Source of the DNA: Heteronotia binoei
Taxonomy: Eukaryota
Reading direction: 5' to 3'
Length of the DNA stretch: 64,000 nt
Assembly: GCF_032191835.1 (NCBI RefSeq)
Contig: NC_083223.1
Location: 258,354,001 to 258,418,000, forward strand
The notes below the pieces were generated by a model, which was not told the origin of the DNA, did not search any database, and worked only from the letters and a program-made list of their open reading frames with translations. A program made the translations under genes and the position numbers. Shown piece by piece: positions 1 to 64,000 of the stretch. The first letter of the stretch is position 1. Each line of letters starts with the position of its first letter.

Positions 1-702
1 CCATGGCTCTCAGTTTGTAAGACTGAGCAAGGCTATTGACGAAAGGATGTTTTGGAGGTCAATAATTCACAGGATCACGGTAAATTGAAACCCCTATCCT
101 CTTCAGCCAAAGTCAGGAAAGTTAATTTCTAGATCTTTTAAACTTACTTCTGGCCTCCAAGACATGATGACTTGTGTTCAGATTTGTTGTCTTTTGTTGC
201 TTTTATTTTCCTTTCAGTCCTCAGATTTTCAACTTTCACAGTCTTCAGGTCGGTTGAACTTTCCTGTCCTACTGTAATGTAATGGCAGGTGAGAGAAACA
301 TCAATTGTACTAACTTCCTTCCTGTTGAACTTCTGCTACTGCTACAGAATGTCATATCAGAAGCGTGTGACTCAAGCAATATACTCATTGCAAATCTAGA
401 AACTGCTCAAAATGCTTATTTAAAGAAAAGATTCTAGCTCTATGTGTAACAAACTATTTTTGTGTGGCTCAAACAATATATTCACTACCAGTGCTTTTTT
501 TAAAAATAGCAGGAACACACAGGAACGCAGTCCTGGCTGACTTGGTGTCAGGGGTGTGGCCTAATATGCAAATGAGTCCCTGCTGGGCTTTTTCTACACA
601 AAGCCCTGCTCATTACATATCTAGAAATTATTCAAAATGCTTATCTGAAAAAGGTTGTTGCTGTACCTGTTACAGACTATTTTCTCACCCAGCAGAAGAA
701 AG

Positions 703-1057
703 TTTGAGTCCAGTGGCACCTATAAGACCAACAAAGTTTTGGCCTTAGCGGTATAGGTTTTGGGTGCGTGTACACTTCTTCAGATAACAGTAGAAAAAAA
801 GACTTGTTCAACCATTACATGTAGACAGAAAGAGGGTGTGCGGATGTTAGTTGCCAGGAAGGACTAGTTAGAGTCAAGATGCATAAGTAACTGGGAGACT
901 ATAGCTGAGATTGGATTAAAGCGCTCGGTAAGATCTCTGAGCAGCATTAATTAGCACGCAAATATAAGAGTTAACTAACAAATGCAAGAATTAAGTTTGA
1001 GTTTCCCGGTGCCTTGAATAAAACTTTGTTGGTCTTAAAGGTGCCACTGGACTCAAA
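703..1057. mobile_element. Penelope-like element remnant with inverted termini
   Basis: 38-bp inverted repeat (703-740 vs 1020-1057, 1 mismatch) of the ...GGTCTTAAAGGTGCCACTGGACTC terminus; degenerate CTGAAGA core on the minus strand near 780-787. Confidence 0.55.
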
Positions 1058-2198
1058 ACTTTTTCTTTTATTTTCTCACCTGTGGGAAAAAACATTGCTT
1101 ACTCTTTGATCCAAAGCAACCTACTAACCACTAAACCACAGAGCTGTACTGAGATGACAATTATCTCTAATAGTCAATCTGTTACAGGAAAACAACCCTC
1201 TGACTGAAGAAGCTTGGAATTCCCCTGAACTATGTTTCGTTTCTGATTTATATATAAATACTGAAAGCCAACCCTCCCTCTGAAGAAGTTTCTACTTAAC
1301 TTGTACAAACTTGAGGGAGCTATATTGTTGATGGTTAACTACTGTTCTAAGTTGTTGCGTCATTAGGAAAAACTGGTAGCGGACTTCTTTACTTCAATAG
1401 ACCACAGGATCCCTTCTTCCCTGGAAGATACACCTTTTATATTTTCCTGAGAGAAGGAAATGACTTATCCAACAACGTTTTTCTGAATATCTGTTTGATT
1501 TCCCCTTTTTTATATCTTTTTCCCTTAGTTTTTCCCCGTCGATCGCCGTTACGTCTGATGGAAAACTTTTGGCTGGCTCCTGTTCCTTTAAAAAACGCCA
1601 CAAGCCTCCTGAACGTTGCGGAGCCTTGCTCTTTTGTATATCTTTTTTGCACCATTTTCTAATAGATTGGGATGTTTTGTTATAAATGACTGGTGGATAT
1701 GCTAATGACTGGTTGAAAGGTGACTGGTGAATGCTTGATCTCTCTCTTTTTTTCCGCCTTGTGGGTTTTTTTTTGGGGGGGGGGAAGTTATCTGTCGTAT
1801 GATGTAACCGATCCGCCGCTGCAAAGCCGCGCAAAGCAGTTCGAGAAGAGATCAAGGGGGGGGGGGGGGCGGGGAAGCCGCATAATTATTTCTCTGCCTG
1901 AAATTTAGGGCTCGCAAAGAACAGTCCTCCCTGATCCCGTTGCCTTTCCCTCTTTTATTTGGGGGGGAAGGGTAACCTCCGCAGTAACCTTTTTATGCTA
2001 GGGTCGTTCTTGCCTACCCTTCGATTACAGATCTCTCCACCCCTGCTGCCAATCTTTTGGTGTCTTTTTTACTGGATTTTCGGGACGTTTCTAATCTCTA
2101 GCTTTCTGAATCCCACTGCTAGCGAAATTCCAGAACTTCGGAAGGTGCTGTTCTTTTTTCTTTTTTTCACCCCCCCTCCCCCCCCCCCCCACTTCAGT

Positions 2199-2482
2199 GA
2201 AGAAGAAGAAGAAGATATTGGATTTATATCCCGCCCTCCACTCCAAAGAGTCTCAGAGCGGCTCACAATCTCCTTTACCTTCCTCCCCCACAACAGACAC
2301 CCTGTGAGGTGGGTGGGGCTGGAGAGGGCTCTCCCAGCAGCTGCCCTTTCAAGGACAACCTCTGCCAGAGCTATGGCTGACCCAAGGCCATGCTAGCAGG
2401 TGCAAGTGGAGGAGTGGGGAATCAAACCTGGTTCTCCCAGATAAGAGTCCGCACGCTTAACCACTACACCAAACTGGCTCTC
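2199..2482 (-). mobile_element. Squam3-like tRNA-derived SINE
   Basis: Head GAGAGCCAGTTTGGTGTAGTGGTTAAG and (TTC)n tail; other copies at 37642-37924(-), 39015-39293(+), 40594-40868(+), 44541-44830(-), 46972-47211(-), 50743-51005(-), 53861-54226(+, split). Confidence 0.8.
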
Positions 2483-2502
2483 CTAGTGAAGATACACTAG
2501 AG

Positions 2503-2600
2503 CAGGGGTCCTCAAACTTTTTAAATAGGGGGCCAGTTCACTATCCCTCAGACTGCTGGAGGGCCAGACTGCCGTTACTGTACAAGGCCGCGGGCCGTCA
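2503..2600 (+). mobile_element. hAT-Charlie fragment resembling OposCharlie1 (OC1)
   Basis: Starts CAGGGGTCCTCAAACTTTTTAAATAGGGGGCCAGTTCACT, close to my recollection of the OC1 5' end. Confidence 0.5.
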
Positions 2601-2688
2601 CTTCTCCATCTTCTGCATCTCTCTCCCTTCCCCACACCACACACCCCGGCCTGGGAACTCACCTCACCTCGGTATCACCTCACACTCT

Positions 2689-2879
2689 GGGCGTTTTCGC
2701 ACTAGCGTTTACTCCGGCGTAGCACCCCATTTACCTCCGGATCTTTTCCTGGTTTTCGCACCTGTTGCTCCAGCGCTGTGGTTTGCTCCAGCGCTTCAGG
2801 GGTGCGAAAACGAGGAAAATGAGCCGGACATAATTGCGCCGTGGAATAAGGGGAGCAAACGCTAAGTGCGAAAACGACC
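2689..2879. mobile_element. PIF/Harbinger-like MITE, related TIRs
   Basis: GGGCGTTTTCGCACT ... AGTGCGAAAACGACC, 3-bp TSD TCT. Confidence 0.75.
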
Positions 2880-4483
2880 TCTGTCTCCGCTGTAAGGAAA
2901 AGCCCCCTACTTTTCATACACATGGACATCGTGATCACCAGTATGGTTGCCAGGGTGCCTGGAGTGTCAGCTTGTGTTCTATTGATACTAACCATATTGC
3001 CTATACTGTTTATTTGCTTGTGACTAACCTCATTGATCCTCTGTAGAATCTTAGGTATGCCTGAGGGGGAAAAGGGAGGTGGGAGTGACTTGGGCGCCAG
3101 AGGCAATAAACGGCTTTGGAGTGCAGAGAAGCGCAGCCGCTTCCCAGGCGCCGGCAAGGACATCGGCCGGGAGGGGGAGTGGAGATGGCCCAACTAGAGA
3201 GATAACAGGCGTGTGAATCAAACACCTCTGAAAGCAGAATGCAACTTTATTATGAGAATGATTTAAACCCCCAGGCTTTGATGTATCCCCATAAATGCTA
3301 GTGCTTGTTCTCTATGTGTTATCACTCTCAAAGACCTTCTGCAAGAGTAACATTGTTGTATTCAATAAATGAAACTTATTTTCAAAAGAAAAGAGTCCTA
3401 TCATTGTTGAAGCCTCGATGAACCCTGCGCTGACACTCTGAGAGTGATAACACATAGAGAATAAAACATCTACTGTCATTTAAACATCTACTGTCATTTA
3501 AAAAAATTATTAATAGCCTACATGAAACCATCGAATTTGAAATAAATGACTAGAGAGATAATTTTGGGATGTTAATATTAAAAGAGTAGGAGACAAAATT
3601 GAGACTAGCACCTACAGAAAACCCACAGATGCTAATTCCTTTTTGGTTAGTGATAGTTTCCACCCACAGAATTTAATAAAGAACCTGCTTTATTCTCCGA
3701 TGTTGAGAATCAGGAGGAACTGTAGCATTTTCTCTGACTTTGTAAAACAACCTAAATTACTTAGGAGTCCATTCAGAGAGAGGGGCTGCTACTTTTCCAG
3801 AATTGTCAAACAGGCTTTTTATGAGATAACCGCCCCACAGCAGATCCTTCCTTCTGGAGCCAAAAAATAGACAAGATAAATCTAAACGAATTATTCCACT
3901 GACATACAATGAGAGATTGATTCAAGTCAAAAATGTTGTTAGAAAACCTTGGCACTTACTTGCTAATATTCCTAGATGTGAGGCTTGCTGCTCTTTTTGC
4001 CCTCTGTAGATCTAAGAACTTGAGAGATATACTTGTTATAAGTAGTAGTTTAAAATCTTCCCCTGCAACACAGAGAAGAGTAGGCGTATACCAGTTGGCA
4101 ACTTTCCCCGTGGGAGGTGTTTGGTCTGTAGTTAATGTTTCTGTTATAATTCTACTAAGCAAAGAAAGTACTCCATTAGAACTTTTTTCAGTTGTAATGA
4201 TTTCTGCAATTATTTTCAAAATATGAACATATGTGGGATGTACGTCAAGTCAGATTTATGAAGAGGAAAAATGTTCCACATTGATAATTTTACAGCTGCT
4301 GGCCATAGCAACAGAGACTTTCGTTTCTTGGCTCTGGAACAAGTCCAGGCTTGAAATCTAAGCTGACTGAGTATTTGAGGGCCTGTGAGACATTTTGGAT
4401 CCATGCCCTTATGTATTTAACTCTGTATGGGTTAAATCAACAGGTCGACTGCCTTACTGTATAAATATATGATAGTGTAATAT

Positions 4484-4720
4484 CTGAAGCTCAAATGCTT
4501 TGACCACCAAATTAGAAGGGAGCACTCACTGGAGAAGATCCTGATGCTGTGAAGGGAAGAAGGGGACAGCAAAAGATGAGATGGCTGGACAGCATTACTG
4601 ATGTAACAAACATGAATTTGAGCAGACTTCGGAGGTTGGTGGAAGACAGGAGGGCCTGGCATGACTTTGCCCATGGGGTCGCAAAGAGTCGGACTCGACT
4701 GTGCGACTGAACAACAAAAA
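4484..4720 (+). mobile_element. BovB (RTE LINE) 3' end
   Basis: ...CCATGGGGTCGCAAAGAGTCGGACTCGACTGTGCGACTGAACAAC matches the BovB 3' terminus. Confidence 0.85.
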
Positions 4721-4919
4721 TATTTATTCTGTAGTTCCTTTGTTCAACTGATTTAATGTTAGAATATATATGCATTTGTCACATTGGTACTGTGTGGTCA
4801 TATGACCACTGCTATGCATTGCATTAGAATAATAGAATCAGATTCTACTATTCTAATGCAATGCATAGCAATGTTTACATGACCCTAGGATAGCCAGTTC
4901 TAATAGATCCAAACCTGCA

Positions 4920-5470
4920 GGGCTTCAGGTGTCTGTGTACCAATGCCCAAAGCTTAGGCAATAAGAAGAAAGAGCTTGAGCTTCTAATGCAGACAGAAAG
5001 ATATGATTTAGTAGGCATTACAGATACTTGGTGGGAAGATTCTCATGACTGGAATGTAGCAGTGGATTGATATGTGCTGTTCAAGAAAAAAACAAAAGCG
5101 TCACACAGTTTGTGAGGAGAGGGTTTGTTTGCCAGTAAATACTGGAGGAGGAGGGTGACAGCCTAGTATCTGGGGGAGGATAAGGAAAGGAAGGACAGAC
5201 AGTATTGTGGCTGGAGTCTGCTACAGATCTCCTGACCAGGATGAGGAGATGGATGCTGCCCTCCTTGAACAGTTTGACAAACATCATGACCTGGTAGTGA
5301 CTTCCGCTTCCCTGATATGTGCTGGGAGACAAACTCTGCAGTGTCCACAATTACATACGTTCCTGACCTGTATGACTGACAGCTTCCTTCATCAAATAGT
5401 GGGGGAAGCTATGAGGGGCTTGGTCATACTCAACTTGATATTGATCAACAGTCAAGAGGCTGTGGAGGTC
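4920..5470 (+). mobile_element. CR1 LINE ORF2 endonuclease fragment, degenerate
   Basis: Translates CLCTNAQSLGNKKKELE...YDLVGITDTWWEDSHDWN, with stops. Confidence 0.85.
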
Positions 5471-8400
5471 AGAGGCACCACCCTGGGGATTCCAGGTGGC
5501 AGTCTGGGACTACAGAGTATTGTTTTGAGAGTGCGGAAAAGAGGGAGACAGAGAAACACTGACACATTAACTTTATCCTTGTTAATTAACACCAACTTTA
5601 AAAACAAGCCAACCCTTTATCCCCACTTGGGAAAAGTTATGTTCTATAAGATCCCTCATGTTTACCTCTGACATCTGTGCCACCTGCTCCAAGACAAGAC
5701 GTGACTTGTGGCGAGGTCTCTTGTCTTTTATCGATTATCTTCCTTCTATTGCTCCTGGAAACAGTTTGCCTTCCCAAGCCACTCCCAGTAAAGCTTATTT
5801 TATTAAGAGGTCTGTTTGTTGAGGCGATAAAGCAGGCAACCCCCAAGCTCAGTGCTTACTGGAAAATGAAACGAAGCAAAAAAAGAACTGTGGAATTTGC
5901 ATCCCATGATTGTGCAATGAGGTAATCGCCTATTCCTTTCGGTTCTCTATATCCATTTCTCTTTCATGGGTCAGCCTCTAAAATAAAATCATAGCTGCAC
6001 AGATGTGATAGGAGTCAAATTCCATGTAGGCAAGGTAAAGGGGAGGGCATGGTATTTTCCCAAATTCTATTCACATTATTTAGTCTGCCTTTCTCATTGG
6101 GAAGCAGATTACACAGAAGGAGTCAATATAATCAACATAGGGTTGCCAGGTCCGACTCAGAAAATATCTGGGAACTTTGGGGTGGAGCCAGGAACAAGGT
6201 TGTGCCAAGCATGATTGAACTCTGAAGGAAGTTCTACCCATCGCATTTAAAAAGGGCCATGTTCCTTTTAAATGCCTTCCCTCCATTTGGAAATAATGGA
6301 CAATTAGAACACCTTTTGGGGGTCATAGAATTAGACCCACTAATCCAATCTTTTTGAAACTTGGGAGGGGGGGGTTGAGGAGAGGCACCAGATGTTATCT
6401 GAAAATTTGGTGCCTCTGCCTCAAAACACAGGGGCCCCCAGAGCCCCAGGTTCCCATGGATTGATTTTTCATTATACCCTATAGGATATAATGGAGAGCC
6501 CAGCAGATATTCAACACCCCTCACTTTCTGATAACCCTGAAGGAGGGAAGAGCTTCCAAACTGTGGGATCTCCTGCTCTCAGCTGGGGATTATGACAAAA
6601 AAAGACTAATCCTTCATGTATAATAGTCTAAACACAATAATCTATTCCAATTTACAGTTCTTCAACACTCTTTATATTAAATTTCAATACACATTTGTAA
6701 AAAGCCCATACAGGTTTCTTCAGAAATACACAGAACAAACACAGTGAGAAACAGACAATGCAACCAAACAATCCAACAGGTAAAATATTAAAATATGGGC
6801 TAGTCACCCTTCTCTTATTTTTCCACTAAGACAGTAGTCCAGCTTGATTCTAAGCTTAGAACCTTTTGGGAAGATTACGGGGTTGAAAGTTTCTGATTAA
6901 TGAGATGTTTCCATGTGAATATGAAGCTTAGATGAAACATACAGCAAAAATGAGCTCCTAATATTCTGGAGATGCGCTTTTGAACACATGAAGCTGCCTT
7001 ATACTGAATCAGACCCTTGGTCCATCAAAGTCAGTATTGTCTACTCAGACTGGCAGCGGCTCTCCCGGGGTCTCAAGCTGAGGTTTTTCACGCCTATTTG
7101 CCTGGACCCTTTTCAGTTGGAGATCCAGGGTATCTGTGTATTGGGATCAAGCTGGACTATTCTCCTAAGTGGAGTTGATTATGACAATGGTTGGAACAGT
7201 AGACGGCCTCCAGAGATAACACATGAAATGATGCAGAATTACATAGCAAAATCCTACTTACAGCAACCTATATAGTACATTAGCATAGATCAAAGTCTCT
7301 AATTATCTAAGTAACTTTGGGAATCATTTTGTACTGTGCAACCCTGTTGCCTGTGTAGGAAAGCCCTCTTGAGTAATTTCACTTTTGCATGGTTTGTAGA
7401 AAGCCAGGAGACTACCAAAATAGCAGAGCTGAATACCAGAAGGCAATAGCCGAAGTTTCTGTGCTGTGGTTCAAGCAGGAGATAGGAGGAGGTTCAGATT
7501 CCCATTTGCCAGGCTGTTCACTATTACGTGACCTTAAGCCAGTGTCAGTCACCTCAAAGCTGGATTTACATCTCAAGAGTTCAACCATTCAAAAGAGTCT
7601 CCTGACTGCAGAGATCTAAAAATATATATTTGGAAACATGGATATGGGTTGGAATGGAAATACAGTGGTTTGGATCCCACAATCCGTCAGTGGAAACAGA
7701 AAGTACTGATGGCTACGCCTATGGGTCTTTCTGGCTCTTCCCACCTCACAGCAGCCAATCCCAACTCATGGAATGTTTATTCCCAGAGCCACATGGGTTG
7801 GGATTGCAGTGGAAGAAGGGGGTAAAATGGGTTCTTTTGGTCTTTCTGGAACCCCACCGGTGGAAGCAGCAGAAGGCAGTGATTTCCCCCCTTTCTCTTC
7901 CCCATGACAGCCTCCTAACTTGCCTGGCCATGATTCTCTGTAGCTCCTACCCTCCATTCCGCCCTCCCCCTCTTTCACACCAGCCGTAATGTGCTTTCAC
8001 CATCCCTGGGAGAAGAGGAAGAGGGAGCAGCATTCCCATAGGTAGCCCCCCTTCAACCCATCTTATTGATTCCTACCTGTAAATCTTGTCTACACTCTCT
8101 CCTTTAATTTTCATTGTGCCATCCCCCAGCCCTTTATATTTTGGACTTATATGGTACAGGGTTTTTCTTTGTTATTGACTCTTTATGTACACAAAGAGAT
8201 TTCTTCTAGGTGGGCAAGAGATCTAGGGTCAGCCCCACCCCCCTCCTTGAATGGATGTATTTTTTTTAATCTATCTATAAATGGGTCTATTTTTATCACC
8301 TTGTTTACAGGATCAGGAACTCCCACTTTCTTTCTTCCATAGTAGTGTGATAGAAATCTCTTTTTTTCCTCTCCCCTCTCCTTTTGCGGTATCTTTTTCT

Positions 8401-8549
8401 TTGGTTGAAATTGGGGGCCTTGGGATTCAGGGGAGTTGCATGTGGTAGAGGTTGCATTAGTCTGTTAGTTCATTTTTGTTATTTTGTTACAGAGACAGCT
8501 TGAAGGAGATGCGCTGAAAATATATATATTCTAAAGGGGAGAGACCCAC

Positions 8550-10015
8550 GATGGCTGGAGGTGGCTGAGAGGAGCATGTATTTTTTGAGCTGATGATGAA
8601 CTGTGTCCAGAGGAGGGCAACAAAGATGCTGAGGTGTCTGGAAACCAAGTCCTATGAGAAAGGGTGGAAGGAGCTGTGTATGTTTAATCTGGAGAGGAAA
8701 TGACTGAGAGGTGATATGATCACCATCTTCAAGTACCTGAAGGGCTATCATACAGAAGATGGTGCAGAATTGTTTTCTGTTGACCCAGAAGGTTGGACCA
8801 GAACCAATGGGATGAAATTAAATCAAAAAAGTTTCCAACTCAACAGTAGGAAGAACTTCCTGACTGTTAGAGTGGTTCCTCAGTGGAACAGGCTTTCTCA
8901 GGAGGTGGTGGGCTCTCCTTCCTTGGAGGCTTTTAAGCAGAGGCTAGATGGCCATCTGACAGCAATGCTGATTCTGTGAAATGGGCAGATTATGAGGAAG
9001 AAAGGCGGGAAGGGTTGTATCCAGTGGCGTCACTGGGGTGGGTTGCACCCTGGGGCCAAGTGCGTGGGTTGCACCCTGGGGCCAAGTCGGTTGCACCCTG
9101 GGGCCAAGTGTGCCGGACTCGGAGGGAAGAGCAGCAGTCCTCGTGCGCTGCCCAGAGGTGCTAAATCCCTCGCGTTCGAACAAAGGAAGCCTCCGCCTGG
9201 AGAAGCCGAAAGATTTGGGGACGGTAACCGTCCCGAAACTTGAGGAGAGGCGCTGCTCGTCCTGCAAACTACTTCTTCCATCAGTCCGTCCCTCCCAAGG
9301 CGCTGGCGGCGGCGCGGGCTTGTGCAAGACCAGTTGCTAGCCGAGAGCGGCGGCTGGGGGAGCTCAGCGCACCTGGCGAGAACCAGCGAGAAAGAAGCCC
9401 GCTTCGGGTCCTCGTCGCCTGCCCCCTCCTCCCCCGCCGCCAGCAGCAGCGCCTGCGGTGCGGAGTCTTCAGCACTGGCGCTCATGCGCACTGCCGGCAA
9501 TGCTCCTGCGCTACCCCTCACCCGCTCCTCCTCTTGCTGCTGCGAGCGCGGCCGATGCCGCCTGTTTTCCTCCTGCGTGAGGGACTCCCTCGCTCTCTGC
9601 CTGCCTGCCCCCTTCCCTTCTGCGCCCCGCGCGTCTAAAGCCTCCTTTCCCTCGCTGGTTGGCTCGCAACGTCCTCCCTTCCCTGGTTTGCCTGCTCGCC
9701 CTCTGATGCCTGCCTGCGGAGAGCTGCGCTTTCCTCTTCCCTCCCGGCCTTCTCTCGCTTCGCCACTGCCTTGAAAGAGCCTCCCCGCGTCTCCCGCCAA
9801 TAAAGACTGTGATTGCTTGCCGCCTGCTGCCTTCAAAGAGCCCTAGGGGGCCAATGAGAATGCTCTAGGGGGGGGCCAATGGCCCCCTTGGCCCTGCCCT
9901 AGTGACGCCTCTGGTTGTATCTGTGCTTAGTTCTTGTGGCCCTTTCTTACATGTCTGGCAAAATGCTGATTGCCACTTTGGGGTCAGTGAACAATTTTCC
10001 TCTAGGCCAGTTTGG
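8550..10015 (+). mobile_element. CR1 LINE 3' end, interrupted by the hAT at 9022-9913 (uninterrupted copy about 20590-21155)
   Basis: MITIFKYLKG...RKNFLTVRVVPQWNRL...AFKQRLDGHL is the CR1 ORF2 C-terminus. Confidence 0.85.
9022..9913. mobile_element. Non-autonomous hAT DNA transposon, 892 bp
   Basis: TIRs CAGTGGCGTCACTGGGG / CCCTAGTGACGCCTCTG; 8-bp TSD GTTGTATC (9014-9021, 9914-9921); empty site at 21053-21060; three subterminal repeats ggttgcaccctggggccaagt. Confidence 0.92.
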
Positions 10016-10024
10016 CAGTTTGGC

Positions 10025-10890
10025 TGATTTCCAGCCTCAATCAAATAACAATTTCAAAGGAGACTTACAAAAAATATCAAGAATAATCATACACTCTCAT
10101 AAACAACACCCTTGTAATGTGGAACAATTAATGCAAAAGGATCTTAATGTAAATTTAAAAAAAACAAATCAATGTAAGTCTTCATTGCACAGAGGTCCAA
10201 AGAGTCCGTTCATTCCCATAAAAATCTCTGTGGTTTCAAATAACTCCAGTTGTGAAATTCCAGTACTCCATGTTAATAGTACTCCATGTTCTATTAACAG
10301 CTTGACAGCGTCGCTCAGTAGCTCAACAGCAGCAGCCAGGCAGTACTTTTTAATCCCTCATCTCACTTTTGCTTTATCCAAAAGACACTTTGTTTGGAAT
10401 AATCCAGATAGACTCCTTTCTGGTCAGGCTCCCATTCGACTGCTTTGGATACTGAAGAAACCATCATTGCTTCTAAAACCAGTTATTTCTTCCCCCACCC
10501 CCGAATTTCAGGTTAATGTTGTCTGAAGACACTAGAACTGAAGACTTGTTTCCTCAGCTGACCATCCTCTTACCACCAGTAGCCATTCTTTAGTTCGCCC
10601 TTCTAAGAGCAATGCTACTGAGCAATGCTGCCAAGCTGTTAATACAATGTGGAGTGCTACACAATCGGAGTAACTTGGAACTGAAAAGATTTTTATGGGA
10701 ATGAACTGACTCTTTGGACCTCTGTGCGATGAAGACTTACATTAATTTGTTTTTGATTTATTTACACTAAGGTCCTTTTGTTTGAATTGTTCCGTATGAT
10801 ATGGGTTTTGTTTATGAGAGCATATGATTATACTTTATATTTTTGCAAATCTCATTTGAAAGTGTGTTATTTGATTGAGGCTGGTAATCA
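10025..10890. mobile_element. Old foldback/TIR element with about 200-bp terminal inverted repeats (second copy 21164-22016)
   Basis: 10025-10226 is the reverse complement of about 10687-10890 (roughly 80% by eye); no clear TSD. Confidence 0.7.
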
Positions 10891-11453
10891 CAGAAACCCT
10901 TGGGTTCTTCTCCAATCACTTACTAACGTGATTCTCTGTTGTAGTTGCTCAGCCTCCAGGTGAGGCCTGGAGATCTCCTGCTTTTACAACTGATCTCCAG
11001 CTGGCAGAGATTAGCTCCCTGGAGAAAAAGGCTGCTTGGAAGCGTGGACTGGATGGCATTGTACCATACTGAGGCCACACCCCTCCCCAAACTCTGCCCT
11101 CTTCTGGCTTCACCCCCAAAGTCTCCAGGTATTTTTCAACACAGACTTGGCAACCCTAATAATTGCCCCCAGAGCTGGCATTGAAATGTTCTGCAGGTCC
11201 ATTGGTCTCTTAGTAGTAAGCTGCAGAGATGACATGCTTGACCTCCCTCTCAATGGTCCCAAAGAATGTGGTCCCTAAGGCTGTGAGGACCTCCTTCAGC
11301 ATCCCTAGCCTGACAAATACGGGAACGAGGGAGTCTGCCAGAGTTTGCATCAATCCTGTACAAAGGCTGGGCTTCAGGAAAACAAGTTGCCTGACCCACC
11401 AAAACCAGAATGAAACAGTCCACCCACAGTGGACCCACAGTGTCTATGCCCAC

Positions 11454-11956
11454 CAGGGTTGCCAATCCCCAGGTGGGGGCAGAGGATCCCCCGGTTTGGA
11501 GGCCCTCCCCCTGCTTCAGGTTCGTCAGAAAGCGGGGGGAGGGGAGGGAAATGTCTGCTGGGAACTCTGTTATTCCCTATGGTGATTTATTCCCATAGAA
11601 AATCATGGAGAATTGATCCGCTGGTATCTGGGGCTCTGGGGGGCTGTTGTTTTGGGTAAAGGCACCAAATTTTCAGTATAGCATCTAGTGCCTCTCCCCA
11701 AAATACCCCCCAGGTTTCAAAACTATTGGACCAGGGGGGCCAATTCTATAAGCCCCAAAAGAAGGTGCCCCTATCCTTCATTATTTCCTATGAAAGGAAT
11801 TGAAAAGGTGGGCCGTCCCTTTAAATGTGATGGCCAGAACTCCCTTTGGAGTTTAATTATGCTTGTCACAGCCTTGATCTTGGCTCTACCCCTAATGTCT
11901 CCTGGCTCCACCCCCAAAGTCCCCAGATATTTCTTGAATGGGACTTGGCAACCCTA
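11454..11956. mobile_element. hAT (Blackjack-like) MITE (second copy 22580-23082; partial relative 6138-6590)
   Basis: CAGGGTTGCCA...TGGCAACCCTA TIRs and a perfect 8-bp TSD ATGCCCAC (11446-11453, 11957-11964). Confidence 0.85.
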
Positions 11957-12435
11957 ATGCCCACCCATTCTCATGGTGCTCCTATGCTAGGCAGGTTTTG
12001 TGGTGGGACTTTCACCCCGTCCTGGGGCTTCCCTACCTTCTGGCAAACCAAGCAGGAGCGGCAGAAATGCTTCGTGTATTTCCCCTTCTATGCCAGCTGG
12101 GCCTTGGTCTTGCGTATTCCTAAATGACCGCCCAGAACTGCTCTGTATGCTAAACTGAAAAGTTTCTCTCAGTGTGTTTTTGGCATGGGAAGTGGAGGCT
12201 ACAGTTGCTGCTCCTCTGGCTGCTTCCTGGAAATAATGTCTGTATACAGCTGTTTATTCCTGATCACAAACCAGGCTGGATTCTGTTTGGAAACGAGGGC
12301 TTCATCCCAAGCCTCATTTAAACTAGGGAGGGGGCAGGAAGAGTTTGCTGACCGTCAAGTTCCCTTGGGATCACCCCTCCCTGCAGTTCCTCAGCTCTGT
12401 TCAAAACACTGTCTTCCCTTCCAGGAGAGGACACC

Positions 12436-12658
12436 TAGGGTTGCCAGCCTCCAGGTGGGGCCTGGGGATCTCTCGCTTTTACAGCTGATTTCCAGCTGGC
12501 AGAGATCAGCTCCCCTGGAGAAAATGGCTGCTTTGGAGGGCGAACTCTATGGCATTGTACCATGCTGAGGCCCCTCTCCTCCCCAAACCCCACCATCTCC
12601 CAGCTCCCCCCTGCCCCAAAGTCTCCAGGTATTTTCCAATACAGACCTAGCAACCCTG
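12436..12658. mobile_element. Short TAGGGTTGCC-TIR hAT MITE (relatives at 10942-11158, about 22070-22284, 23562-23784, 33990-34160, 35408-35608)
   Basis: TAGGGTTGCCAG...GCAACCCT termini and a shared internal sequence. Confidence 0.75.
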
Positions 12659-15445
12659 ACCACTGCCAACTCAGCTACGCAATCATGCTTGTGCTGGGAT
12701 GTGTCAAGAAACTGGTCTCTTTAAGCAGTTTCTTGTTCAGTTCAAAGAATGGCTCAGGCTGAGGCCAAAAAGTTTTGTTTTTTGAAAACTTAGGTCAAGC
12801 TCCTTGTAGCTTCACAGACTCTGATAAGGGAGATGGGAGGTAACCCAGGCACTGGATACACCAGTAGGCCTGGTAGCTTCAAGGACACATGAATCTAGGA
12901 GGGTACATCCTCTCGTTCGCACCTGAGGTAATGGGTGGGAGAAGGTGTTTGTTTAATTGGACCAAATGCAACTTTGGAGCATTTGGTCTGACATTTAGTC
13001 TGATTGGCAAACTCGACTGGCCAAACTAGTTGCTGAACAACATACCCTTATCGGTATGTTTGTTGGTCTTAAAGGTGCTACTGGACTCCAACTTTGTTCT
13101 GTTGCTTCAGACCGACAGAACTGCCCACTTGGATCTACCTTATTGGTCACGTTATATTATTCACTATACATTTGATTGGTTAACTAGGAACAGGGCTTTT
13201 TTGGTAGAAATAACCTAGCAGGAACTCATTTGCATATTAGGCCACACCCCTGATATCACCATTGCTTCACACAGGGCTTTTTTGATAGAAATAGCCAGCA
13301 GGAATTAATTTGCATATTAGGCCACACCCCGACATCAAGCCAGCCGGAACTGCATTCCGGTGCGTTCCTGTTCGAAAAGGAGGGGGGGAACCCTGGCTAG
13401 AATCAGTCACTAATAGGGTTGCCAGCCTCCAGGTGGACTTTGGCAAAAAACAAGAAACCATAGTGCACAAGTTGAGCTACCACAAAATTTAAACACCGTA
13501 TAGTTCACATATTAGCGTGATATATAACAATCTCCAAAAAGGTAGTATGCGCTTTGAACCAATACCGAAAGTCCATGAGTAACCTCAAGGCAATTTCAAT
13601 GGTGATTTCTCAGTGCTATTTTGTAGACTGGTGACTCTCAGCACTATTTTGTCGATTGGTGAAGACACACCTCCCACGTTTTATTGCAGCATGTTTCAAG
13701 AGGCTATCTCCCTTCTTCAAATCACCCTCATTGAATCTGGAATTGTAAAATAATCATTCATAATAATACTGATTCCAGAAACTAGTGCAAAACATCCATA
13801 AATCCCAAAGACACACAACATAGCACATACCCACTGCTCAAGAATTTCTGACGCACAAGTCCAAAAGTAATGCTGGCAGTCTAGGTTCCCAGCGAATGGA
13901 ACCAAAACTGCATAATTAAATGGAGCAGAGGTCCATCAGTGGCTATTAGTGACAGCATATTGTTGGAACTCTCTGTCTGGGGCAGTGATGATGCTCTGTA
14001 TTTTTGGTGCTTGTGGGGGCACAGTGGGAGGGCTTCTAGTGTCCTGGCCCCACTGATGGACCTCCTGATGGCACTTGGGTTTTTTGGACACTGTGTAACA
14101 CAGTGTTGGACTGGATGGGCCATTGGCCTGATCCAACATGGCTTCTCTTTGTGTTCTTAGCAGTGTTGAATACAAGTAGTTTATCTTTAAGATGTTTTGG
14201 AGATTGTAACATCTTGAATATTTAGGAATGTTCTATGCACCTAAGTGTGGGGAGGCGGGGTAGAGAGAGAGAGAGAACTATTGGACTCAGTTTTATGGGT
14301 GACATATGAGTTTTATTGCTGTGCTGCAAAGAATGATTAGTAGAAAGCTGCAATCATAAGACAAAAAATGTGAACTGTCAGGGGGTGCGGGGAGAATGAG
14401 TGGTGGCACAAATTTGATTGCAGGAGCCTCTTGTTGGGTACCAAAATAGAAATTGTCCTTTGCTTCTTGGTGTGGATGTCCCTCATATTCATGCTATCTT
14501 CTTATCAGATATGAACCAACGGTTACAGCTACGGCTGTTATTGCATCTATTCCTTTGCCTATGGTAGGTCCTGTCTGCACATCAGCAACAGCATCTGTGA
14601 CCTGCAAGAAAAGACAAAGAGGTTTTCATTGGGGAGGTACACTTATTTTCAGAATGGCACCATCAATTAAAGCAATGTGCCTCCCATACCTTCCCCCCAG
14701 CATCGTGGTACATTCATGCACTTCTGGGATTTCCTTGGCTTTTTTCTGATCTTTCTTTAACCTGATTTGCTCTGAAGTTCTGGGAAAGACTGTAGTAAAG
14801 TCTGGATGGCTGCAGAGGAGGGGGGGGGGGCGGGCTTCCGGTTTTCTGGCTGAAATGGCAGCCATTTGCTCAATTTGTTGATTTTACTATTCTGTCATTG
14901 AATCTTAAATTTTTTTACCATTTTGCATTCTAAATCACTCCCTACCAGGTAATTTTACTATACTGTCATTGGTTCTTAAATTTGTACCAGTTTGCATTCT
15001 GAGCCACTGTGGCTTTGCTCACTGTACCGGATTCCTCGTCTGAGGGTGTGCTTAGAGAGCACACGAAAGCTTATGTTCTGAATAAAACTAAATTGGTCTT
15101 AAAGGTGCCACTTGACTATTTTGTTCAGCCATTTTCTCTAACCCTGCTTCTGCAGTAGCAATTTCTACCACCAGCCACCAGGTGGCTTATTTCTTTAAAA
15201 AAACAGCATCTAGTCTGCCGTCTGCCTAAAAGAAGTAGCCCATTTCTGCACAAGTGCAAAACTCCACATCAGCGTTCTTAAATAATCAACATTTGTAAAA
15301 CTTCCAACACAACATTTTGCCTCCACAGGAGCAGATCCAAATTTAGTGCTCCGTTAGCCTATGCTTTCCAAATCCGCTTTTCCAGCAATTTTTCCCTTTA
15401 GAACTGAATTTGCAGTTTTCCAGTGAGTAATCTCCCATTTTGGAA

Positions 15446-15732
15446 AGAGCCCCTTGGTGCAGAGTGGTAAAGCTGCAGTACTGCAGTCCGAAGCTCTGCT
15501 CATGACATGAGTTTGATTCCAGTGGAAGCTGGGTTCGGGTAGCTGGCTCGAGGTTGACTCAGCCTTCCAGCCTTCCGAGGACGGTAAAATGAGTACCCAG
15601 CTTGCTGGGGGGACAGTGTAGATGACTGGGGAAGGCAATGGCAAACCACCCCGTTAAAAAGACTGCCGTGAAAATGTTGTGAAAGCAACGTCACCCCAGA
15701 GTCGGAAATGACTGGTGCTTGCACAGGGAACT
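15446..15732 (+). mobile_element. Sauria SINE
   Basis: tRNA-like head GAGCCCC..GCAGAGTGGTAA and body GTTGACTCAGCCTTCC...GGTGCTTGCACAGGG; other copies at 16551-16844(-), 26537-26815(+), 27634-27927(-), 49731-50025(-), 51985-52143(+, 5' part), 53113-53405(-), 57680-57977(-), 57991-58267(-), 62858-63137(-). Confidence 0.85.
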
Positions 15733-15996
15733 GTCGATGTATAAGTTAGCAGATTTGTGACTGCCTATATCTGCCACTGCCCCTCCACTCCGATGAGCAA
15801 TAGTTTAACACAGCCAACACCACACTGTGTTGTTAAACTATATACAAGGTTTTATTTTACATATATACAAACTCTCCATCATAATGCTCCGCCAATCAGT
15901 CATAGAATAGTAAGAGGGTAATATGTACAGCATAGCTTCATTAATATATTTTTGCTCCTAAGTACTGTACCAATTAGGAGGCAGTGCTGAGTCATT

Positions 15997-16282
15997 GGGC
16001 GTTTTCGCACTGACCTTAATCGGCAGCGACGTCCCTCTTCACCGCGCAGGATCTGCGCGGATTTCGCACCAATTGCTGCGGAGCACCCGGAAGAGCCGCA
16101 AAGTCCCGCGGCTTTTGCGGCGCAAATGGAAACCGCCAAAAACCAGTTTCCATTTGCGCCGCAAAAGCTGCGGGACTTTGCGGCTCTTCCGGGTGCTCCG
16201 CAGCAATTGGTGCGAAATCCGCGCAGATTCTGCGCGGTGAAGAGGGATGTCGCTGCCGATTAAGGTCAGTGCGAAAACGCCC
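15997..16282. mobile_element. Palindromic PIF/Harbinger-like MITE
   Basis: GGGCGTTTTCGCACT...AGTGCGAAAACGCCC ends, 3-bp TSD ATT, arms of about 137 bp nearly perfectly complementary. Confidence 0.85.
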
Positions 16283-18230
16283 ATTCAGTACTCCTCACCC
16301 GATTACATCATTCTACCGGCTAGAACCAGTTTTCCTCTGACAGATCTTTCTGAGTCATCTACCTGACAGTAGCTGTCAGATCAGTAGCAGTGCCTCATGC
16401 CTTACTGGCATTATTTTCTATGCCAACAGGAACTACCTTTACCTTTTACCTTTAATCTCCCATTTCCGATTTTGCTTTTCACTGCCCTTTTGTGTCATCA
16501 TTGTGTCACACATGCATCCCACCTCCTGCATGCCCTCAGGTTGTTCTCTGGAAAGGAAAGGTCCCCTGTGCAAGCACCAGTCGTTTCCGACTCTGGGGTG
16601 ACGTTGCTTTCACGTTTTCACGGCAGACTTTTTACGGGGTGATTTGCCATTGCCTTCCCCAGTCATCTACGCTTTCCCCCCAGCAAGCTGGGTACTCATT
16701 TTACCGACCTTGGAAGGATGGAAGGCTGAGTCAACCTCGAGCCAGCTACCTGAAAATCCAGCTTCCGCCGGGAATCGACATCAGGTTGTGAGCAGAGCTT
16801 AGGACTGCAGTGCTGCAGCTTTAACACTCTGCGCCACAGGACTCATTTAACTCATTGTTCTCTGAGTGACCCCCTAATTTTTAAAAGAGTAATGTTGATT
16901 GCATTAGGATGCAGGCTTTTTTTCATTATAATGCAGCAGGGGTGGGCCAAACAAAATGTAAGAGCCACATAGACTAAATGTCAGATGTTGAAGAGCTGCA
17001 AGACAAACGTCAGATGTCGGAAGGAAGGAAGAGGAGGAGGAGAGATAAGATGGTAAGGTAAGGTTAGGATAGGATGGATGGCGGTCTCGGCACCTCAGTG
17101 TTAACAGCAGCCGTGGACTTGCTCTCGATGGCCGCTCTTGAATCTGGCAGCTGGGAGACCCAATTCCAAGATCCGGGAAGGGTCTTGGAAGGCAAGCAGC
17201 TCGACAGAAGGCTCAGGAGATCGGCGGCAGTTGACTCTGAGTCACTGTTGCTGCAATGCCCCGCTGCTCTGATCGCCATTTTAAAATGGTATCAGAGGTG
17301 ACTGCTAGCTTCTTTTCTCTTCTATCCCTAATGATTTTTCAATGCATTTTTTTTCCTACTGCAATTATGGAAACTGTACTTTGCACTCTCCAGTCAGTAA
17401 TTTTGTTGCTTCTTGCAGGTGTCTGGCCCCAATTGCCCACTTATCTTCAGCCAGGTCCAGGGCCTTCTCGGTTGTTGCTCCAGCTCTTTTGGGCCAGCTT
17501 CCTGGCGAGGCCCCTGGTCTGCAAGATCTCACTGCATTGCACATGTAAGGGCCACTCCATTTCACCAGGCCTTTGGCTAATTTTTGTGCAACTACTATGG
17601 CCTGTACCTTGTAATTGTTTCTTGGATTACATTTTAACCACTACACCAAACTGGCTCTCAAATTGATACAGAGAAAGCGATACAGAAATTGACAGACAAG
17701 ATCCAAAAGGACTAGGGCATTACCTTATCGTAGAGATAGTGGGTATACATTCAAACACCCAGTTATTGTATTGCTTGGTTCTAATATCCCAGATGAACTG
17801 AGTTTGGCAGCTGCCTATTTTGTTCCTTAAATAAATATGCTGCAATGTGAGCCGTTTGGGAAGGTCAGTGTTCCCAGAAACAATAAAAGGAAACAAGACC
17901 GGGCTCTGTGATCAGGAAACTCTTGAATGCATGAACTCTTGAGATATCAACCCAACTTTGAGGTGGCTAGCACTGGCTCACGGTCGGTGAATTTCATGGC
18001 TGACGAGAAACTTGAACCTGTGCTCCTCCCCCTCCACCATCTGCCTCTTGAACCACGGTGATCAATTTCACTTTGACCACCAGCCACCTGGGATTCAGCT
18101 CTGCTCTTCTGGCCCTGTGCTTTATCTTCCCTAGATTGAATTTGTTTCGTGTCACATCTGTGGTTTATTTTATTTTGCAGGCTGGAAAGTAAAGACTGAT
18201 ATGGAAAACTGAAAGGACTAGGGGATTACC

Positions 18231-21200
18231 CAATTACATACGTTTCTGACCTGTATGACTGACAGCTTCCTTCATCAAATAGTGGGGGAAGCTATGAGGG
18301 GCTTGGTCATACTCAACTTGATATTGATCAACAGTCAAGAGGCTGTGGAGGTCAGAGGCACCACCCTGGGGATTCCAGGTGGCAGTCTGGGACTACAGAG
18401 TATTGTTTTGAGAGTGCGGAAAAGAGGGAGACAGAGAAATACCAACACATTAACTTTATCCTTGTTAATTAACACCAACTTTAAAAACAAGCCAACCCTT
18501 TATCCCCACTTGGGAAAAGTTATGTTCTATAAGTTCCCTCATGTTTACCTCTGACATCTGTGCCACCTGCTCCAAGACAAGACGTGACTTGTGGCGAGGT
18601 CTCTTGTCTTTTATCGATTATCTTCCTTCTGTTGCTCCTGGAAACAGTTTGCCTTCCCAAGCCATTCCCAGTAAAGCTTATTTTATTAAGAGGTCTGTTT
18701 GTTGAGGCGATAAAGCAGGCAACCCCCAAGCTCAGTGCTTACTGGAAAATGAAAGGAAGCAAAAAAAGAACTGTGGAATTTGCATCCCATGATTGTGCAA
18801 TGAGGTAATCGCCTAGTCCTTTCGGTTCCCTATATCCATTTCTCTTTCATGGGTCAGCCTCTAAAATAAAATCATAGCTGCACAGATGTGATAGGAGTCA
18901 AATTCCATCTTGGCAAGGCAAAGGGGAGGGCATGGTGTTTTCTCAAATTCTATTCACATTATTTAGTCTGCCTTTCTCATTGGGAAGCAGATTACACAGA
19001 AGGAGTCAATATAATCAACATAGGGTTGCCAGGTCCGACTCAGAAAATATCTGGGAACTTTGGGGGTGGAGCCAGGAACAAGGTTGTGGCAAGCATGATT
19101 GAACTCTGAAGGAAGTTCTACCCATCGCATTTAAAAAGGGCCATGTTCCTTTTAAATGCCTTCCCTCCATTTGGAAATAATGGACAATAGGAACACTATT
19201 TGGGGCTCATAGAATTAGACCCACTAATCCAATCTTTTTGAAACTTGGGAGGGGGGGTTGAGGAGAGGCACCAGATGTTATCTGAAAATTTGGTGCCTCT
19301 GCCTCAAAACACAGGCCCCCAGAGCCCCAGGTTCCCATGGATTGATTTTTCATTATACCCTATAGGATATAATGGAGAGCCCAGCAGATATTCAACACCC
19401 CTCACTTTCTGATAACCCTGAAAGGGGGAAGAGCTTCCAAACTGTGGGATCTCCTGCTCTCAGCTGGGGATTATGACAAAAAAAGACTAAGCCTTCATGT
19501 ATAATAGTCTAAACACAATAATCTATTCCAATTTACAGTTCTTCAACACTCTTTATATTAAATTTCAATACACATTTGTTAAAAGCCCATACAGATTTCT
19601 TCAGAAATACACAGAACAAACACAGTGAGAAACAGACAATGCAACCAAACGATCCAACAGGTAAAATATTAAAATATGGGCTAGTCACCCTTCTCTTATT
19701 TTTCCACTAAGACAGTAGTCCAGCTTGATTCTAAGCTTAGAACCTTTTGGGAAGATTACGGGGTTGAAAGTTTCTGATTAATGAGATGTTTCCATGTGAA
19801 TATGAAGCTTAGATGAAACATACAGCAAAAATGAGTTCCTAATATTCTGGAGGTGCGCTTTTGAACACATGAATACATGAAGCTGCCTTATACTGAATCA
19901 GAAGGCAGTGATTTCCCCCCTTTCTCTTCCCCATGACAGCCTCCTAACTTGCCTGGCCATGATTCTCTGTAGCTCCTACCCTCCATTCCGCCCTCCCCCT
20001 ATTCACACCAGCCAATGTGCTTTCACCATCCCTGGGAGAAGAGGAAGAGGGAGCAGCATTCCCATAGGTAGCCCCCCTTCAACCCATCTTATTGATTCCT
20101 ACCCTGTAAATCTTGTCTACACTCTCTCCTTTAATTTTCATTGTGCCACCCCCCAGCCCTTTATATTTTGGGCTTATATGGTACAGGGTTTTTCTTTGTT
20201 ATTGACTCTATGTACACAAAGAGATTTCTCCTAGGTGGGCAAGAGATCTAGGGTCAGCCCCACCCCCCTCCTTGAATGGATGCATTTTTAAAAAATCTAT
20301 CTATAAATGGGTCTATTTTTATCACCTTGTTTACAGGATCAGGAACTCCCACTTTCTTTCTTCCACAGTAGTGTGATAGAAATCTCTTTTTTTCCTCTCC
20401 CCTCTGCTTTTGCGGTATCTTTTTCTTTGGCTGAAATTGGGGGCCTTGGGATTTAGGAGAGTTGCATGTGGTAGAGGTTACATTAGTCTGTTAGTTCATT
20501 TTTGTTATTTTGTTACAGAGACAGCTTGAAGGAGATGCGCTGAAAATTTTATAGATATATATATATATTCTAAAGGGGAGAGACCCACGATGGCTGGAGG
20601 TGGCTGTGAGGAGCATGTATTTTTTGAGCTGATGATGAACTGTGTCCAGAGGAGGGCAACAAAGATGCTGAGGTGTCCGGAAACCAAGTCCTATGAGGAA
20701 GGGTTGAAGGAGCTGGGTATGTTTAATCTGGAGAGGAAATGACTGAGAGGTGATATGATCACCATCTTCAAGTACCTGAAGGGCTATCATACAGAAGATG
20801 GTGCAGAATTGTTTTCTGTTGACCCACAAGGTTGGACCAGAACCAATGGGATGAAATTAAATCAAAAAAGTTTCCAACTCAGCAGTAGGAAGAACTTCCT
20901 GACTGTTAGAGTGGTTCCTCAGTGGAACAGGCTTTCTCAGGAGGTGGTGGGTTCTCCTTCCTTGGAGGCTTTTAAGCAGAGGCTAGATGGCCATCTGACA
21001 GCAATGCTGATTCTGTGAAATAGGCAGATTATGAGGAAGAAAGGCGGGAAGGGTTGTATCTGTGCTTAGTTCTTGTGGCCCTTTCTTACATGTCTGGCTA
21101 AATGCTAATTGCCACTTTGGGGTCAGTGAATAATTTTTCTCTAGGCCAGTTTGGCACTTTGGCTGATTTGCAGCCTCAATCAAATAACACAATTTCAAAG

Positions 21201-24200
21201 GAGACTTACAAAAAATATAAAGAATCATCATAAACTCTCATAAACAGCACCCTTGTAATGTGGAACAATTAATACAAAAGGATCTTAATGTAAATTTTAA
21301 AAAACCAAATTAATGTAAGTCTTCATTGCACAGAGGTCCAAAGAGTCCGTTCATTCCCATAAAAATCTCTGTGGTTTCAAATGACTCCAATTGTGGAATT
21401 CCAGTACTCCACATTAATAGTACTCCATGTTCTATTAACAGCATTGCTCAGTAGCTCAACAGCAGGCAGTACTTTTTAATCCCTCATTTCACTTTTGCTT
21501 TATCCAAAAGACACTATGTTTGGAATAATCCAGATAGACTCCTTTCTGGTCAGGCTCCCATTTGACTGCTTTGGATATTGAAGAAACCATCATTGCTTCT
21601 AAAACCAGTTATTTCTTCCCCTACCCCTGAATTTCAGGTTAATGTTGTCTGAAGACACTAGAACTGAAGACTTGTTTCCTCAGCTGACCATCCTCTTACC
21701 ACCAGTAGCCATTCTTTAGTTCGCCCTTCTAAGAGCAATGCTACTGAGCAATGCTGCCAAGCTGTTAATACAATGTGGAGTACTACACAATTGGAGTAAC
21801 TTGGAACCGAAAAGATTTTTATGGGAATGAACTGACTCTTTGGACCTCTGTGCGATGAAGACTTACATTAATTTGTGTTTGATTTATTTACACTAAGGTC
21901 CTTTTGTTTGAATTGTTCCGTATGATATGGGTGTTGTTTATGAGAGCATATGATTATACTTTATATTTTTGTAAATCTCATTTGAAAGTGTGTTATTTGA
22001 TTGAGGCTGGTAATCACAGAAACCCTTGGGTTCTTCTCCAGTCACTTACTAATGTGATTCTCTGTTGTAGTTGCTTAGCCTCCAGGTGAGGCTTGGAGAT
22101 CTCCTGCTTTTACAACTGATCTCCAGCTGGCAGAGGTCAGCTCCCTGGAGAAAAAGGCTGCTTGCAAGCGTAGACTGGATGGCATTGTACCATACTGAGG
22201 CCACACCCCTCCCCAAACCCTGCCCTCTTCTGGCTTCACCCCCAAAGTCTCCAGGTATTTTCCAACACAGACCTGGCAACCCTAATAATTGCCCCCAGAG
22301 CTGGCATTGAAATGTTCTGCAGGTCCATTGGTCTCTTAGTAGTAAACTGCAGAGATGACATGCTTGACCTCCCTCTCAATGGTCCCAAAGAATGTGGTCC
22401 CTAAGGCTGTGAGGACCTCCTTCAGCATCCCTAGCCTGACAAATACGGGAACGAGGGAGTCTGCCAGAGTTTGCATCAATCCTGTACAAAGGCTGGGCTT
22501 CAGGAAAACAAGTTGCCTGACCCACCAAAACCAGAATGAAACAGTCCACCCACAGTGGACCCACAGTGTCTATGCCCACCAGGGTTGCCAATCCCCAGGT
22601 GGGGGCAGAGGATCCCCCGGTTTGGAGGCCCTCCCCCTGCTTCAGGTTCGTCAGAAAGCGGGGGGAGGGGAGGGAAATGTCTGCTGGGAACTCTGTTATT
22701 CCCTATGGTGATTTATTCCCATAGAAAATCATGGAGAATTGATCCGCTGGTATCTGGGGCTCTGGGGGGCTGTTGTTTTGGGTAAAGGCACCAAATTTTC
22801 AGTATAGCATCTAGTGCCTCTCTCCAAAATACCCCCCAGGTTTCAAAACTATTGGACCAGGGGGGCCAATTCTATAAGCCCCAAAAGAAGGTGCCCCTAT
22901 CCTTCATTATTTCCTATGAAAGGAATTGAAAAGGTGGGCCGTCCCTTTAAATGTGATGGCCAGAACTCCCTTTGGAGTTTAATTATGCTTGTCACAGCCT
23001 TGATCTTGGCTCTACCCCTAATGTCTCCTGGCTCCACCCCCAAAGTCCCCAGATATTTCTTGAATGGGACTTGGCAACCCTAATGCCCACCCATTCTCAT
23101 GGTGCTCCTATGCTAGGCAGGTTTTGTGGTGGGACTTTCACCCCGTCCTGGGGCTTCCCTACCTTCTGGCAAACCAAGCAGGAGCGGCAGAAATGCTTCG
23201 TGTATTTCCCCTTCTATGCCAGCTGGGCCTTGGTCTTGCGTATTCCTAAATGACCGCCCAGAACTGCTCTGTATGCTAAACTGAAAAGTTTCTCTCAGTG
23301 TGTTTTTGGCATGGGAAGTGGAGGCTACAGTTGCTGCTCCTCTGGCTGCTTCCTGGAAATAATGTCTGTATACAGCTGTTTATTCCTGATCACAAACTAG
23401 GCTGGATTCTGTTTGGAAACGAGGGCTTCATCCCTAGTCTCATTTAAACTAGGGAGGGGGCAGGAAGAGTTTGCTGACCGTCAAGTTCCCTTGGGATCAC
23501 CCCTCCCTGCAGTTCCTCAGCTCTGTTCAAAACACCGTCTTCCCTTCCAGGAGAGGACACCTAGGGTTGCCAGCCTCCAGGTGGGGCCTGGAGATCTCTC
23601 GCTTTTACAGCTGATTTCCAGCTGGCAGAGATCAGCTCCCCTGGAGAAAATGGCTGCTTTGGAGGGCGAACTCTATGGCATTGTACCATGCTGAGGCCCC
23701 TCTCCTCCCCAAACCCCACCATCTCCCAGCTCCCCCCTGCCCCAAAGTCTCCAGGTATTTTCCAATACAGACCTAGCAACCCTGACCACTGCCAACTCAG
23801 CTACGCAATCATGCTTGTGCTGGGATGTGTCAAGAAACTGGTCTCTTTAAGCAGTTTCTTGTTCAGTTCAAAGAATGGCTCAGGCTGAGGCCAAAAAGTT
23901 TTGTTTTTTGAAAACTTAGGTCAAGCTCCTTGTAGCTTCACAGACTCTGATAAGGGAGATGGGAGGTAACCCAGGCACTGGACACACCAGTAGGCCTGGT
24001 AGCTTCAAGGACACATGAATCTAGGAGGGTACATCCTCTCGTTCGCACCTGAGGTAATGGGTGGGAGAAGGTGTTTGTTTAATTGGACCAAATGCAACTT
24101 TGGAGCATTTGGTCTGACATTTAGTCTGATTGGCAAACTCGACTGGCCAAACTAGTTGCTGAACAACATACCCTTATCGGTATGTTTGTTGGTCTTAAAG

Positions 24201-27200
24201 GTGCTACTGGACTCCAACTTTGTTCTGTTGCTTCAGACCGACAGAACTGCCCACTTGGATCTACCTTATTGGTCACGTTATATTATTCACTATACATTTG
24301 ATTGGTTAACTAGGAACAGGGCTTTTTTGGTAGAAATAACCTAGCAGGAACTCATTTGCATATTAGGCCACACCCCTGATATCACCATTGCTTCACACAG
24401 GGCTTTTTTTATAGAAATAGCCAGCAGGAATTAATTTGCATATTAGGCCACACCCCGACATCAAGCCAGCCGGAACTGCATTCCCGTGCGTTCCTGTTCG
24501 AAAAGGAGGGGGGGAACCCTGGCTAGAATCAGTCACTAATAGGGTTGCCAGCCTCCAGGTGGACTTTGGCAAAAAACAAGAAACCACAGTGCACAAGTTG
24601 AGCTACCACAAAATTTAAACACCGTATAGTTCACATATTAGCGTGATATATAACAATCTCCAAAAAGGTAGTATGCGCTTTGAACCAATACCGAAAGTCC
24701 ATGAGTAACCTCAAGGCAATTTCAATGGTGATTTCTCAGTGCTATTTTGTAGACTGGTGACTCTCAGCACTATTTTGTCGATTGGTGAAGACACGCCTCC
24801 CACGTTTTATTGCAGCATGTTTCAAGAGGCTATCTCCCTTCTTCAAATCACCCTCATTGAATCTGGAATTGTAAAATAATCATTCATAATAATACTGATT
24901 CCAGAAACTAGTGCAAAACATCCATAAATCCCAAAGACACACAACATAGCACATACCCACTGCTCAAGAATTTCTGACGCACAAGTCCAAAAGTAATGCT
25001 GGCAGTCTAGGTTCCCAGCGAATGGAACCAAAACTGCATAATTAAATGGAGCAGAGGTCCATCAGTGGCTATTAGTGACAGCATATTGTTGGAACTCTCT
25101 GTCTGGGGCAGTGATGATGCTCTGTATTTTTGGTGCTTGTGGGGGCACAGTGGGAGGGCTTCTAGTGTCCTGGCCCCACTGATGGACCTCCTGATGGCAC
25201 TTGGGTTTTTTGGACACTGTGTAACACAGTGTTGGACTGGATGGGCCATTGGCCTGATCCAACATGGCTTCTCTTTGTGTTCTTAGCAGTGTTGAATACA
25301 AGTAGTTTATCTTTAAGATGTTTTGGAGATTGTAACATCTTGAATATTTAGGAATGTTCTATGCACCTAAGTGTGGGGAGGGGGGGTAGAGAGAGAGAGA
25401 GAACTATTGGACTCAGTTTTATGGGTGACATATGAGTTTTATTGCTGTGCTGCAAAGAATGATTAGTAGAAAGCTGCAATCATAAGACAAAAAATGTGAA
25501 CTGTCAGGGGGTGCGGGGAGAATGAGTGGTGGCAAAAATTTGATTGCAGGAGCCTCTTGTTGGGTACCAAAATAGAAATTGTCCTTTGCTTCTTGGTGTG
25601 GATGTCCCTCATATTCATGCTATCTTCTTATCAGATATGAACCAACGGTTACAGCTACGGCTGTTATTGCATCTATTCCTTTGCCTATGGTAGGTCCTGT
25701 CTGTACATCAGCAACAGCATCTGTGACCTGCAAGAAAAGACAAAGAGGTTTTCATTGGGGAGGTACACTTATTTTCAGAATGGCACCATCAATTAAAGCA
25801 ATGTGCCTCCCATACCTTCCCCCCAGCATCGTGGTACATTCATGCACTTCTGGGATTTCCTTGGCTTTTTTCTGATCTTTCTTTAACCTGATTTGCTCTG
25901 AAGTTCTGGGAAAGACTGTAGTAAAGTCTGGATGGCTGCAGAGGAGGGGGGGGGGGGGCTTCCGGTTTTCTGGCTGAAATGGCAGCCATTTGCTCAATTT
26001 GTTGATTTTACTATTCTGTCATTGAATCTTAAATTTTTTTACCATTTTGCATTCTAAATCACTCCCTACCAGGTAATTTTACTATACTGTCATTGGTTCT
26101 TAAATTTGTACCAGTTTGCATTCTGAGCCACTATGGCTTTAGTCACTGTACCGGATTCCTCGTCTGAGGGTGTGCTTAGAGAGCACACGAAAGCTTATGT
26201 TCTGAATAAAACTAAATTGGTCTTAAAGGTGCCACTTGACTATTTTGTTCAGCCATTTTCTCTAACCCTGCTTCTGCTTATTTCTTTAAAAAAACCGCAT
26301 CTAGTCTGCCGTCTGCCTAAAAGAAGTAGCCCATTTCTGCACAAGTGCAAAACTCCACATCAGCGTTCTTAAATAATCAACATTTGTAAAACTTCCAACA
26401 CAACATTTTGCCTCCACAGGAGCAGATCCAAATTTAGTGCTCCGTTAGCCTATGCTTTCCAAATCCGCTTTTCCAGCGATTTTTCCCTTTAGAACTGAAT
26501 TTGCAGTTTTCCAGTGAGTAATCTCCCATTTTGGAAAGAGCCCCTTGGTGCAGAGTGGTAAAGCTGCAGTACTGCAGTCCGAAGCTCTGCTCATGACATG
26601 AGTTTGATTCCAGCGGAAGCTGGGTTCGGGTAGCTGGCTCGAGGTTGACTCAGCCTTCCGAGGACGGTAAAATGAGTACCCAGCTTGCTGGGGGGACAGT
26701 GTAGATGACTGGGGAAGGCAATGGCAAACCACCCCGTTAAAAAGACTGCCGTGAAAATGTTGTGAAAGCAACGTCACCCCAGAGTCGGAAATGACTGGTG
26801 CTTGCACAGGGAACTGTCGATGTATAAGTTAGCAGATTTGTGACTGCCTATATCTGCCACTGCCCCTCCACTCCGATGAGCAATAGTTTAACACAGCCAA
26901 CACCACACTGTGTTGTTAAACTATATACAAGGTTTTATTTTACATATATACAAACTCTCCATCATAATGCTCCGCCAATCAGTCATAGAATAGTAAGAGG
27001 GTAATATGTACAGCATAGCTTCATTAATATATTTTTGCTCCTAAGTACTGTACCAATTAGGAGGCAGTGCTGAGTCATTGGGCGTTTTCGCACTGACCTT
27101 AATCGGCAGCGACGTCCCTCTTCACCGCGCAGGATCTGCGCGGATTTCGCACCATTTGCTGCGGAGCACCCGGAAGAGCCGCAAAGTCCCGCGGCTTTTG

Positions 27201-29330
27201 CGGCGCAAATGGAAACCGCCAAAAACCAGTTTTCATTTGCGCCGCAAAAGCTGCGGGACTTTGCGGCTCTTCCGGGTGCTCCGCAGCAATTGGTGCGAAA
27301 TCCGCGCAGATTCTGCGCGGTGAAGAGGGACGTCGCTGCCGATTAAGGTCAGTGCGAAAACGCCCATTCAGTACTCCTCACCCGATTACATCATTCTACC
27401 GGCTAGAACCAGTTTTCCTCTGACAGATCTTTCTGAGTCATCTACCTGACAGCAGCTGTCAGATCAGTAGCAGTGCCTCATGCCTTACTGGCATTATTTT
27501 CTATGCCAACAGGAACTACCTTTACCTTTTACCTTTAATCTCCCATTTCCGATTTTGCTTTTCACTGCCCTTTTGTGTCATCAGTGTGTCACACATGCAT
27601 CCCACCTCCTGCATGCCCTCAGGTTGTTCTCTGGAAAGGAAAGGTCCCCTGTGCAAGCACCAGTAGTTTCCGACTCTGGGGTGACGTTGCTTTCACGTTT
27701 TCACGGCAGACTTTTTACGGGGTGATTTGCCATTGCCTTCCCCAGTCATCTACGCTTTCCCCCCAGCAAGCTGGGTACTCATTTTACCGACCTTGGAAGG
27801 ATGGAAGGCTGAGTCAACCTCGAGCCGGCTACCTGAAAATCCAGCTTCCGCCGGGAATCGACATCAGGTTGTGAGCAGAGCTTAGGACTGCAGTACTGCA
27901 GCTTTAACACTCTGCGCCACAGGACTCATTTAACTCATTGTTCTCTGAGTGACCCCCTAATTTTTAAAAGAGTAATGTTGATTGCATTAGGATGCAGGCT
28001 TTTTTTCATTATAATACAGCAGGGGTGGGCCAAACAAAATGTAAGAGCCACATAGACTAAATGTCAGATGTTGAAGAGCTGCAAGACAAACGTCAGATGT
28101 CGGAAGGAAGAGGAGGAGGAGAGATAAGATGGTAAGGTAAGGTTAGGATAGGATGGATGGCGGTCTCGGCACCTCAGTGTTAACAGCAGCCGTGGACTTG
28201 CTCTCGATGGCCGCTCTTGAATCTGGCAGCTGGGGGATCTCTCAGCTGGGAGACCCAATTCCAAGATCCGGGAAGGGTCTTGGAAGGCAAGCAGCTCGAC
28301 AGAAGGCTCAGGAGATCGGCGGCAGTTGACTCTGAGTCACTGTTGCTGCAATGCCCCGCTGCTCTGATCGCCATTTTAAAATGGTATCAGAGGTGACTGC
28401 TGGCTTCTTTTCTCTTCTATCCCTAATGATTTTTCAATGCATTTTTTTTCCTACTGCAATTATGGAAACTGTACTTTGCACTCTCCAGTCAGTAATTTTG
28501 TTGCTTCTTGCAGGTGTCTGGCCCCAATTGCCCACTTATCTTCAGCCAGGTCCAGGGCCTTCTCGGTTGTTGCTCCAGCTCTTTTGGGCCAGCTTCCTGG
28601 CGAGGCCCCTGGTCTGCAAGATCTCACTGCATTGCACATGTAAGGGCCACTCCATTTCACCAGGCCTTTGGCTAATTTTTGTGCAACTACTATGGCCTGT
28701 ACCTTGTAATTGTTTCTTGGATTACATTTTAACCACTACACCAAACTGGCTCTCAAATTGATACAGAGAAAGCGATACAGAAATTGACAGACAAGATCCA
28801 AAAGGACTAGGGCATTACCTTATCGTAGAGATAGTGGGTATACATTCAAACACCCAGTTATTGTATTGCTTGGTTCTAATATCCCAGATGAACTGAGTTT
28901 GGCAGCTGCCTATTTTGTTCCTTAAATAAATATGCTGCAATGTGAGCCGTTTGGGAAGGTCAGTGTTCCCAGAAACAATAAAAGGAAACAAGACCGGGCT
29001 CTGTGATCAGGAAACTCTTGAATGCATGAACTCTTGAGATATCAACCCAACTTTGAGGTGGCTAGCACTGGCTCACGGTCGGTGAATTTCATGGCTGACG
29101 AGAAACTTGAACCTGTGCTCCTCCCCCTCCACCATCTGCCTCTTGAACCACGGTGATCAATTTCACTTTGACCACCAGCCACCTGGGATTCAGCTCTGCT
29201 CTTCTGGCCCTGTGCTTTATCTTCCCTAGATTGAATTTGTTTCGTGTCACATCTGTGGTTTATTTTATTTTGCAGGCTGGAAAGTAAAGACTGATATGGA
29301 AAACTGAAAGGACTAGGGGATTACCCAATT
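18231..29330 (+). repeat. Tandem segmental duplication, copy 2 (11.1 kb)
   Basis: Begins caattacatacg like 5348; ends ggattacccaatt like 18222-18235; lacks 7014-7873 and 9022-9913 of copy 1. Confidence 0.95.
27080..27365. mobile_element. Palindromic PIF/Harbinger-like MITE (duplicated copy)
   Basis: Same as 15997-16282. Confidence 0.85.
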
Positions 29331-29715
29331 GTGTAATGATGGGTGTACATTCAAACATCCAGTTCTTTTATAGCTATTTCCTGGAAGACCAGAGTTTGGC
29401 AGCTGCCTGCTTTGTTCCTTAAAAAAATAAGCTGTGATGTGAGCAGCATGGGAGGTCTGTGTTCCCAGGAACAATAAAAGGAAACAAGACCATTCAAAGC
29501 TGCAGGGACTGGGGGGAGTCTTAAAGTGGAACTCAAGTTGGTTGCTTCCAGGTCAGATGACATACCCCCCGTTTTCCTTGCCAAGAACAGCAGCAGCAAA
29601 CAGGTGTGACAAAGGAACAAGACATCTAGAACTCTTAGGGGTTTCAGTTAAATAAGGATAACCCATAGCCAACTGACTACTGAAGTTCCTCCAAATGTGG
29701 ATCAAAAACTGGCTA

Positions 29716-30815
29716 ATTAATAGCAATCTTCACAGTGGAGGATGGTAAGCAGTGAGGTGCCACAGGGCTCAGTACTGGGTCCCATGCTCTAACTTGTGCA
29801 TTAATGATTTGGAGTTGGAAGTAAGCAGTGAAGTGGCCAAGTTTGCAGATGACACTAAATTGTTCAGGGTGGTGAGAACCAGAGAGGATTGTGAGGCACT
29901 CCAAAGGGATCTGTTGAGGCTGGGTGGGCGTCAATGTGGCAGATGAGGTTCAATGTGGCCAAGTGCAAAGCAATACACATTGGGGCCAAAAATCCCAGCT
30001 ACAAATACAAGTTGATGGAGTGTGAACTGGAAGACTGACCAAGAGAGATAACTCACTGAAAATGTCAAGACAGTGTGCGGTTGCAATAAAAAAGGCCACC
30101 TCCATGCTGGGAATTATTAGGAAGGGAATTGAAAACAAATCAGCCAGTATCATAATGCCCCTGTATAAATTGATGGTTCAGTCTCATTTGGAATACTGTG
30201 TACAATTTTGGTCACCACACCTCAAAAAGGATATTATAGCACTGGAAAAAGTCCAGAAAGGCCACTGGAATTATTAAAGGTTTGGAACACTTTCCCTATG
30301 AAGAAAGGTTAAAACACCTGGGGCTATTTAGCTTGGAGAAACATTGACTGTGAGATGACATGATAGAAGTTTACAAGATTATGCATGGGATGGAGAAAGT
30401 ACTTTTCTCCCTTTCTCACAATACAAGAACTCGTGGGCATTCAATGAAATTGCTGAGCAGTCGGGTTAGAACAGATAAAAGTACGTACTTCTTCACCCAA
30501 AGGGTGATTAACATGTGGAATTCACTGCCACAGGAGGTGGTAGCGGCTACAAGCATAGACAGCTTCAAGAAGGGATTGGATAAAAATATGGAGCAGAGGT
30601 CCATCAGTGGCTATTAGCCACCGTATATTATTGGAAATGTCTGGGGCAGTGATGCTCTGTATTCTTGGTGCTTGGCAGGGGGGCAAAGTGGAAGGGCTTC
30701 TAGCCTCACTTGTGAACCTTCTGATGGCACTTGGGGTTTTTTTTTTTTGGCCACTGTGTGACAGTGTTGGACTGGATGGACCATTGGCCTGATCCAACAT
30801 GGCTTCTCTTTATGT
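29716..30815 (+). mobile_element. CR1 LINE RT C-terminus plus 3' UTR, frameshifted
   Basis: VAKFADDTKLFR RT motif, HLEYCVQFWSPHLKKDI, and a 3' UTR ending ccaacatggcttctct. Confidence 0.9.
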
Positions 30816-33189
30816 ACCGTATACCTCCTCCAAAGGGACTAGCAGCGTTTCCTTCTTTGGTCTTTCTCAGGGACATACTAGAAACAGACCCATCTGGAAC
30901 TTTGACTCTCCAAGCAATTATTTTTATTGCTGGGCCAGGCTACCATGAAGTTAATATATGTCTTATGGCTTCTATTTACACTTGCAGGTGAATCTAAAAC
31001 CCAGAGACCTGACTGAGATTGACTGGGCTGTTTACCAGCATTGGGCTATCTACCAGGTAATGGATGTGATATGTGAGGGGTGATATGATCAGCATCTTCA
31101 AGTACTTGAAAGGCTGTCATATAGAGGATGGTGTTGTTTTCTGCAGTAGCAGAAAGTCTCACCAGAACCAATGGGTTGAAATTAAATCAAGAGGCTTTGC
31201 CTAAACATTAGGAAGAACTTCCTGACAGAGCAATTCCTCAGTGGAACAGGCTTCCTCTGCAATTTGCCACCTGACAGCGATGAGGATTCTGTAAACTTAT
31301 GGAGAGGTATCTGTGAATTTCCAGCCTTGTGCAGGAGTTTGGACTAGATAATTCTGGGTCCCCTCCAACTCTATAATTCTATGCCACCCCACTGGTAGCT
31401 GGAATGACCACTCAGCCAGTGGTTCAGGGACAAGCTACGGAACACAAATCCATATTTTCCTTAAAAATGTACACAATTAACAGTTGTATAAATATTATAT
31501 TTTTTTAATAAATACATACATTCAGTCACACCAACCCAGAAGCCCCTTGCCAGCACCATGACTTAAAAGCACACACAAAAAAGCCCCCCAAAAATGTTTA
31601 GGGCCAACTGTGCATGTTTTACTTACATGTGAGCTCCTGGAGAGAATTATGCTATGGAATGGCAACCCCCCCCCCCCCAAAAAAAAACCAAGTAGATGGG
31701 CTCAGCATGTAAACTGTATTTAGCATAGGGAAGGCAGGACAAAGAAAGGGAGGGGGCATGGAGCAGAGTGGAAGAGGTCTGGAAACTAGCAAGAGCTCAC
31801 CACCGTAACAATTAGCTTCCCGCACTAAAAATCCTTCCACAAAGCTTTACCTGCATCCGTTGGTATTATTACCATTTTCTTTTTTTTTAAACCGTGTTTA
31901 AAGAGGAAGAAAAACAAGAGACAAAACAGCCAAATACTAAATGGCCCCATATTGCTCAAAGAGGTTAACAGTGGGTTGGTCTCCATGCAGGTTTCATGTG
32001 AAGCCCAACACGGAAGTGTCTTCAGAGTAGATTCAAATGGGTGGCAAAGCTCTGCATGGGAAGGAGCCAATCTTGTCTATCTGCTTGGCCATCTCAACAT
32101 CATACAGCAGCTTTTCAGTGCAGGATTCCAGTTTGAAGTGCAATGTGCTAAAATTCACAAAAAGTACTGCTGCAGGCAATCTGACCTCTTAATTGTTACA
32201 AATAAGCAATGAAACCAGGTAAGAGAGCTGAGATGGGATTGGGACTCAGGGAATGTAAAAGGCCTTTACAGAAATTTAAGAAAACGGGTGATCTGAAGAT
32301 GGATCCGCAGGGCCTCTAGCTCAGGAGTGTCATTTCTTATGAGGGCCAAATCTGACTAAGATTAGGTAGCAGAGATATAAACAAACATTCTTATAACATT
32401 AGCACTTGGTCTTAAAGGTGCTTTCTTTGCATTTCTCCCATGGGATACAGGAAACTGGACAAAAAGCTCTGATTCTTTCCTTCCTTCCCCAGGGAGGAAG
32501 GAAAGAGCCTGAGCCAAGAGGAAGAGAGACTTGGCTCAATAGCTCTGCTGACCGAGAGAGCCTGGCAAAGCCTTCCCTCCTTCCTCCCCAAGGGAGGAGC
32601 CTCAGCCAATAGAGAAAACAGAGGTTTTGCTCTGTAGCTCCTGTGCAATTGAGCAAGCCTGGCAAAGCAACCTGTGATGTAGAAGGAAGCGAGAGAGGGA
32701 GAAGGAAGCAGATGACAGACAGTTACTCGGGGGCCTGATGGGGGCCCCGATTTGGCCCCCAGACCACATGTTTGCCACCCCTGCCCTAGCTGATCCCAAG
32801 GACAACATGAGTTTCAAATATCCTGGGCTGGGCTGGGACCCATTCTGGGCTAATTGGCAGTGGTAAACCTGCATTGGTATTCAGCCAGATTCTTTCTCCT
32901 CCACTTTTCCTTTCCCAAAACAACTCAGCCCAAGTCTTTAAGGCAATCCTGGGTTTCATTCCTGAATTCTTTAACGGCCTTTTCAGCTTGTTTAGGGTGC
33001 TGCATTCTTTGTTGCTTGAGAAGTCTAAATGTTTACAGAATCCGGGGGAAGAACTGGGTCAGACCAAAACCTGTGGGGAAACGAAATCGATAAGATGCAC
33101 CATATCTGTACACACCTTCTCCCAAAATCAACTGTTCTTTTGTACACATCAAGCCCTTTAACAGCTTGCAAACAGAGCCCTATCACACC

Positions 33190-33314
33190 TCCTGTCCCCA
33201 CAACCTCATCCTATGCAGAATGACTGGGCCATGAAGCCCTTTTGTCCCAGTGCTTGAGGATAGAACCAGCAGATGGAAATGCCACTGGCACCGAAGACAG
33301 AACACTGGGGGACA
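33190..33314 (-). ncRNA. SNORA57: Intronic box H/ACA snoRNA, probably SNORA57 (U99)
   Basis: Minus strand: hairpin 1 (CCCAGTG/CACTGGG), H box ACAAAA (33240-33245), hairpin 2 (TCATTCT/AGGATGA), then ACA plus 3 nt (33193-33195). The 5' pocket UGUCUUCG + CCUC pairs with 18S GGAGG-UU-CGAAGACG, with 14 nt to the H box. Lies in a GT-AG intron (33071-33323). The name is inferred from synteny: human SNORA57 lies head-to-head with C11orf98. Confidence 0.72.
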
Positions 33315-34479
33315 TTTCTTTACCTCCGGACATAACAGAGCCGGGCACTGAGCCACCCGGGCCTGCCAAGAAAAGGAGGCCTCTTCTCACTGGCATTACA
33401 AAATAATCTTTTCTAGGTCTAGGTACTAAAAAACCCTTAAGCAGATTACAGCTGCTCTCAGAAGACACACAGAGCAGAAACACAGGCCAGCAGACCAGGC
33501 TAAAAGACCTTGTGGTTGCAGGCAAGATCTAATACAGAAAACACACAAAGGGGAGTACCACAGAAAGCAAGGCTCAGGGAGGGAGTTCAAGAAGTTCCCA
33601 GTTCAGCCCTGACCTGGATAGCTCAGGCAAGCCCAATCTCGTCAGATCTTAGAAGTCAAACAGGGTTGACTCTGGTCAATACTTTGATGGGAGACCTCCT
33701 TGGAATACCAGAAGTTGGGAGGCAGGGTCAAGCTTTAGTCAGCCATCTTCCTGAATATCCTCCATGCTCCCACTAGGGGTCAGTCACTAGAGGTCATCAA
33801 CAAAATAAAAAAAAAAGTCCCCAGCATTCTTGTCTAAGTACGACAAGGCTGGGAAGGCTTTTCTCTGCCAGAAGCAAAGAAAAGCTGCTGGGGCTCAGAC
33901 AAGTAGATCAAACTGAGCCAATGGGCTGAATCAGTAGAGCAACAATATGGAAACAGGTTTTCCCTCTTCAACTCTAGCTTCTGGAACAGGGCTGCCAACC
34001 ACCAGGTGGGGCCTGGACTTACCCCAGAATTAAAACTGATGACAGAGATTTGTCCTCCTGGAGAAAACGGCAGCTTCACTGGGTGAACTCTACGGCCTCA
34101 CTTCCCTGCTGAGCATCCTTTCTTCTCAAAACTCCACCCTCCCCAGGCATTTCCCAACCCGGATCCTTTTGGTGCTTTGGTGACCAAGAAAACCCACTAT
34201 AACATCCACTTTGCAAATCCTCAGAATACTCCGTTTCTAACAGCCTTTCTTTAACTAGTAAACTTAATTCCTAGCAAATGCCTTCTTTGCCGCCTAGATG
34301 GCCTTCCTTTCAATACCTCTTTCCATTCCATGACCTTCTGTAGTGTTTTTGCTGTCAAGTCCCAGGTGACTTCAGGTGACCCCGTAGGGTTTTCAAGATA
34401 AGAGACCTCCAGAGGTTGTTTGTCATTGCCTGCCTCTGCATAGCTACTCTGGTATTCCTTGGAGATCTTTCATCCTAAT

Positions 34480-35306
34480 TGTGGCAGACTGGTCCTGCGT
34501 CTGCTAGCTGGACCTGATCCTGCCCAGCCCTTCCCGGTATACCAACCTGAAAGGGCCATTCCCCTTTGCTGCCTCAAGGTATTCGCTGCCACCACTGTCC
34601 CTATCTGGCCTCTGGTTAGGTGGGACAGCCTCTTAACCTCCCTCTGGACTCGTTAAGAACCCTTCTTGGAGCTTCCTAGGGAATCTCTGGGGCTCCCCTG
34701 GAGAGTTGGCAACCAGCCGATGTGCCACTTCTCTCCACCCTAGGGATTCCCCAACCCACTCCCAGCGTTCCAAGCAGTTGGGGGGAACTAGATGGTACAG
34801 AGGGGCTCTACTTTAAACAAACATAACATTTATTTACAACATACAACTATTTACAGGCATTTTTTAAAAAGTGCACAGAAGCAACAAATTATAGCAGGGG
34901 AAAAACGCTCCTTCTCTCCCTCTTATACTACTTGCCCTCACTAGCTGACCTACAGGGCAGGCACCTTACTTGGACTGTTGCAAGCCTGACCATACCTTCT
35001 CAACTAACTGATGTCAAAGACTGAACTCAAACTGACTGTCAGCTTCCTCTGACAACTTTTAACTGTCTACCCGCCCAAAATCTTCAATATAAATTGCAGT
35101 TCCCGTCCAGGAACTGGTTTACCCTCCTGCAGCCTTCTGGGAGACCAGCCTCAAAGACTTCCTGTCTGTCTAGGAGGCCTCCTCAGAACTGCTGTTTCCA
35201 GACAGAGGGAGGGGAAAGACTAGGCCCCGAAGCCTGCTTCCAGAGTTTAATAGACTTCTCCAGCCAGCTCCCAGTAAAAGACCAGCCAAAATGGCATTTC
35301 CCTACA
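34480..35306 (-). mobile_element. Probable solo LTR inserted into a 5S-derived SINE
   Basis: TG...CA termini; imperfect 6-bp TSD (cctaat / ccaaaa); the flanks rejoin to give a continuous SINE; minus-strand TATA-like motif near 34922 and AATAAA near 34833. Confidence 0.6.
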
Positions 35307-36109
35307 CCAAAACTAGCCAGGGCCAATCCTACTCAGCTTCTGAAATCTGACGAGATCAGGCCAGCCTGGAGCTATCCAGATCAGCGTTAAGTACTCCTAA
35401 GTCAAGTAGGGTTGCCAGCCTCCAGGTGCGCCCTGGAGATCTCCCATTTTGCAACTGATCTCCAGCTTGCAGAGATCAGCTCCCCCGGAGAAAATGGCTG
35501 CTTTGAAGGGTGGACTCTATGGCATTGTACTATGTTGAGGCACCACCCTCTCCTGGATCCATCCCCAAAGTCACCAGGTTATTTTCCAAAACAGATCTGG
35601 CAACCTTAAGGTAAATTCTTAAGATTTACAGAGCAATCATAAAAAGAGGTACTCCAATCTAAACTGGATTTCAATGGGCTTGGATTGCATCGTTAGCCCC
35701 GTGGTTAAGGCGCACGGGGTCGGGTTTGTGAATCCCTCCGGACAGAGCTGGTCGGGGCAAGCGCCTACACAGACAAGATACCCCAGAGTTTCCACCAAAG
35801 TCGCTGCCTTTATCCGTGTGTATATTCAGGGGCAGGGCGGCCTGCAAATTTAAATTATAAATAGCAAAAATAAAAAAGCGGAAAGGCACGCACACGCCTT
35901 TCTCAGGGCCACGATGCCTCCACGTGGCCGAACCCCTTCCTTCCAAGGACGCAGGCTGCATTCAGGCTACAAGAAGCTGCGCCCCACAAAAGCCATTCCA
36001 GAACCCCTCCGCTTTGCTCCCTTCCCTCCAGGCTACCAGCGAGCACTCAAGAACCACTTCGACCCATGACTCACCTTCCGCGCACACTTAAAAAATGGGA
36101 AAGAAAGAG

Positions 36110-36360
36110 CAACGGCCGCGACCTCGCAATTTATATCTCTGCCGGCGCCTCTCCGGCGCCACCAGGTGGCCATTTCAGAAAATAAGGGGGAAGCGAGAGC
36201 GGGAGAACCGCTCAAATCCCACTCTGGTTGGTCCTGAGCCTTTTGGCCAATCGGAAGAGGGCAGGAAAGAACGCTCATTGGGTAGGAAGTCACATGATGC
36301 CGCTGCTCTCCGGAAATCCTGGAGCGGCGTCATTGGGACTTGGCGTGGCGTGGGAGCAGC
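36110..36360. promoter_or_regulatory. Bidirectional CpG promoter shared by the snoRNA host (-) and C11orf98 (+)
   Basis: CpG-rich; TATA on the minus strand, CTCF-like CCACCAGGTGGC (36159-36170) overlapping YY1-like GCCATTT, CCAAT boxes on both strands, ETS-like GGAAG motifs. Confidence 0.75.
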
Positions 36361-36399
36361 ATGGGGGCTCCTGGAGGGAAAATCAACCGGCCGAAGACG
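36361..36399 (+). CDS. C11orf98: C11orf98 coding exon 1 ([13 protein letters not shown])
   Basis: ATG at 36361 in good context (agcagcATGG); donor ACG|GTACTG. Confidence 0.93.
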
Positions 36400-39300
36400 G
36401 TACTGGAGTGTTCTTTTTGTGGAGTGGGGGAAGGTTTAGTATTTCTTGCACGGCTTTTAGAATGATAACAGTGCTTCTCCTACTATCGTTTAGTAGCTCT
36501 TACACTAACCCTGTAAGGTAGGCCAGTGTTACAGCTACATAGTTACGTGAGAAGCCATGTTGGAGCAGGCCAATGTCCCACCCAGTCAAACACTCTGTCA
36601 TGCAGTGGCCAAAAAAAATGTCATCAGGAGGTCCACCAGTGGGGCCAGAACACTAGAAGCCCTCCCACTGTCCCCCCCCCCCCCCACAATCACGAAGAAT
36701 ACAGAGCATCACTGCCCCTGACAGAGAGTTCTAACAATACACTGTGGCTAATAGCCACTGATGGCCCTCTGCTCCAGATGTTTATCCAGTTCCCTCTTGA
36801 AACTTGCTATGCTTGTAGCCACCACCACCTCCTGTGGCACTGAATTCCATGTATTAATCACTCTTTGGGTGAAGAAGTACTTCCTTTTATCCGTTCTAAC
36901 CCAATAGCTCAGCAATTTCATTTAATGCCCATGAGTTCTTGTATTGTGAGGAAGGGAGAAAAGTACTTCTCTCTACCTTCTTTATCCTATGCATAATCTT
37001 GTAAATCTATCATGTCACCCCTCAGTCAACATTTCTCCAAGCTAAAGAGCCCCAAGTGCTTTAACCATTCTTCATAGGGAAAGTGTTCCAACCCTTTAAT
37101 CATTCTAGTTGCCCTTTTCTGCTAAAGAGTTATGGAGATAAAGAGGTTTATCATGATAAACTTTCTGAGCAAGCTCGCTTTTGAAGGACATTCAGTGAGG
37201 CAGAGAAAAGATGGGAAGAGGTACTACAGGACTGTTTCTTGAAGTCTGCTGGACTGAGTTTAGGTGTGTATGCCTTGGAGTGCTGGAACCCTTTGAGATT
37301 TTCGTTTGAAGAGCTGCCAATAGCGTAGTTCATTTAGACTCTTACTGAAACTCTTTGGGCAGCAAATTCTGGACAGAATGAAAAAAAAAGGTCCTTCGTG
37401 TGACTTTGTGGTACTTACTGCCAGAAGATGTGGTGAAGGTGGCAAATTTAGAACAGAAATCTAAACTTGTTTCAGCAATTGAGGGGGGAGCTGTGGCTCA
37501 GTGGCAGAGCATCTGCTTTTCAGGTCAAAGATCCCATGATCAGTCCCCTTCATCTCCCATTAAAAGGATCAGGTAGCGGGTTGATTAGAAAGACCTCTTA
37601 TCTAAGATCCTGGAGAGCCACTGCCAGCTTGAGTAGACAGTAGAAGAAGAAGATGATGATATTGGATTTATATCCCGCCCTCCACTCCGAAGAGTCTCAG
37701 AGCGGCTCACAATCTCCTTTATCTTCCTCCCCCACAACAGACACCCTGTGAGGTGGGTGGGGCTGGAGAGGGCTCTCACAGCAGCTGCCCTTTCAAGGAC
37801 AACCTCTGCCAGAGCTATGGCTGACCCAAGGCCATGCTAGCAGGTGCAAGTGGAGGAGTGGGGAATCAAACCTGGTTCTCCCAGATAAGAGTCCTCACAC
37901 TTAACCACTACATCAAACTGGCTCAGTACTGATCTTGATGGACCCAGGGTCTGATTCAGAATGAGGCCGCTTCATGTGTTGCAGTTATTAACCATGGAGG
38001 CTAAATGCCTTCTTATGCCCCCAGTGAATTTGTGTCAGAGGTAAGATTTGAACTGGGGGCCCTGCCTTACATTTTCACAATCGCTGTATGAAAATTTCTA
38101 AATCCAGATTTAGGCCCTCTCTTTGCAAGCAGCAGCCCTTGCTTTTGAGCGCATTCCACCCATTAGGATTTGACTTGCTGGTTCAGAGGGTTTGTGTCTG
38201 ATGTTCACATAATCTGTCTGTCGGACTTAGGAGCTGCAGAAGAAACTTTTCAAAAGACGCCGCGTTTTGAGCAAGCAGAAGAGAAAGAAACACCGGATTG
38301 TGGGCGCCGTGGTGGATGAGGGGCTCATCACCGTCCACCACTTGAAGAAACGCTGGTGAGTTGTGCTTAGCCTGGGATCCTGGCTCTGTGGAAGTTCTCT
38401 GCTGGAAAGCTTGGGAAGGACTAGGGATCAAGTTGCAAGGGCAGGGTGACTGCAGCTTGGATTTTATCCTGAGCCCCTGGGGATAGCTCTGCTGGTGTGT
38501 GAAGCAGGATGAGACCTTGGATATTCATTGCCTCCTCTCACTGAAGAGTTTCCTTGCACGATGTCTTCCTGGCCTCTCTTCTAGCTCCAGCTCTCGATCT
38601 AACATCACTCTTTCGGGGAAGAAGAGGAGGAAACTGCTGAAGCAGCTCCGCCATACTGCGAAGGAGATGGTTGCCATGCAAGGTAAGCCTCACTCCCTTG
38701 GGAGGAGCCTGGGAAGAGGACCCCAGTCCCTTGGGCACAGGGATTTGGCTGGTCCCAGGGAGGGGAAACTCTGTCCTAGAAGTCCTCATTGAGTGCTAAG
38801 GATGGTGAGACCTGGAGGGAACAGTCCTTTCTAGGGGTTTTTTTTTTAGCAGGAACGCACAGGAACACTGGCCTGGCACCAGGGGGTGTGGCCTAATATG
38901 CAAATGAGTTCCTGCTGGGTGAAACAATGGTGATGTCAGAGGGGGGCCTAACATGCAAATGAGTTCCTACTGGGCTTTTTCTACAAAAAAAGCCCTGGTC
39001 CTTTCTCTTTTTTTGAGAGCCAGTTTGGTGTAGTGGTAAAATGCGTGGACTCTTATTTGGGAGAACGGGGTTTGATCCCCCACTCCTCCACTTGCAGCTG
39101 CTGTAATGGCTTTGGGTCAGCCATAGCTCTCGTAGGAGCAGTCCTTGAAAGGGCAGCTTCTGGGAGAGCTCTCTCAGTCTTACCCACCTCACAGGGTGTC
39201 TGCTGTGGGGGAAGAAGGTAAAGGAGATTGTGAGCTGCTCTGAGACTCTGAGATTCAGAGTATAGGGTGGGATATAAATCCAATATCATCTTCTACCCAG

Positions 39301-41574
39301 TACATAGTTCCAGCCCCAGTTTCTGCAACTTCAGCTGTGGTAGAATCATTTATTTATTTATTTTAATTTATATCCGCCCTACCCCGCCGAATCATAAAAT
39401 CACAGAGTTGGAAGGGGCCATACCGGTTATCTAGTCCAACTCTCTGCTGCACAGAATCAGCCTAAAGCATCCCTGACAAGCATTGCTTGAGCCGCAGGGG
39501 ACACTTCTTACCTTTCTGTCCTGTTATTTAAACCCATTATTGCGAGTTCTATCCTCTGCCGCCAAAAGAACAGAGAACATAAGAGAAGCCATGTTGGATC
39601 AGGCCAATGGCCCATCCAGTCCAACATTCTGTTTCACATGGTGGTCCAAAAACCACAGGTGCCATCAGGAGGTCCACCAGTGGGGCCAGGACGCTAAAAG
39701 GAATAGCTTCCTGCTCTCCTCAAAGTGACAGCCTCTCAAATACTGAAAGAGGCTGAACATGCAAAGCTTCACCATAGTTCTTCTGTATATTTTGGATTGC
39801 AGTCAGATTAGTCGTGAATGCTTGAAGTTGCCTTACCCACTGGGCCAGCCAGCCCTTTAATGACTGCTCTGCCTGGTGCTGGCTCTTTGGCGACTGGGGC
39901 AGAGAAAAGCTATTTGCTGTGATTGATCCCTGAGATACTTCTGGCTGGAGGCACCAAGGATTCCACCTGGGCCTTTCTCAGTACGGCAGATGCTCTTAGG
40001 AAGGTGAACTGATGTGATGATGAACTAGTCCTTATCCAAGTGCATTTTGCAACATTCGTTTATCGTTACCTTGTGTGCTATACATGGGCTTGTAAAGATC
40101 TACATTTAGCAGAGAGAGCCGGATAGAAAGAGAGGTCAGGAATTATGAAGATAGGGGAAATGGATAAGGCTGTTAGTTTGTACTGAAAGGGGAACTAAAC
40201 TGGGGATGGGACAATTAGAGGGAAGCTCCCAGTTCCCTTGTGATGGAGAGGGGACATAAGAGAAGCCAAGTTGGATCAGGCCAGTGGCCCATCCAGTCCA
40301 ATACTCGTGTCACACAGTGGCCAAAAAACCAGGCGCCATCAAGAGGTCCATCAGTGGGGCCAGGACACCAGAAGCCTTCCCACTGTTGCCCCCTCCAAGC
40401 ACCAAGAATACAGAGCATCACTGCCCCAGACAGAGAGTTTCAACAATAAGCTGTGGCTAATAGCCACTGATACACCTCTGCTCCATGTGTTTATCCAATC
40501 CCCTCTTGGAAGCTGGCTATGCTTGTAGCTGCCGCCACCTTCTTTGGCAGTGAATTCCATGTGTTAATCACCCTTTGGAAGCCAGTTTGGGTTGAGAGCC
40601 AGTTTGGTGTAGTGGTTAAGCGTGAAAACTCTTATCTAGGAGAAGGGTTTGATTCCCCACTCCTCCACTTGCACCTGCTGGAATGGCCTTGGGTCAGCCA
40701 TAGCTTTCACAGGAGTTGTCCTTGAAAGGGCAGTTTCTGGGAGAGCTCTCTCAGCCCCACCCGCCTCACAGGGTGTCCATTGTGCGGGGGAAGGTAGAGG
40801 AGATTGTGAGCTGCTCTGAGACTCTGAGATTCAAAGTATAGGGTAGGATATAAATCCAATATATTCTTTTTTAATCTGTTCTTATATCAGAACCAGTTTG
40901 ATGGATCACCAAAGCTCAAAGGTCGCCATCTGGGTCTGCTAGGGAAAACTTCCTAAGCTGCGAGGGCACATTGTCTTTTATTAAGAGCCGTGAAACATCT
41001 TTAAGTAGTGAGCAGATTTCTGAGTTTCTCAGAGCCTCGTGGAACTCAGACGCTTTAGGCATTTTAGCGGAATGGCACTTCCGCTGTTTGGGAAATGCAG
41101 AGGAGGGCTGGGCCTAGCTTGAAGGGTGAGTTGGGTTTGAGGCACAGAGGGGGACCTGCCTGTTCCTAATTCCTTCTCTACATCCTCGTTGCAGTTGATG
41201 TGTCTCCTGGTCCAAGTAAAAAACCCCGGCGCAGGAAGGGGAAAAGAGAAAGAATGCAAGAAAAGTTTGCAGCCAGCCTGGATATAGAGATGGTAGAAGT
41301 GGCGCCAATCGCAGAGAGCGTGGAGCCGGTTGTGGAAAGCGTGGAGCCGGTCGCGGAGAGCATGGAGCCGGTCGCGGAGAGCGTGGAGCCGGTCGCGGAG
41401 AGCGTGGAGCCGGTCGCGGAGAGCGTGGAGCCGGTCGCGGAGAGCGTGGAGCCGGTCGCGGAGAGCGTGGAGCCGGTTGCGGAGAGCGTGGAGCCGGTTG
41501 CGGAGAGCGTGAAGCCGGTTGCGGAGAGCTTGGAGCTAGTCACAGAAAGTGTGGAGCCAGTCACAGAGAGCTGA
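36361..41574 (+). CDS. C11orf98: C11orf98 orthologue, 4 coding exons: 36361-36399, 38231-38355, 38585-38682, 41195-41574; 213 aa
   Basis: Spliced translation [13 protein letters not shown]|[42 protein letters not shown]|[32 protein letters not shown]|[10 protein letters not shown]...DIEMVEV matches recalled human C11orf98 ([26 protein letters not shown]...[13 protein letters not shown]...DVEM). All introns are GT-AG, phases 0/2/1 are compatible, total 642 nt ending in TGA. AATAAA at 42260-42265. Confidence 0.95.
36545..37122 (-). mobile_element. CR1 LINE 3' fragment in C11orf98 intron 1 (other 3' UTR pieces near 13915-14160, 25041-25286, 39570-39700, 40250-40575, 43660-43870, 52615-53580, 54025-54144)
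   Basis: Reverse complement of the 29716-30815 family's 3' end. Confidence 0.85.
38231..38355 (+). CDS. C11orf98: C11orf98 coding exon 2
   Basis: Acceptor cttag|GAG, donor TG|GTGAGT; encodes [13 protein letters not shown]...HHLKKR. Confidence 0.95.
38585..38682 (+). CDS. C11orf98: C11orf98 coding exon 3
   Basis: Acceptor ctcttctag|C, donor CAAG|GTAAGC; encodes [22 protein letters not shown]. Confidence 0.95.
39015..39293 (+). mobile_element. Squam3-like SINE in C11orf98 intron 3
   Basis: Full-length family match. Confidence 0.8.
41195..41574 (+). CDS. C11orf98: C11orf98 terminal coding exon with repeat-expanded tail
   Basis: Acceptor ctcgttgcag|TT, frame-compatible with exon 3; the DIEM motif precedes the repeats. 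Confidence 0.85.
41311..41571 (+). repeat. Coding minisatellite, 21-bp unit (gcggagagcgtggagccggtc), 12 full units plus a partial; encodes (AESVEPV)n
   Basis: Directly visible tandem array, in frame with C11orf98. Confidence 0.97.
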
Positions 41575-42634
41575 AATCTCCCCCCAAAGTCTTGCAGTCA
41601 GTTTCCATGGCCCCTTTCTTGTGACTGCAGCTGCTGGCAGGAATCTGGGGGCTGGAGGAAATGGATCATGGCCCAGCTCAGTGCCAGAAACTTTAGAGTG
41701 ACTTGGAGTCTTTGTGGAGACGCGTTTTCCCACTTGAGAGAGCTGCAACTTTGCAGCCTTGCTTCCTTGCATGGCCACCTCTGCTCCTGTTGCCACCCCA
41801 AGCAGGGAGAACACAGTGCAGAAGGAAGCATTCCCCCACATGCAACAGCGCAAGGGGGGAGGCCTCCTATGTCTCTGTGTTCCCATTAGCTCCGGCCCGC
41901 AGCAGCGCTTCCTTCTCTGAAGCCCATTGGAACTGGGGTGGTTGAGGGGAGATGAGGGGTGCACCGTGTGGCATTCCTGCCGATTTGGTGCCTCAAATGA
42001 CCCCATTGGTGATCTGTCCCTGGCTGCTCCTTCCTTCCTGTTGTGCCAGGGAAGGACTGTGGGTTCTCCACGCTTCAAAGTACCGGTAATACGTCTTGGA
42101 ATGGCAGGAATCAGCATAGTCCTTAGTACAAAGAGTGTGCATGAAACAGAATAACTGAGGGCTGAACTGACCTTGCCTGACTCTCCAAATATCCTGGCTG
42201 CATGGAGAAGACTGGAATGGGATGTAGAATGGGAAGGGGGGAACCAAACCTGTCCTCCCAATAAACATCCTTCCTCTTTTCATACCTTCAGCCTGTATGT
42301 CCTCAAGACCCTGGATGTTTTGTCAGTAAAATGGCCAGGATCCACAGGGGTGTGTGTTGGCTTCTCTTTATCCCTGATAGTGGAAAAAAAAACAATGGGT
42401 ATTGGGAGGGTGGGGGAAGGTGGGGCTGGTTCTGGATTCAAAAGGAAGAAATCAAACATTGGGCTGGAAATCAAACATTGCTACAGAGGATGCTAAGACA
42501 AAAAGAAGCAGGATGATTCTGCAAATTTTTCCTATTTATTTAAAATGTTTATTACCCACCTGTCTGCCTTATAGTTCAAGGTGGTTTATAATAAATTAGA
42601 CTGGTGCTTTGGGAATCCAGATTCAGATTAAAGC

Positions 42635-42784
42635 TAGCAGGAACTCCTTTGCATATTAGGCCAAACACCCCTGACATAGCCAATTCTCCAAGAGCTTATA
42701 GGGCTCTTACAGGGCCTACTATAAGCTCCAAGAGGATTGGCTACATTGGGGTGTGTGGTGTAATATGCAAAGTTGCTCCTGCTA
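42635..42784. mobile_element. Palindromic MITE-like repeat with ATGCAAA(T) motifs (related half-copies near 510-610, 13185-13380, 24315-24500, 38840-39000)
   Basis: TAGCAGGAACTCCTTTGCATATTAGGCC...TAATATGCAAAGTTGCTCCTGCTA forms a self-complementary hairpin. Confidence 0.65.
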
Positions 42785-45700
42785 CGAAAACCTGCAGTTA
42801 GGTTTTTGCCAGCTGCCTGGAGGAAGAATTGTTCTTCTCCTTTAACAGGGATGTTGTTTAGCAGCTGATGTTTACTTCCATACCATGAAAAGCATTGGGT
42901 GCCCCATTTCCACATATAATATACTCTCATACCCCCATTTCCACATATTAAGACTCTATTATACTCTCCAGGCTTGTTAGCAACCCCTAGATATTTAGCT
43001 TCGTGCCATAAAAATTATCAGCATCCCATTTCAACATACTAAGCTATCTAAAGAAGAGGGGGTTTCGTGGCTCATTAAGAGCCTTTCTCTTACAGTAAAT
43101 GCACACATTAAAAAAGACTTCTAACAGCTACAATTGCCAGCATCCTGGAGAAAGTGTCCTATCCCTTTAGCAGAAGGGTGTTACAAATTCATAAGGGGAT
43201 GTTATCTACCTCCAGGCCACGAAAAGCTTTAGCTGGCCATTTCCACACCTTAAGCCTATTAAAGGAGCGAGACCTTTTGCATTCTTCTACAATCAACTTG
43301 TATTGACCATTGCAAAAACAATTACAATCATTTTTTCCCTTCCAGGCAATTGGCACCCCTGTCAATATCAGCGGCGGGGAAAGTGGGGCTTGCCAGAGCA
43401 GCGGCAGAGAGAGTGGGGGCTGCCAGAGCGGGGGGGGGGGCTCTATCGAAAATTTTATTCCGTGGGCCCCCCACCTAAAATTTTCTGGCTATGGGCCTGC
43501 TTGATAACTACTGCAGATTAAAATGATGTTAAAGTAACAGATAAGAGGGACCAGTTTAAAAGCTGGTAATCCCATACAAGAGACTGGTATGTCTTCTACT
43601 GATCTAGGGAGACTTCTGGGTCATTGATCCTTTGGGGTGCAGAAATTCCCTTACCTGGCCAAAAAACCTAGGTGCCATCAGGAGGTCCATCAGTGGGGCC
43701 AGGACACTAGAAGCCCTCCCACTGTTGCCCCCCAAAGCACCAAGAATAAGCATCACTGCCCAAGGAGAGTTCCATCAACAGCCTGTAGTTAATAGCCACT
43801 GATGGACCTCTGCTCCAGAAGTAGCTCCAGTCCCCTCTTGAAGCTGGCTATGCTTGTAGCTGCCACCAACGTTTTAGTCCAATGGCACCTTTGAGATCAA
43901 CAAAGATGTTTTCCAGGTATAAGCTTTCATTTGCACACATGCTTTAGCAGATACACTGAAATATCCACTTCAATGTATCTGAAAAAGTGCATGCACAAGA
44001 AAGCTTAGTTCTTCAGTTTGGAACTGAAGCAAGAGCTGAGAACTTGGGAGTTCTCCAAGCTTGGAGGTGCCGCCTTGGAGGGAGCAGCGCCGCTTTGGAG
44101 GAAATTTACCTGGTGCAGGATTTGCAGACATGCTGTTCACAGGAGTACTGGCTTCTATGCTAAATACAACAAATATTACAAACAGCACCAGTCGTTCTTT
44201 ACAGCTGTCTTATTTGAAGGAAATTCCAACTGCTAGTGCGGCCAGTGAAGCAAAAAAGTGAACACACGATAAGGATACAGCAAAAACCAAAACAAACTGC
44301 AACCAATTTATCTTATACAACTGAAAGTCTCTTATGATGCAATTCATATAAACCAATAAATGGATATAGGTATATAAAATATCATTACACCTCAATACCA
44401 AATATTTATGAATTGTACAGAAATATCGTCATAGTGCTGAATATATGTGTCAGAATCAAAATGAAACTCGAAGATGGACTTCCCATTTCAAAATATAAAG
44501 ACTTGCTTTCAATACTGATATATTATGAAAACACCTTAAAGATGAAGAAGATGATGATGAAGATATTGGATTTATATCCCGCCCTCCACTCCGAAGAGTC
44601 TCAGAGCGGCTCACAATCTTCTTTACCTTCCTCCCCCACAACAAACACCCTGTGAGGTGGGTGGGGCTGGAGAGGGCTCTCACAGCAGCTGCCTTTTCAA
44701 GGACAACTTCTGCCAGAGCTATGGCTGACCCAAGGCCATGCTAGCAGGTGCAAGTGGAGGAGTGGGGAATCAAACCCGGTTCTCCCAGATAAGAGTCTGC
44801 ACACTTAACCACTACACCAAACTGGCTCTCCTGAACAAAGGGTCATACACAGATTTTATAGGGAACTGGAAGAGAATTAGCTCCATACCAAAAGCAATTA
44901 TCCATCCTTCTATATGGGGTTTAAGTACTCTATTCAGAGTCATCCTAGTTTGGCCATTCAGTAATTCTCCCCCTGGGTGGATCCTTCCTCTTCTGACCAG
45001 AGCCTATGCGAATCCCCTTTCTGCAAAGTAGGCTCAGGCTCCCACACCTTGTCCTGGGAAAGCGGAGGTAACTTCCCCCACCCATCAACAGCTCTGGGTT
45101 CCGGGTATTCCTGTGATCTGCAAGAGGCACTTCAGAACAGGAGGAGCCTTGCAGGGTTGGACCTTCCTCTCCACTCCCCTTTTCAGCAAAGGCCAGCTAG
45201 ATTCCTTCAGGATACCCACAAGCTGAATATGCCCTCCTGCAGATGGGTAGACTGCCTCAGAATTGGGAGGATGTCTGGCTCCTGGCTTTATTCATTTTTA
45301 GGAATTGTGGGGTGGGGTGTGTGTTCCTTTTCTATAGGGCAGACTGCTGCTATTTGAATGTTCTGCAGCTTTTATCCAGGTAGATATTACCTTTATTAAG
45401 GCAAAAGGGAACTTTCCTGCTTCCCCCTTCCAATTGCAGCTCACTGATCTTGGAGATGCTGCTGGGGGGAGGGGCGGGAATTCACCAGAGGAATAACTTG
45501 GAAGGGGAGGATCTGCAGTGGGAAAGGGAAACCGGTGGAAACTGCCAGTCTAGTCTGGATCTAACCCTTTGTGATTGCCTCAAGTGTTTTTAAATGGAGT
45601 ATGAAGATCACAAAGCTACTTAAAAGCTGCATTTCCCAATGCCCCATCCCAACTGGTAAGGGTGGAAATATGCCTTTGCTTAGGCTAGCCATGTTGCCCT

Positions 45701-46163
45701 TTTTCGGTCGTTTTGGGATTAGAGACAATGACTTTCTTTCTTCAGGTCCCCTAGAGGGACTAGTTATTATGGGCTATCCTTTCCTAGGAATTTGGCTGGC
45801 ACGATTTCACTTTAACTGGCTGATCTGCTTTTTGTAAAAACAAACAAACAAAAAAACCTAGTGAACTTGATTTTCTTGTTGGGAAATCTGGCACTGCTGC
45901 ACTCCTCCCGGTTAACCGAGATGCATAAAATTTGGATTGCGGACAGCCAAGGACTGCCAGTGCTGGAGAAACAAAGGGAGAGGAAGAAAATACGAGTCTG
46001 GAGGAGGAGGCGGGAATCCTCGCTCCTTTTCTCGCGCCATTTCTCCTTTGCGGTTCCTGAGCTGCCGGGAACGTCCCACCCCTTTGAAAAACGGCTCCAG
46101 GAGGAAACACGGAGACAGAAACGCCCCGGAAACAGCCGAGAATCGAAAGGGGTTAACGGAAGT

Positions 46164-46201
46164 GCCGTGCATCATGGGAAAGGGGGCGGACGTATGCAGA
46201 T
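46164..46201 (+). promoter_or_regulatory. U2 copy 1 distal sequence element (SPH/ZNF143 site, GC box, octamer variant)
   Basis: Reverse-oriented TTCCCATGATGCACGGC, then GGGGCGG, then ATGCAGAT, at about -260 to -220 from the U2 start. Confidence 0.8.
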
Positions 46202-46360
46202 CACCGAGCCCGGCATTCCAAGCGGTGAAATTGACAAAACCGCCTTTCAGGAGGCGGCTGACCGGGAAGGCGGGAAGAGCGGCGGCTTCGGAATGCAGCG
46301 GGCGGCCTCCTGGCCCCGGCTGAGCTGGCTGCGGCCTTCGGCACGCGAGGCTGGGGGTGG

Positions 46361-46380
46361 CTCGCTTAACCTGGAAGCCT
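46361..46380 (+). promoter_or_regulatory. U2 copy 1 proximal sequence element (PSE)
   Basis: CTCGCTTAACCTGGAAGCCT at about -61 to -42; PSE-like sequence at the expected position, conserved in copy 2. Confidence 0.6.
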
Positions 46381-46421
46381 ATCGGGTCGCTAGGGAAGGC
46401 ACTTTCGGGGAGCTTTGCGGT

Positions 46422-46608
46422 ATCGCTTCTCGGCCTTTTGGCTAAGATCAAGTGTAGTATCTGTTCTTATCAGTTTAATATCTGATACGTCCTCTATCTG
46501 AGGACTATATATTAAATGGATTTTTGGGACTGGGAGATGGAATAGGGGCTTGCTCCGTCCACTCCACGCATCGACCTGGTATTGCAGTACCTCCAGGAAC
46601 GGTGCACC
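46422..46608 (+). ncRNA. RNU2: U2 spliceosomal snRNA gene, copy 1
   Basis: Full length ATCGCTTCTCGGCC...GGTGCACC; branch-point recognition GTAGTA and Sm site ATTTTTG intact. Differences from recalled human U2 (C78U, A85U, 107-110 AGCA>GACU, A126G) fall in a loop, in linkers, or keep a G-U pair. DSE, PSE and 3' box are present. Confidence 0.98.
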
Positions 46609-46631
46609 TCCCCCCGGGGAGAATATTGATG

Positions 46632-46644
46632 GTTCAAAAACAGA
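46632..46644 (+). terminator. U2 copy 1 3' box
   Basis: GTTCAAAAACAGA, 23 nt after the U2 end; matches the GTTYN(0-3)AAARRYAGA-type consensus. Confidence 0.85.
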
Positions 46645-47752
46645 CTGGAAAAAATCAATTTTATCTCTTTAACCTTTTTATCTTTTGCATTTTTCTTCCT
46701 ATTAATAAGTACACAGAGGGTTGGACTAGATGACCATAGAGGTCCCTTCCTGTATTATTCTGAAGATCCTTCCTATGTAGAGTGCTGAAATAACTCTTGC
46801 TGAAATCAGTTTTTCTCTGAAGCGATCACTTTCTGCCCAGGGTTGGGCTGGAGACAGAGAGGCTTCTTCTACAGAGGAGACCAGGAGCGGGGGCTGGCTG
46901 TGGAGGAGGGGGCGCTCACAGCATGGGCTTCTTGCCTGCCCCGCGGGCCGGAGAACCGGCACTCTGCTTCCCCGAAGAGTCTCAGAGCGGCTCACAATCT
47001 CCTTTACCTTCCTCCGCCACAACAGACACCCTGTGAGGTGGGTGGGGCTGGAGAGGGCTCTCACAGCAGCTGCCCTTTCAAGGACAACCTCTGCCAGAGC
47101 TATGGCAGACCCAAGGCCATTCCAGCAGGTGCAAGTGGAGGAGTGGGGAATCAAACCCGGTTCTCCCAGATAAGAGTCCGCACACTTAACCACTACACCA
47201 AACTGGCTCTCCAGCCAGTTTGAAGGCTCCAGCCCAGCGCTCCCCCCACCCCGCCCCCCATCAACCATCAGCTCTGGCTGGGGCTGCTGCAGCGGCTCTC
47301 TCTTATTTTCATGGCCTCATTTTGGGCCCCGCGGCCCCACCACTTTTCCCATGCCCCCCTAACATTTTCCAGCTAGGAGCCTGAGGGTCCCACGAATGTT
47401 TGGGAGGGTAAGGAAGCTATTTCAGTTTAAATCTATTTAGATTTAAGGACACCACACCTCAAATCAACTAAACGCTTCTATGTCCGGCTCAGTTAAGGCC
47501 TCAAGAGGCAGACCTCAGGGACTTAGTCCTGAATCCCACCATTCTATTGCACCACCACCTCGTGCCTATTATGAAAAAGAGTCGGGAGTCCCTTTTCTGT
47601 TGGAGCAAATAAGTTTATAACAGTTAAGACAAAACCACTTGAGTGTGAAAAGTTAAGAGGAAACGGGGAGAAATGAAAATAACCAGTAAGTGGGGGGGGG
47701 GGGGGGGGACGAAAGAGAGAGAAAAGTAACTTACAACAGAGAAATTTCTCAG

Positions 47753-47765
47753 TCTGTTTTTGAAC
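47753..47765 (-). terminator. U2 copy 2 3' box
   Basis: Reverse complement reads GTTCAAAAACAGA. Confidence 0.85.
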
Positions 47766-47788
47766 CATCGATATTCTCCCCGGGGGGA

Positions 47789-47975
47789 GGTGCACCGTTC
47801 CTGGAGGTACTGCAATACCAGGTCGATGCGTGGAGTGGACGGAGCAAGCCCCTATTCCATCTCCCAGTCCCAAAAATCCATTTAATATATAGTCCTCAGA
47901 TAGAGGACGTATCAGATATTAAACTGATAAGAACAGATACTACACTTGATCTTAGCCAAAAGGCCGAGAAGCGAT
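47789..47975 (-). ncRNA. RNU2: U2 spliceosomal snRNA gene, copy 2 (identical to copy 1)
   Basis: Exact reverse complement of 46422-46608, with its own DSE, PSE and 3' box. Confidence 0.98.
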
Positions 47976-48016
47976 ACCGCAAAGCTCCCCGAAAGTGCCC
48001 TCCCTAGCGACCCGAT

Positions 48017-48236
48017 AGGCTTCCAGGTTAAGCGAGCCACCTGCCAGCCTCGCGTGCCGAAGGCCGCAGCCAGCTCAGCCGGGGCCAGGAGGCCGCCCGC
48101 TGCATTCCGAAGCCGCCGCTCTTCCCGCCTTCCCGGTCAGCCGCCTCCTGAAAGGCGGTTTTGTCAATTTCACCGCTTGGAATGCCGGGCTCGGTGATCT
48201 GCATACGTCCGCCCCCTTTCCCATGATGGACGGCAC
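48017..48236 (-). promoter_or_regulatory. U2 copy 2 promoter (PSE 48017-48036; DSE 48197-48236)
   Basis: Near-identical reverse complement of the copy 1 promoter. Confidence 0.75.
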
Positions 48237-51200
48237 TTTCCCGTCTTTTACAATAAGGGAGAACTGTTAGGAGGTCGCCTCCACCTTCAGACTCGTATTT
48301 TCTCTGCAGTTCGAATTTTATGCATCTCGGTTAACTTGGAGGAATGGATCAGATTTCCCAACAAGAAAATGGAGTTCACTGTTTTAACTTTTACAAAAAG
48401 CAGATCAGCCAGTTAAAGTGAAATCGTGCCAGCCAGATTCCCTAGAAAAGGATAGCCCGTAATAACCAGCCCCTCCAGGGTACCTGGAGAAAGAAAGTCA
48501 TTGTCTCTAATCCCAAACTAGCCGAAAAGGGGGCAACATGTCCAGCCCAACCAAAGGCATATTTCTACCCTGACCAATGTGGTAGGGACATTGGGAAAAG
48601 CAGCTTATTAAGTAGCTTCGTGATCTTCATACTCCACTTAAAAACACTCGAGGCAAATCACAAAGGGTTAGTTCCAGACTAGACTAGCAGTTTCCACCTA
48701 TTTCCCCTTCCCACTGCAGACCCTCCCCCTCCCAAGTTATTCCTCTGGTCTCCCCCCCCCCCCCCCAAGAGTAGCATCTCCAAGATCAGTGAACTGCAAT
48801 TGAAGGGGAAGCAGGAAAGTTCCTTTTTGCCTTAATAAAGGTAATATCTACCTGGATAAAAGCTGCAGAACATTCAAATAGCAGTCTGTCCTAAAGAAAA
48901 TTACCCCCCCCCCCCCAATCCCCTTCCCATGGAGAAAGAAAGTGATTGTATCTAATCCCAAACCAACCGAAAAAGGGCAACATGTCCAGCCCAAGCAAAG
49001 GCATATTTCTATCCTGACCAATGCGGTACGGATGTCAGGAAAGGCACTGCAGACCTCTCCCCACCCTAGTTATTCCCCGCTCCCCCCGCCCCACAGAGCA
49101 GCATCTCCAAGATCAGTGAGCTGCAGTGGGAGAGGCAAGAAAGTTCCATTCTTCCTTAATTACATCTACCTGGATAAAAGCTGCAGAACATTCAAACAGC
49201 AGCAGTCTGTCCTAAAGAAAATGACCCCCCCCCCAAAAAAAAGAACCCCATCCCCCTGCAATCCCTAAAAACGAATAGAGCCAGGAGCCAGACATGAATA
49301 ATAGGACCTCCTAATTCAGAAGCATTCTGCCAGTCTGCAGGAGGGCTGTTACCTTCATGTCCAGCTTGTGGGTGTCCTGGAGAGATCTAGCTGGCCTTTG
49401 CTGGGAAGAGGGAAGTGGAAAGAGGTCTCTTTGGTCCAACCCTGCAGGGCTCCTCGTGTTCTGAGGTGCCTGCTGCAAATCACAGGAATACTCTGGCTCG
49501 AACCAAGAGCTGTTGATTAGCGGGGGGGGGGGGGAGTTATTACAACCACAGACTAGAAGCCCCCCCTTTCCAGGACAAGGTGTTGTGGGAGGGTGACTGT
49601 TACTTTGCAGAGAAGGATCCACCCACCCAGAGGGAAGGCTGGTGAATGGGAAATCTAGGATGAGTCTGAATAGGATACTTAAACCCCAGGTAAAAGGAGG
49701 GACAATTACTTTAGTATGACTTTTTTTTTAAAGGTAAAGGCAATCCCCTGTGCAAGCACCAGTCGTTTCTGAGTCTGAGGTGACGTTGCTTTCACAATGT
49801 TTTCACGGCAGACTTTTTACGGGGTGGTTTGCCATTTCCTTCCCAGTCATCTACACTTTACCTCCAGCAAGCTGAGTACTCATTTTACCGACCTTGGAAG
49901 GATGGAAAGCTGAGCCAACCTGGAGCCGGCTACCTGAAACCAGCTTCCACTGGGATTGAACTCAGGTCGTGAGCAGAAAGTTCAGACTGCAGTACTGCAG
50001 CTTTACCACTCTGCGCCACAGGGCTAACTCTCCCCCACCACCCCTATTAAATCTGCGTATGACCCTTCCTTTGTCTTTCATGGCGCCACAAGAGTCTCTG
50101 ATTCGACTGCAGCAGGCTCACAGGGCATTTCCAGTAGCCGACATTAACAGTGGAGGTGGAAAGAGGGAGTCGATATCAGAATAGCAGCTGTCTTACAAGA
50201 CCTATTTCCTTCAGGCTTTAACTGTGGGCTTCTGGGAGGAATACAGCTATTGCTCACATTGGCACTTTTATGAGCTTGTTTAGCCTGAAATGTACTTTAA
50301 AATACCTTTTCCCAGATGCTTTATCTTTTTAAACACCTGCCCAACAGACAGTGGGTTTCCCCTCCCTCTGTGTCTGGTGTTTCCTGCTCTTTCACATCTA
50401 TCCCTTTCCCCACATCTGTTCCTTCCTCAGAAAAATATCAGTACTTTAAAACCAGTACAAAAAGATGTGTGTTCTATCAATCGCTTCTAGATTTTTTTTA
50501 ATAACCTCACAAAGCAAAATAAAACCATGAGGAAAATTTCCCTTTCATTTACATTTGATGGCGTTTTTCCTCTGACTGGGCTCAGTAGTGGTCAGTGGGG
50601 TTTATAGGGTTGCCATCTCTGGGTTAGGAAATACCTGGAGATTTTGGGATGGAGCCTGAGGACAGTGGGATTTTAGGAGGGGGAGTCCTCAGTGGGGTAT
50701 AATGCCATAGAGTTCATCTCTGAAGCAACCATTTTCTTCAGGTGATGATGTTATTGGATTTATATACCACCCTCCACTCCAAATCTCAGAGTCTCAGAGC
50801 GGTTCACAATCTCCTTTATCTTCCTCCCCAACAACAGACACCCTGTGAGAGGGCTCTCACAGCAGCTGCCCTTTCAAGGCAGCCTCTGCCAAAGCTATGG
50901 CTGACCCAAGGCCATTCCAGCAGGTGCATGTGGAGGAGTGGGGAATCAAACCCGGTTCTCCCAGATAAGAGTTCACACACTTAACCACTACACCAAACTG
51001 GCTCTGATCTCTCAAACTGATCTCTATCATATGGAGATTTGGTGTAATTCCAGGAGTTCTCCAGGCCACACCTGGAGGAGGGCTTTGAATGACACTCACC
51101 TGCAGAAGCATTACAGAGTATGAACTAAATGGTTTAATTGACCAGGTGGACTGGTACAAAAGTCAGTAGGTTTGCAAAAACCTTTGAGCTGGTGTGGTAA

Positions 51201-52781
51201 AGTGTATTTTGTAAGCCCCAAGTTCCCAAGTAAGTCAGCCTTAGCTTTGAAAGACATCCATTTGCAGATAGATCCAAAAGCATAGCCATGTTGGTATGAA
51301 GCAGCAGCAGAACGTTTGAGTCCAGTGGCACCTTTAAGACAACAACGTTTTATTTATTATTATTTATTTATTATGTTAGACTTATATCCCGCCCATTCTA
51401 CAAAGACTCAAGGCGGCTAACAACATTAGATAACTATGTTAAAACAATAAAACAGTCAGATAAAATCACAATGGTGCTACTTTGTCTATTCAGGCAAGAT
51501 CATATAGTATTTTCCTTTCTCCAAAGCGGTCAGATCCTAGGCAGATGGTACTAATGCAAGATATATCCGGGTGAGGTGGCAGCCCTTTCCCATTTAAATG
51601 TCATATGCCATCCAAAACAATTCAGTAAGTCCCACAGGGGCCTGATGGCTTCTGGGAGGAAGTTTCAGATTGTTGGGGCTGCCACCGAGAAGGCTGTTGC
51701 TCTGGTGGAATTTAGCCTAGCCTCCTTTAGCCCAGGGACAGCCAAAAGATTTTGAGGACTTGATCGAAATGCTCTCTGGGGAACATGTGGGGCAAGGCGG
51801 TCTCACAGATATATAAGTCCTAGGCCATATAGGGCTAGGTAGAAGCAAGCATTGCAGGGGATGAGTGAAATTATTTCATTGACATGAGACAGAGAAGATC
51901 CTGGCATAAAAATTCACCCCATAAGTGGCATGGTAAAGACTGCTACCATAAGTAGCATGGTAAAGACTGCTACCTTTACCTTTAAGAGCCCCATGGCGCA
52001 GAGTGGTAAAGCTGCAGTACTGCAGTCGGAGCCCTCTGCTCATGACCTGAGTTCGATCCTGATGGAAGCTGGGTTCAGGTAGCCAGCTCCAGGTTGACTC
52101 AGCCTTCCATCCTTCCGAGGTCAGTAAAATGAGTACCCAGCTTCACCCACATCTGATCTCCAAGTTGTGAATGAGAGGCAAGTCTGGCAAAGTCTGGGAG
52201 AAGTTCCACTGAGCCCCCAGTTTTGGGTTTACAACCCAGTGGGATGTCTTTTATGTGTAAACATCTCTCAGTTGGCTGCCCTGGCAGGCTCTGGGTCTCA
52301 CAAATTGACATCCAGTTTGGTTAATGGGCTCTGAGCTCATGTGGCGGGGTGGGGAGACTGAAAAGGAACTGTTCCTTTGTGTTTTTGGAGTGAATGGGAG
52401 ATGGCTGGGAGCTGAGAAGGGAGGTCATCTGTTCCTTAGTGCATGCTGTTGCTTGTTGTGGTTCGCTGTGTGCACCCACGCAGCCAGCCTCCCGATGACA
52501 TTGGGACAAATGTTCCAAGTTTGTCAAGTCACCCAACTAGTATCTTATTATTTTTTGGGGGTGTAGTAGCTGTGTCCTAGAACTGTCCTGCAGTCACTCT
52601 TTTGAGCTGTGAACTTAAGAACGTAAGAGAAGCCATGTTGGTTCAGGCCAGTGGTCCATCCAGTCCAACACTTTGTATCACACAGTGGCCAAAACCCAGT
52701 TGCCATCAGGAGGTCCACCAGCAGGGCCGGAATTCCAGAAATCCTCCCACTGTGGCCCCTCCAAGCACCAAGAATAGAGAG

Positions 52782-53071
52782 TAGGGGTGGCCAAACTGTG
52801 GCTCGGGAGCCACATGTGGCTCTTGCACATATATTCCATGGCTCTCAAAGCCCCACTACCCAATCAGCTGGCTTGGAGAAGGCATTTCTCCCTTTAAATC
52901 ACTTCTTCAAGCCAAGCCAGCTGGCAGCTTGGAGAATGCATTAAAGTTGTTTTGATGCCACCGCTCCCTCCCTCAATATCTATTTCCCTCCCTCCCTTCC
53001 ATCTTGTGGCTCTCAAACATCTGATGTTTATTCTATGTGGCTCTTACATTAAGCACGTTTGGCCACCCCTG
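52782..53071. mobile_element. hAT MITE (fragments of the same family at 16938-17020 and 28020-28100)
   Basis: TAGGGGTGGCCAAAC ... GTTTGGCCACCCCTG TIRs; inserted in a CR1 3' fragment. Confidence 0.8.
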
Positions 53072-54415
53072 AGATACAGCATAGTTACCCCAGACAGAGT
53101 GTTCTATCTATAGGAAAGGAAAGGTCCCCTGTGCAAGCACCAGTCATTTCCGACTCTGGGTGATGTTGCTCTCACAATGTTTTCACGGCAGATTTTTTAC
53201 CTGGTGGTTTGCCATTGCCTTCCCCCGTCATCTACACTTTCCCCCCAGCAAGCTGAGTAGTCATTTTACCGACCTCAAAAGGATGGAAGGCTGAGTCAAC
53301 CTCAAGCCAGCTACCTGAAAACCCAGCTTCCACCGGGGATCGAACTCAGGTCGTGAGCAGAGCTTAGGACCACAGTACTGCAGCTTTAACACTCTGCGCC
53401 ACGGCGCTATACAACTATACATCATGGCTAATAGCCACTGATGGACTTCTGCTCCATATGTTTATCTAATCCCCTCTTGAAGCTGTCTGTGCTTGTAGCT
53501 GCCACCACTTCCTGTGGCAGTGAATTCCACATGTTAATTACTCTTTGGGTGAAGGACTTCTTTTTATCTGTTCTAAACCTCCTGGCTTAGCCCAGGAGCC
53601 AAACATTATTTGTGGCTGCCACTGAACCTGCCCCTTCAGAGAAGCTGGATAAATTTGGCATACTGCTTCTTCTTCTGACAACAAAGCTCAGCAACACACA
53701 AGAGCCTCCCACCCATCCTAAGTCTATTGCAGGGTGGGAAGGAGAGAGGATCTCTTTTCACATCTCACTGGGCTTTGGAGAAGGCAGGAACAGCGTCAAA
53801 CAGAGTCAAAGGACTTTACACTTTCTGTTTAAAGAAAGAAACAAACAAAGATATGGGAAAACCAGGTTTGATTCCCCACTCTCTACCTGCAGCTGCTGGA
53901 ATAGCCTTGGGTCAGCCATAACTCTGGCAGAGGTTGTCCTTGAAAGGGCAGCTGCTGTGAGAGCCCTCTCAGCCCCACCTACCTCACAGGGTGTTTGTTG
54001 TGGGGGAAGAAGATAAAGGAGATTAAGAACAGAAGAACGGAAGAGAAGCCGTGTTGGATCAGGCCAATGGCCCATCCAGTCCAACACTGTGTGTCACACA
54101 GTGGCCAAAAAACCCAGGCACCATCTAGAGGTCCATCAGTGGGGTACTTCTTTTTATCTTTGAGCTGCTCTGAGACTCTGAGATTCAGAGTGAAGGGCGG
54201 GATATAAATCCAATATCATCATCTTCTAAAGAAAAAAAGATTTCCCAAAGATCAGGATTATATTAGCCCCTTCCCAGACCTTTTCACAACATCAATTATA
54301 CTGTAAACAAAGGAAAACCTTTCAAAAAACACTGCAAAAGTAAAAAGTTATTACCTGGTCCCCATTTAATTCTGAAAACAGCCTAAAGAATGTCACTGGT
54401 GTAGCAAAGGCAGGC

Positions 54416-55690
54416 TTACTGTAGTTTAATTTTCCTAGTCATCTGGCCAGTGCAATAGTGAGCGATAATCTGAATAAGAATCAAAGAGTTGGCAAAAAGA
54501 AAGAATAAGCCTGCTAGCCATATCAGCAAGAAAGTGTTCTGCCCCTCGAATTCCAAAAAGTAAGCAGGTGCTAGCCACAGAGCTTGCCCCACCAGCCACA
54601 GCAAGAAGAGGAGCGTAGCCTGCTGCCAGGACATCCTCAGGCAGGGGATTACAGGGGGCAGAAGGCAAAGGTACCACAGAAAATATTGGGAGGTGCACAC
54701 CTTGTTAAAACTCACAAACACAGCAGTGTGCAGGAAGGAGCAGAAGACAAGGTCTTTGTAGTAAGCGAAAGAAATACCCAAAAGCAGCAGGAGCTGTGGC
54801 AAGAAAGCTGCAAGTCCGAGGGAAAAACTCCACTCGCTTTCTGCAGTCAAGTACAGCATGTAGAAATAGGGCGAGAAGTTGTGGCAGATATCTCTCCGGG
54901 TCACGTGGTAGAAATAGGTCTGCTCTAGAAATTCCCGGCCGTAAGAGAAATAAAAAAGGAGGCTGAGGGCAGCAAAGGTGCCTCCGGCCACAGCTGCAAA
55001 AAGCAGAACGTCCCGACTGAAGAGTCTTAAGAAAAACCTCCAGAAGTTGTCCACTTTTTGTTTCTTCGGAACATCTGCATTTCCTTTTTCATGGCTTTGA
55101 CCACTTTGCAAATGGAGAACTATTGGCAGCGCGTAGGTCACCGGGTAAATTTTCATATGTACAGACAGGCCATACAGAACAGCAGCCTTGGCTAGATGCT
55201 TCTTTTCCATATAATACATGGTGCCCAGGACCAGGCTAGCTACCAGGGACTCGGCGTTTCCTCGGCTGGATACTGTCATGGGCAGAGGGTTGAGGAGCCA
55301 GAATGAGCAGCACCCGCAGGCCTTCCTGCTCTCCAGTCCTCTGAGCAGCAGAATCCGGTACATGAGGTATGCAGCGACCAGATCCCCAGCAATAAAGAGG
55401 AGCTTTCCATACAGATCAGAAATGTAGATGTTTGGGGTTAAGATCCAGGCCAGCAGCGGAGTGTAACGGTACGTGGCTCTTAGGTAAGGGGACTTCCCCT
55501 CTGTGATATACTTGGCAGCGTCAGTGAATACTTGATAATCGATGTCTGTATACTTCACCAACATTGTTCTGTCCTGATAAACTCCATAGAAGACGAGCAG
55601 GAGCCTGATTATGAAAGCGCTGGCGAATAAAACATCTTTCCTGAGACACCCTGTAACGATTGGCTTCCCAAATATCTGATGGGGCATCAT
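54416..55690 (-). CDS. PIGM: GPI mannosyltransferase 1 (PIG-M), 424 aa, uninterrupted CDS
   Basis: ORF contains [13 protein letters not shown] (DXD motif), [36 protein letters not shown] and [13 protein letters not shown], all PIG-M hallmarks; length close to human (423 aa). ATTAAA at 54365-54370 (minus). Confidence 0.98.
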
Positions 55691-57189
55691 ATTTGGTTCT
55701 CTTTAACAGAAATCAGAATGAGAAATAAAACCCATTACTGGGCCAGGCTTGAACCATCCTCTGGTTATGCCACAATTTGAATAAGAAGGTGAAGTTAGTC
55801 TTCTGTGTGAAGTTAGTCTTCCTCTTCTGTGTGGGATCCAAAGAGCAACTCTGTTTAGATCACAAGCAGTCCTGTTGAAAAGATAAAAAGCTGTTTAGAA
55901 CAAGGAAAATGGTTTTTGCTTGGAGATCACAGTAACGTAGCAAAGTGATTTGTTTGGCTTTCTCGTGTGCAGAGGCCTGTTTAAAGGTTAGGGATCAATT
56001 ACATGCTGGCTGCAGTTCAGCAAATGTTTCATGCAGGGGTCGTTTTGTAGAAAAATAGGTGGTAGAGCTCATTAGCATAACATTCATTGGCATATGCCAC
56101 CCCCCGCCCAACCAGGCAAAAGCAACCTGACACAAGAAAGGAGAGCCCCGGACAAACAAGGCCTGCTTAGGCTTGCTAGCGATCCAGCCAGCCCAAGCAG
56201 GCCTTGCTCACCTGGGGTTCTCCTTGGCCGCCCACCCCACCCCCACCTCCGCCTGCACAGTCAAAAGGCTAGCAAGCCACCTGCCGCTCAAAATCAGATA
56301 AGAAGTGGAGAAAGGGTGGTGTGGGCTTCTCCGGGGGTTAATGAGGGCTGCTGGGGGTGTAGCAAAGCTCCTGGTGGCTGGCTGGCTTTCCTAATCCAGG
56401 GATTGTTATGCAGCTGCACCTACTATTCAATGGACAAGGTAGGTGGAGAGGAGGGGGAGTTGTCAGAAAGGTTCAGGAGCTGTGCTCCTGTGGGCTCCTG
56501 CTGAATTCCAGGCCTGGTTTCATGGAACCATTTGAGAGTTCCTGCCCTTAAGAGACAACAGGTGCACACAGTCCAAAGGCACCAGATGTATTCCAGCATT
56601 CAGATTGTACCCATATTGTAAGGGAAGTCACTGTAACAGTAGATTTAGAGTTCAAACTGATTCACTGCTACTGTACAAAGATGCTCACCCAGTTTTTTTT
56701 ATGCAAGCCTCTTTGGAGGTATTTGGTGAGAAGGATGGGATGTACCTATTTTTAAAACAATTAGGATAGCAGGAAAGATAGATGCTGAGGGAAAAAATCA
56801 GGCTGATCACACCACTGTAGTGTGGTGACAGATGTAGTTCAAATCCCAGTAGTCATTAGCATTCCAATCTGAACACATAAGAGGATGAGAAGAAAAACAA
56901 AGGAACAACTTTCCCTTGGATTAATAAGAGCAAAATATTTCAAAGGTATATGATGTCATTCTTCTACTGAAGCTAAAATAATCCGGTCCTTTAAGGCAGG
57001 GGTATCAAACTTCATTTGTTATGAGGGTCAGATGTGACATAAATGAGACCTTGTTGGGCTGGGCCATGTGTGTCATGAAATGTAAGGCCAGGTAGTGGAG
57101 AAATAAACTTTACAAAGGACACTGGCAAACTCAATTAAAAGGTGTGTTTTTCAGGAAGAGAGCAACAGCAACTTTGTCCATCGCCTCTT

Positions 57190-57378
57190 GCAGTAGTAGA
57201 AAAGAGCAAGAGGCCAGTAGCACCTTAAAGACTAACAAAATTTGTGGCAGGGGATGAGCTTTTATGCATCACTGCTGCAGCTGTATCTGAAGAAGTGACC
57301 AGTGACTTAGGGAAGTTCATCCTCTGCCACAAATGTTAGTCTTTAAGGCACTACTTGACCGTTACTCTTTTCTACTGC
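57190..57378. mobile_element. Penelope-like foldback remnant
   Basis: Arms GTAGAAAAGAG..CCTTAAAGACTAAC / GTTAGTCTTTAAGG..CTCTTTTCTAC around CTGAAGAAGTG. Confidence 0.55.
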
Positions 57379-57679
57379 TACAGACAGATTAACACGGCTA
57401 CCCACCTTGATCCATCTCTTGCAGTAGGTCACTAGGTCCTCTAGGACTATGTAAAGGGCTGCAACCTTTTGTGCATGTGCAGGACACACATATTGTGTCT
57501 CATGAAAAGTCTTGAAATAGACCAGCTCTGTTCCCCCGCCCTCCCCCGCAATCATTTTACTAATGGAGAAATATCTTAGTTGAGGATGTCCCATCCTATG
57601 GAAGCAGAGCCACCTAATGAAAGCAGTGAATGGAAGTGAACAGAGAGAAGCCACCATTGGTGAACATTTGAAATTATTA

Positions 57680-58267
57680 AAAGGTCAAGGAAGTCCCCTG
57701 TGCAAGCACCAGTCATTTCTGACTCTGGGGTGACATTGCTTTCACAACGTTTTCACAGCAGACTTTTTACGGGGTAGTTTGCCATTGCCTTCCCCAGTCA
57801 TCTACACTTTTCCCCCAGCAAGGTGGGTACTCATTTTACTGACCTCGGAAGGATGGAAGGTTGAGTCAACCTCGAGCCAGTTACCTAAACCCAGCTTCCG
57901 CTGGGATTGAACTCAGGTCATAAACAGAGTTTAGGACTACAGTACTGCAGCTTTACCACTCTGCTCCACGGGGCTCTTTTGAAATTATTAAAAAGGTAAA
58001 GGTAGTCCCCTGTGCAAGCACCAGTCATTTCCGACTCTGGGGTGACATTGCTTTCGCAACGTTTTCACAGGGTGGTTTGCCATTGCCTTCCCCAGTCATC
58101 TACACTTTCCCCCCAGCAAGCTGGGTACTCATTTTACTGATCTCAGAAGGATGGAAGGCTGAGTCAACCTTGAGCCGGCTACCTAAACCCAGTTTCCACC
58201 AGGACTGAACTCAGGTCATAAACAGAGTTTAGGACTGCAGCTTTACCACTCTGCACCATGGGGCTCT
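57680..58267 (-). mobile_element. Two tandem Sauria SINEs in the PIGM 5' region
   Basis: Two full copies separated and flanked by tt(t/c)gaaattatta. Confidence 0.85.
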
Positions 58268-61193
58268 TTCGAAATTATTACTAGGCCCTTAAAAGGGAAA
58301 AGTATCTAGCAGGAGTAAAATTCTCCTTGGTTCAGTTTTAAGGGATGGCAGCTGAAGGGGGGGTGATGGTGGGGAGAAGAGCTGGCTGTTTTGGTCTGCT
58401 TGAGAAGGATTCCTTGAAAGGGCATGGCATATCGGGGAGGGTCAGTGGTCCTCCTTTTCTGTGCAAACCACAAGCTCATTCTTGGGATGTAAATGACCTG
58501 ACTGTGATCTTGCTCCTTCCTAATTCTGGAAAGAAGGGAGCCAATCAGATAAGCAATTTAGCATTTCCCAGTTCTCTTCCCCTCTAGTGGCAGAAAGGCA
58601 CTCCAAGCTATGCGTTCAGGGACTGGAGGGAAAGGAGAAAATTGAAACACTAGTAAAGAAGTCAAGTATGCTTGGTAGCGTTGGGCAGGACTGCTACATG
58701 ACTCCTCTTCTAGTACTCAGCCCCTGGTATTGGAAACAGATGCTGGGAGGTCCGGAAAAATCGAAGCCCTGGAAGGTGGAGTCAATGATAGAAATGACGG
58801 TTAAGGTAGCCCTTGTGAGTCTGTGTTGCAATTCAAGAGCCAGCGAAGCAAAAAGTGACATTCAAAAAAGGGAAACAACAGCACTAGGCAGAGAAAAGAG
58901 CTTGTCACTACCGGAGAGGAAAGGGGAAGATGGAGCATTTTCTGCTTCTATAAAGATCTTACCTTGTAGTGAGGAAGCAGCTTTATCTATCTGAGCATGC
59001 TCAGTGCGGCACTTGGAAGGTATCGCCCTCAATCGCATTGCCCTTCCTTTGTGATTCTACTTCCTCTTTTTTCCAAAAGTGTATTTGGGAGAAGCAGCTC
59101 GGAACAAAGGTGTCTGAGTGGCACTACAGAGCCTAAAAGCCAGGTGTGAGGAAGAGAGGTGATGGATATCTAGAGGATTACATATTAGGGCATGCATAAC
59201 AAATTTATTTATTTATTATTTATTACATTAAGCTTATATCCTGCCCTCTCCGCAAGCCGACTCAGGGAGGCTCTCAAAATTTGAGTCCAGTGGCACCTTT
59301 AAGAGCAACAAAGTTTAATTCTCGGTATAACCTTTAGTGTGCATGCACTCTTCTTCAGATACCTGATTCTGTTCTCTGGCACATTTCCCCATGAAGATTA
59401 ATGCATAATGATGATGTGTAGGAAGAAGGTAGTTGTGAGTTTCCTGCATTGTGCAGGGGATTGAACTAGGTGAACTCTGGGTATATATACTGTTGGGTGG
59501 AGCAATGAAATTACTTAATTTGCATATTGAGAGGAATGTGTATGGGGGTGTTTGGAAGGGGGAAAAACTGGTGAGGGTATGGAGGATAAGGCCTAGATGT
59601 TTGTCTCTCCATGGCCTGGAGTGCTGGAAGGACTTCGCATGTGTGGCGACTTCTAGTTGACCCCTACTGGGGGCCTGGAGGATATTCAGAGAGATGGCTG
59701 ATTAAAGCCTACCCTGTCCCCCTGACTGCTGGTATTTCAGGAACTTGGCAGAGTCTACCCTGCTTAGCTTCTGAGATCTGATGAGATCAGGCTTGCCTGG
59801 GTTAGCCAGGCTGGGGCTGCTGAAGACATTTTTGTCTGGTGCGGGCCCTCCCTTTATGGAAATCACTTTTTCTGGAGGAGGTTAGCCCCAGACCATCTAT
59901 CTTTGAACTGGAGCTAATTTCTTCTCTGAGATGGTGAGGAAGGAGGCCCTGAGGACCTTCCTTCCCACTGGAAGTCAGCTTCTGAGGGACTGAAGCTGGA
60001 CCAGCTTCAATAAGAAAACAGTACTTCCAGGACACCTTTGGTTTGGGAAGGGAAAGGAGTATGGGGGTGGGGAGTACCATACCCTGTCTGTAAAATTGTA
60101 TTTTCCCTGTTGTAATAGTTACTTTGCTTATGCCAAGGTGTGTGAGTGGGAGGGAGTGCTTTAAGAAAGGATGCCCTAAGCCTTGAACTTGCCCTTATTT
60201 TCAGCACCTGGGTTACATGGTTCTATGAACACTTCCTCCCCCATTACAGAGACAACTGAGTAGGCAGTACTTAGATTTCTAAAAAGGGAGATGCTGAACT
60301 TATAAGCATCGACATTTGCTTTGCTTCATTGGGGCTGGGCGGAGAAGAGGCTGGTGATCCAAATGGGAGAAGTTGATTTTGGTATCCTGAGATCTGATTT
60401 AGAGAAAGCAAAATGGGGAAGGTAATATTTATGTCTTCAGCTAATTTTGTTTGTGTGTTTGTACTGGGAATGAGGGCAAATACGGCTGGTTCTAAAATAT
60501 GGTCAGTGAAGTGATTCTGCTGTCCTGGACCCTATTTTAACCAAACAAATGTTCCCATTTTTTTCAGGCCTGGGTATCTGAAAAGCCAGTATTTATTCTA
60601 TGAATTTTTAGGACAAACAATGGATAAGAATTGGAAAAAGAATCAGTAGGGTTAAAAGATATGGTTAGCAAGAACAGAATATTATTATGAAGAAATAAAG
60701 CAAAAAAAGGAGAATAAATAGGTATCACAGTTTCAGTTATATGCAAATAAGAAAGTGGGGGATTATGTGTTACAAGGGAGACAGCAGTGCAAAGAAAACA
60801 CATTCAAGAATATATACATATATTTTTGCTGATAATGGAAGTCAGCATTCCAGGAGGATGTAGAAAGGGGAATCCTCACACAACTGGTTGCCCGCAAGAG
60901 CCAAAATAAAGTTGACATCTATTATTACATTTCCATGTACTAATACATGGAATTTTAGCCCTTCCTCCAAAAAAACCCAATACATTCTCTGGTGCAATCC
61001 CCAATTTTATCCATCCACAACTTTGTAGAGGAGAATGATAGAGGACCCTCAGCTACCCAAAGAACTTCATGGTGGCCGTGAGGATTTGCACTTGGCTCTC
61101 CGTGTTGAATCCCAGTGAGAAAGGCAGACTATAAATAACGTCAATGAATAATTCCAGTGCCAGCTGATGGACTAACACGGCAGCTACCCATCT

Positions 61194-61378
61194 TGTTTGG
61201 TACTGTGCAGCAACAGAAAAGAGCAAGAGTCCAGTAGCACCTTAAAAGCAAACAACATTGGTGGCAGCAGTGAGGTCTGAAGAAATGAGCAGTGACTCAC
61301 GAAAACTCGGACGCCACCACAAATTTTGCTAAGTCTTTAAGGTGCTGGTGGTCTCTTGCTCTTTTCAAGTACCAAACA
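61194..61378. mobile_element. Penelope-like foldback remnant
   Basis: Inverted arms around CTGAAGA-AATGAGcagtgaCTCAC-GAAA. Confidence 0.55.
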
Positions 61379-61539
61379 GAGATTTTACTTACTATCTTAT
61401 CTTTTGTAACAATAAATCCTGGGATTTTTGAGGTACCACAAAGCTATTATTTTACATTGCGCGCACACATCCAGTATTTGGTGCAAGAGCTCTTCAAGGG
61501 AAAGAGAGAATCCATACCTTCCTATGAAAAAACGGCATC

Positions 61540-61770
61540 GCAAGCATCCATACCTATACCCTCCTTTCAGGGTACGCCATGAGCCTTGGTTGCAGCAAGA
61601 AACGGAACGTTAGTGCCCCCGACTGCAGAGCCCGCGGTAGTCATTTTTAAAGGACGCCGTGCGCGTGCTGTTTTATGCTCCTCCGCTATACAACTTTAGC
61701 CTGCGCAGGCGCAGAACGAAAAAGAAACGGGGGATTTGGTTCCTTCCCAGTTTTTCTCCCCCGGGCCAGG
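61540..61770. promoter_or_regulatory. CpG-island promoter, probably bidirectional for PIGM (-) and INTS5 (+)
   Basis: CpG-rich; NRF1-like TGCGCAGGCGCA at 61702-61713; minus-strand donors AG|GTATGG at 61553 and 61517 that could feed the acceptor just upstream of the PIGM ATG (55701-55702). Confidence 0.65.
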
Positions 61771-61859
61771 ATGTCTGCTCTGTGCGACCCCGCTGGGGTT
61801 GTTGGTCCTCCGGGGTCCGCCCCCAGCCCGAAACCGGCAGTCGCCCCGCCGTCGCTCAG
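61771..61859 (+). CDS. INTS5: Integrator complex subunit 5, coding exon 1 (MSALCDPAGVVGPPGSAPSPKPAVAPPSL + AG); exon 2 lies beyond the window
   Basis: N-terminus matches recalled human INTS5 MSALCDPPGAPGPPGPAP...APLS. Phase-2 donor CAG|GTATTC would complete the Ser codon. Lies in a CpG island, downstream of C11orf98 in the same orientation, as in human. Confidence 0.88.
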
Positions 61860-62249
61860 GTATTCTCGCCACTGGGACCCACATGCCAAGTTTAGGTCTG
61901 GAGATGGTCTGCAGGCTGGAACCTGTGGCTACGTATCGGAGCTGGGGTGATTGGTGTGGGGAGAGATGAAACTAGACTTTATTGTTGTTGCTTAATTCCA
62001 GCAATGTGGGTTATTCTTAACAGTATAGTATTTATTTGGAACATTTTTATGCTGCTTTTCCAGGAACTTGCCCAGTTATTATTAATGCAATTTGTGTTGT
62101 ATTAATCATTTCAGCTACGGATCCCTTTCTTGAAGAATATGTTTGCATTTTTAAACCTCGTTTGGATCGGCTTTTGTTCCTGTAGGATCCAGGTTTTTCT
62201 GGATGGAAAATAGGATAAAAGATACAACAAAATGTTAATCCATATGTGG

Positions 62250-62432
62250 GGAGCCCAGTCTTGTCGTATCTCAGAAGCTAAGCAGGGTCAGCCCTGGTTA
62301 GTGTTTGGATGGGAGACCTCCAAGGAATACCAGGGTCGTGATGCAGAGGCAGGCAATGCCAACCACCTCTGAATGTCTCTTGCCTTGAAAACCCTACAGG
62401 GTTGGCATGTCAGCTGTGAGTTGACTGAACTT
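62250..62432 (+). mobile_element. 5S rRNA-derived SINE with RTE-like tail
   Basis: Degenerate 5S head (ATCTCAGAAGCTAAGCAGGGTC..GGATGGGAGACC) followed by non-5S body; relatives at 33607-33750(+), 34378-34479 plus 35307-35395(-), 59700-59812(-), 63611-63772(+). Confidence 0.75.
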
Positions 62433-64000
62433 TCCGCCACCATCATGTATGGAGGCTTTGTGGACTAACATAAACCAAAGGAATAGATCCCTGCCCCAAG
62501 GAGCTTGCAGTCTGAAAAGTGAAATACAAAAACAGTGATTCAACACAAACAGTGGAGTGAGGTAGTAGAATTCTGATAGAATGGACTGTGCCACTTCAGG
62601 TAGCAGGTGGAAGATGTTGGTTTTTAAATGCTTATCACATGCAAGTTTCAGGAAAAATAGGAATTCAAACCATGGCCTCCCTGAACCTAGTCCAGCACTA
62701 CACCAGGTAACCACTATGATAGCTGTAAGGAACCTCCATGTTCACAAGTAGTACACCACTGAATATCATAGGCTGACTACTTCTGGAAACCATGTTGGTC
62801 CATTATGATCAGCTCTGGAGAAACATTTTCTTTGTTCATATGCTAGTGGGGTAAAAAAAGGTAGGTAAAGGTAGTCCCCTGTGCAAGCACCGAGTCGTTA
62901 CCAACCCATGGGGTGATGTTACATCATGGCGTTTTCTTGGCAGACTTTGGTTTGCCATTGCCAGTCATCTACACTTTACGCCCAGCAAGCTGGGTACTCA
63001 TTTTACCAACTTCAGAAGAATGGAAGGCCCGTGTCAACCTTGAAACAGCTACCTGAACCCGGCTTCCACTGGGATCAAACTCAGATCGTGAGCAGAGCTT
63101 GAACTGCAGTACTGCAGCTTACCACTCTGTGCCATGGTGTTCTGTAGCAACTGAGGTAGGGTGCATAAATCTTGATTTGATCTTCTCATCATTGTATGAT
63201 GTTGGGTCAGGGAATGGATGATGCTGGAGATTCCACAAATTTGGAGTGAGGAATGGCTAGCAACATATCTTCCTGAGTCTCTGGTAGAGACAGGCAAGAC
63301 CCAGACACAGGGGATGTGGTGCTGTTATTATTGTTGTTGTTTTGGTAGGGTGACAGATTTTGAGTTCCACAGAATGCTTTGTACGGAGGTCAAAAGAGAA
63401 CAATCCAAGATCTCCTTGTACAGTATTCTACCTGTGAAGCTATCTCAACACGTCATTTGCTGGAGGTTTCTCCCCTTCTCTTTCAGTGTTATAGGGTGAT
63501 TCTTGTGCAGGATAACATTGGCACTTATGGACTTTCCCCTATTGTTCTGTTATGACCAAGGTTTCTTGTGAAGATACCTCTATATAGTTGGATTATAGAT
63601 TACCATTTTAGCCTCATCAGATCTCAGAAGCTAAACAGGATTAGCCAGGTTAGTACATGGATGGGAGCTTGCAAGCAAGTGTAGCCTCACTTGCTATGTA
63701 GGGGCAGGTGGTGGCAAACCACCTCTTTTCATCTCTTGCCTTGAAAACTGCAACTTGATTGCACTTTCCACATACGAGGAAGCAGATTTATTATTTTTTT
63801 AAAAAAAGTCATAATAAAGGAATGCATTAAGAATAAATTACCGTTTACAGAGTTGGTGTGCAGACTTTAGAGCTGCACATAATTAATTCTTAGACTACAT
63901 TTGCATTTTAAAAAATGAAAACTGGGAAAGGCCCAAAATATTTGTATGTGAGTTCATGGCATTTCGTCCCATCTACAACTCCCCGCTCCTCAGTTTTAAG

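What the first reader, a model, noticed from the sequence alone, without database searches (positions are those of the whole stretch)
30905..36109. Apparently non-coding 5'TOP snoRNA host gene at the CSKMT (METTL12) position, head-to-head with C11orf98
Seen: TATA box, C-initiated 13-nt pyrimidine start (36109), a 35-nt first exon with a consensus donor, several further GT-AG exons with no long ORF, a terminal AATAAA, and an H/ACA snoRNA in one intron. Known: 5'TOP starts and short ORF-less exons typify snoRNA host genes (GAS5, SNHG1); in human the gene opposite C11orf98 is CSKMT, which hosts SNORA57; as I recall, mouse has a non-coding RNA there instead. Inference: this squamate keeps only a ribosome-biogenesis host transcript here, with the methyltransferase ORF lost or relocated. 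No CSKMT-like ORF appears in the ORF track across the 36 kb downstream.
Basis: partly seen in the sequence, partly recalled or inferred. Interest (0 to 1): 0.75.

Follow-up and report, generated by a model that had tools for sequence, protein, structure and literature searches.

The report
SNORA57 host gene split from CSKMT
This gecko stretch is the old start of the CSKMT gene (promoter, short first exon, and an intron carrying the ribosome-modifying snoRNA SNORA57), but the enzyme-coding exons lie elsewhere, so it probably acts only as a snoRNA carrier, a known kind of gene.

Summary
On the minus strand there is a TATAAA, a 13-nt C-initiated pyrimidine tract, a 35-nt exon 1 with a GTGAGT donor, and a 3-kb intron holding SNORA57 (Rfam 122 bits). 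A conserved acceptor lies 169 nt after the snoRNA. All of this sits about 250 bp head-to-head with C11orf98. Two other geckos share these elements, and alligator has TATA, pyrimidine start and donor in front of an intact CSKMT.

The later exons and the AATAAA end could not be verified. The only RNA data were unspliced contigs from related species.

No CSKMT-like coding sequence exists in the window (eleven CSKMT proteins, tblastn). CSKMT is nevertheless not lost in squamates. It is annotated intact in five geckos, several lizards and several snakes.

- In turtle and alligator it follows SNORA57 directly.
- In Podarcis it lies 9.3 kb downstream, beyond two U2 genes.
- In Paroedura it lies 57.5 kb downstream, beyond another gene.
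- In a snake, POLR2G converges 5.4 kb after the snoRNA.

Most likely this is the squamate orthologue of the mammalian U99 host gene, physically uncoupled from CSKMT and non-coding. Long-range splicing to CSKMT is not excluded. It is a new member of a known kind, of modest interest.

The parts
36130..36135 (-). TATA box (TATAAA) of the host-gene promoter
   Evidence: Read. Invariant in window, Eublepharis and Paroedura. Also present in alligator 28 nt before its pyrimidine start.
36136..36360 (.). Shared bidirectional promoter between the host gene and C11orf98, with CCAAT/ATTGG boxes (about 36247-36282) and a conserved GGTGGCGCC...GAGAGGCGCC block
   Evidence: Alignment A1 shows these blocks conserved in three geckos. 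ATTGG is also seen in snake, turtle and alligator.
36075..36109 (-). Exon 1 (35 nt, no ATG), beginning with the 13-nt tract CTCTTTCTTTCCC (36109-36097), a candidate 5'TOP start
   Evidence: The start site is inferred from TATA spacing (26-30 nt in four species) and was not measured.
33071..36074 (-). Intron 1 (3004 nt), donor GTGAGT at 36074-36069, acceptor ...TTTCCCCACAG ending at 33071; holds repeats and a 5S-like element
   Evidence: The donor GGTGAG is invariant in three geckos. The acceptor is conserved in three geckos, with a matching pyrimidine tract plus CAG in turtle.
33240..33379 (-). SNORA57 (U99) H/ACA snoRNA, 169 nt upstream of the acceptor
   Evidence: Rfam RF00191, 122.3 bits, full length. 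94-95% identical to two other geckos, against 68-73% for the flanks. Found in the same position in snake, lacertid, turtle and alligator.
32871..33070 (-). Start of exon 2; its 3' end is unknown. The first ATG (33005-33003) opens only a 26-codon frame.
   Evidence: The first 45 nt are conserved (76-83%), then identity falls to 48-66%. Indels of 11, 5 and 18 nt separate the geckos. Frame read.
31509..31514 (-). ATTAAA, candidate polyadenylation signal
   Evidence: Not verified by RNA.
30923..30928 (-).
   Evidence: Present, but not verified by RNA or by conservation.
36361..41574 (+). C11orf98 orthologue (DUF5564), four coding exons, last exon with a 21-bp repeat acidic tail

Best explanation
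This is the squamate orthologue of the amniote U99/SNORA57 host unit, which is the ancestral 5' end of CSKMT. A TATA-containing Pol II promoter, shared back-to-back with C11orf98, probably starts transcription on a C within a pyrimidine tract (a 5'TOP-type start). A 35-nt exon 1 is spliced to an exon beginning at 33070. SNORA57 is released from the excised 3-kb intron, presumably by debranching and exonucleolytic trimming, and assembled into an H/ACA RNP. That RNP guides pseudouridines at 18S-1004 and 18S-1045/1046. In squamates the CSKMT coding exons, including the ATG/mitochondrial-targeting exon, have been moved away from this module. What remains here most likely works as an ORF-less host transcript whose only product is the snoRNA, as in mouse. 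Shown: the sequence elements, their conservation, the snoRNA, the absence of CSKMT coding sequence in the window, and the separate position of CSKMT in other squamates. Inferred: the start site, the splicing, the non-coding status and any TOP-type regulation.
For: Elements read, with SNORA57 at 122 bits. TATA, pyrimidine start, about 35-nt exon 1 and GGTGAG donor are conserved in three geckos, and the acceptor 166-169 nt after the snoRNA likewise. Alligator has TATAAA, then CTTTTTCT, then GTGAGT, then SNORA57, then a 258-codon CSKMT ORF. Turtle has C11orf98, SNORA57, CSKMT and LBHD1 in the human-like order. There is no CSKMT homology in the window, L001, L002 or L003 using eleven CSKMT proteins, while the same queries hit L005 at E 1e-76 to 1e-162. 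No SAM-binding motif I is found in six frames. 24 minus-strand ORFs of 30525-35961 give no Pfam match better than E 0.06. The snoRNA is 94-95% identical between geckos, against 48-66% for exon 2 beyond its first 45 nt, with indels not divisible by three. Paroedura CSKMT is a compact two-coding-exon gene 57.5 kb downstream, with an LRAT-family gene in between. In a snake, POLR2G converges 5.4 kb after SNORA57, with a U2 gene between them. Literature: the U99 host gene in human and mouse has exons less conserved than the snoRNA (PMC1687206); CS-KMT is absent in mouse and rat (PMC9006661); SNORA57 targets are given in PMC6984369.
Against: There is no direct RNA evidence. The three RNA runs found are metatranscriptome contigs of related species. 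They cover intron and exon alike, show no GT-AG joint, and have nothing at 36080-36279. CSKMT lies on the same strand downstream in Paroedura and Podarcis, so read-through and long-range splicing from this promoter remain possible. The gene ranges returned by the look-up of encoding contigs are CDS ranges, so annotated 5'UTR exons of squamate CSKMT could not be seen. The position of CSKMT in the window's own genome is unknown.
Confidence: 0.65

Rival explanations
1. This is still the CSKMT gene. Exons 1 and 2 would be 5'UTR exons spliced across a very long intron (more than 33 kb here, about 57 kb in Paroedura, 9 kb in Podarcis) to the ATG and methyltransferase exons lying beyond the window's start.
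For: CSKMT is on the same strand downstream of SNORA57 in Paroedura and Podarcis. The ancestral gene in alligator and turtle uses this promoter region. Two NCBI accessions for Heteronotia CSKMT share one protein sequence, which could mean transcripts differing in their UTRs.
Against: In Paroedura a same-strand LRAT-family gene lies between the two units, and a GC-rich segment directly precedes the CSKMT ATG. In Podarcis two U2 snRNA genes lie between them. In the snake the downstream neighbour is a convergent POLR2G, so linkage is broken there. Exon 2 decays faster than the introns. No coding gene is called in the 10 kb next to C11orf98 in two geckos.
Confidence: 0.2
2. SNORA57 is made from an independent or unspliced transcript, and the TATA/pyrimidine/donor arrangement is not used as an exon. 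Mouse Snora57 has been called monocistronic.
For: PMC5454292 lists mouse Snora57 among 'non-genic' snoRNAs with their own Pol II and H3K4me3 peak and cites a report that it is monocistronic. RNA contigs run unspliced across the acceptor, for example 32929-33368.
Against: The snoRNA lies 2.7 kb from the only promoter-like element here. The donor and acceptor are conserved at fixed spacing in geckos while the intron length varies from 1.1 to 3 kb. No TATA or snRNA-type promoter is conserved directly upstream of the snoRNA.
Confidence: 0.08
3. The promoter and exon 1 features are a chance arrangement. Only the snoRNA is real, carried in an intron of some other, unrecognised transcript.
For: No RNA support for the start or the junctions.
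Against: The composite pattern occurs once in 128 kb of searched strand. It is conserved element by element in three geckos and in alligator.
Confidence: 0.03

Closest known systems
Human U99HG = CSKMT (METTL12), host of SNORA57/U99 (Weber 2006, PMC1687206)
   Same: Same snoRNA, in the first intron of a gene head-to-head with C11orf98. The exons are less conserved than the snoRNA. The same neighbourhood genes (LBHD1, INTS5, UQCC3) are seen in turtle.
   Different: The human gene continues into the methyltransferase ORF within a few kb. Here no CSKMT coding sequence follows within 33 kb.
Mouse Snora57 host transcript (AK011444 / 5730408K05Rik)
   Same: A host unit for SNORA57 at the C11orf98-orthologue locus without a CSKMT protein. 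PMC1687206 describes the transcript, and PMC9006661 states that CS-KMT is absent in mouse and rat.
   Different: In mouse the enzyme is reported absent altogether. In squamates it is retained as a separate gene. The mouse snoRNA has also been described as monocistronic (PMC5454292).
Classical non-coding 5'TOP snoRNA host genes (GAS5, SNHG1/UHG, U17HG); from general knowledge, not tested here
   Same: TATA or pyrimidine-tract start, short poorly conserved exons without a long ORF, and the snoRNA as the conserved intronic product.
   Different: Those genes host several snoRNAs and are not known to be remnants of a still-existing coding gene. This unit hosts one snoRNA and derives from the 5' end of CSKMT.
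Alligator and turtle CSKMT
   Same: Orthologous promoter region, SNORA57 intron and position opposite C11orf98.
   Different: There the ATG/targeting exon and methyltransferase exon follow 0.3-1.7 kb after the snoRNA. The ATG-exon donor ...CAG|GTGGGTGC is conserved and in squamates travels with the coding body.

Membership tests
SNORA57 (Rfam RF00191) H/ACA snoRNA | Full-length match to the covariance model above the gathering score | tested here: met
   122.3 bits against 40, model positions 1-149. Orthologues score 112-131 bits in six other reptiles.
Non-coding 5'TOP snoRNA host gene | snoRNA lies in an intron, on the same strand, between usable splice sites | tested here: met
   GTGAGT donor and pyrimidine-tract/CAG acceptor flank it and are conserved in three geckos. 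Use of the sites in RNA was not shown.
Non-coding 5'TOP snoRNA host gene | Transcription starts at a C followed by an uninterrupted pyrimidine tract | tested here: inconclusive
   A 13-nt tract lies 26 nt after TATAAA, with equivalent tracts in Eublepharis, Paroedura and alligator. No CAGE or 5' read data exist, and the RNA contigs leave 36080-36279 uncovered.
Non-coding 5'TOP snoRNA host gene | Spliced, polyadenylated transcript | tested here: inconclusive
   Only unspliced contigs from related species were found, with no GT-AG joints. Two candidate poly(A) signals are present.
Non-coding 5'TOP snoRNA host gene | No conserved protein-coding frame in the exons | tested here: met
   No Pfam hit in 24 ORFs. 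No CSKMT homology. Frameshifting indels in exon 2 between geckos. The first ATG of exon 2 opens 26 codons. This holds within the window only. The joined exon model was not searched.
Non-coding 5'TOP snoRNA host gene | Exons less conserved than the snoRNA | tested here: met
   94-95% for the snoRNA against 48-66% for exon 2 beyond its first 45 nt.
Non-coding 5'TOP snoRNA host gene | Growth- or mTOR-dependent translational control, NMD sensitivity | not testable with these tools
   Needs polysome profiling and NMD inhibition.
CSKMT (METTL12) gene | Encodes a seven-beta-strand methyltransferase with motif I and the DKGTxD / SDEDPD motifs | tested here: not met
   Nothing in 64 kb by tblastn with eleven orthologues or by motif scan. 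The same queries recover L005 and L004.
CSKMT (METTL12) gene | Position: head-to-head with C11orf98, SNORA57 in the 5' intron | tested here: met

The most novel reading that the evidence does not exclude
A dual-function gene came apart in squamates. Local rearrangement around U2 snRNA gene arrays separated the TATA/TOP promoter and its snoRNA intron from the CSKMT coding body early in squamate evolution. Each half survived on its own: the 5' half as a non-coding snoRNA host, and the 3' half as a compact CSKMT gene with a new promoter. This would be independent of the mouse and rat case, where the coding half is reported absent.
Probability: 0.5. Interest if true: 0.45.

Novelty: new member of a known kind. 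Interest (0 to 1): 0.35.

Why it matters
Many snoRNA host genes are non-coding, and how they arise is usually inferred after the fact. Here the same orthologous unit can be compared in several states:

- coupled to an intact enzyme gene (human, turtle, alligator);
- stripped of the enzyme (mouse and rat, from the literature);
- physically separated from a still-intact enzyme gene (geckos, a lacertid, a snake).

If RNA data confirm it, the promoter, first exon and snoRNA intron would be shown to be maintained by selection for the snoRNA alone. CSKMT could then function with a different 5' end. The practical value is for annotation: pipelines should call a lncRNA host here rather than stretch CSKMT models over tens of kb. 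It does not change what is known about snoRNA biogenesis or about CSKMT function.

Tried and rejected
- **RNA evidence.** One run search and one read-laying run gave only low, continuous, unspliced contigs from related species. High-depth bins were repeats. This neither supports nor refutes splicing.
- **Motif I scan.** A SAM-methyltransferase motif I regex in six frames found nothing.
- **Alternative Eublepharis exon.** I looked for the alternative first coding exon of Eublepharis CSKMT isoform X2 in the 10 kb beside C11orf98. It is not there.
- **Logan contigs.** Two contigs carrying squamate-like CSKMT (L006, L007) were fetched in the hope of seeing 5'UTR exons. Both are unspliced, showing an intron followed by the acceptor, so they are uninformative.
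- **Weak snake hit.** The tblastn hit in snake L003 at 9704-9850 (E 0.023) lies upstream of the snoRNA in GC-rich sequence and was rejected as chance.
- **Paroedura comparison.** tblastx between the Paroedura CSKMT-upstream region and window 1-31000 found only LINE/SINE-type repeats, so the window could not be placed relative to CSKMT.
- **Downstream ORFs.** Pfam on ten long ORFs of window 1-18000 found nothing.
- **Other snoRNAs.** The Rfam E-value scan found no second snoRNA in the host unit.
- **Paper not held.** The Malecki 2017 paper (PMC5663892) is not in the library.
- **Joined exon model.** Exons were examined separately.
Full report
**What is in the sequence**

Read on the minus strand, the stretch has the following elements:

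- TATAAA at 36135-36130.
- The 13-nt tract CTCTTTCTTTCCC at 36109-36097.
- An ATG-less 35-nt exon ending at 36075.
- A GTGAGT donor at 36074-36069.

Rfam places a full-length SNORA57 (U99) at 33379-33240 on the same strand, at 122.3 bits against a gathering score of 40. At E up to 1, no other snoRNA is found between 30000 and 42000.

On the plus strand the C11orf98 orthologue (Pfam DUF5564) starts with ATG at 36361. Its exons are 36361-36399, 38231-38356, 38584-38682 and 41194-41574. The two genes are therefore head-to-head, about 250 bp apart.

The composite pattern of TATA, spacing, C plus at least 9 pyrimidines, and a GTRAG donor occurs once on both strands of the window, at this place.

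**Conservation**

Using C11orf98 proteins found, I fetched the orthologous loci of five species:

- Eublepharis macularius (L001) and Paroedura picta (L002), both geckos.
- The snake Ahaetulla prasina (L003).
- Alligator mississippiensis (L004).

Using CSKMT proteins, I also fetched Paroedura CSKMT (L005), Trachemys (L008) and Podarcis (L009). SNORA57 lies opposite C11orf98 in L001-L004 and L008. L009 also holds it, but C11orf98 is not called within that locus.

In the three geckos, several elements align column by column although the surroundings are only about 70% identical. These are the CCAAT/ATTGG boxes, a GGTGGCGCC...GAGAGGCGCC block, TATAAA, a pyrimidine tract 26-30 nt later, an exon of about 35-40 nt and a GGTGAG donor. 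Alligator has TATAAA, then CTTTTTCT, then GTGAGT just before its SNORA57.

Downstream of the snoRNA, an acceptor (pyrimidine tract plus CAG) is conserved in the three geckos at 166-169 nt from the snoRNA's 3' end. This puts the first base of exon 2 at window 33070. Turtle has a matching tract.

Identity between the window and the other two geckos is as follows:

| Region | Identity |
|---|---|
| SNORA57 | 94-95% |
| Intron flanks | 68-73% |
| First 45 nt of exon 2 | 76-83% |
| Rest of exon 2 | 48-66% |

Exon 2 also shows indels of 11, 5 and 18 nt between the geckos. This is the pattern Weber (PMC1687206) described for the U99 host gene and other non-coding hosts.

**RNA evidence**

The only runs holding the stretch were three metatranscriptomes from one study, kept as contigs and 90-99% identical to the window, so they come from related animals. 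Laid on 30480-36450, they cover introns and exons alike at low depth. They show no GT-AG joint and leave 36080-36279 uncovered. This says nothing either way about the start or the splicing.

AATAAA at 30928-30923 exists, but so does ATTAAA at 31514-31509.

**Coding potential**

- No SAM-binding motif I occurs in six frames of the window.
- tblastn with the alligator CSKMT ORF, ten further CSKMT proteins and the Heteronotia protein finds nothing in the window, L001, L002 or L003.
- The same queries hit Paroedura L005 at E 1e-76 to 1e-162.
- 24 stop-free minus-strand frames of 55 codons or more between 30525 and 35961 give no Pfam match better than E 0.06.
- The first ATG of exon 2 (33005-33003) opens a 26-codon frame that is not conserved in Paroedura.

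**Where CSKMT is**

The search with the alligator ORF shows that CSKMT is annotated intact across squamates:

- Geckos: Eublepharis, Paroedura, Gekko japonicus and Sphaerodactylus. Heteronotia binoei, Gekko kuhli and Euleptes sit in the same 90% cluster.
- Lizards: Podarcis, Pogona, Elgaria, Varanus, Rhineura and Hemicordylus.
- Snakes: Thamnophis, Crotalus and Liasis.

The enzyme is therefore not lost. Its position relative to SNORA57 differs by lineage:

| Species | Arrangement |
|---|---|
| Alligator | 258-codon ORF begins about 640 nt after SNORA57 |
| Turtle | INTS5, C11orf98(-), SNORA57(+), CSKMT ATG 1.65 kb further on (+), LBHD1(-), UQCC3; the human-like order |
| Podarcis | CSKMT ATG 9.3 kb after SNORA57, two same-strand U2 snRNA genes between |
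| Paroedura | 57.5 kb after SNORA57 on the same strand, preceded by an LRAT-family gene, followed by LBHD1 |
| Snake (Ahaetulla) | A U2 gene, then a convergent POLR2G, within 5.4 kb after SNORA57; no CSKMT |

The ATG/targeting exon, recognisable by its conserved ...CAG|GTGGGTGC donor, stays with the coding body in squamates. A GC-rich segment directly precedes it in Paroedura.

In the window, 33 kb downstream of the snoRNA holds repeats and an 11.1-kb tandem duplication but no recognisable gene.

**Interpretation**

The promoter, exon 1 and the SNORA57 intron are the ancestral 5' end of CSKMT, which is the U99 host gene of mammals (PMC1687206). In squamates this module and the coding body have been pulled apart. 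The gap varies between lineages and is filled with U2 genes or other genes.

The most likely reading (0.65) is that the module now works as an independent, ORF-less host transcript whose product is SNORA57. SNORA57 guides 18S pseudouridines 1004 and 1045/1046 (PMC6984369, PMC8763049). This parallels mouse and rat, where CS-KMT is reported absent (PMC9006661) but a U99 host transcript persists (PMC1687206).

The main rival (0.2) is that these exons are still 5'UTR exons of CSKMT, spliced over a very long intron. I could not see annotated UTRs, because the gene ranges returned were CDS ranges.

I did not verify that. If it is true, this species has an intact 245-residue CSKMT elsewhere.

**Comparison with what is known, and novelty**

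Intron-encoded H/ACA snoRNAs, TATA/TOP-type host promoters and non-coding hosts are textbook. The U99 host gene itself was described in 2006.

The new part is the squamate state, with host module and enzyme gene both retained but uncoupled. I found no paper on it: the two held papers that mention both CSKMT and SNORA57 are pig GWAS studies.

The 5'TOP start is not special to the non-coding state, since alligator CSKMT shares it. I rate this a new member of a known kind, interest 0.35.

Noticed in passing
window 5348-18235 and 18231-29330: An 11.1-kb tandem duplication, 96-98.7% identical, fills most of the region downstream of the host unit. A GC-rich segment (about 9021-9913, 63% GC) is present only in the first copy. 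No Pfam domain was found in its long ORFs.
   Followed up: partly
window 33605-33723 (+), inside intron 1: A 5S rRNA-like element at 37.1 bits, just under the Rfam gathering score of 38. RNA contig depth over it was elevated, so it is probably a 5S-derived SINE.
   Followed up: no
window 46422-46612 (+), 47785-47975 (-); L001 348-538 and 25521-25711; L002 17387-20746; L003 4168-4358; L009 5921-6111 and 8697-8887: U2 snRNA genes accompany the C11orf98/SNORA57/CSKMT neighbourhood in every squamate sampled, but at different positions and orientations. In Podarcis they lie between SNORA57 and CSKMT. They may mark the rearrangement breakpoints. None was found in the turtle or alligator loci.
   Followed up: partly
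window 41300-41560 (+): The last exon of C11orf98 carries a 21-bp tandem repeat encoding an acidic (ESVEPVA)n tail. The other geckos' proteins are 128-129 residues and end shortly after the conserved part.
   Followed up: partly
L004 3344-3479 (+): An intron of alligator C11orf98 hosts SNORA2/SNORA34 (96 bits). No such snoRNA is found in the window's C11orf98 or in the gecko and snake loci at the gathering threshold.
   Followed up: no
window 54416-55690 (-): An intact single-exon 424-codon ORF that looks like PIGM.
   Followed up: no
P0038 and P0150 (Eublepharis isoform X2, Gekko japonicus isoform X1): Annotated CSKMT isoforms in two geckos replace the mitochondrial targeting exon with unrelated first coding exons. 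The Eublepharis one is not within 10 kb of C11orf98. These may be alternative promoters acquired after the uncoupling.
   Followed up: partly

Follow-up and report, generated by a model that had tools for sequence, protein, structure and literature searches.

The window analysed here, a 64,000-nucleotide stretch of the genome of the gecko Heteronotia binoei, contains two U2 snRNA genes, each detected as a full-length match to the Rfam model RF00004 (194.5 bits, where the gathering score is 46, covering model positions 1-192; Table 1). The coding sequences are identical at 191/191 positions, and the genes are convergent, lying tail-to-tail across a unique spacer; both their identity and their inverted arrangement had been described in an earlier note on this DNA and are confirmed by our analysis. 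The branch-point recognition sequence GUAGUA and the Sm site are present (GUGUAGUAUCUGUUC; AUUUUUGG; Rfam alignment), and, judged by sequence, the pair apparently represents functional U2 snRNA genes. The Rfam scan found no further U2 gene in the 64-kb window. A tandem array of the RNU2-1 or Xenopus type was rejected, since there are only two copies in the window and these are inverted rather than head-to-tail.

Table 1. Features of the inverted U2 gene pair and its surroundings (positions refer to the 64-kb window).
Feature	Position	Strand	Basis or remark
SINE, family 1	44546..44832	+	Sequence comparison; 51 bp beyond outer end of arm A
Arm A, outer diverged part	44884..46159		Inverted homology to 48239-49718
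Arm A, outer stratum	44884-45346		79% identity
Arm A, middle stratum	45347-45932		89% identity
Arm A, core-adjoining stratum	45933-46159		73% identity; ~150 bp A-specific sequence
U2-A promoter (-262..-1), CpG island	46160..46421	+	Motif search, arm alignment
SPH-like motif of U2-A DSE	46163-46181	+	Motif search
GC box of U2-A DSE	about 46182-46189	+	Motif search
Octamer-like ATGCAGAT of U2-A DSE	46194-46201	+	Invariant in 7 gecko copies
PSE-core candidate CCTGGAAG of U2-A	46371-46378	+	CCTGSAAG conservation between genera
U2 snRNA gene A	46422..46612	+	Rfam RF00004, 194.5 bits, full length
3' flank of U2-A (inner repeat end)	46613..46652	+	~40 bp, conserved between genera
3' box GTTCAAAAACAGA of U2-A	46632-46644	+	Motif search
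Unique spacer, 1,092 bp	46653..47744		No arm-to-arm homology (42% identity)
Young SINE in spacer	46972-47212		96% identity to three other copies in window
3' flank of U2-B	47745..47784	-	Arm alignment
3' box of U2-B	47753-47765	-	Motif search
U2 snRNA gene B, same sequence as A	47785..47975	-	Rfam RF00004, 194.5 bits; 191/191
U2-B promoter	47976..48238	-	Arm alignment, motif search
SPH-like motif of U2-B, bears -253 difference	48217-48235	-	Motif search
Arm B, outer diverged part	48239..49718		Inverted homology to arm A
SINE, family 2, abuts outer end of arm B	49724..50026	+	Sequence comparison

The pair belongs to a gecko-specific U2 cluster between C11orf98 and PIGM/INTS5. PIGM was the single match when about 37 ORFs around the locus were scanned against Pfam; the other neighbour in the window we take to be C11orf98, whose Pfam family (DUF5564) was matched in outgroup loci only. 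SNORA57 adjoins the region of the pair, together with C11orf98. A decayed U2 was present at this position in Sphaerodactylus, and no U2 gene was found in the C11orf98-INTS5 interval of Podarcis, Trachemys or Sceloporus. Among the species sampled, the locus is therefore specific to Gekkota. The nearby SNORA57 and C11orf98, along with a pig interval in which U2, WDR74 ... SNORA57, C11orf98 and INTS5 are listed, had suggested RNU2-2 as a candidate, and this listing reflects just a wider linkage block that is shared. Strict orthology to the mammalian RNU2-2 locus, which is next to WDR74/SNHG1, was rejected since the gecko pair lies between C11orf98 and INTS5 and not by WDR74, and it was also ruled out by the turtle, lacertid and iguanian C11orf98-INTS5 intervals, which are devoid of U2.

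The core of the inverted repeat (46160-46652 versus 48238-47745) forms a cassette of 494 bp that extends from the distal promoter element (DSE) through the 3' box. Between its two copies there are 6 substitutions and a single indel of 1 nt (98.8% identity), in agreement with the few differing sites noted earlier. The differences fall at -253, -68/-67, -25, +206 and +227/+228, and 3 of the substitutions and the indel distinguish the U2-A promoter, a CpG island with 65% GC and a CpG o/e of 0.93, from that of copy B. The DSE is made up of an SPH-like motif, a GC box and the octamer-like ATGCAGAT; the octamer variant, at -228..-221, is invariant across all 7 aligned gecko copies and is adjoined by the GC box and the SPH-like motif. 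The 3' box GTTCAAAAACAGA lies 20 nt past the end of the U2 model in both copies. Thus, of the three elements that the earlier note had placed in the core, the DSE and the 3' box were recovered. A match to the mammalian PSE consensus was not found in the promoter at <=3 mismatches, and near the PSE position the gecko genera have only the block CCTGSAAG, at -51..-44, in common. An exact scan of metagenome collections with a gecko-specific 25-nt promoter word gave zero matches.

Outside the core, inverted homology continues, with 84% identity across the 1,079 columns that align; 598 columns are gapped. This is the ~1.3 kb of more diverged homology with large indels that had been claimed earlier, which we measured at 73-89% identity. 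The identity gradient described in the earlier note was not seen; from the outside in, identity moves in steps, from 79% in the outer stratum to 89% in the middle one, then 73% in the indel-rich part beside the core and 99% in the core itself, and the steps coincide with large indels. The longest perfect runs are 229 and 185 bp in the core and at most 60 bp in the outer arms, and divergence in the outer arms exceeds that of the core by a factor of 10-20 (K of 0.12-0.25 against 0.012). Fisher tests separated the core from the middle stratum (6e-12) and the middle from the outer stratum (2e-5). At the outer-arm rate, the probability of <=4 mismatches in 493 columns is ~1e-31, which excludes chance as the cause of the core identity, and for the 218 non-motif core positions, which carry <=3 substitutions, P is 4e-13 to 3e-8 at outer-arm rates.

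Arm B alone carries a partial tandem duplication, in which 48712-48913 resembles 49045-49234 (82%) and 48485-48588 resembles 48930-49032 (90%). The perfect run of 60 nt in the outer arms, at 45347-45406 (permutation p ~0.001), has no counterpart in Gekko that BLAST could detect, and may be either what is left of a conversion tract or an element under constraint. The second tandem copy of arm B retains part of this run as well. The spacer proved to be unique and to carry a SINE, as had been stated. No inverted homology was found beyond the SINE at 44546..44832, and neither ARAGORN nor Rfam detected a tRNA-like head in the SINEs.

We compared the locus in Heteronotia binoei (one genome), Paroedura picta and Gekko kuhli, obtaining orthologous clusters by exact-protein look-ups of PIGM orthologues, with PIGM and INTS5 as anchors, and aligning 7 gecko promoter copies. 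Mammalian PIGM and INTS5 proteins were also among the entries of the homologue table. Both Paroedura and Gekko have convergent U2 genes downstream of PIGM, at the same position as in Heteronotia. Between genera, BLAST detected only the U2 coding region and ~40 bp of 3' flank, and alignment revealed short conserved promoter motifs besides these. Identity between genera was 0.72-0.80 in the DSE, 0.66-0.67 in the inter-motif promoter, where a 30-bp indel is also present, 0.41-0.50 at -65..-44 and 0.47-0.60 at -43..-1, whereas all promoter zones are 0.97-1.00 identical between the two Heteronotia arms (0.99 for the inter-motif promoter).

U2 cassettes of the same species are 95-100% identical. For the promoter, identity is 0.99 in Heteronotia, 0.97 in Gekko and 0.95 for Paroedura P1/D2, compared to 0.65-0.74 between genera; paralogues are therefore more alike within species than between genera, as conversion predicts. 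Of the 262 promoter columns, 47 show a state that is common to the two Heteronotia copies and absent from every other copy. A maximum-likelihood promoter tree clustered the copies by species (100/100 and 100/99 for the Heteronotia and Gekko pairs, 96/96 for Paroedura) rather than each arm with its orthologue, although this clustering could also come from independent duplications and the tree alone does not separate the two. The outer arms of Heteronotia are 84-89% identical to each other and 74-86% identical to the Gekko arm in BLAST-detectable patches, the Gekko distal arm extending past the end of the compared sequence. As the similarity between the Heteronotia arms exceeds their similarity to the Gekko arm, the pair cannot be taken to predate the generic split. 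Unconstrained promoter sites gave a K of about 0.44 between Heteronotia and Gekko or Paroedura, and the lower K of the outer arms indicates that these arose, or underwent their last homogenisation, later than the split of those genera. The word "old", which the earlier note had applied to the duplication, is thus a relative one: the outer arms are more diverged than the core but less so than the genera are from each other.

The near-identical, sharp-ended tract inside diverged collinear arms, taken with the gecko comparison, makes it probable that the identity of the 494-bp cassette reflects recent non-reciprocal overwriting of the copy in one arm by that in the other, i.e., gene conversion. 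The arm-to-arm homogenisation proposed in the earlier note is supported by the cross-gecko promoter identities and by the species-wise clustering. Conversion is read here from one Heteronotia genome, and ongoing exchange is thus not seen directly. The core has a GC content of 65% and lies within a CpG-island promoter, which would be GC-high anyway, so that its composition is no evidence for GC-biased conversion; the outgroups are too distant to polarise the 6 differences.

Homogenisation could instead have come from outside the pair, if a third U2 locus had converted both arms or a fresh DNA-level copy had replaced the cassette of one arm, and genome-wide concerted evolution or birth-and-death would then take the place of arm-to-arm exchange. 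We consider this improbable, though Paroedura lends it some weight: its 95%-identical cassettes, P1 (16160-16684) and D2 (18968-18450 of its locus), are not the symmetric central pair, and the central copy P2 is just 81-82% like them, indicating that cassette-sized transfers between non-mirror copies do happen at this locus. However, there is no third U2 gene in the 64-kb window, and the arm next door is, by its closeness, much the more plausible donor.

An assembly artefact, be it a false inverted join or the collapse of a repeat in polishing, is highly improbable, as diagnostic sites and the outer parts distinguish the two arms, the spacer is unique, and both the gap-free window (no N) and the same convergent layout in the independent assemblies of Paroedura and Gekko argue against misassembly. 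Purifying selection alone, preserving the entire promoter and 3' flank, would account for the close match of the identical block to the functional unit from DSE to 3' box, and for the conservation of the DSE motifs and the 3' flank between genera, but it is excluded by the gecko comparison, since an inter-motif promoter that is free to diverge between genera cannot owe its arm-to-arm identity to selection, and since in Paroedura 28% of the aligned inter-motif positions differ between D2 and the intact third copy, P2, so that these positions tolerate change. That selection explains the identity of non-motif promoter positions less well had been anticipated in the earlier note.

Most of each arm of the inverted duplication has decayed, to 11-25% divergence with many indels. 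Under gene conversion between the arms, the cassette, which begins shortly before the DSE and ends shortly after the 3' box, would have been overwritten by non-reciprocal homologous recombination, probably repeatedly, with the opposite arm as the likely donor. The conversion tract may be bounded by heterology, its inner limit being the end of the repeat and its outer limit the indel-rich zone with the A-specific sequence. The convertible domain would have shrunk stepwise, as every step in identity meets a large indel, and only the core appears to retain perfect runs long enough for recombination.

Several known systems resemble this arrangement in part. The primate RNU2-1 tandem array is under concerted evolution (Pavelitz et al., 1995, 1999, as cited in PMC4291461). 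As far as that account goes, U2 genes are likewise homogenised within species along with their non-coding flanks, and paralogues are closer within than between species; unlike the gecko pair, RNU2-1 consists of many ~6-kb units, arranged head-to-tail and homogenised in situ. The Heteronotia pair has two inverted copies and a homogenised tract of only 494 bp, and any unequal exchange between inverted repeats would have to invert the spacer. Arm-to-arm gene conversion is known from sex-chromosome palindromes (PMC3723533, PMC8981503), where inverted arms also flank a unique spacer and non-reciprocal exchange keeps the arms similar. Those palindromes measure tens of kb to Mb, compared to 0.5 kb here, and differ in that the cargo of the gecko pair is a Pol II snRNA gene and most of each gecko arm is already out of conversion. 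Inverted paralogous gene pairs are maintained in Caenorhabditis, with an inverted-repeat structure that is better conserved across species than the sequence, which was ascribed to gene conversion (Zhao et al., 2007, PMC1803023). These pairs are protein-coding and the intergenic region is itself the repeat, whereas the central spacer of the gecko pair is unique. Human U3 snRNA genes reportedly lie in a complex inverted repeat at 17p11.2, in work attributed to Gao, Frey and Matera in 1997 (listed as a reference in PMC2196410); there too snRNA-type genes form inverted repeats, although the RNA is a different one and the structure far larger.

In Gekko kuhli the known Utopia/Keno target site is freshly disrupted in one arm, and the other arm is intact. 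It is conceivable, though unlikely, that gekkonid geckos obtain their U2 snRNA mainly or solely from the micro-palindrome, which would be a lineage-specific new U2 locus. If so, two self-correcting inverted copies, and not a tandem array, would keep an essential multi-copy RNA gene intact, and arm-to-arm conversion would also repair copies that U2-targeting retrotransposons had struck.

The locus is a clean but ordinary case of known processes, the concerted evolution of snRNA genes and arm-to-arm conversion in palindromes. As an illustration of the former it is compact and unusually clean, and it leaves the current understanding of snRNA gene evolution unchanged. The three strata of arm divergence provide an internal clock, and the cross-species control reveals which promoter positions are truly constrained, so that the U2 promoter of geckos has a natural footprint, comprising the ATGCAGAT octamer variant, the GC box, the SPH-like motif, CCTGSAAG and the 3' box. 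snRNA genes are usually described as being without stable orthology; the gecko cluster shows that a U2 locus can stay at one chromosomal position across gecko families.

The arm structure of the locus was defined by repeat finding, BLAST and global alignment of arm A, one half of the inverted duplication, with the reverse complement of arm B, the other half. Each arm carries one U2 snRNA gene, and the two genes are convergent, 3' end towards 3' end. They lie within a near-identical core that spans the distal promoter element (DSE) to the 3' box, where the arms differ by 6 substitutions and a single 1-nt indel over the 494 columns of the global alignment. The 191-nt coding region shows no differences between the arms; those in the core fall at -253, -68/-67, -25, +206 and +227/+228 relative to the U2 start. 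Collinear inverted homology extends outward to 44884 and 49718 at an average identity of 84%, with more than one-third of the outer-arm alignment columns gapped. SINEs border both outer ends, abutting arm B and lying 51 bp from arm A, and no inverted homology was found past them. The 1,092-bp spacer between the genes lacks arm-to-arm homology, and the window contains no N. Rfam, BLAST and global alignment thus bore out an earlier note's description of two identical tail-to-tail genes with a near-identical core, as well as its diverged outer homology and unique, SINE-bearing spacer.

Features of the window, segments of the arms and zones of the U2 promoter
Feature	Position	Strand	Remarks
SNORA57	33240-33379	-	Rfam
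U2 snRNA gene A	46422-46612	+	Rfam, full length, 194.5 bits
U2 snRNA gene B	47785-47975	-	Rfam, full length, 194.5 bits
Spacer SINE	46972-47212		96% identical to copies at 2199-2484, 37642-37924, 44546-44832
PIGM	54416-55690	-	intact intronless ORF, 424 aa; Pfam Mannosyl_trans, E 3e-94
INTS5/GANAB	from ~61771 onward		far end of window
Outer segment	44884-45346		mismatches 20.8%; K2P 0.25
Middle segment	45347-45932		mismatches 11.0%; K2P 0.12
Segment adjoining core	45933-46159		mismatches 27%; ~150 bp arm-A-only sequence; K2P 0.35
Core segment	46160-46652		opposite 48238-47745; mismatches 1.2%; K2P 0.012
DSE zone			identity between genera 0.72-0.80
Inter-motif stretch			identity between genera 0.66-0.67, with 30-bp indel
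Promoter zone	-65..-44		identity between genera 0.41-0.50
Promoter zone	-43..-1		identity between genera 0.47-0.60

The identity gradient that the same note had proposed did not hold, and per-segment mismatches revealed a staircase along the arms (Fisher, 2e-5 for outer versus middle and 6e-12 for middle versus core). Every step falls at a large indel. The outer and middle segments meet at a partial tandem duplication specific to arm B, and between middle and core lies an indel-rich zone directly upstream of the DSE. The arm B duplication copies its own outer sequence (48485-49234), pairing 48712-48913 with 49045-49234 at 82% and, in a second piece, 48485-48588 with 48930-49032 at 90%; the age of this duplication roughly matches that of the arm divergence. 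The longest perfect runs, of 229 and 185 bp, lie within the core, and those elsewhere in the arms reach at most 60 bp. One 60-nt run (45347-45406 versus 48825-48884) stands amid outer arms diverged by 11-21% (permutation p ~0.001) and directly adjoins the arm-B insertion. No counterpart was detected in Gekko, and the run may be a conversion-tract relic or a small constrained element.

The first 3 nt of the core precede an SPH-like motif (46163-46181, minus strand) that departs from the consensus at 2 positions; the arm difference at -253 sits within this motif in copy B. A GC box follows, then the octamer-like ATGCAGAT at -228..-221. The 3' box, GTTCAAAAACAGA, occupies 46632-46644, and the core ends 8 nt past it. 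No match to the mammalian PSE consensus was found in the U2 promoter. With a GC content of 65% and a CpG o/e of 0.93, the promoter forms a CpG island, and CpG is depleted in the outer arms (o/e 0.10-0.24). Two promoter blocks are conserved across genera and are likely to be functional motifs: CCTGSAAG at -51..-44, and ATGCAGAT together with the adjoining GC box and SPH-like motif. Elsewhere, a PSE-like word with 2 mismatches to the mammalian consensus occurs in the SNORA57 host-gene region (31553-31570, +), and near 57.5 kb (57532-57569) an SPH-like word adjoins a PSE-like word. A word search of the window gave counts of such words not above chance.

Loci of other geckos were reached via PIGM orthologues in Paroedura picta (L002), Gekko kuhli (L003) and Sphaerodactylus townsendi (L004). 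Rfam detected four U2 copies downstream of PIGM in Paroedura, in the order + + - -, three intact and one decayed (L002 16455-19814). The cassettes (core units) of the outer + and inner - copies (16160-16684 versus 18968-18450) are 95.4% identical; the inner + copy is intact with flanks just 81-82% like these cassettes, and the outer - copy is the decayed one (58 bits). Unequal degrees of homogenisation therefore coexist within one cluster. Gekko has a convergent pair and a partial third copy (Rfam), with cassettes 96.7% identical (20748-21409 versus 22798-22131) and a 100% identical stretch (21403-21620 versus 22002-21785). In Sphaerodactylus, Rfam found no U2 within 10 kb of PIGM. In the distal palindrome U2 of Gekko, a 128-bp insertion (L003 22003-22130) follows U2 nt 37 and splits the gene; a 7-bp duplication, ATCTGTT, borders it on both sides, and related pieces occur at L003 16003-16315. 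This site is the target of Utopia and Keno, non-LTR retrotransposons specific to U2 (PMC4640811). By eye, sequence directly upstream of a 5'-truncated Sphaerodactylus U2 (locus L009, ~4540-4600) resembles the insertion end.

Could purifying selection alone account for the near-identity of the core? The 218 core positions outside both candidate motifs and coding region carry at most 3 substitutions (P = 4e-13 at an outer-arm rate of 16%, 3e-8 at 11%), a count that, taken alone, would still be compatible with constraint on the whole promoter. Between genera, BLAST finds only the U2 coding region and ~40 bp of 3' flank, at 93-97%, and a multiple alignment of seven promoters showed them to be homologous yet heavily diverged. 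The DSE-PSE intervening sequence is generally unconstrained, and the zone identities across genera show that this holds in geckos too. The two Heteronotia copies show an identity of 0.97-1.00 in all four promoter zones, and 47 of 262 promoter columns have a state common to both and absent from all other copies. In an ML tree of -300..-1, copies grouped strictly by species (Heteronotia 100/100, Gekko 100/99, Paroedura 96/96). Paralogues are thus more alike within species than between genera, and neither arm is closer to an orthologue than to its paralogue. Since the arms agree where genera diverge, and the tree follows species, purifying selection alone is excluded.

Clustering by species would also arise from independent duplications, but in Heteronotia the arms that share a 99% identical core differ by 11-25% beyond it, which places the overwriting of the core long after the origin of the arms. 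This overwriting and the promoter divergence across genera support the gene conversion that the earlier note had put forward. At K 0.12-0.25, divergence between the outer arms falls short of that separating Heteronotia from other genera at promoter sites free of constraint (K ~0.44, the Jukes-Cantor conversion of 0.67 identity), and both Heteronotia arms match the sole available Gekko arm about equally; the outer arms therefore formed, or were last homogenised, after the genera split. Under gene conversion, the convertible domain would have shrunk in steps, one as each large indel arose. A less probable donor than the other arm is an ectopic U2 locus elsewhere in the genome; in Paroedura, cassette-sized transfers do take place between copies other than mirror partners.

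The window carries, in order, SNORA57, the U2 pair, PIGM and INTS5/GANAB. The genes C11orf98 (DUF5564), INTS5 and GANAB are directly adjacent in Podarcis, Trachemys and Sceloporus, with 2-4 kb between C11orf98 and INTS5 and no U2 in that interval; in Hemicordylus, Podarcis, Anolis and Chrysemys, PIGM has no U2 closer than 10 kb. Sphaerodactylus has a decayed U2 (68.9 bits, lacking the first ~45 nt, 3' box retained) 5.3 kb upstream of INTS5, with PIGM 62 Mb off on the same chromosome. The U2 locus here is therefore Gekkota-specific among the sampled species and predates the gekkonid/sphaerodactylid split. In Heteronotia and Paroedura, PIGM has the U2 pair on one side and INTS5 on the other, and Gekko has the PIGM-U2 adjacency only. 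Sphaerodactylus, Podarcis, Anolis, Hemicordylus and Chrysemys lack this placement of PIGM beside U2/INTS5; PIGM therefore relocated to the U2 locus in gekkonids. Mammalian RNU2-2 shares a wider linkage block with the gecko pair; orthology was rejected because the interval is empty in three non-gecko reptiles. Public annotation treats INTS5 and GANAB as a single gene (61771-64000 and beyond; locus L001, 1-3920), and the name neutral alpha-glucosidase AB is given to a Heteronotia protein whose Pfam domains are those of INTS5, as it is to some frog proteins in the homologue table. The window also holds a head-to-tail segmental duplication of ~11-13 kb (5348-18235 versus 18231-29330, 96.3-98.7% identity) that includes duplicated 136-aa ORFs (17256-17666 and 28351-28761).

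Concerted evolution is described for all multi-copy snRNA genes in a passage of PMC4291461 citing Pavelitz 1995, 1999, Mount 2007 and Marz 2008. There is ample documentation both of palindromes whose arms convert each other (PMC3723533, PMC8981503) and of inverted gene pairs under active maintenance (PMC1803023). Compared with these systems, what is specific to geckos is the two-gene inverted U2 layout, which persists across gecko genera, and the cassette-sized tract. The inverted U2 pair is a confirmed observation and gene conversion of its core a supported interpretation; the kind of process is already known, and the gecko U2 pair adds a modest case to it.
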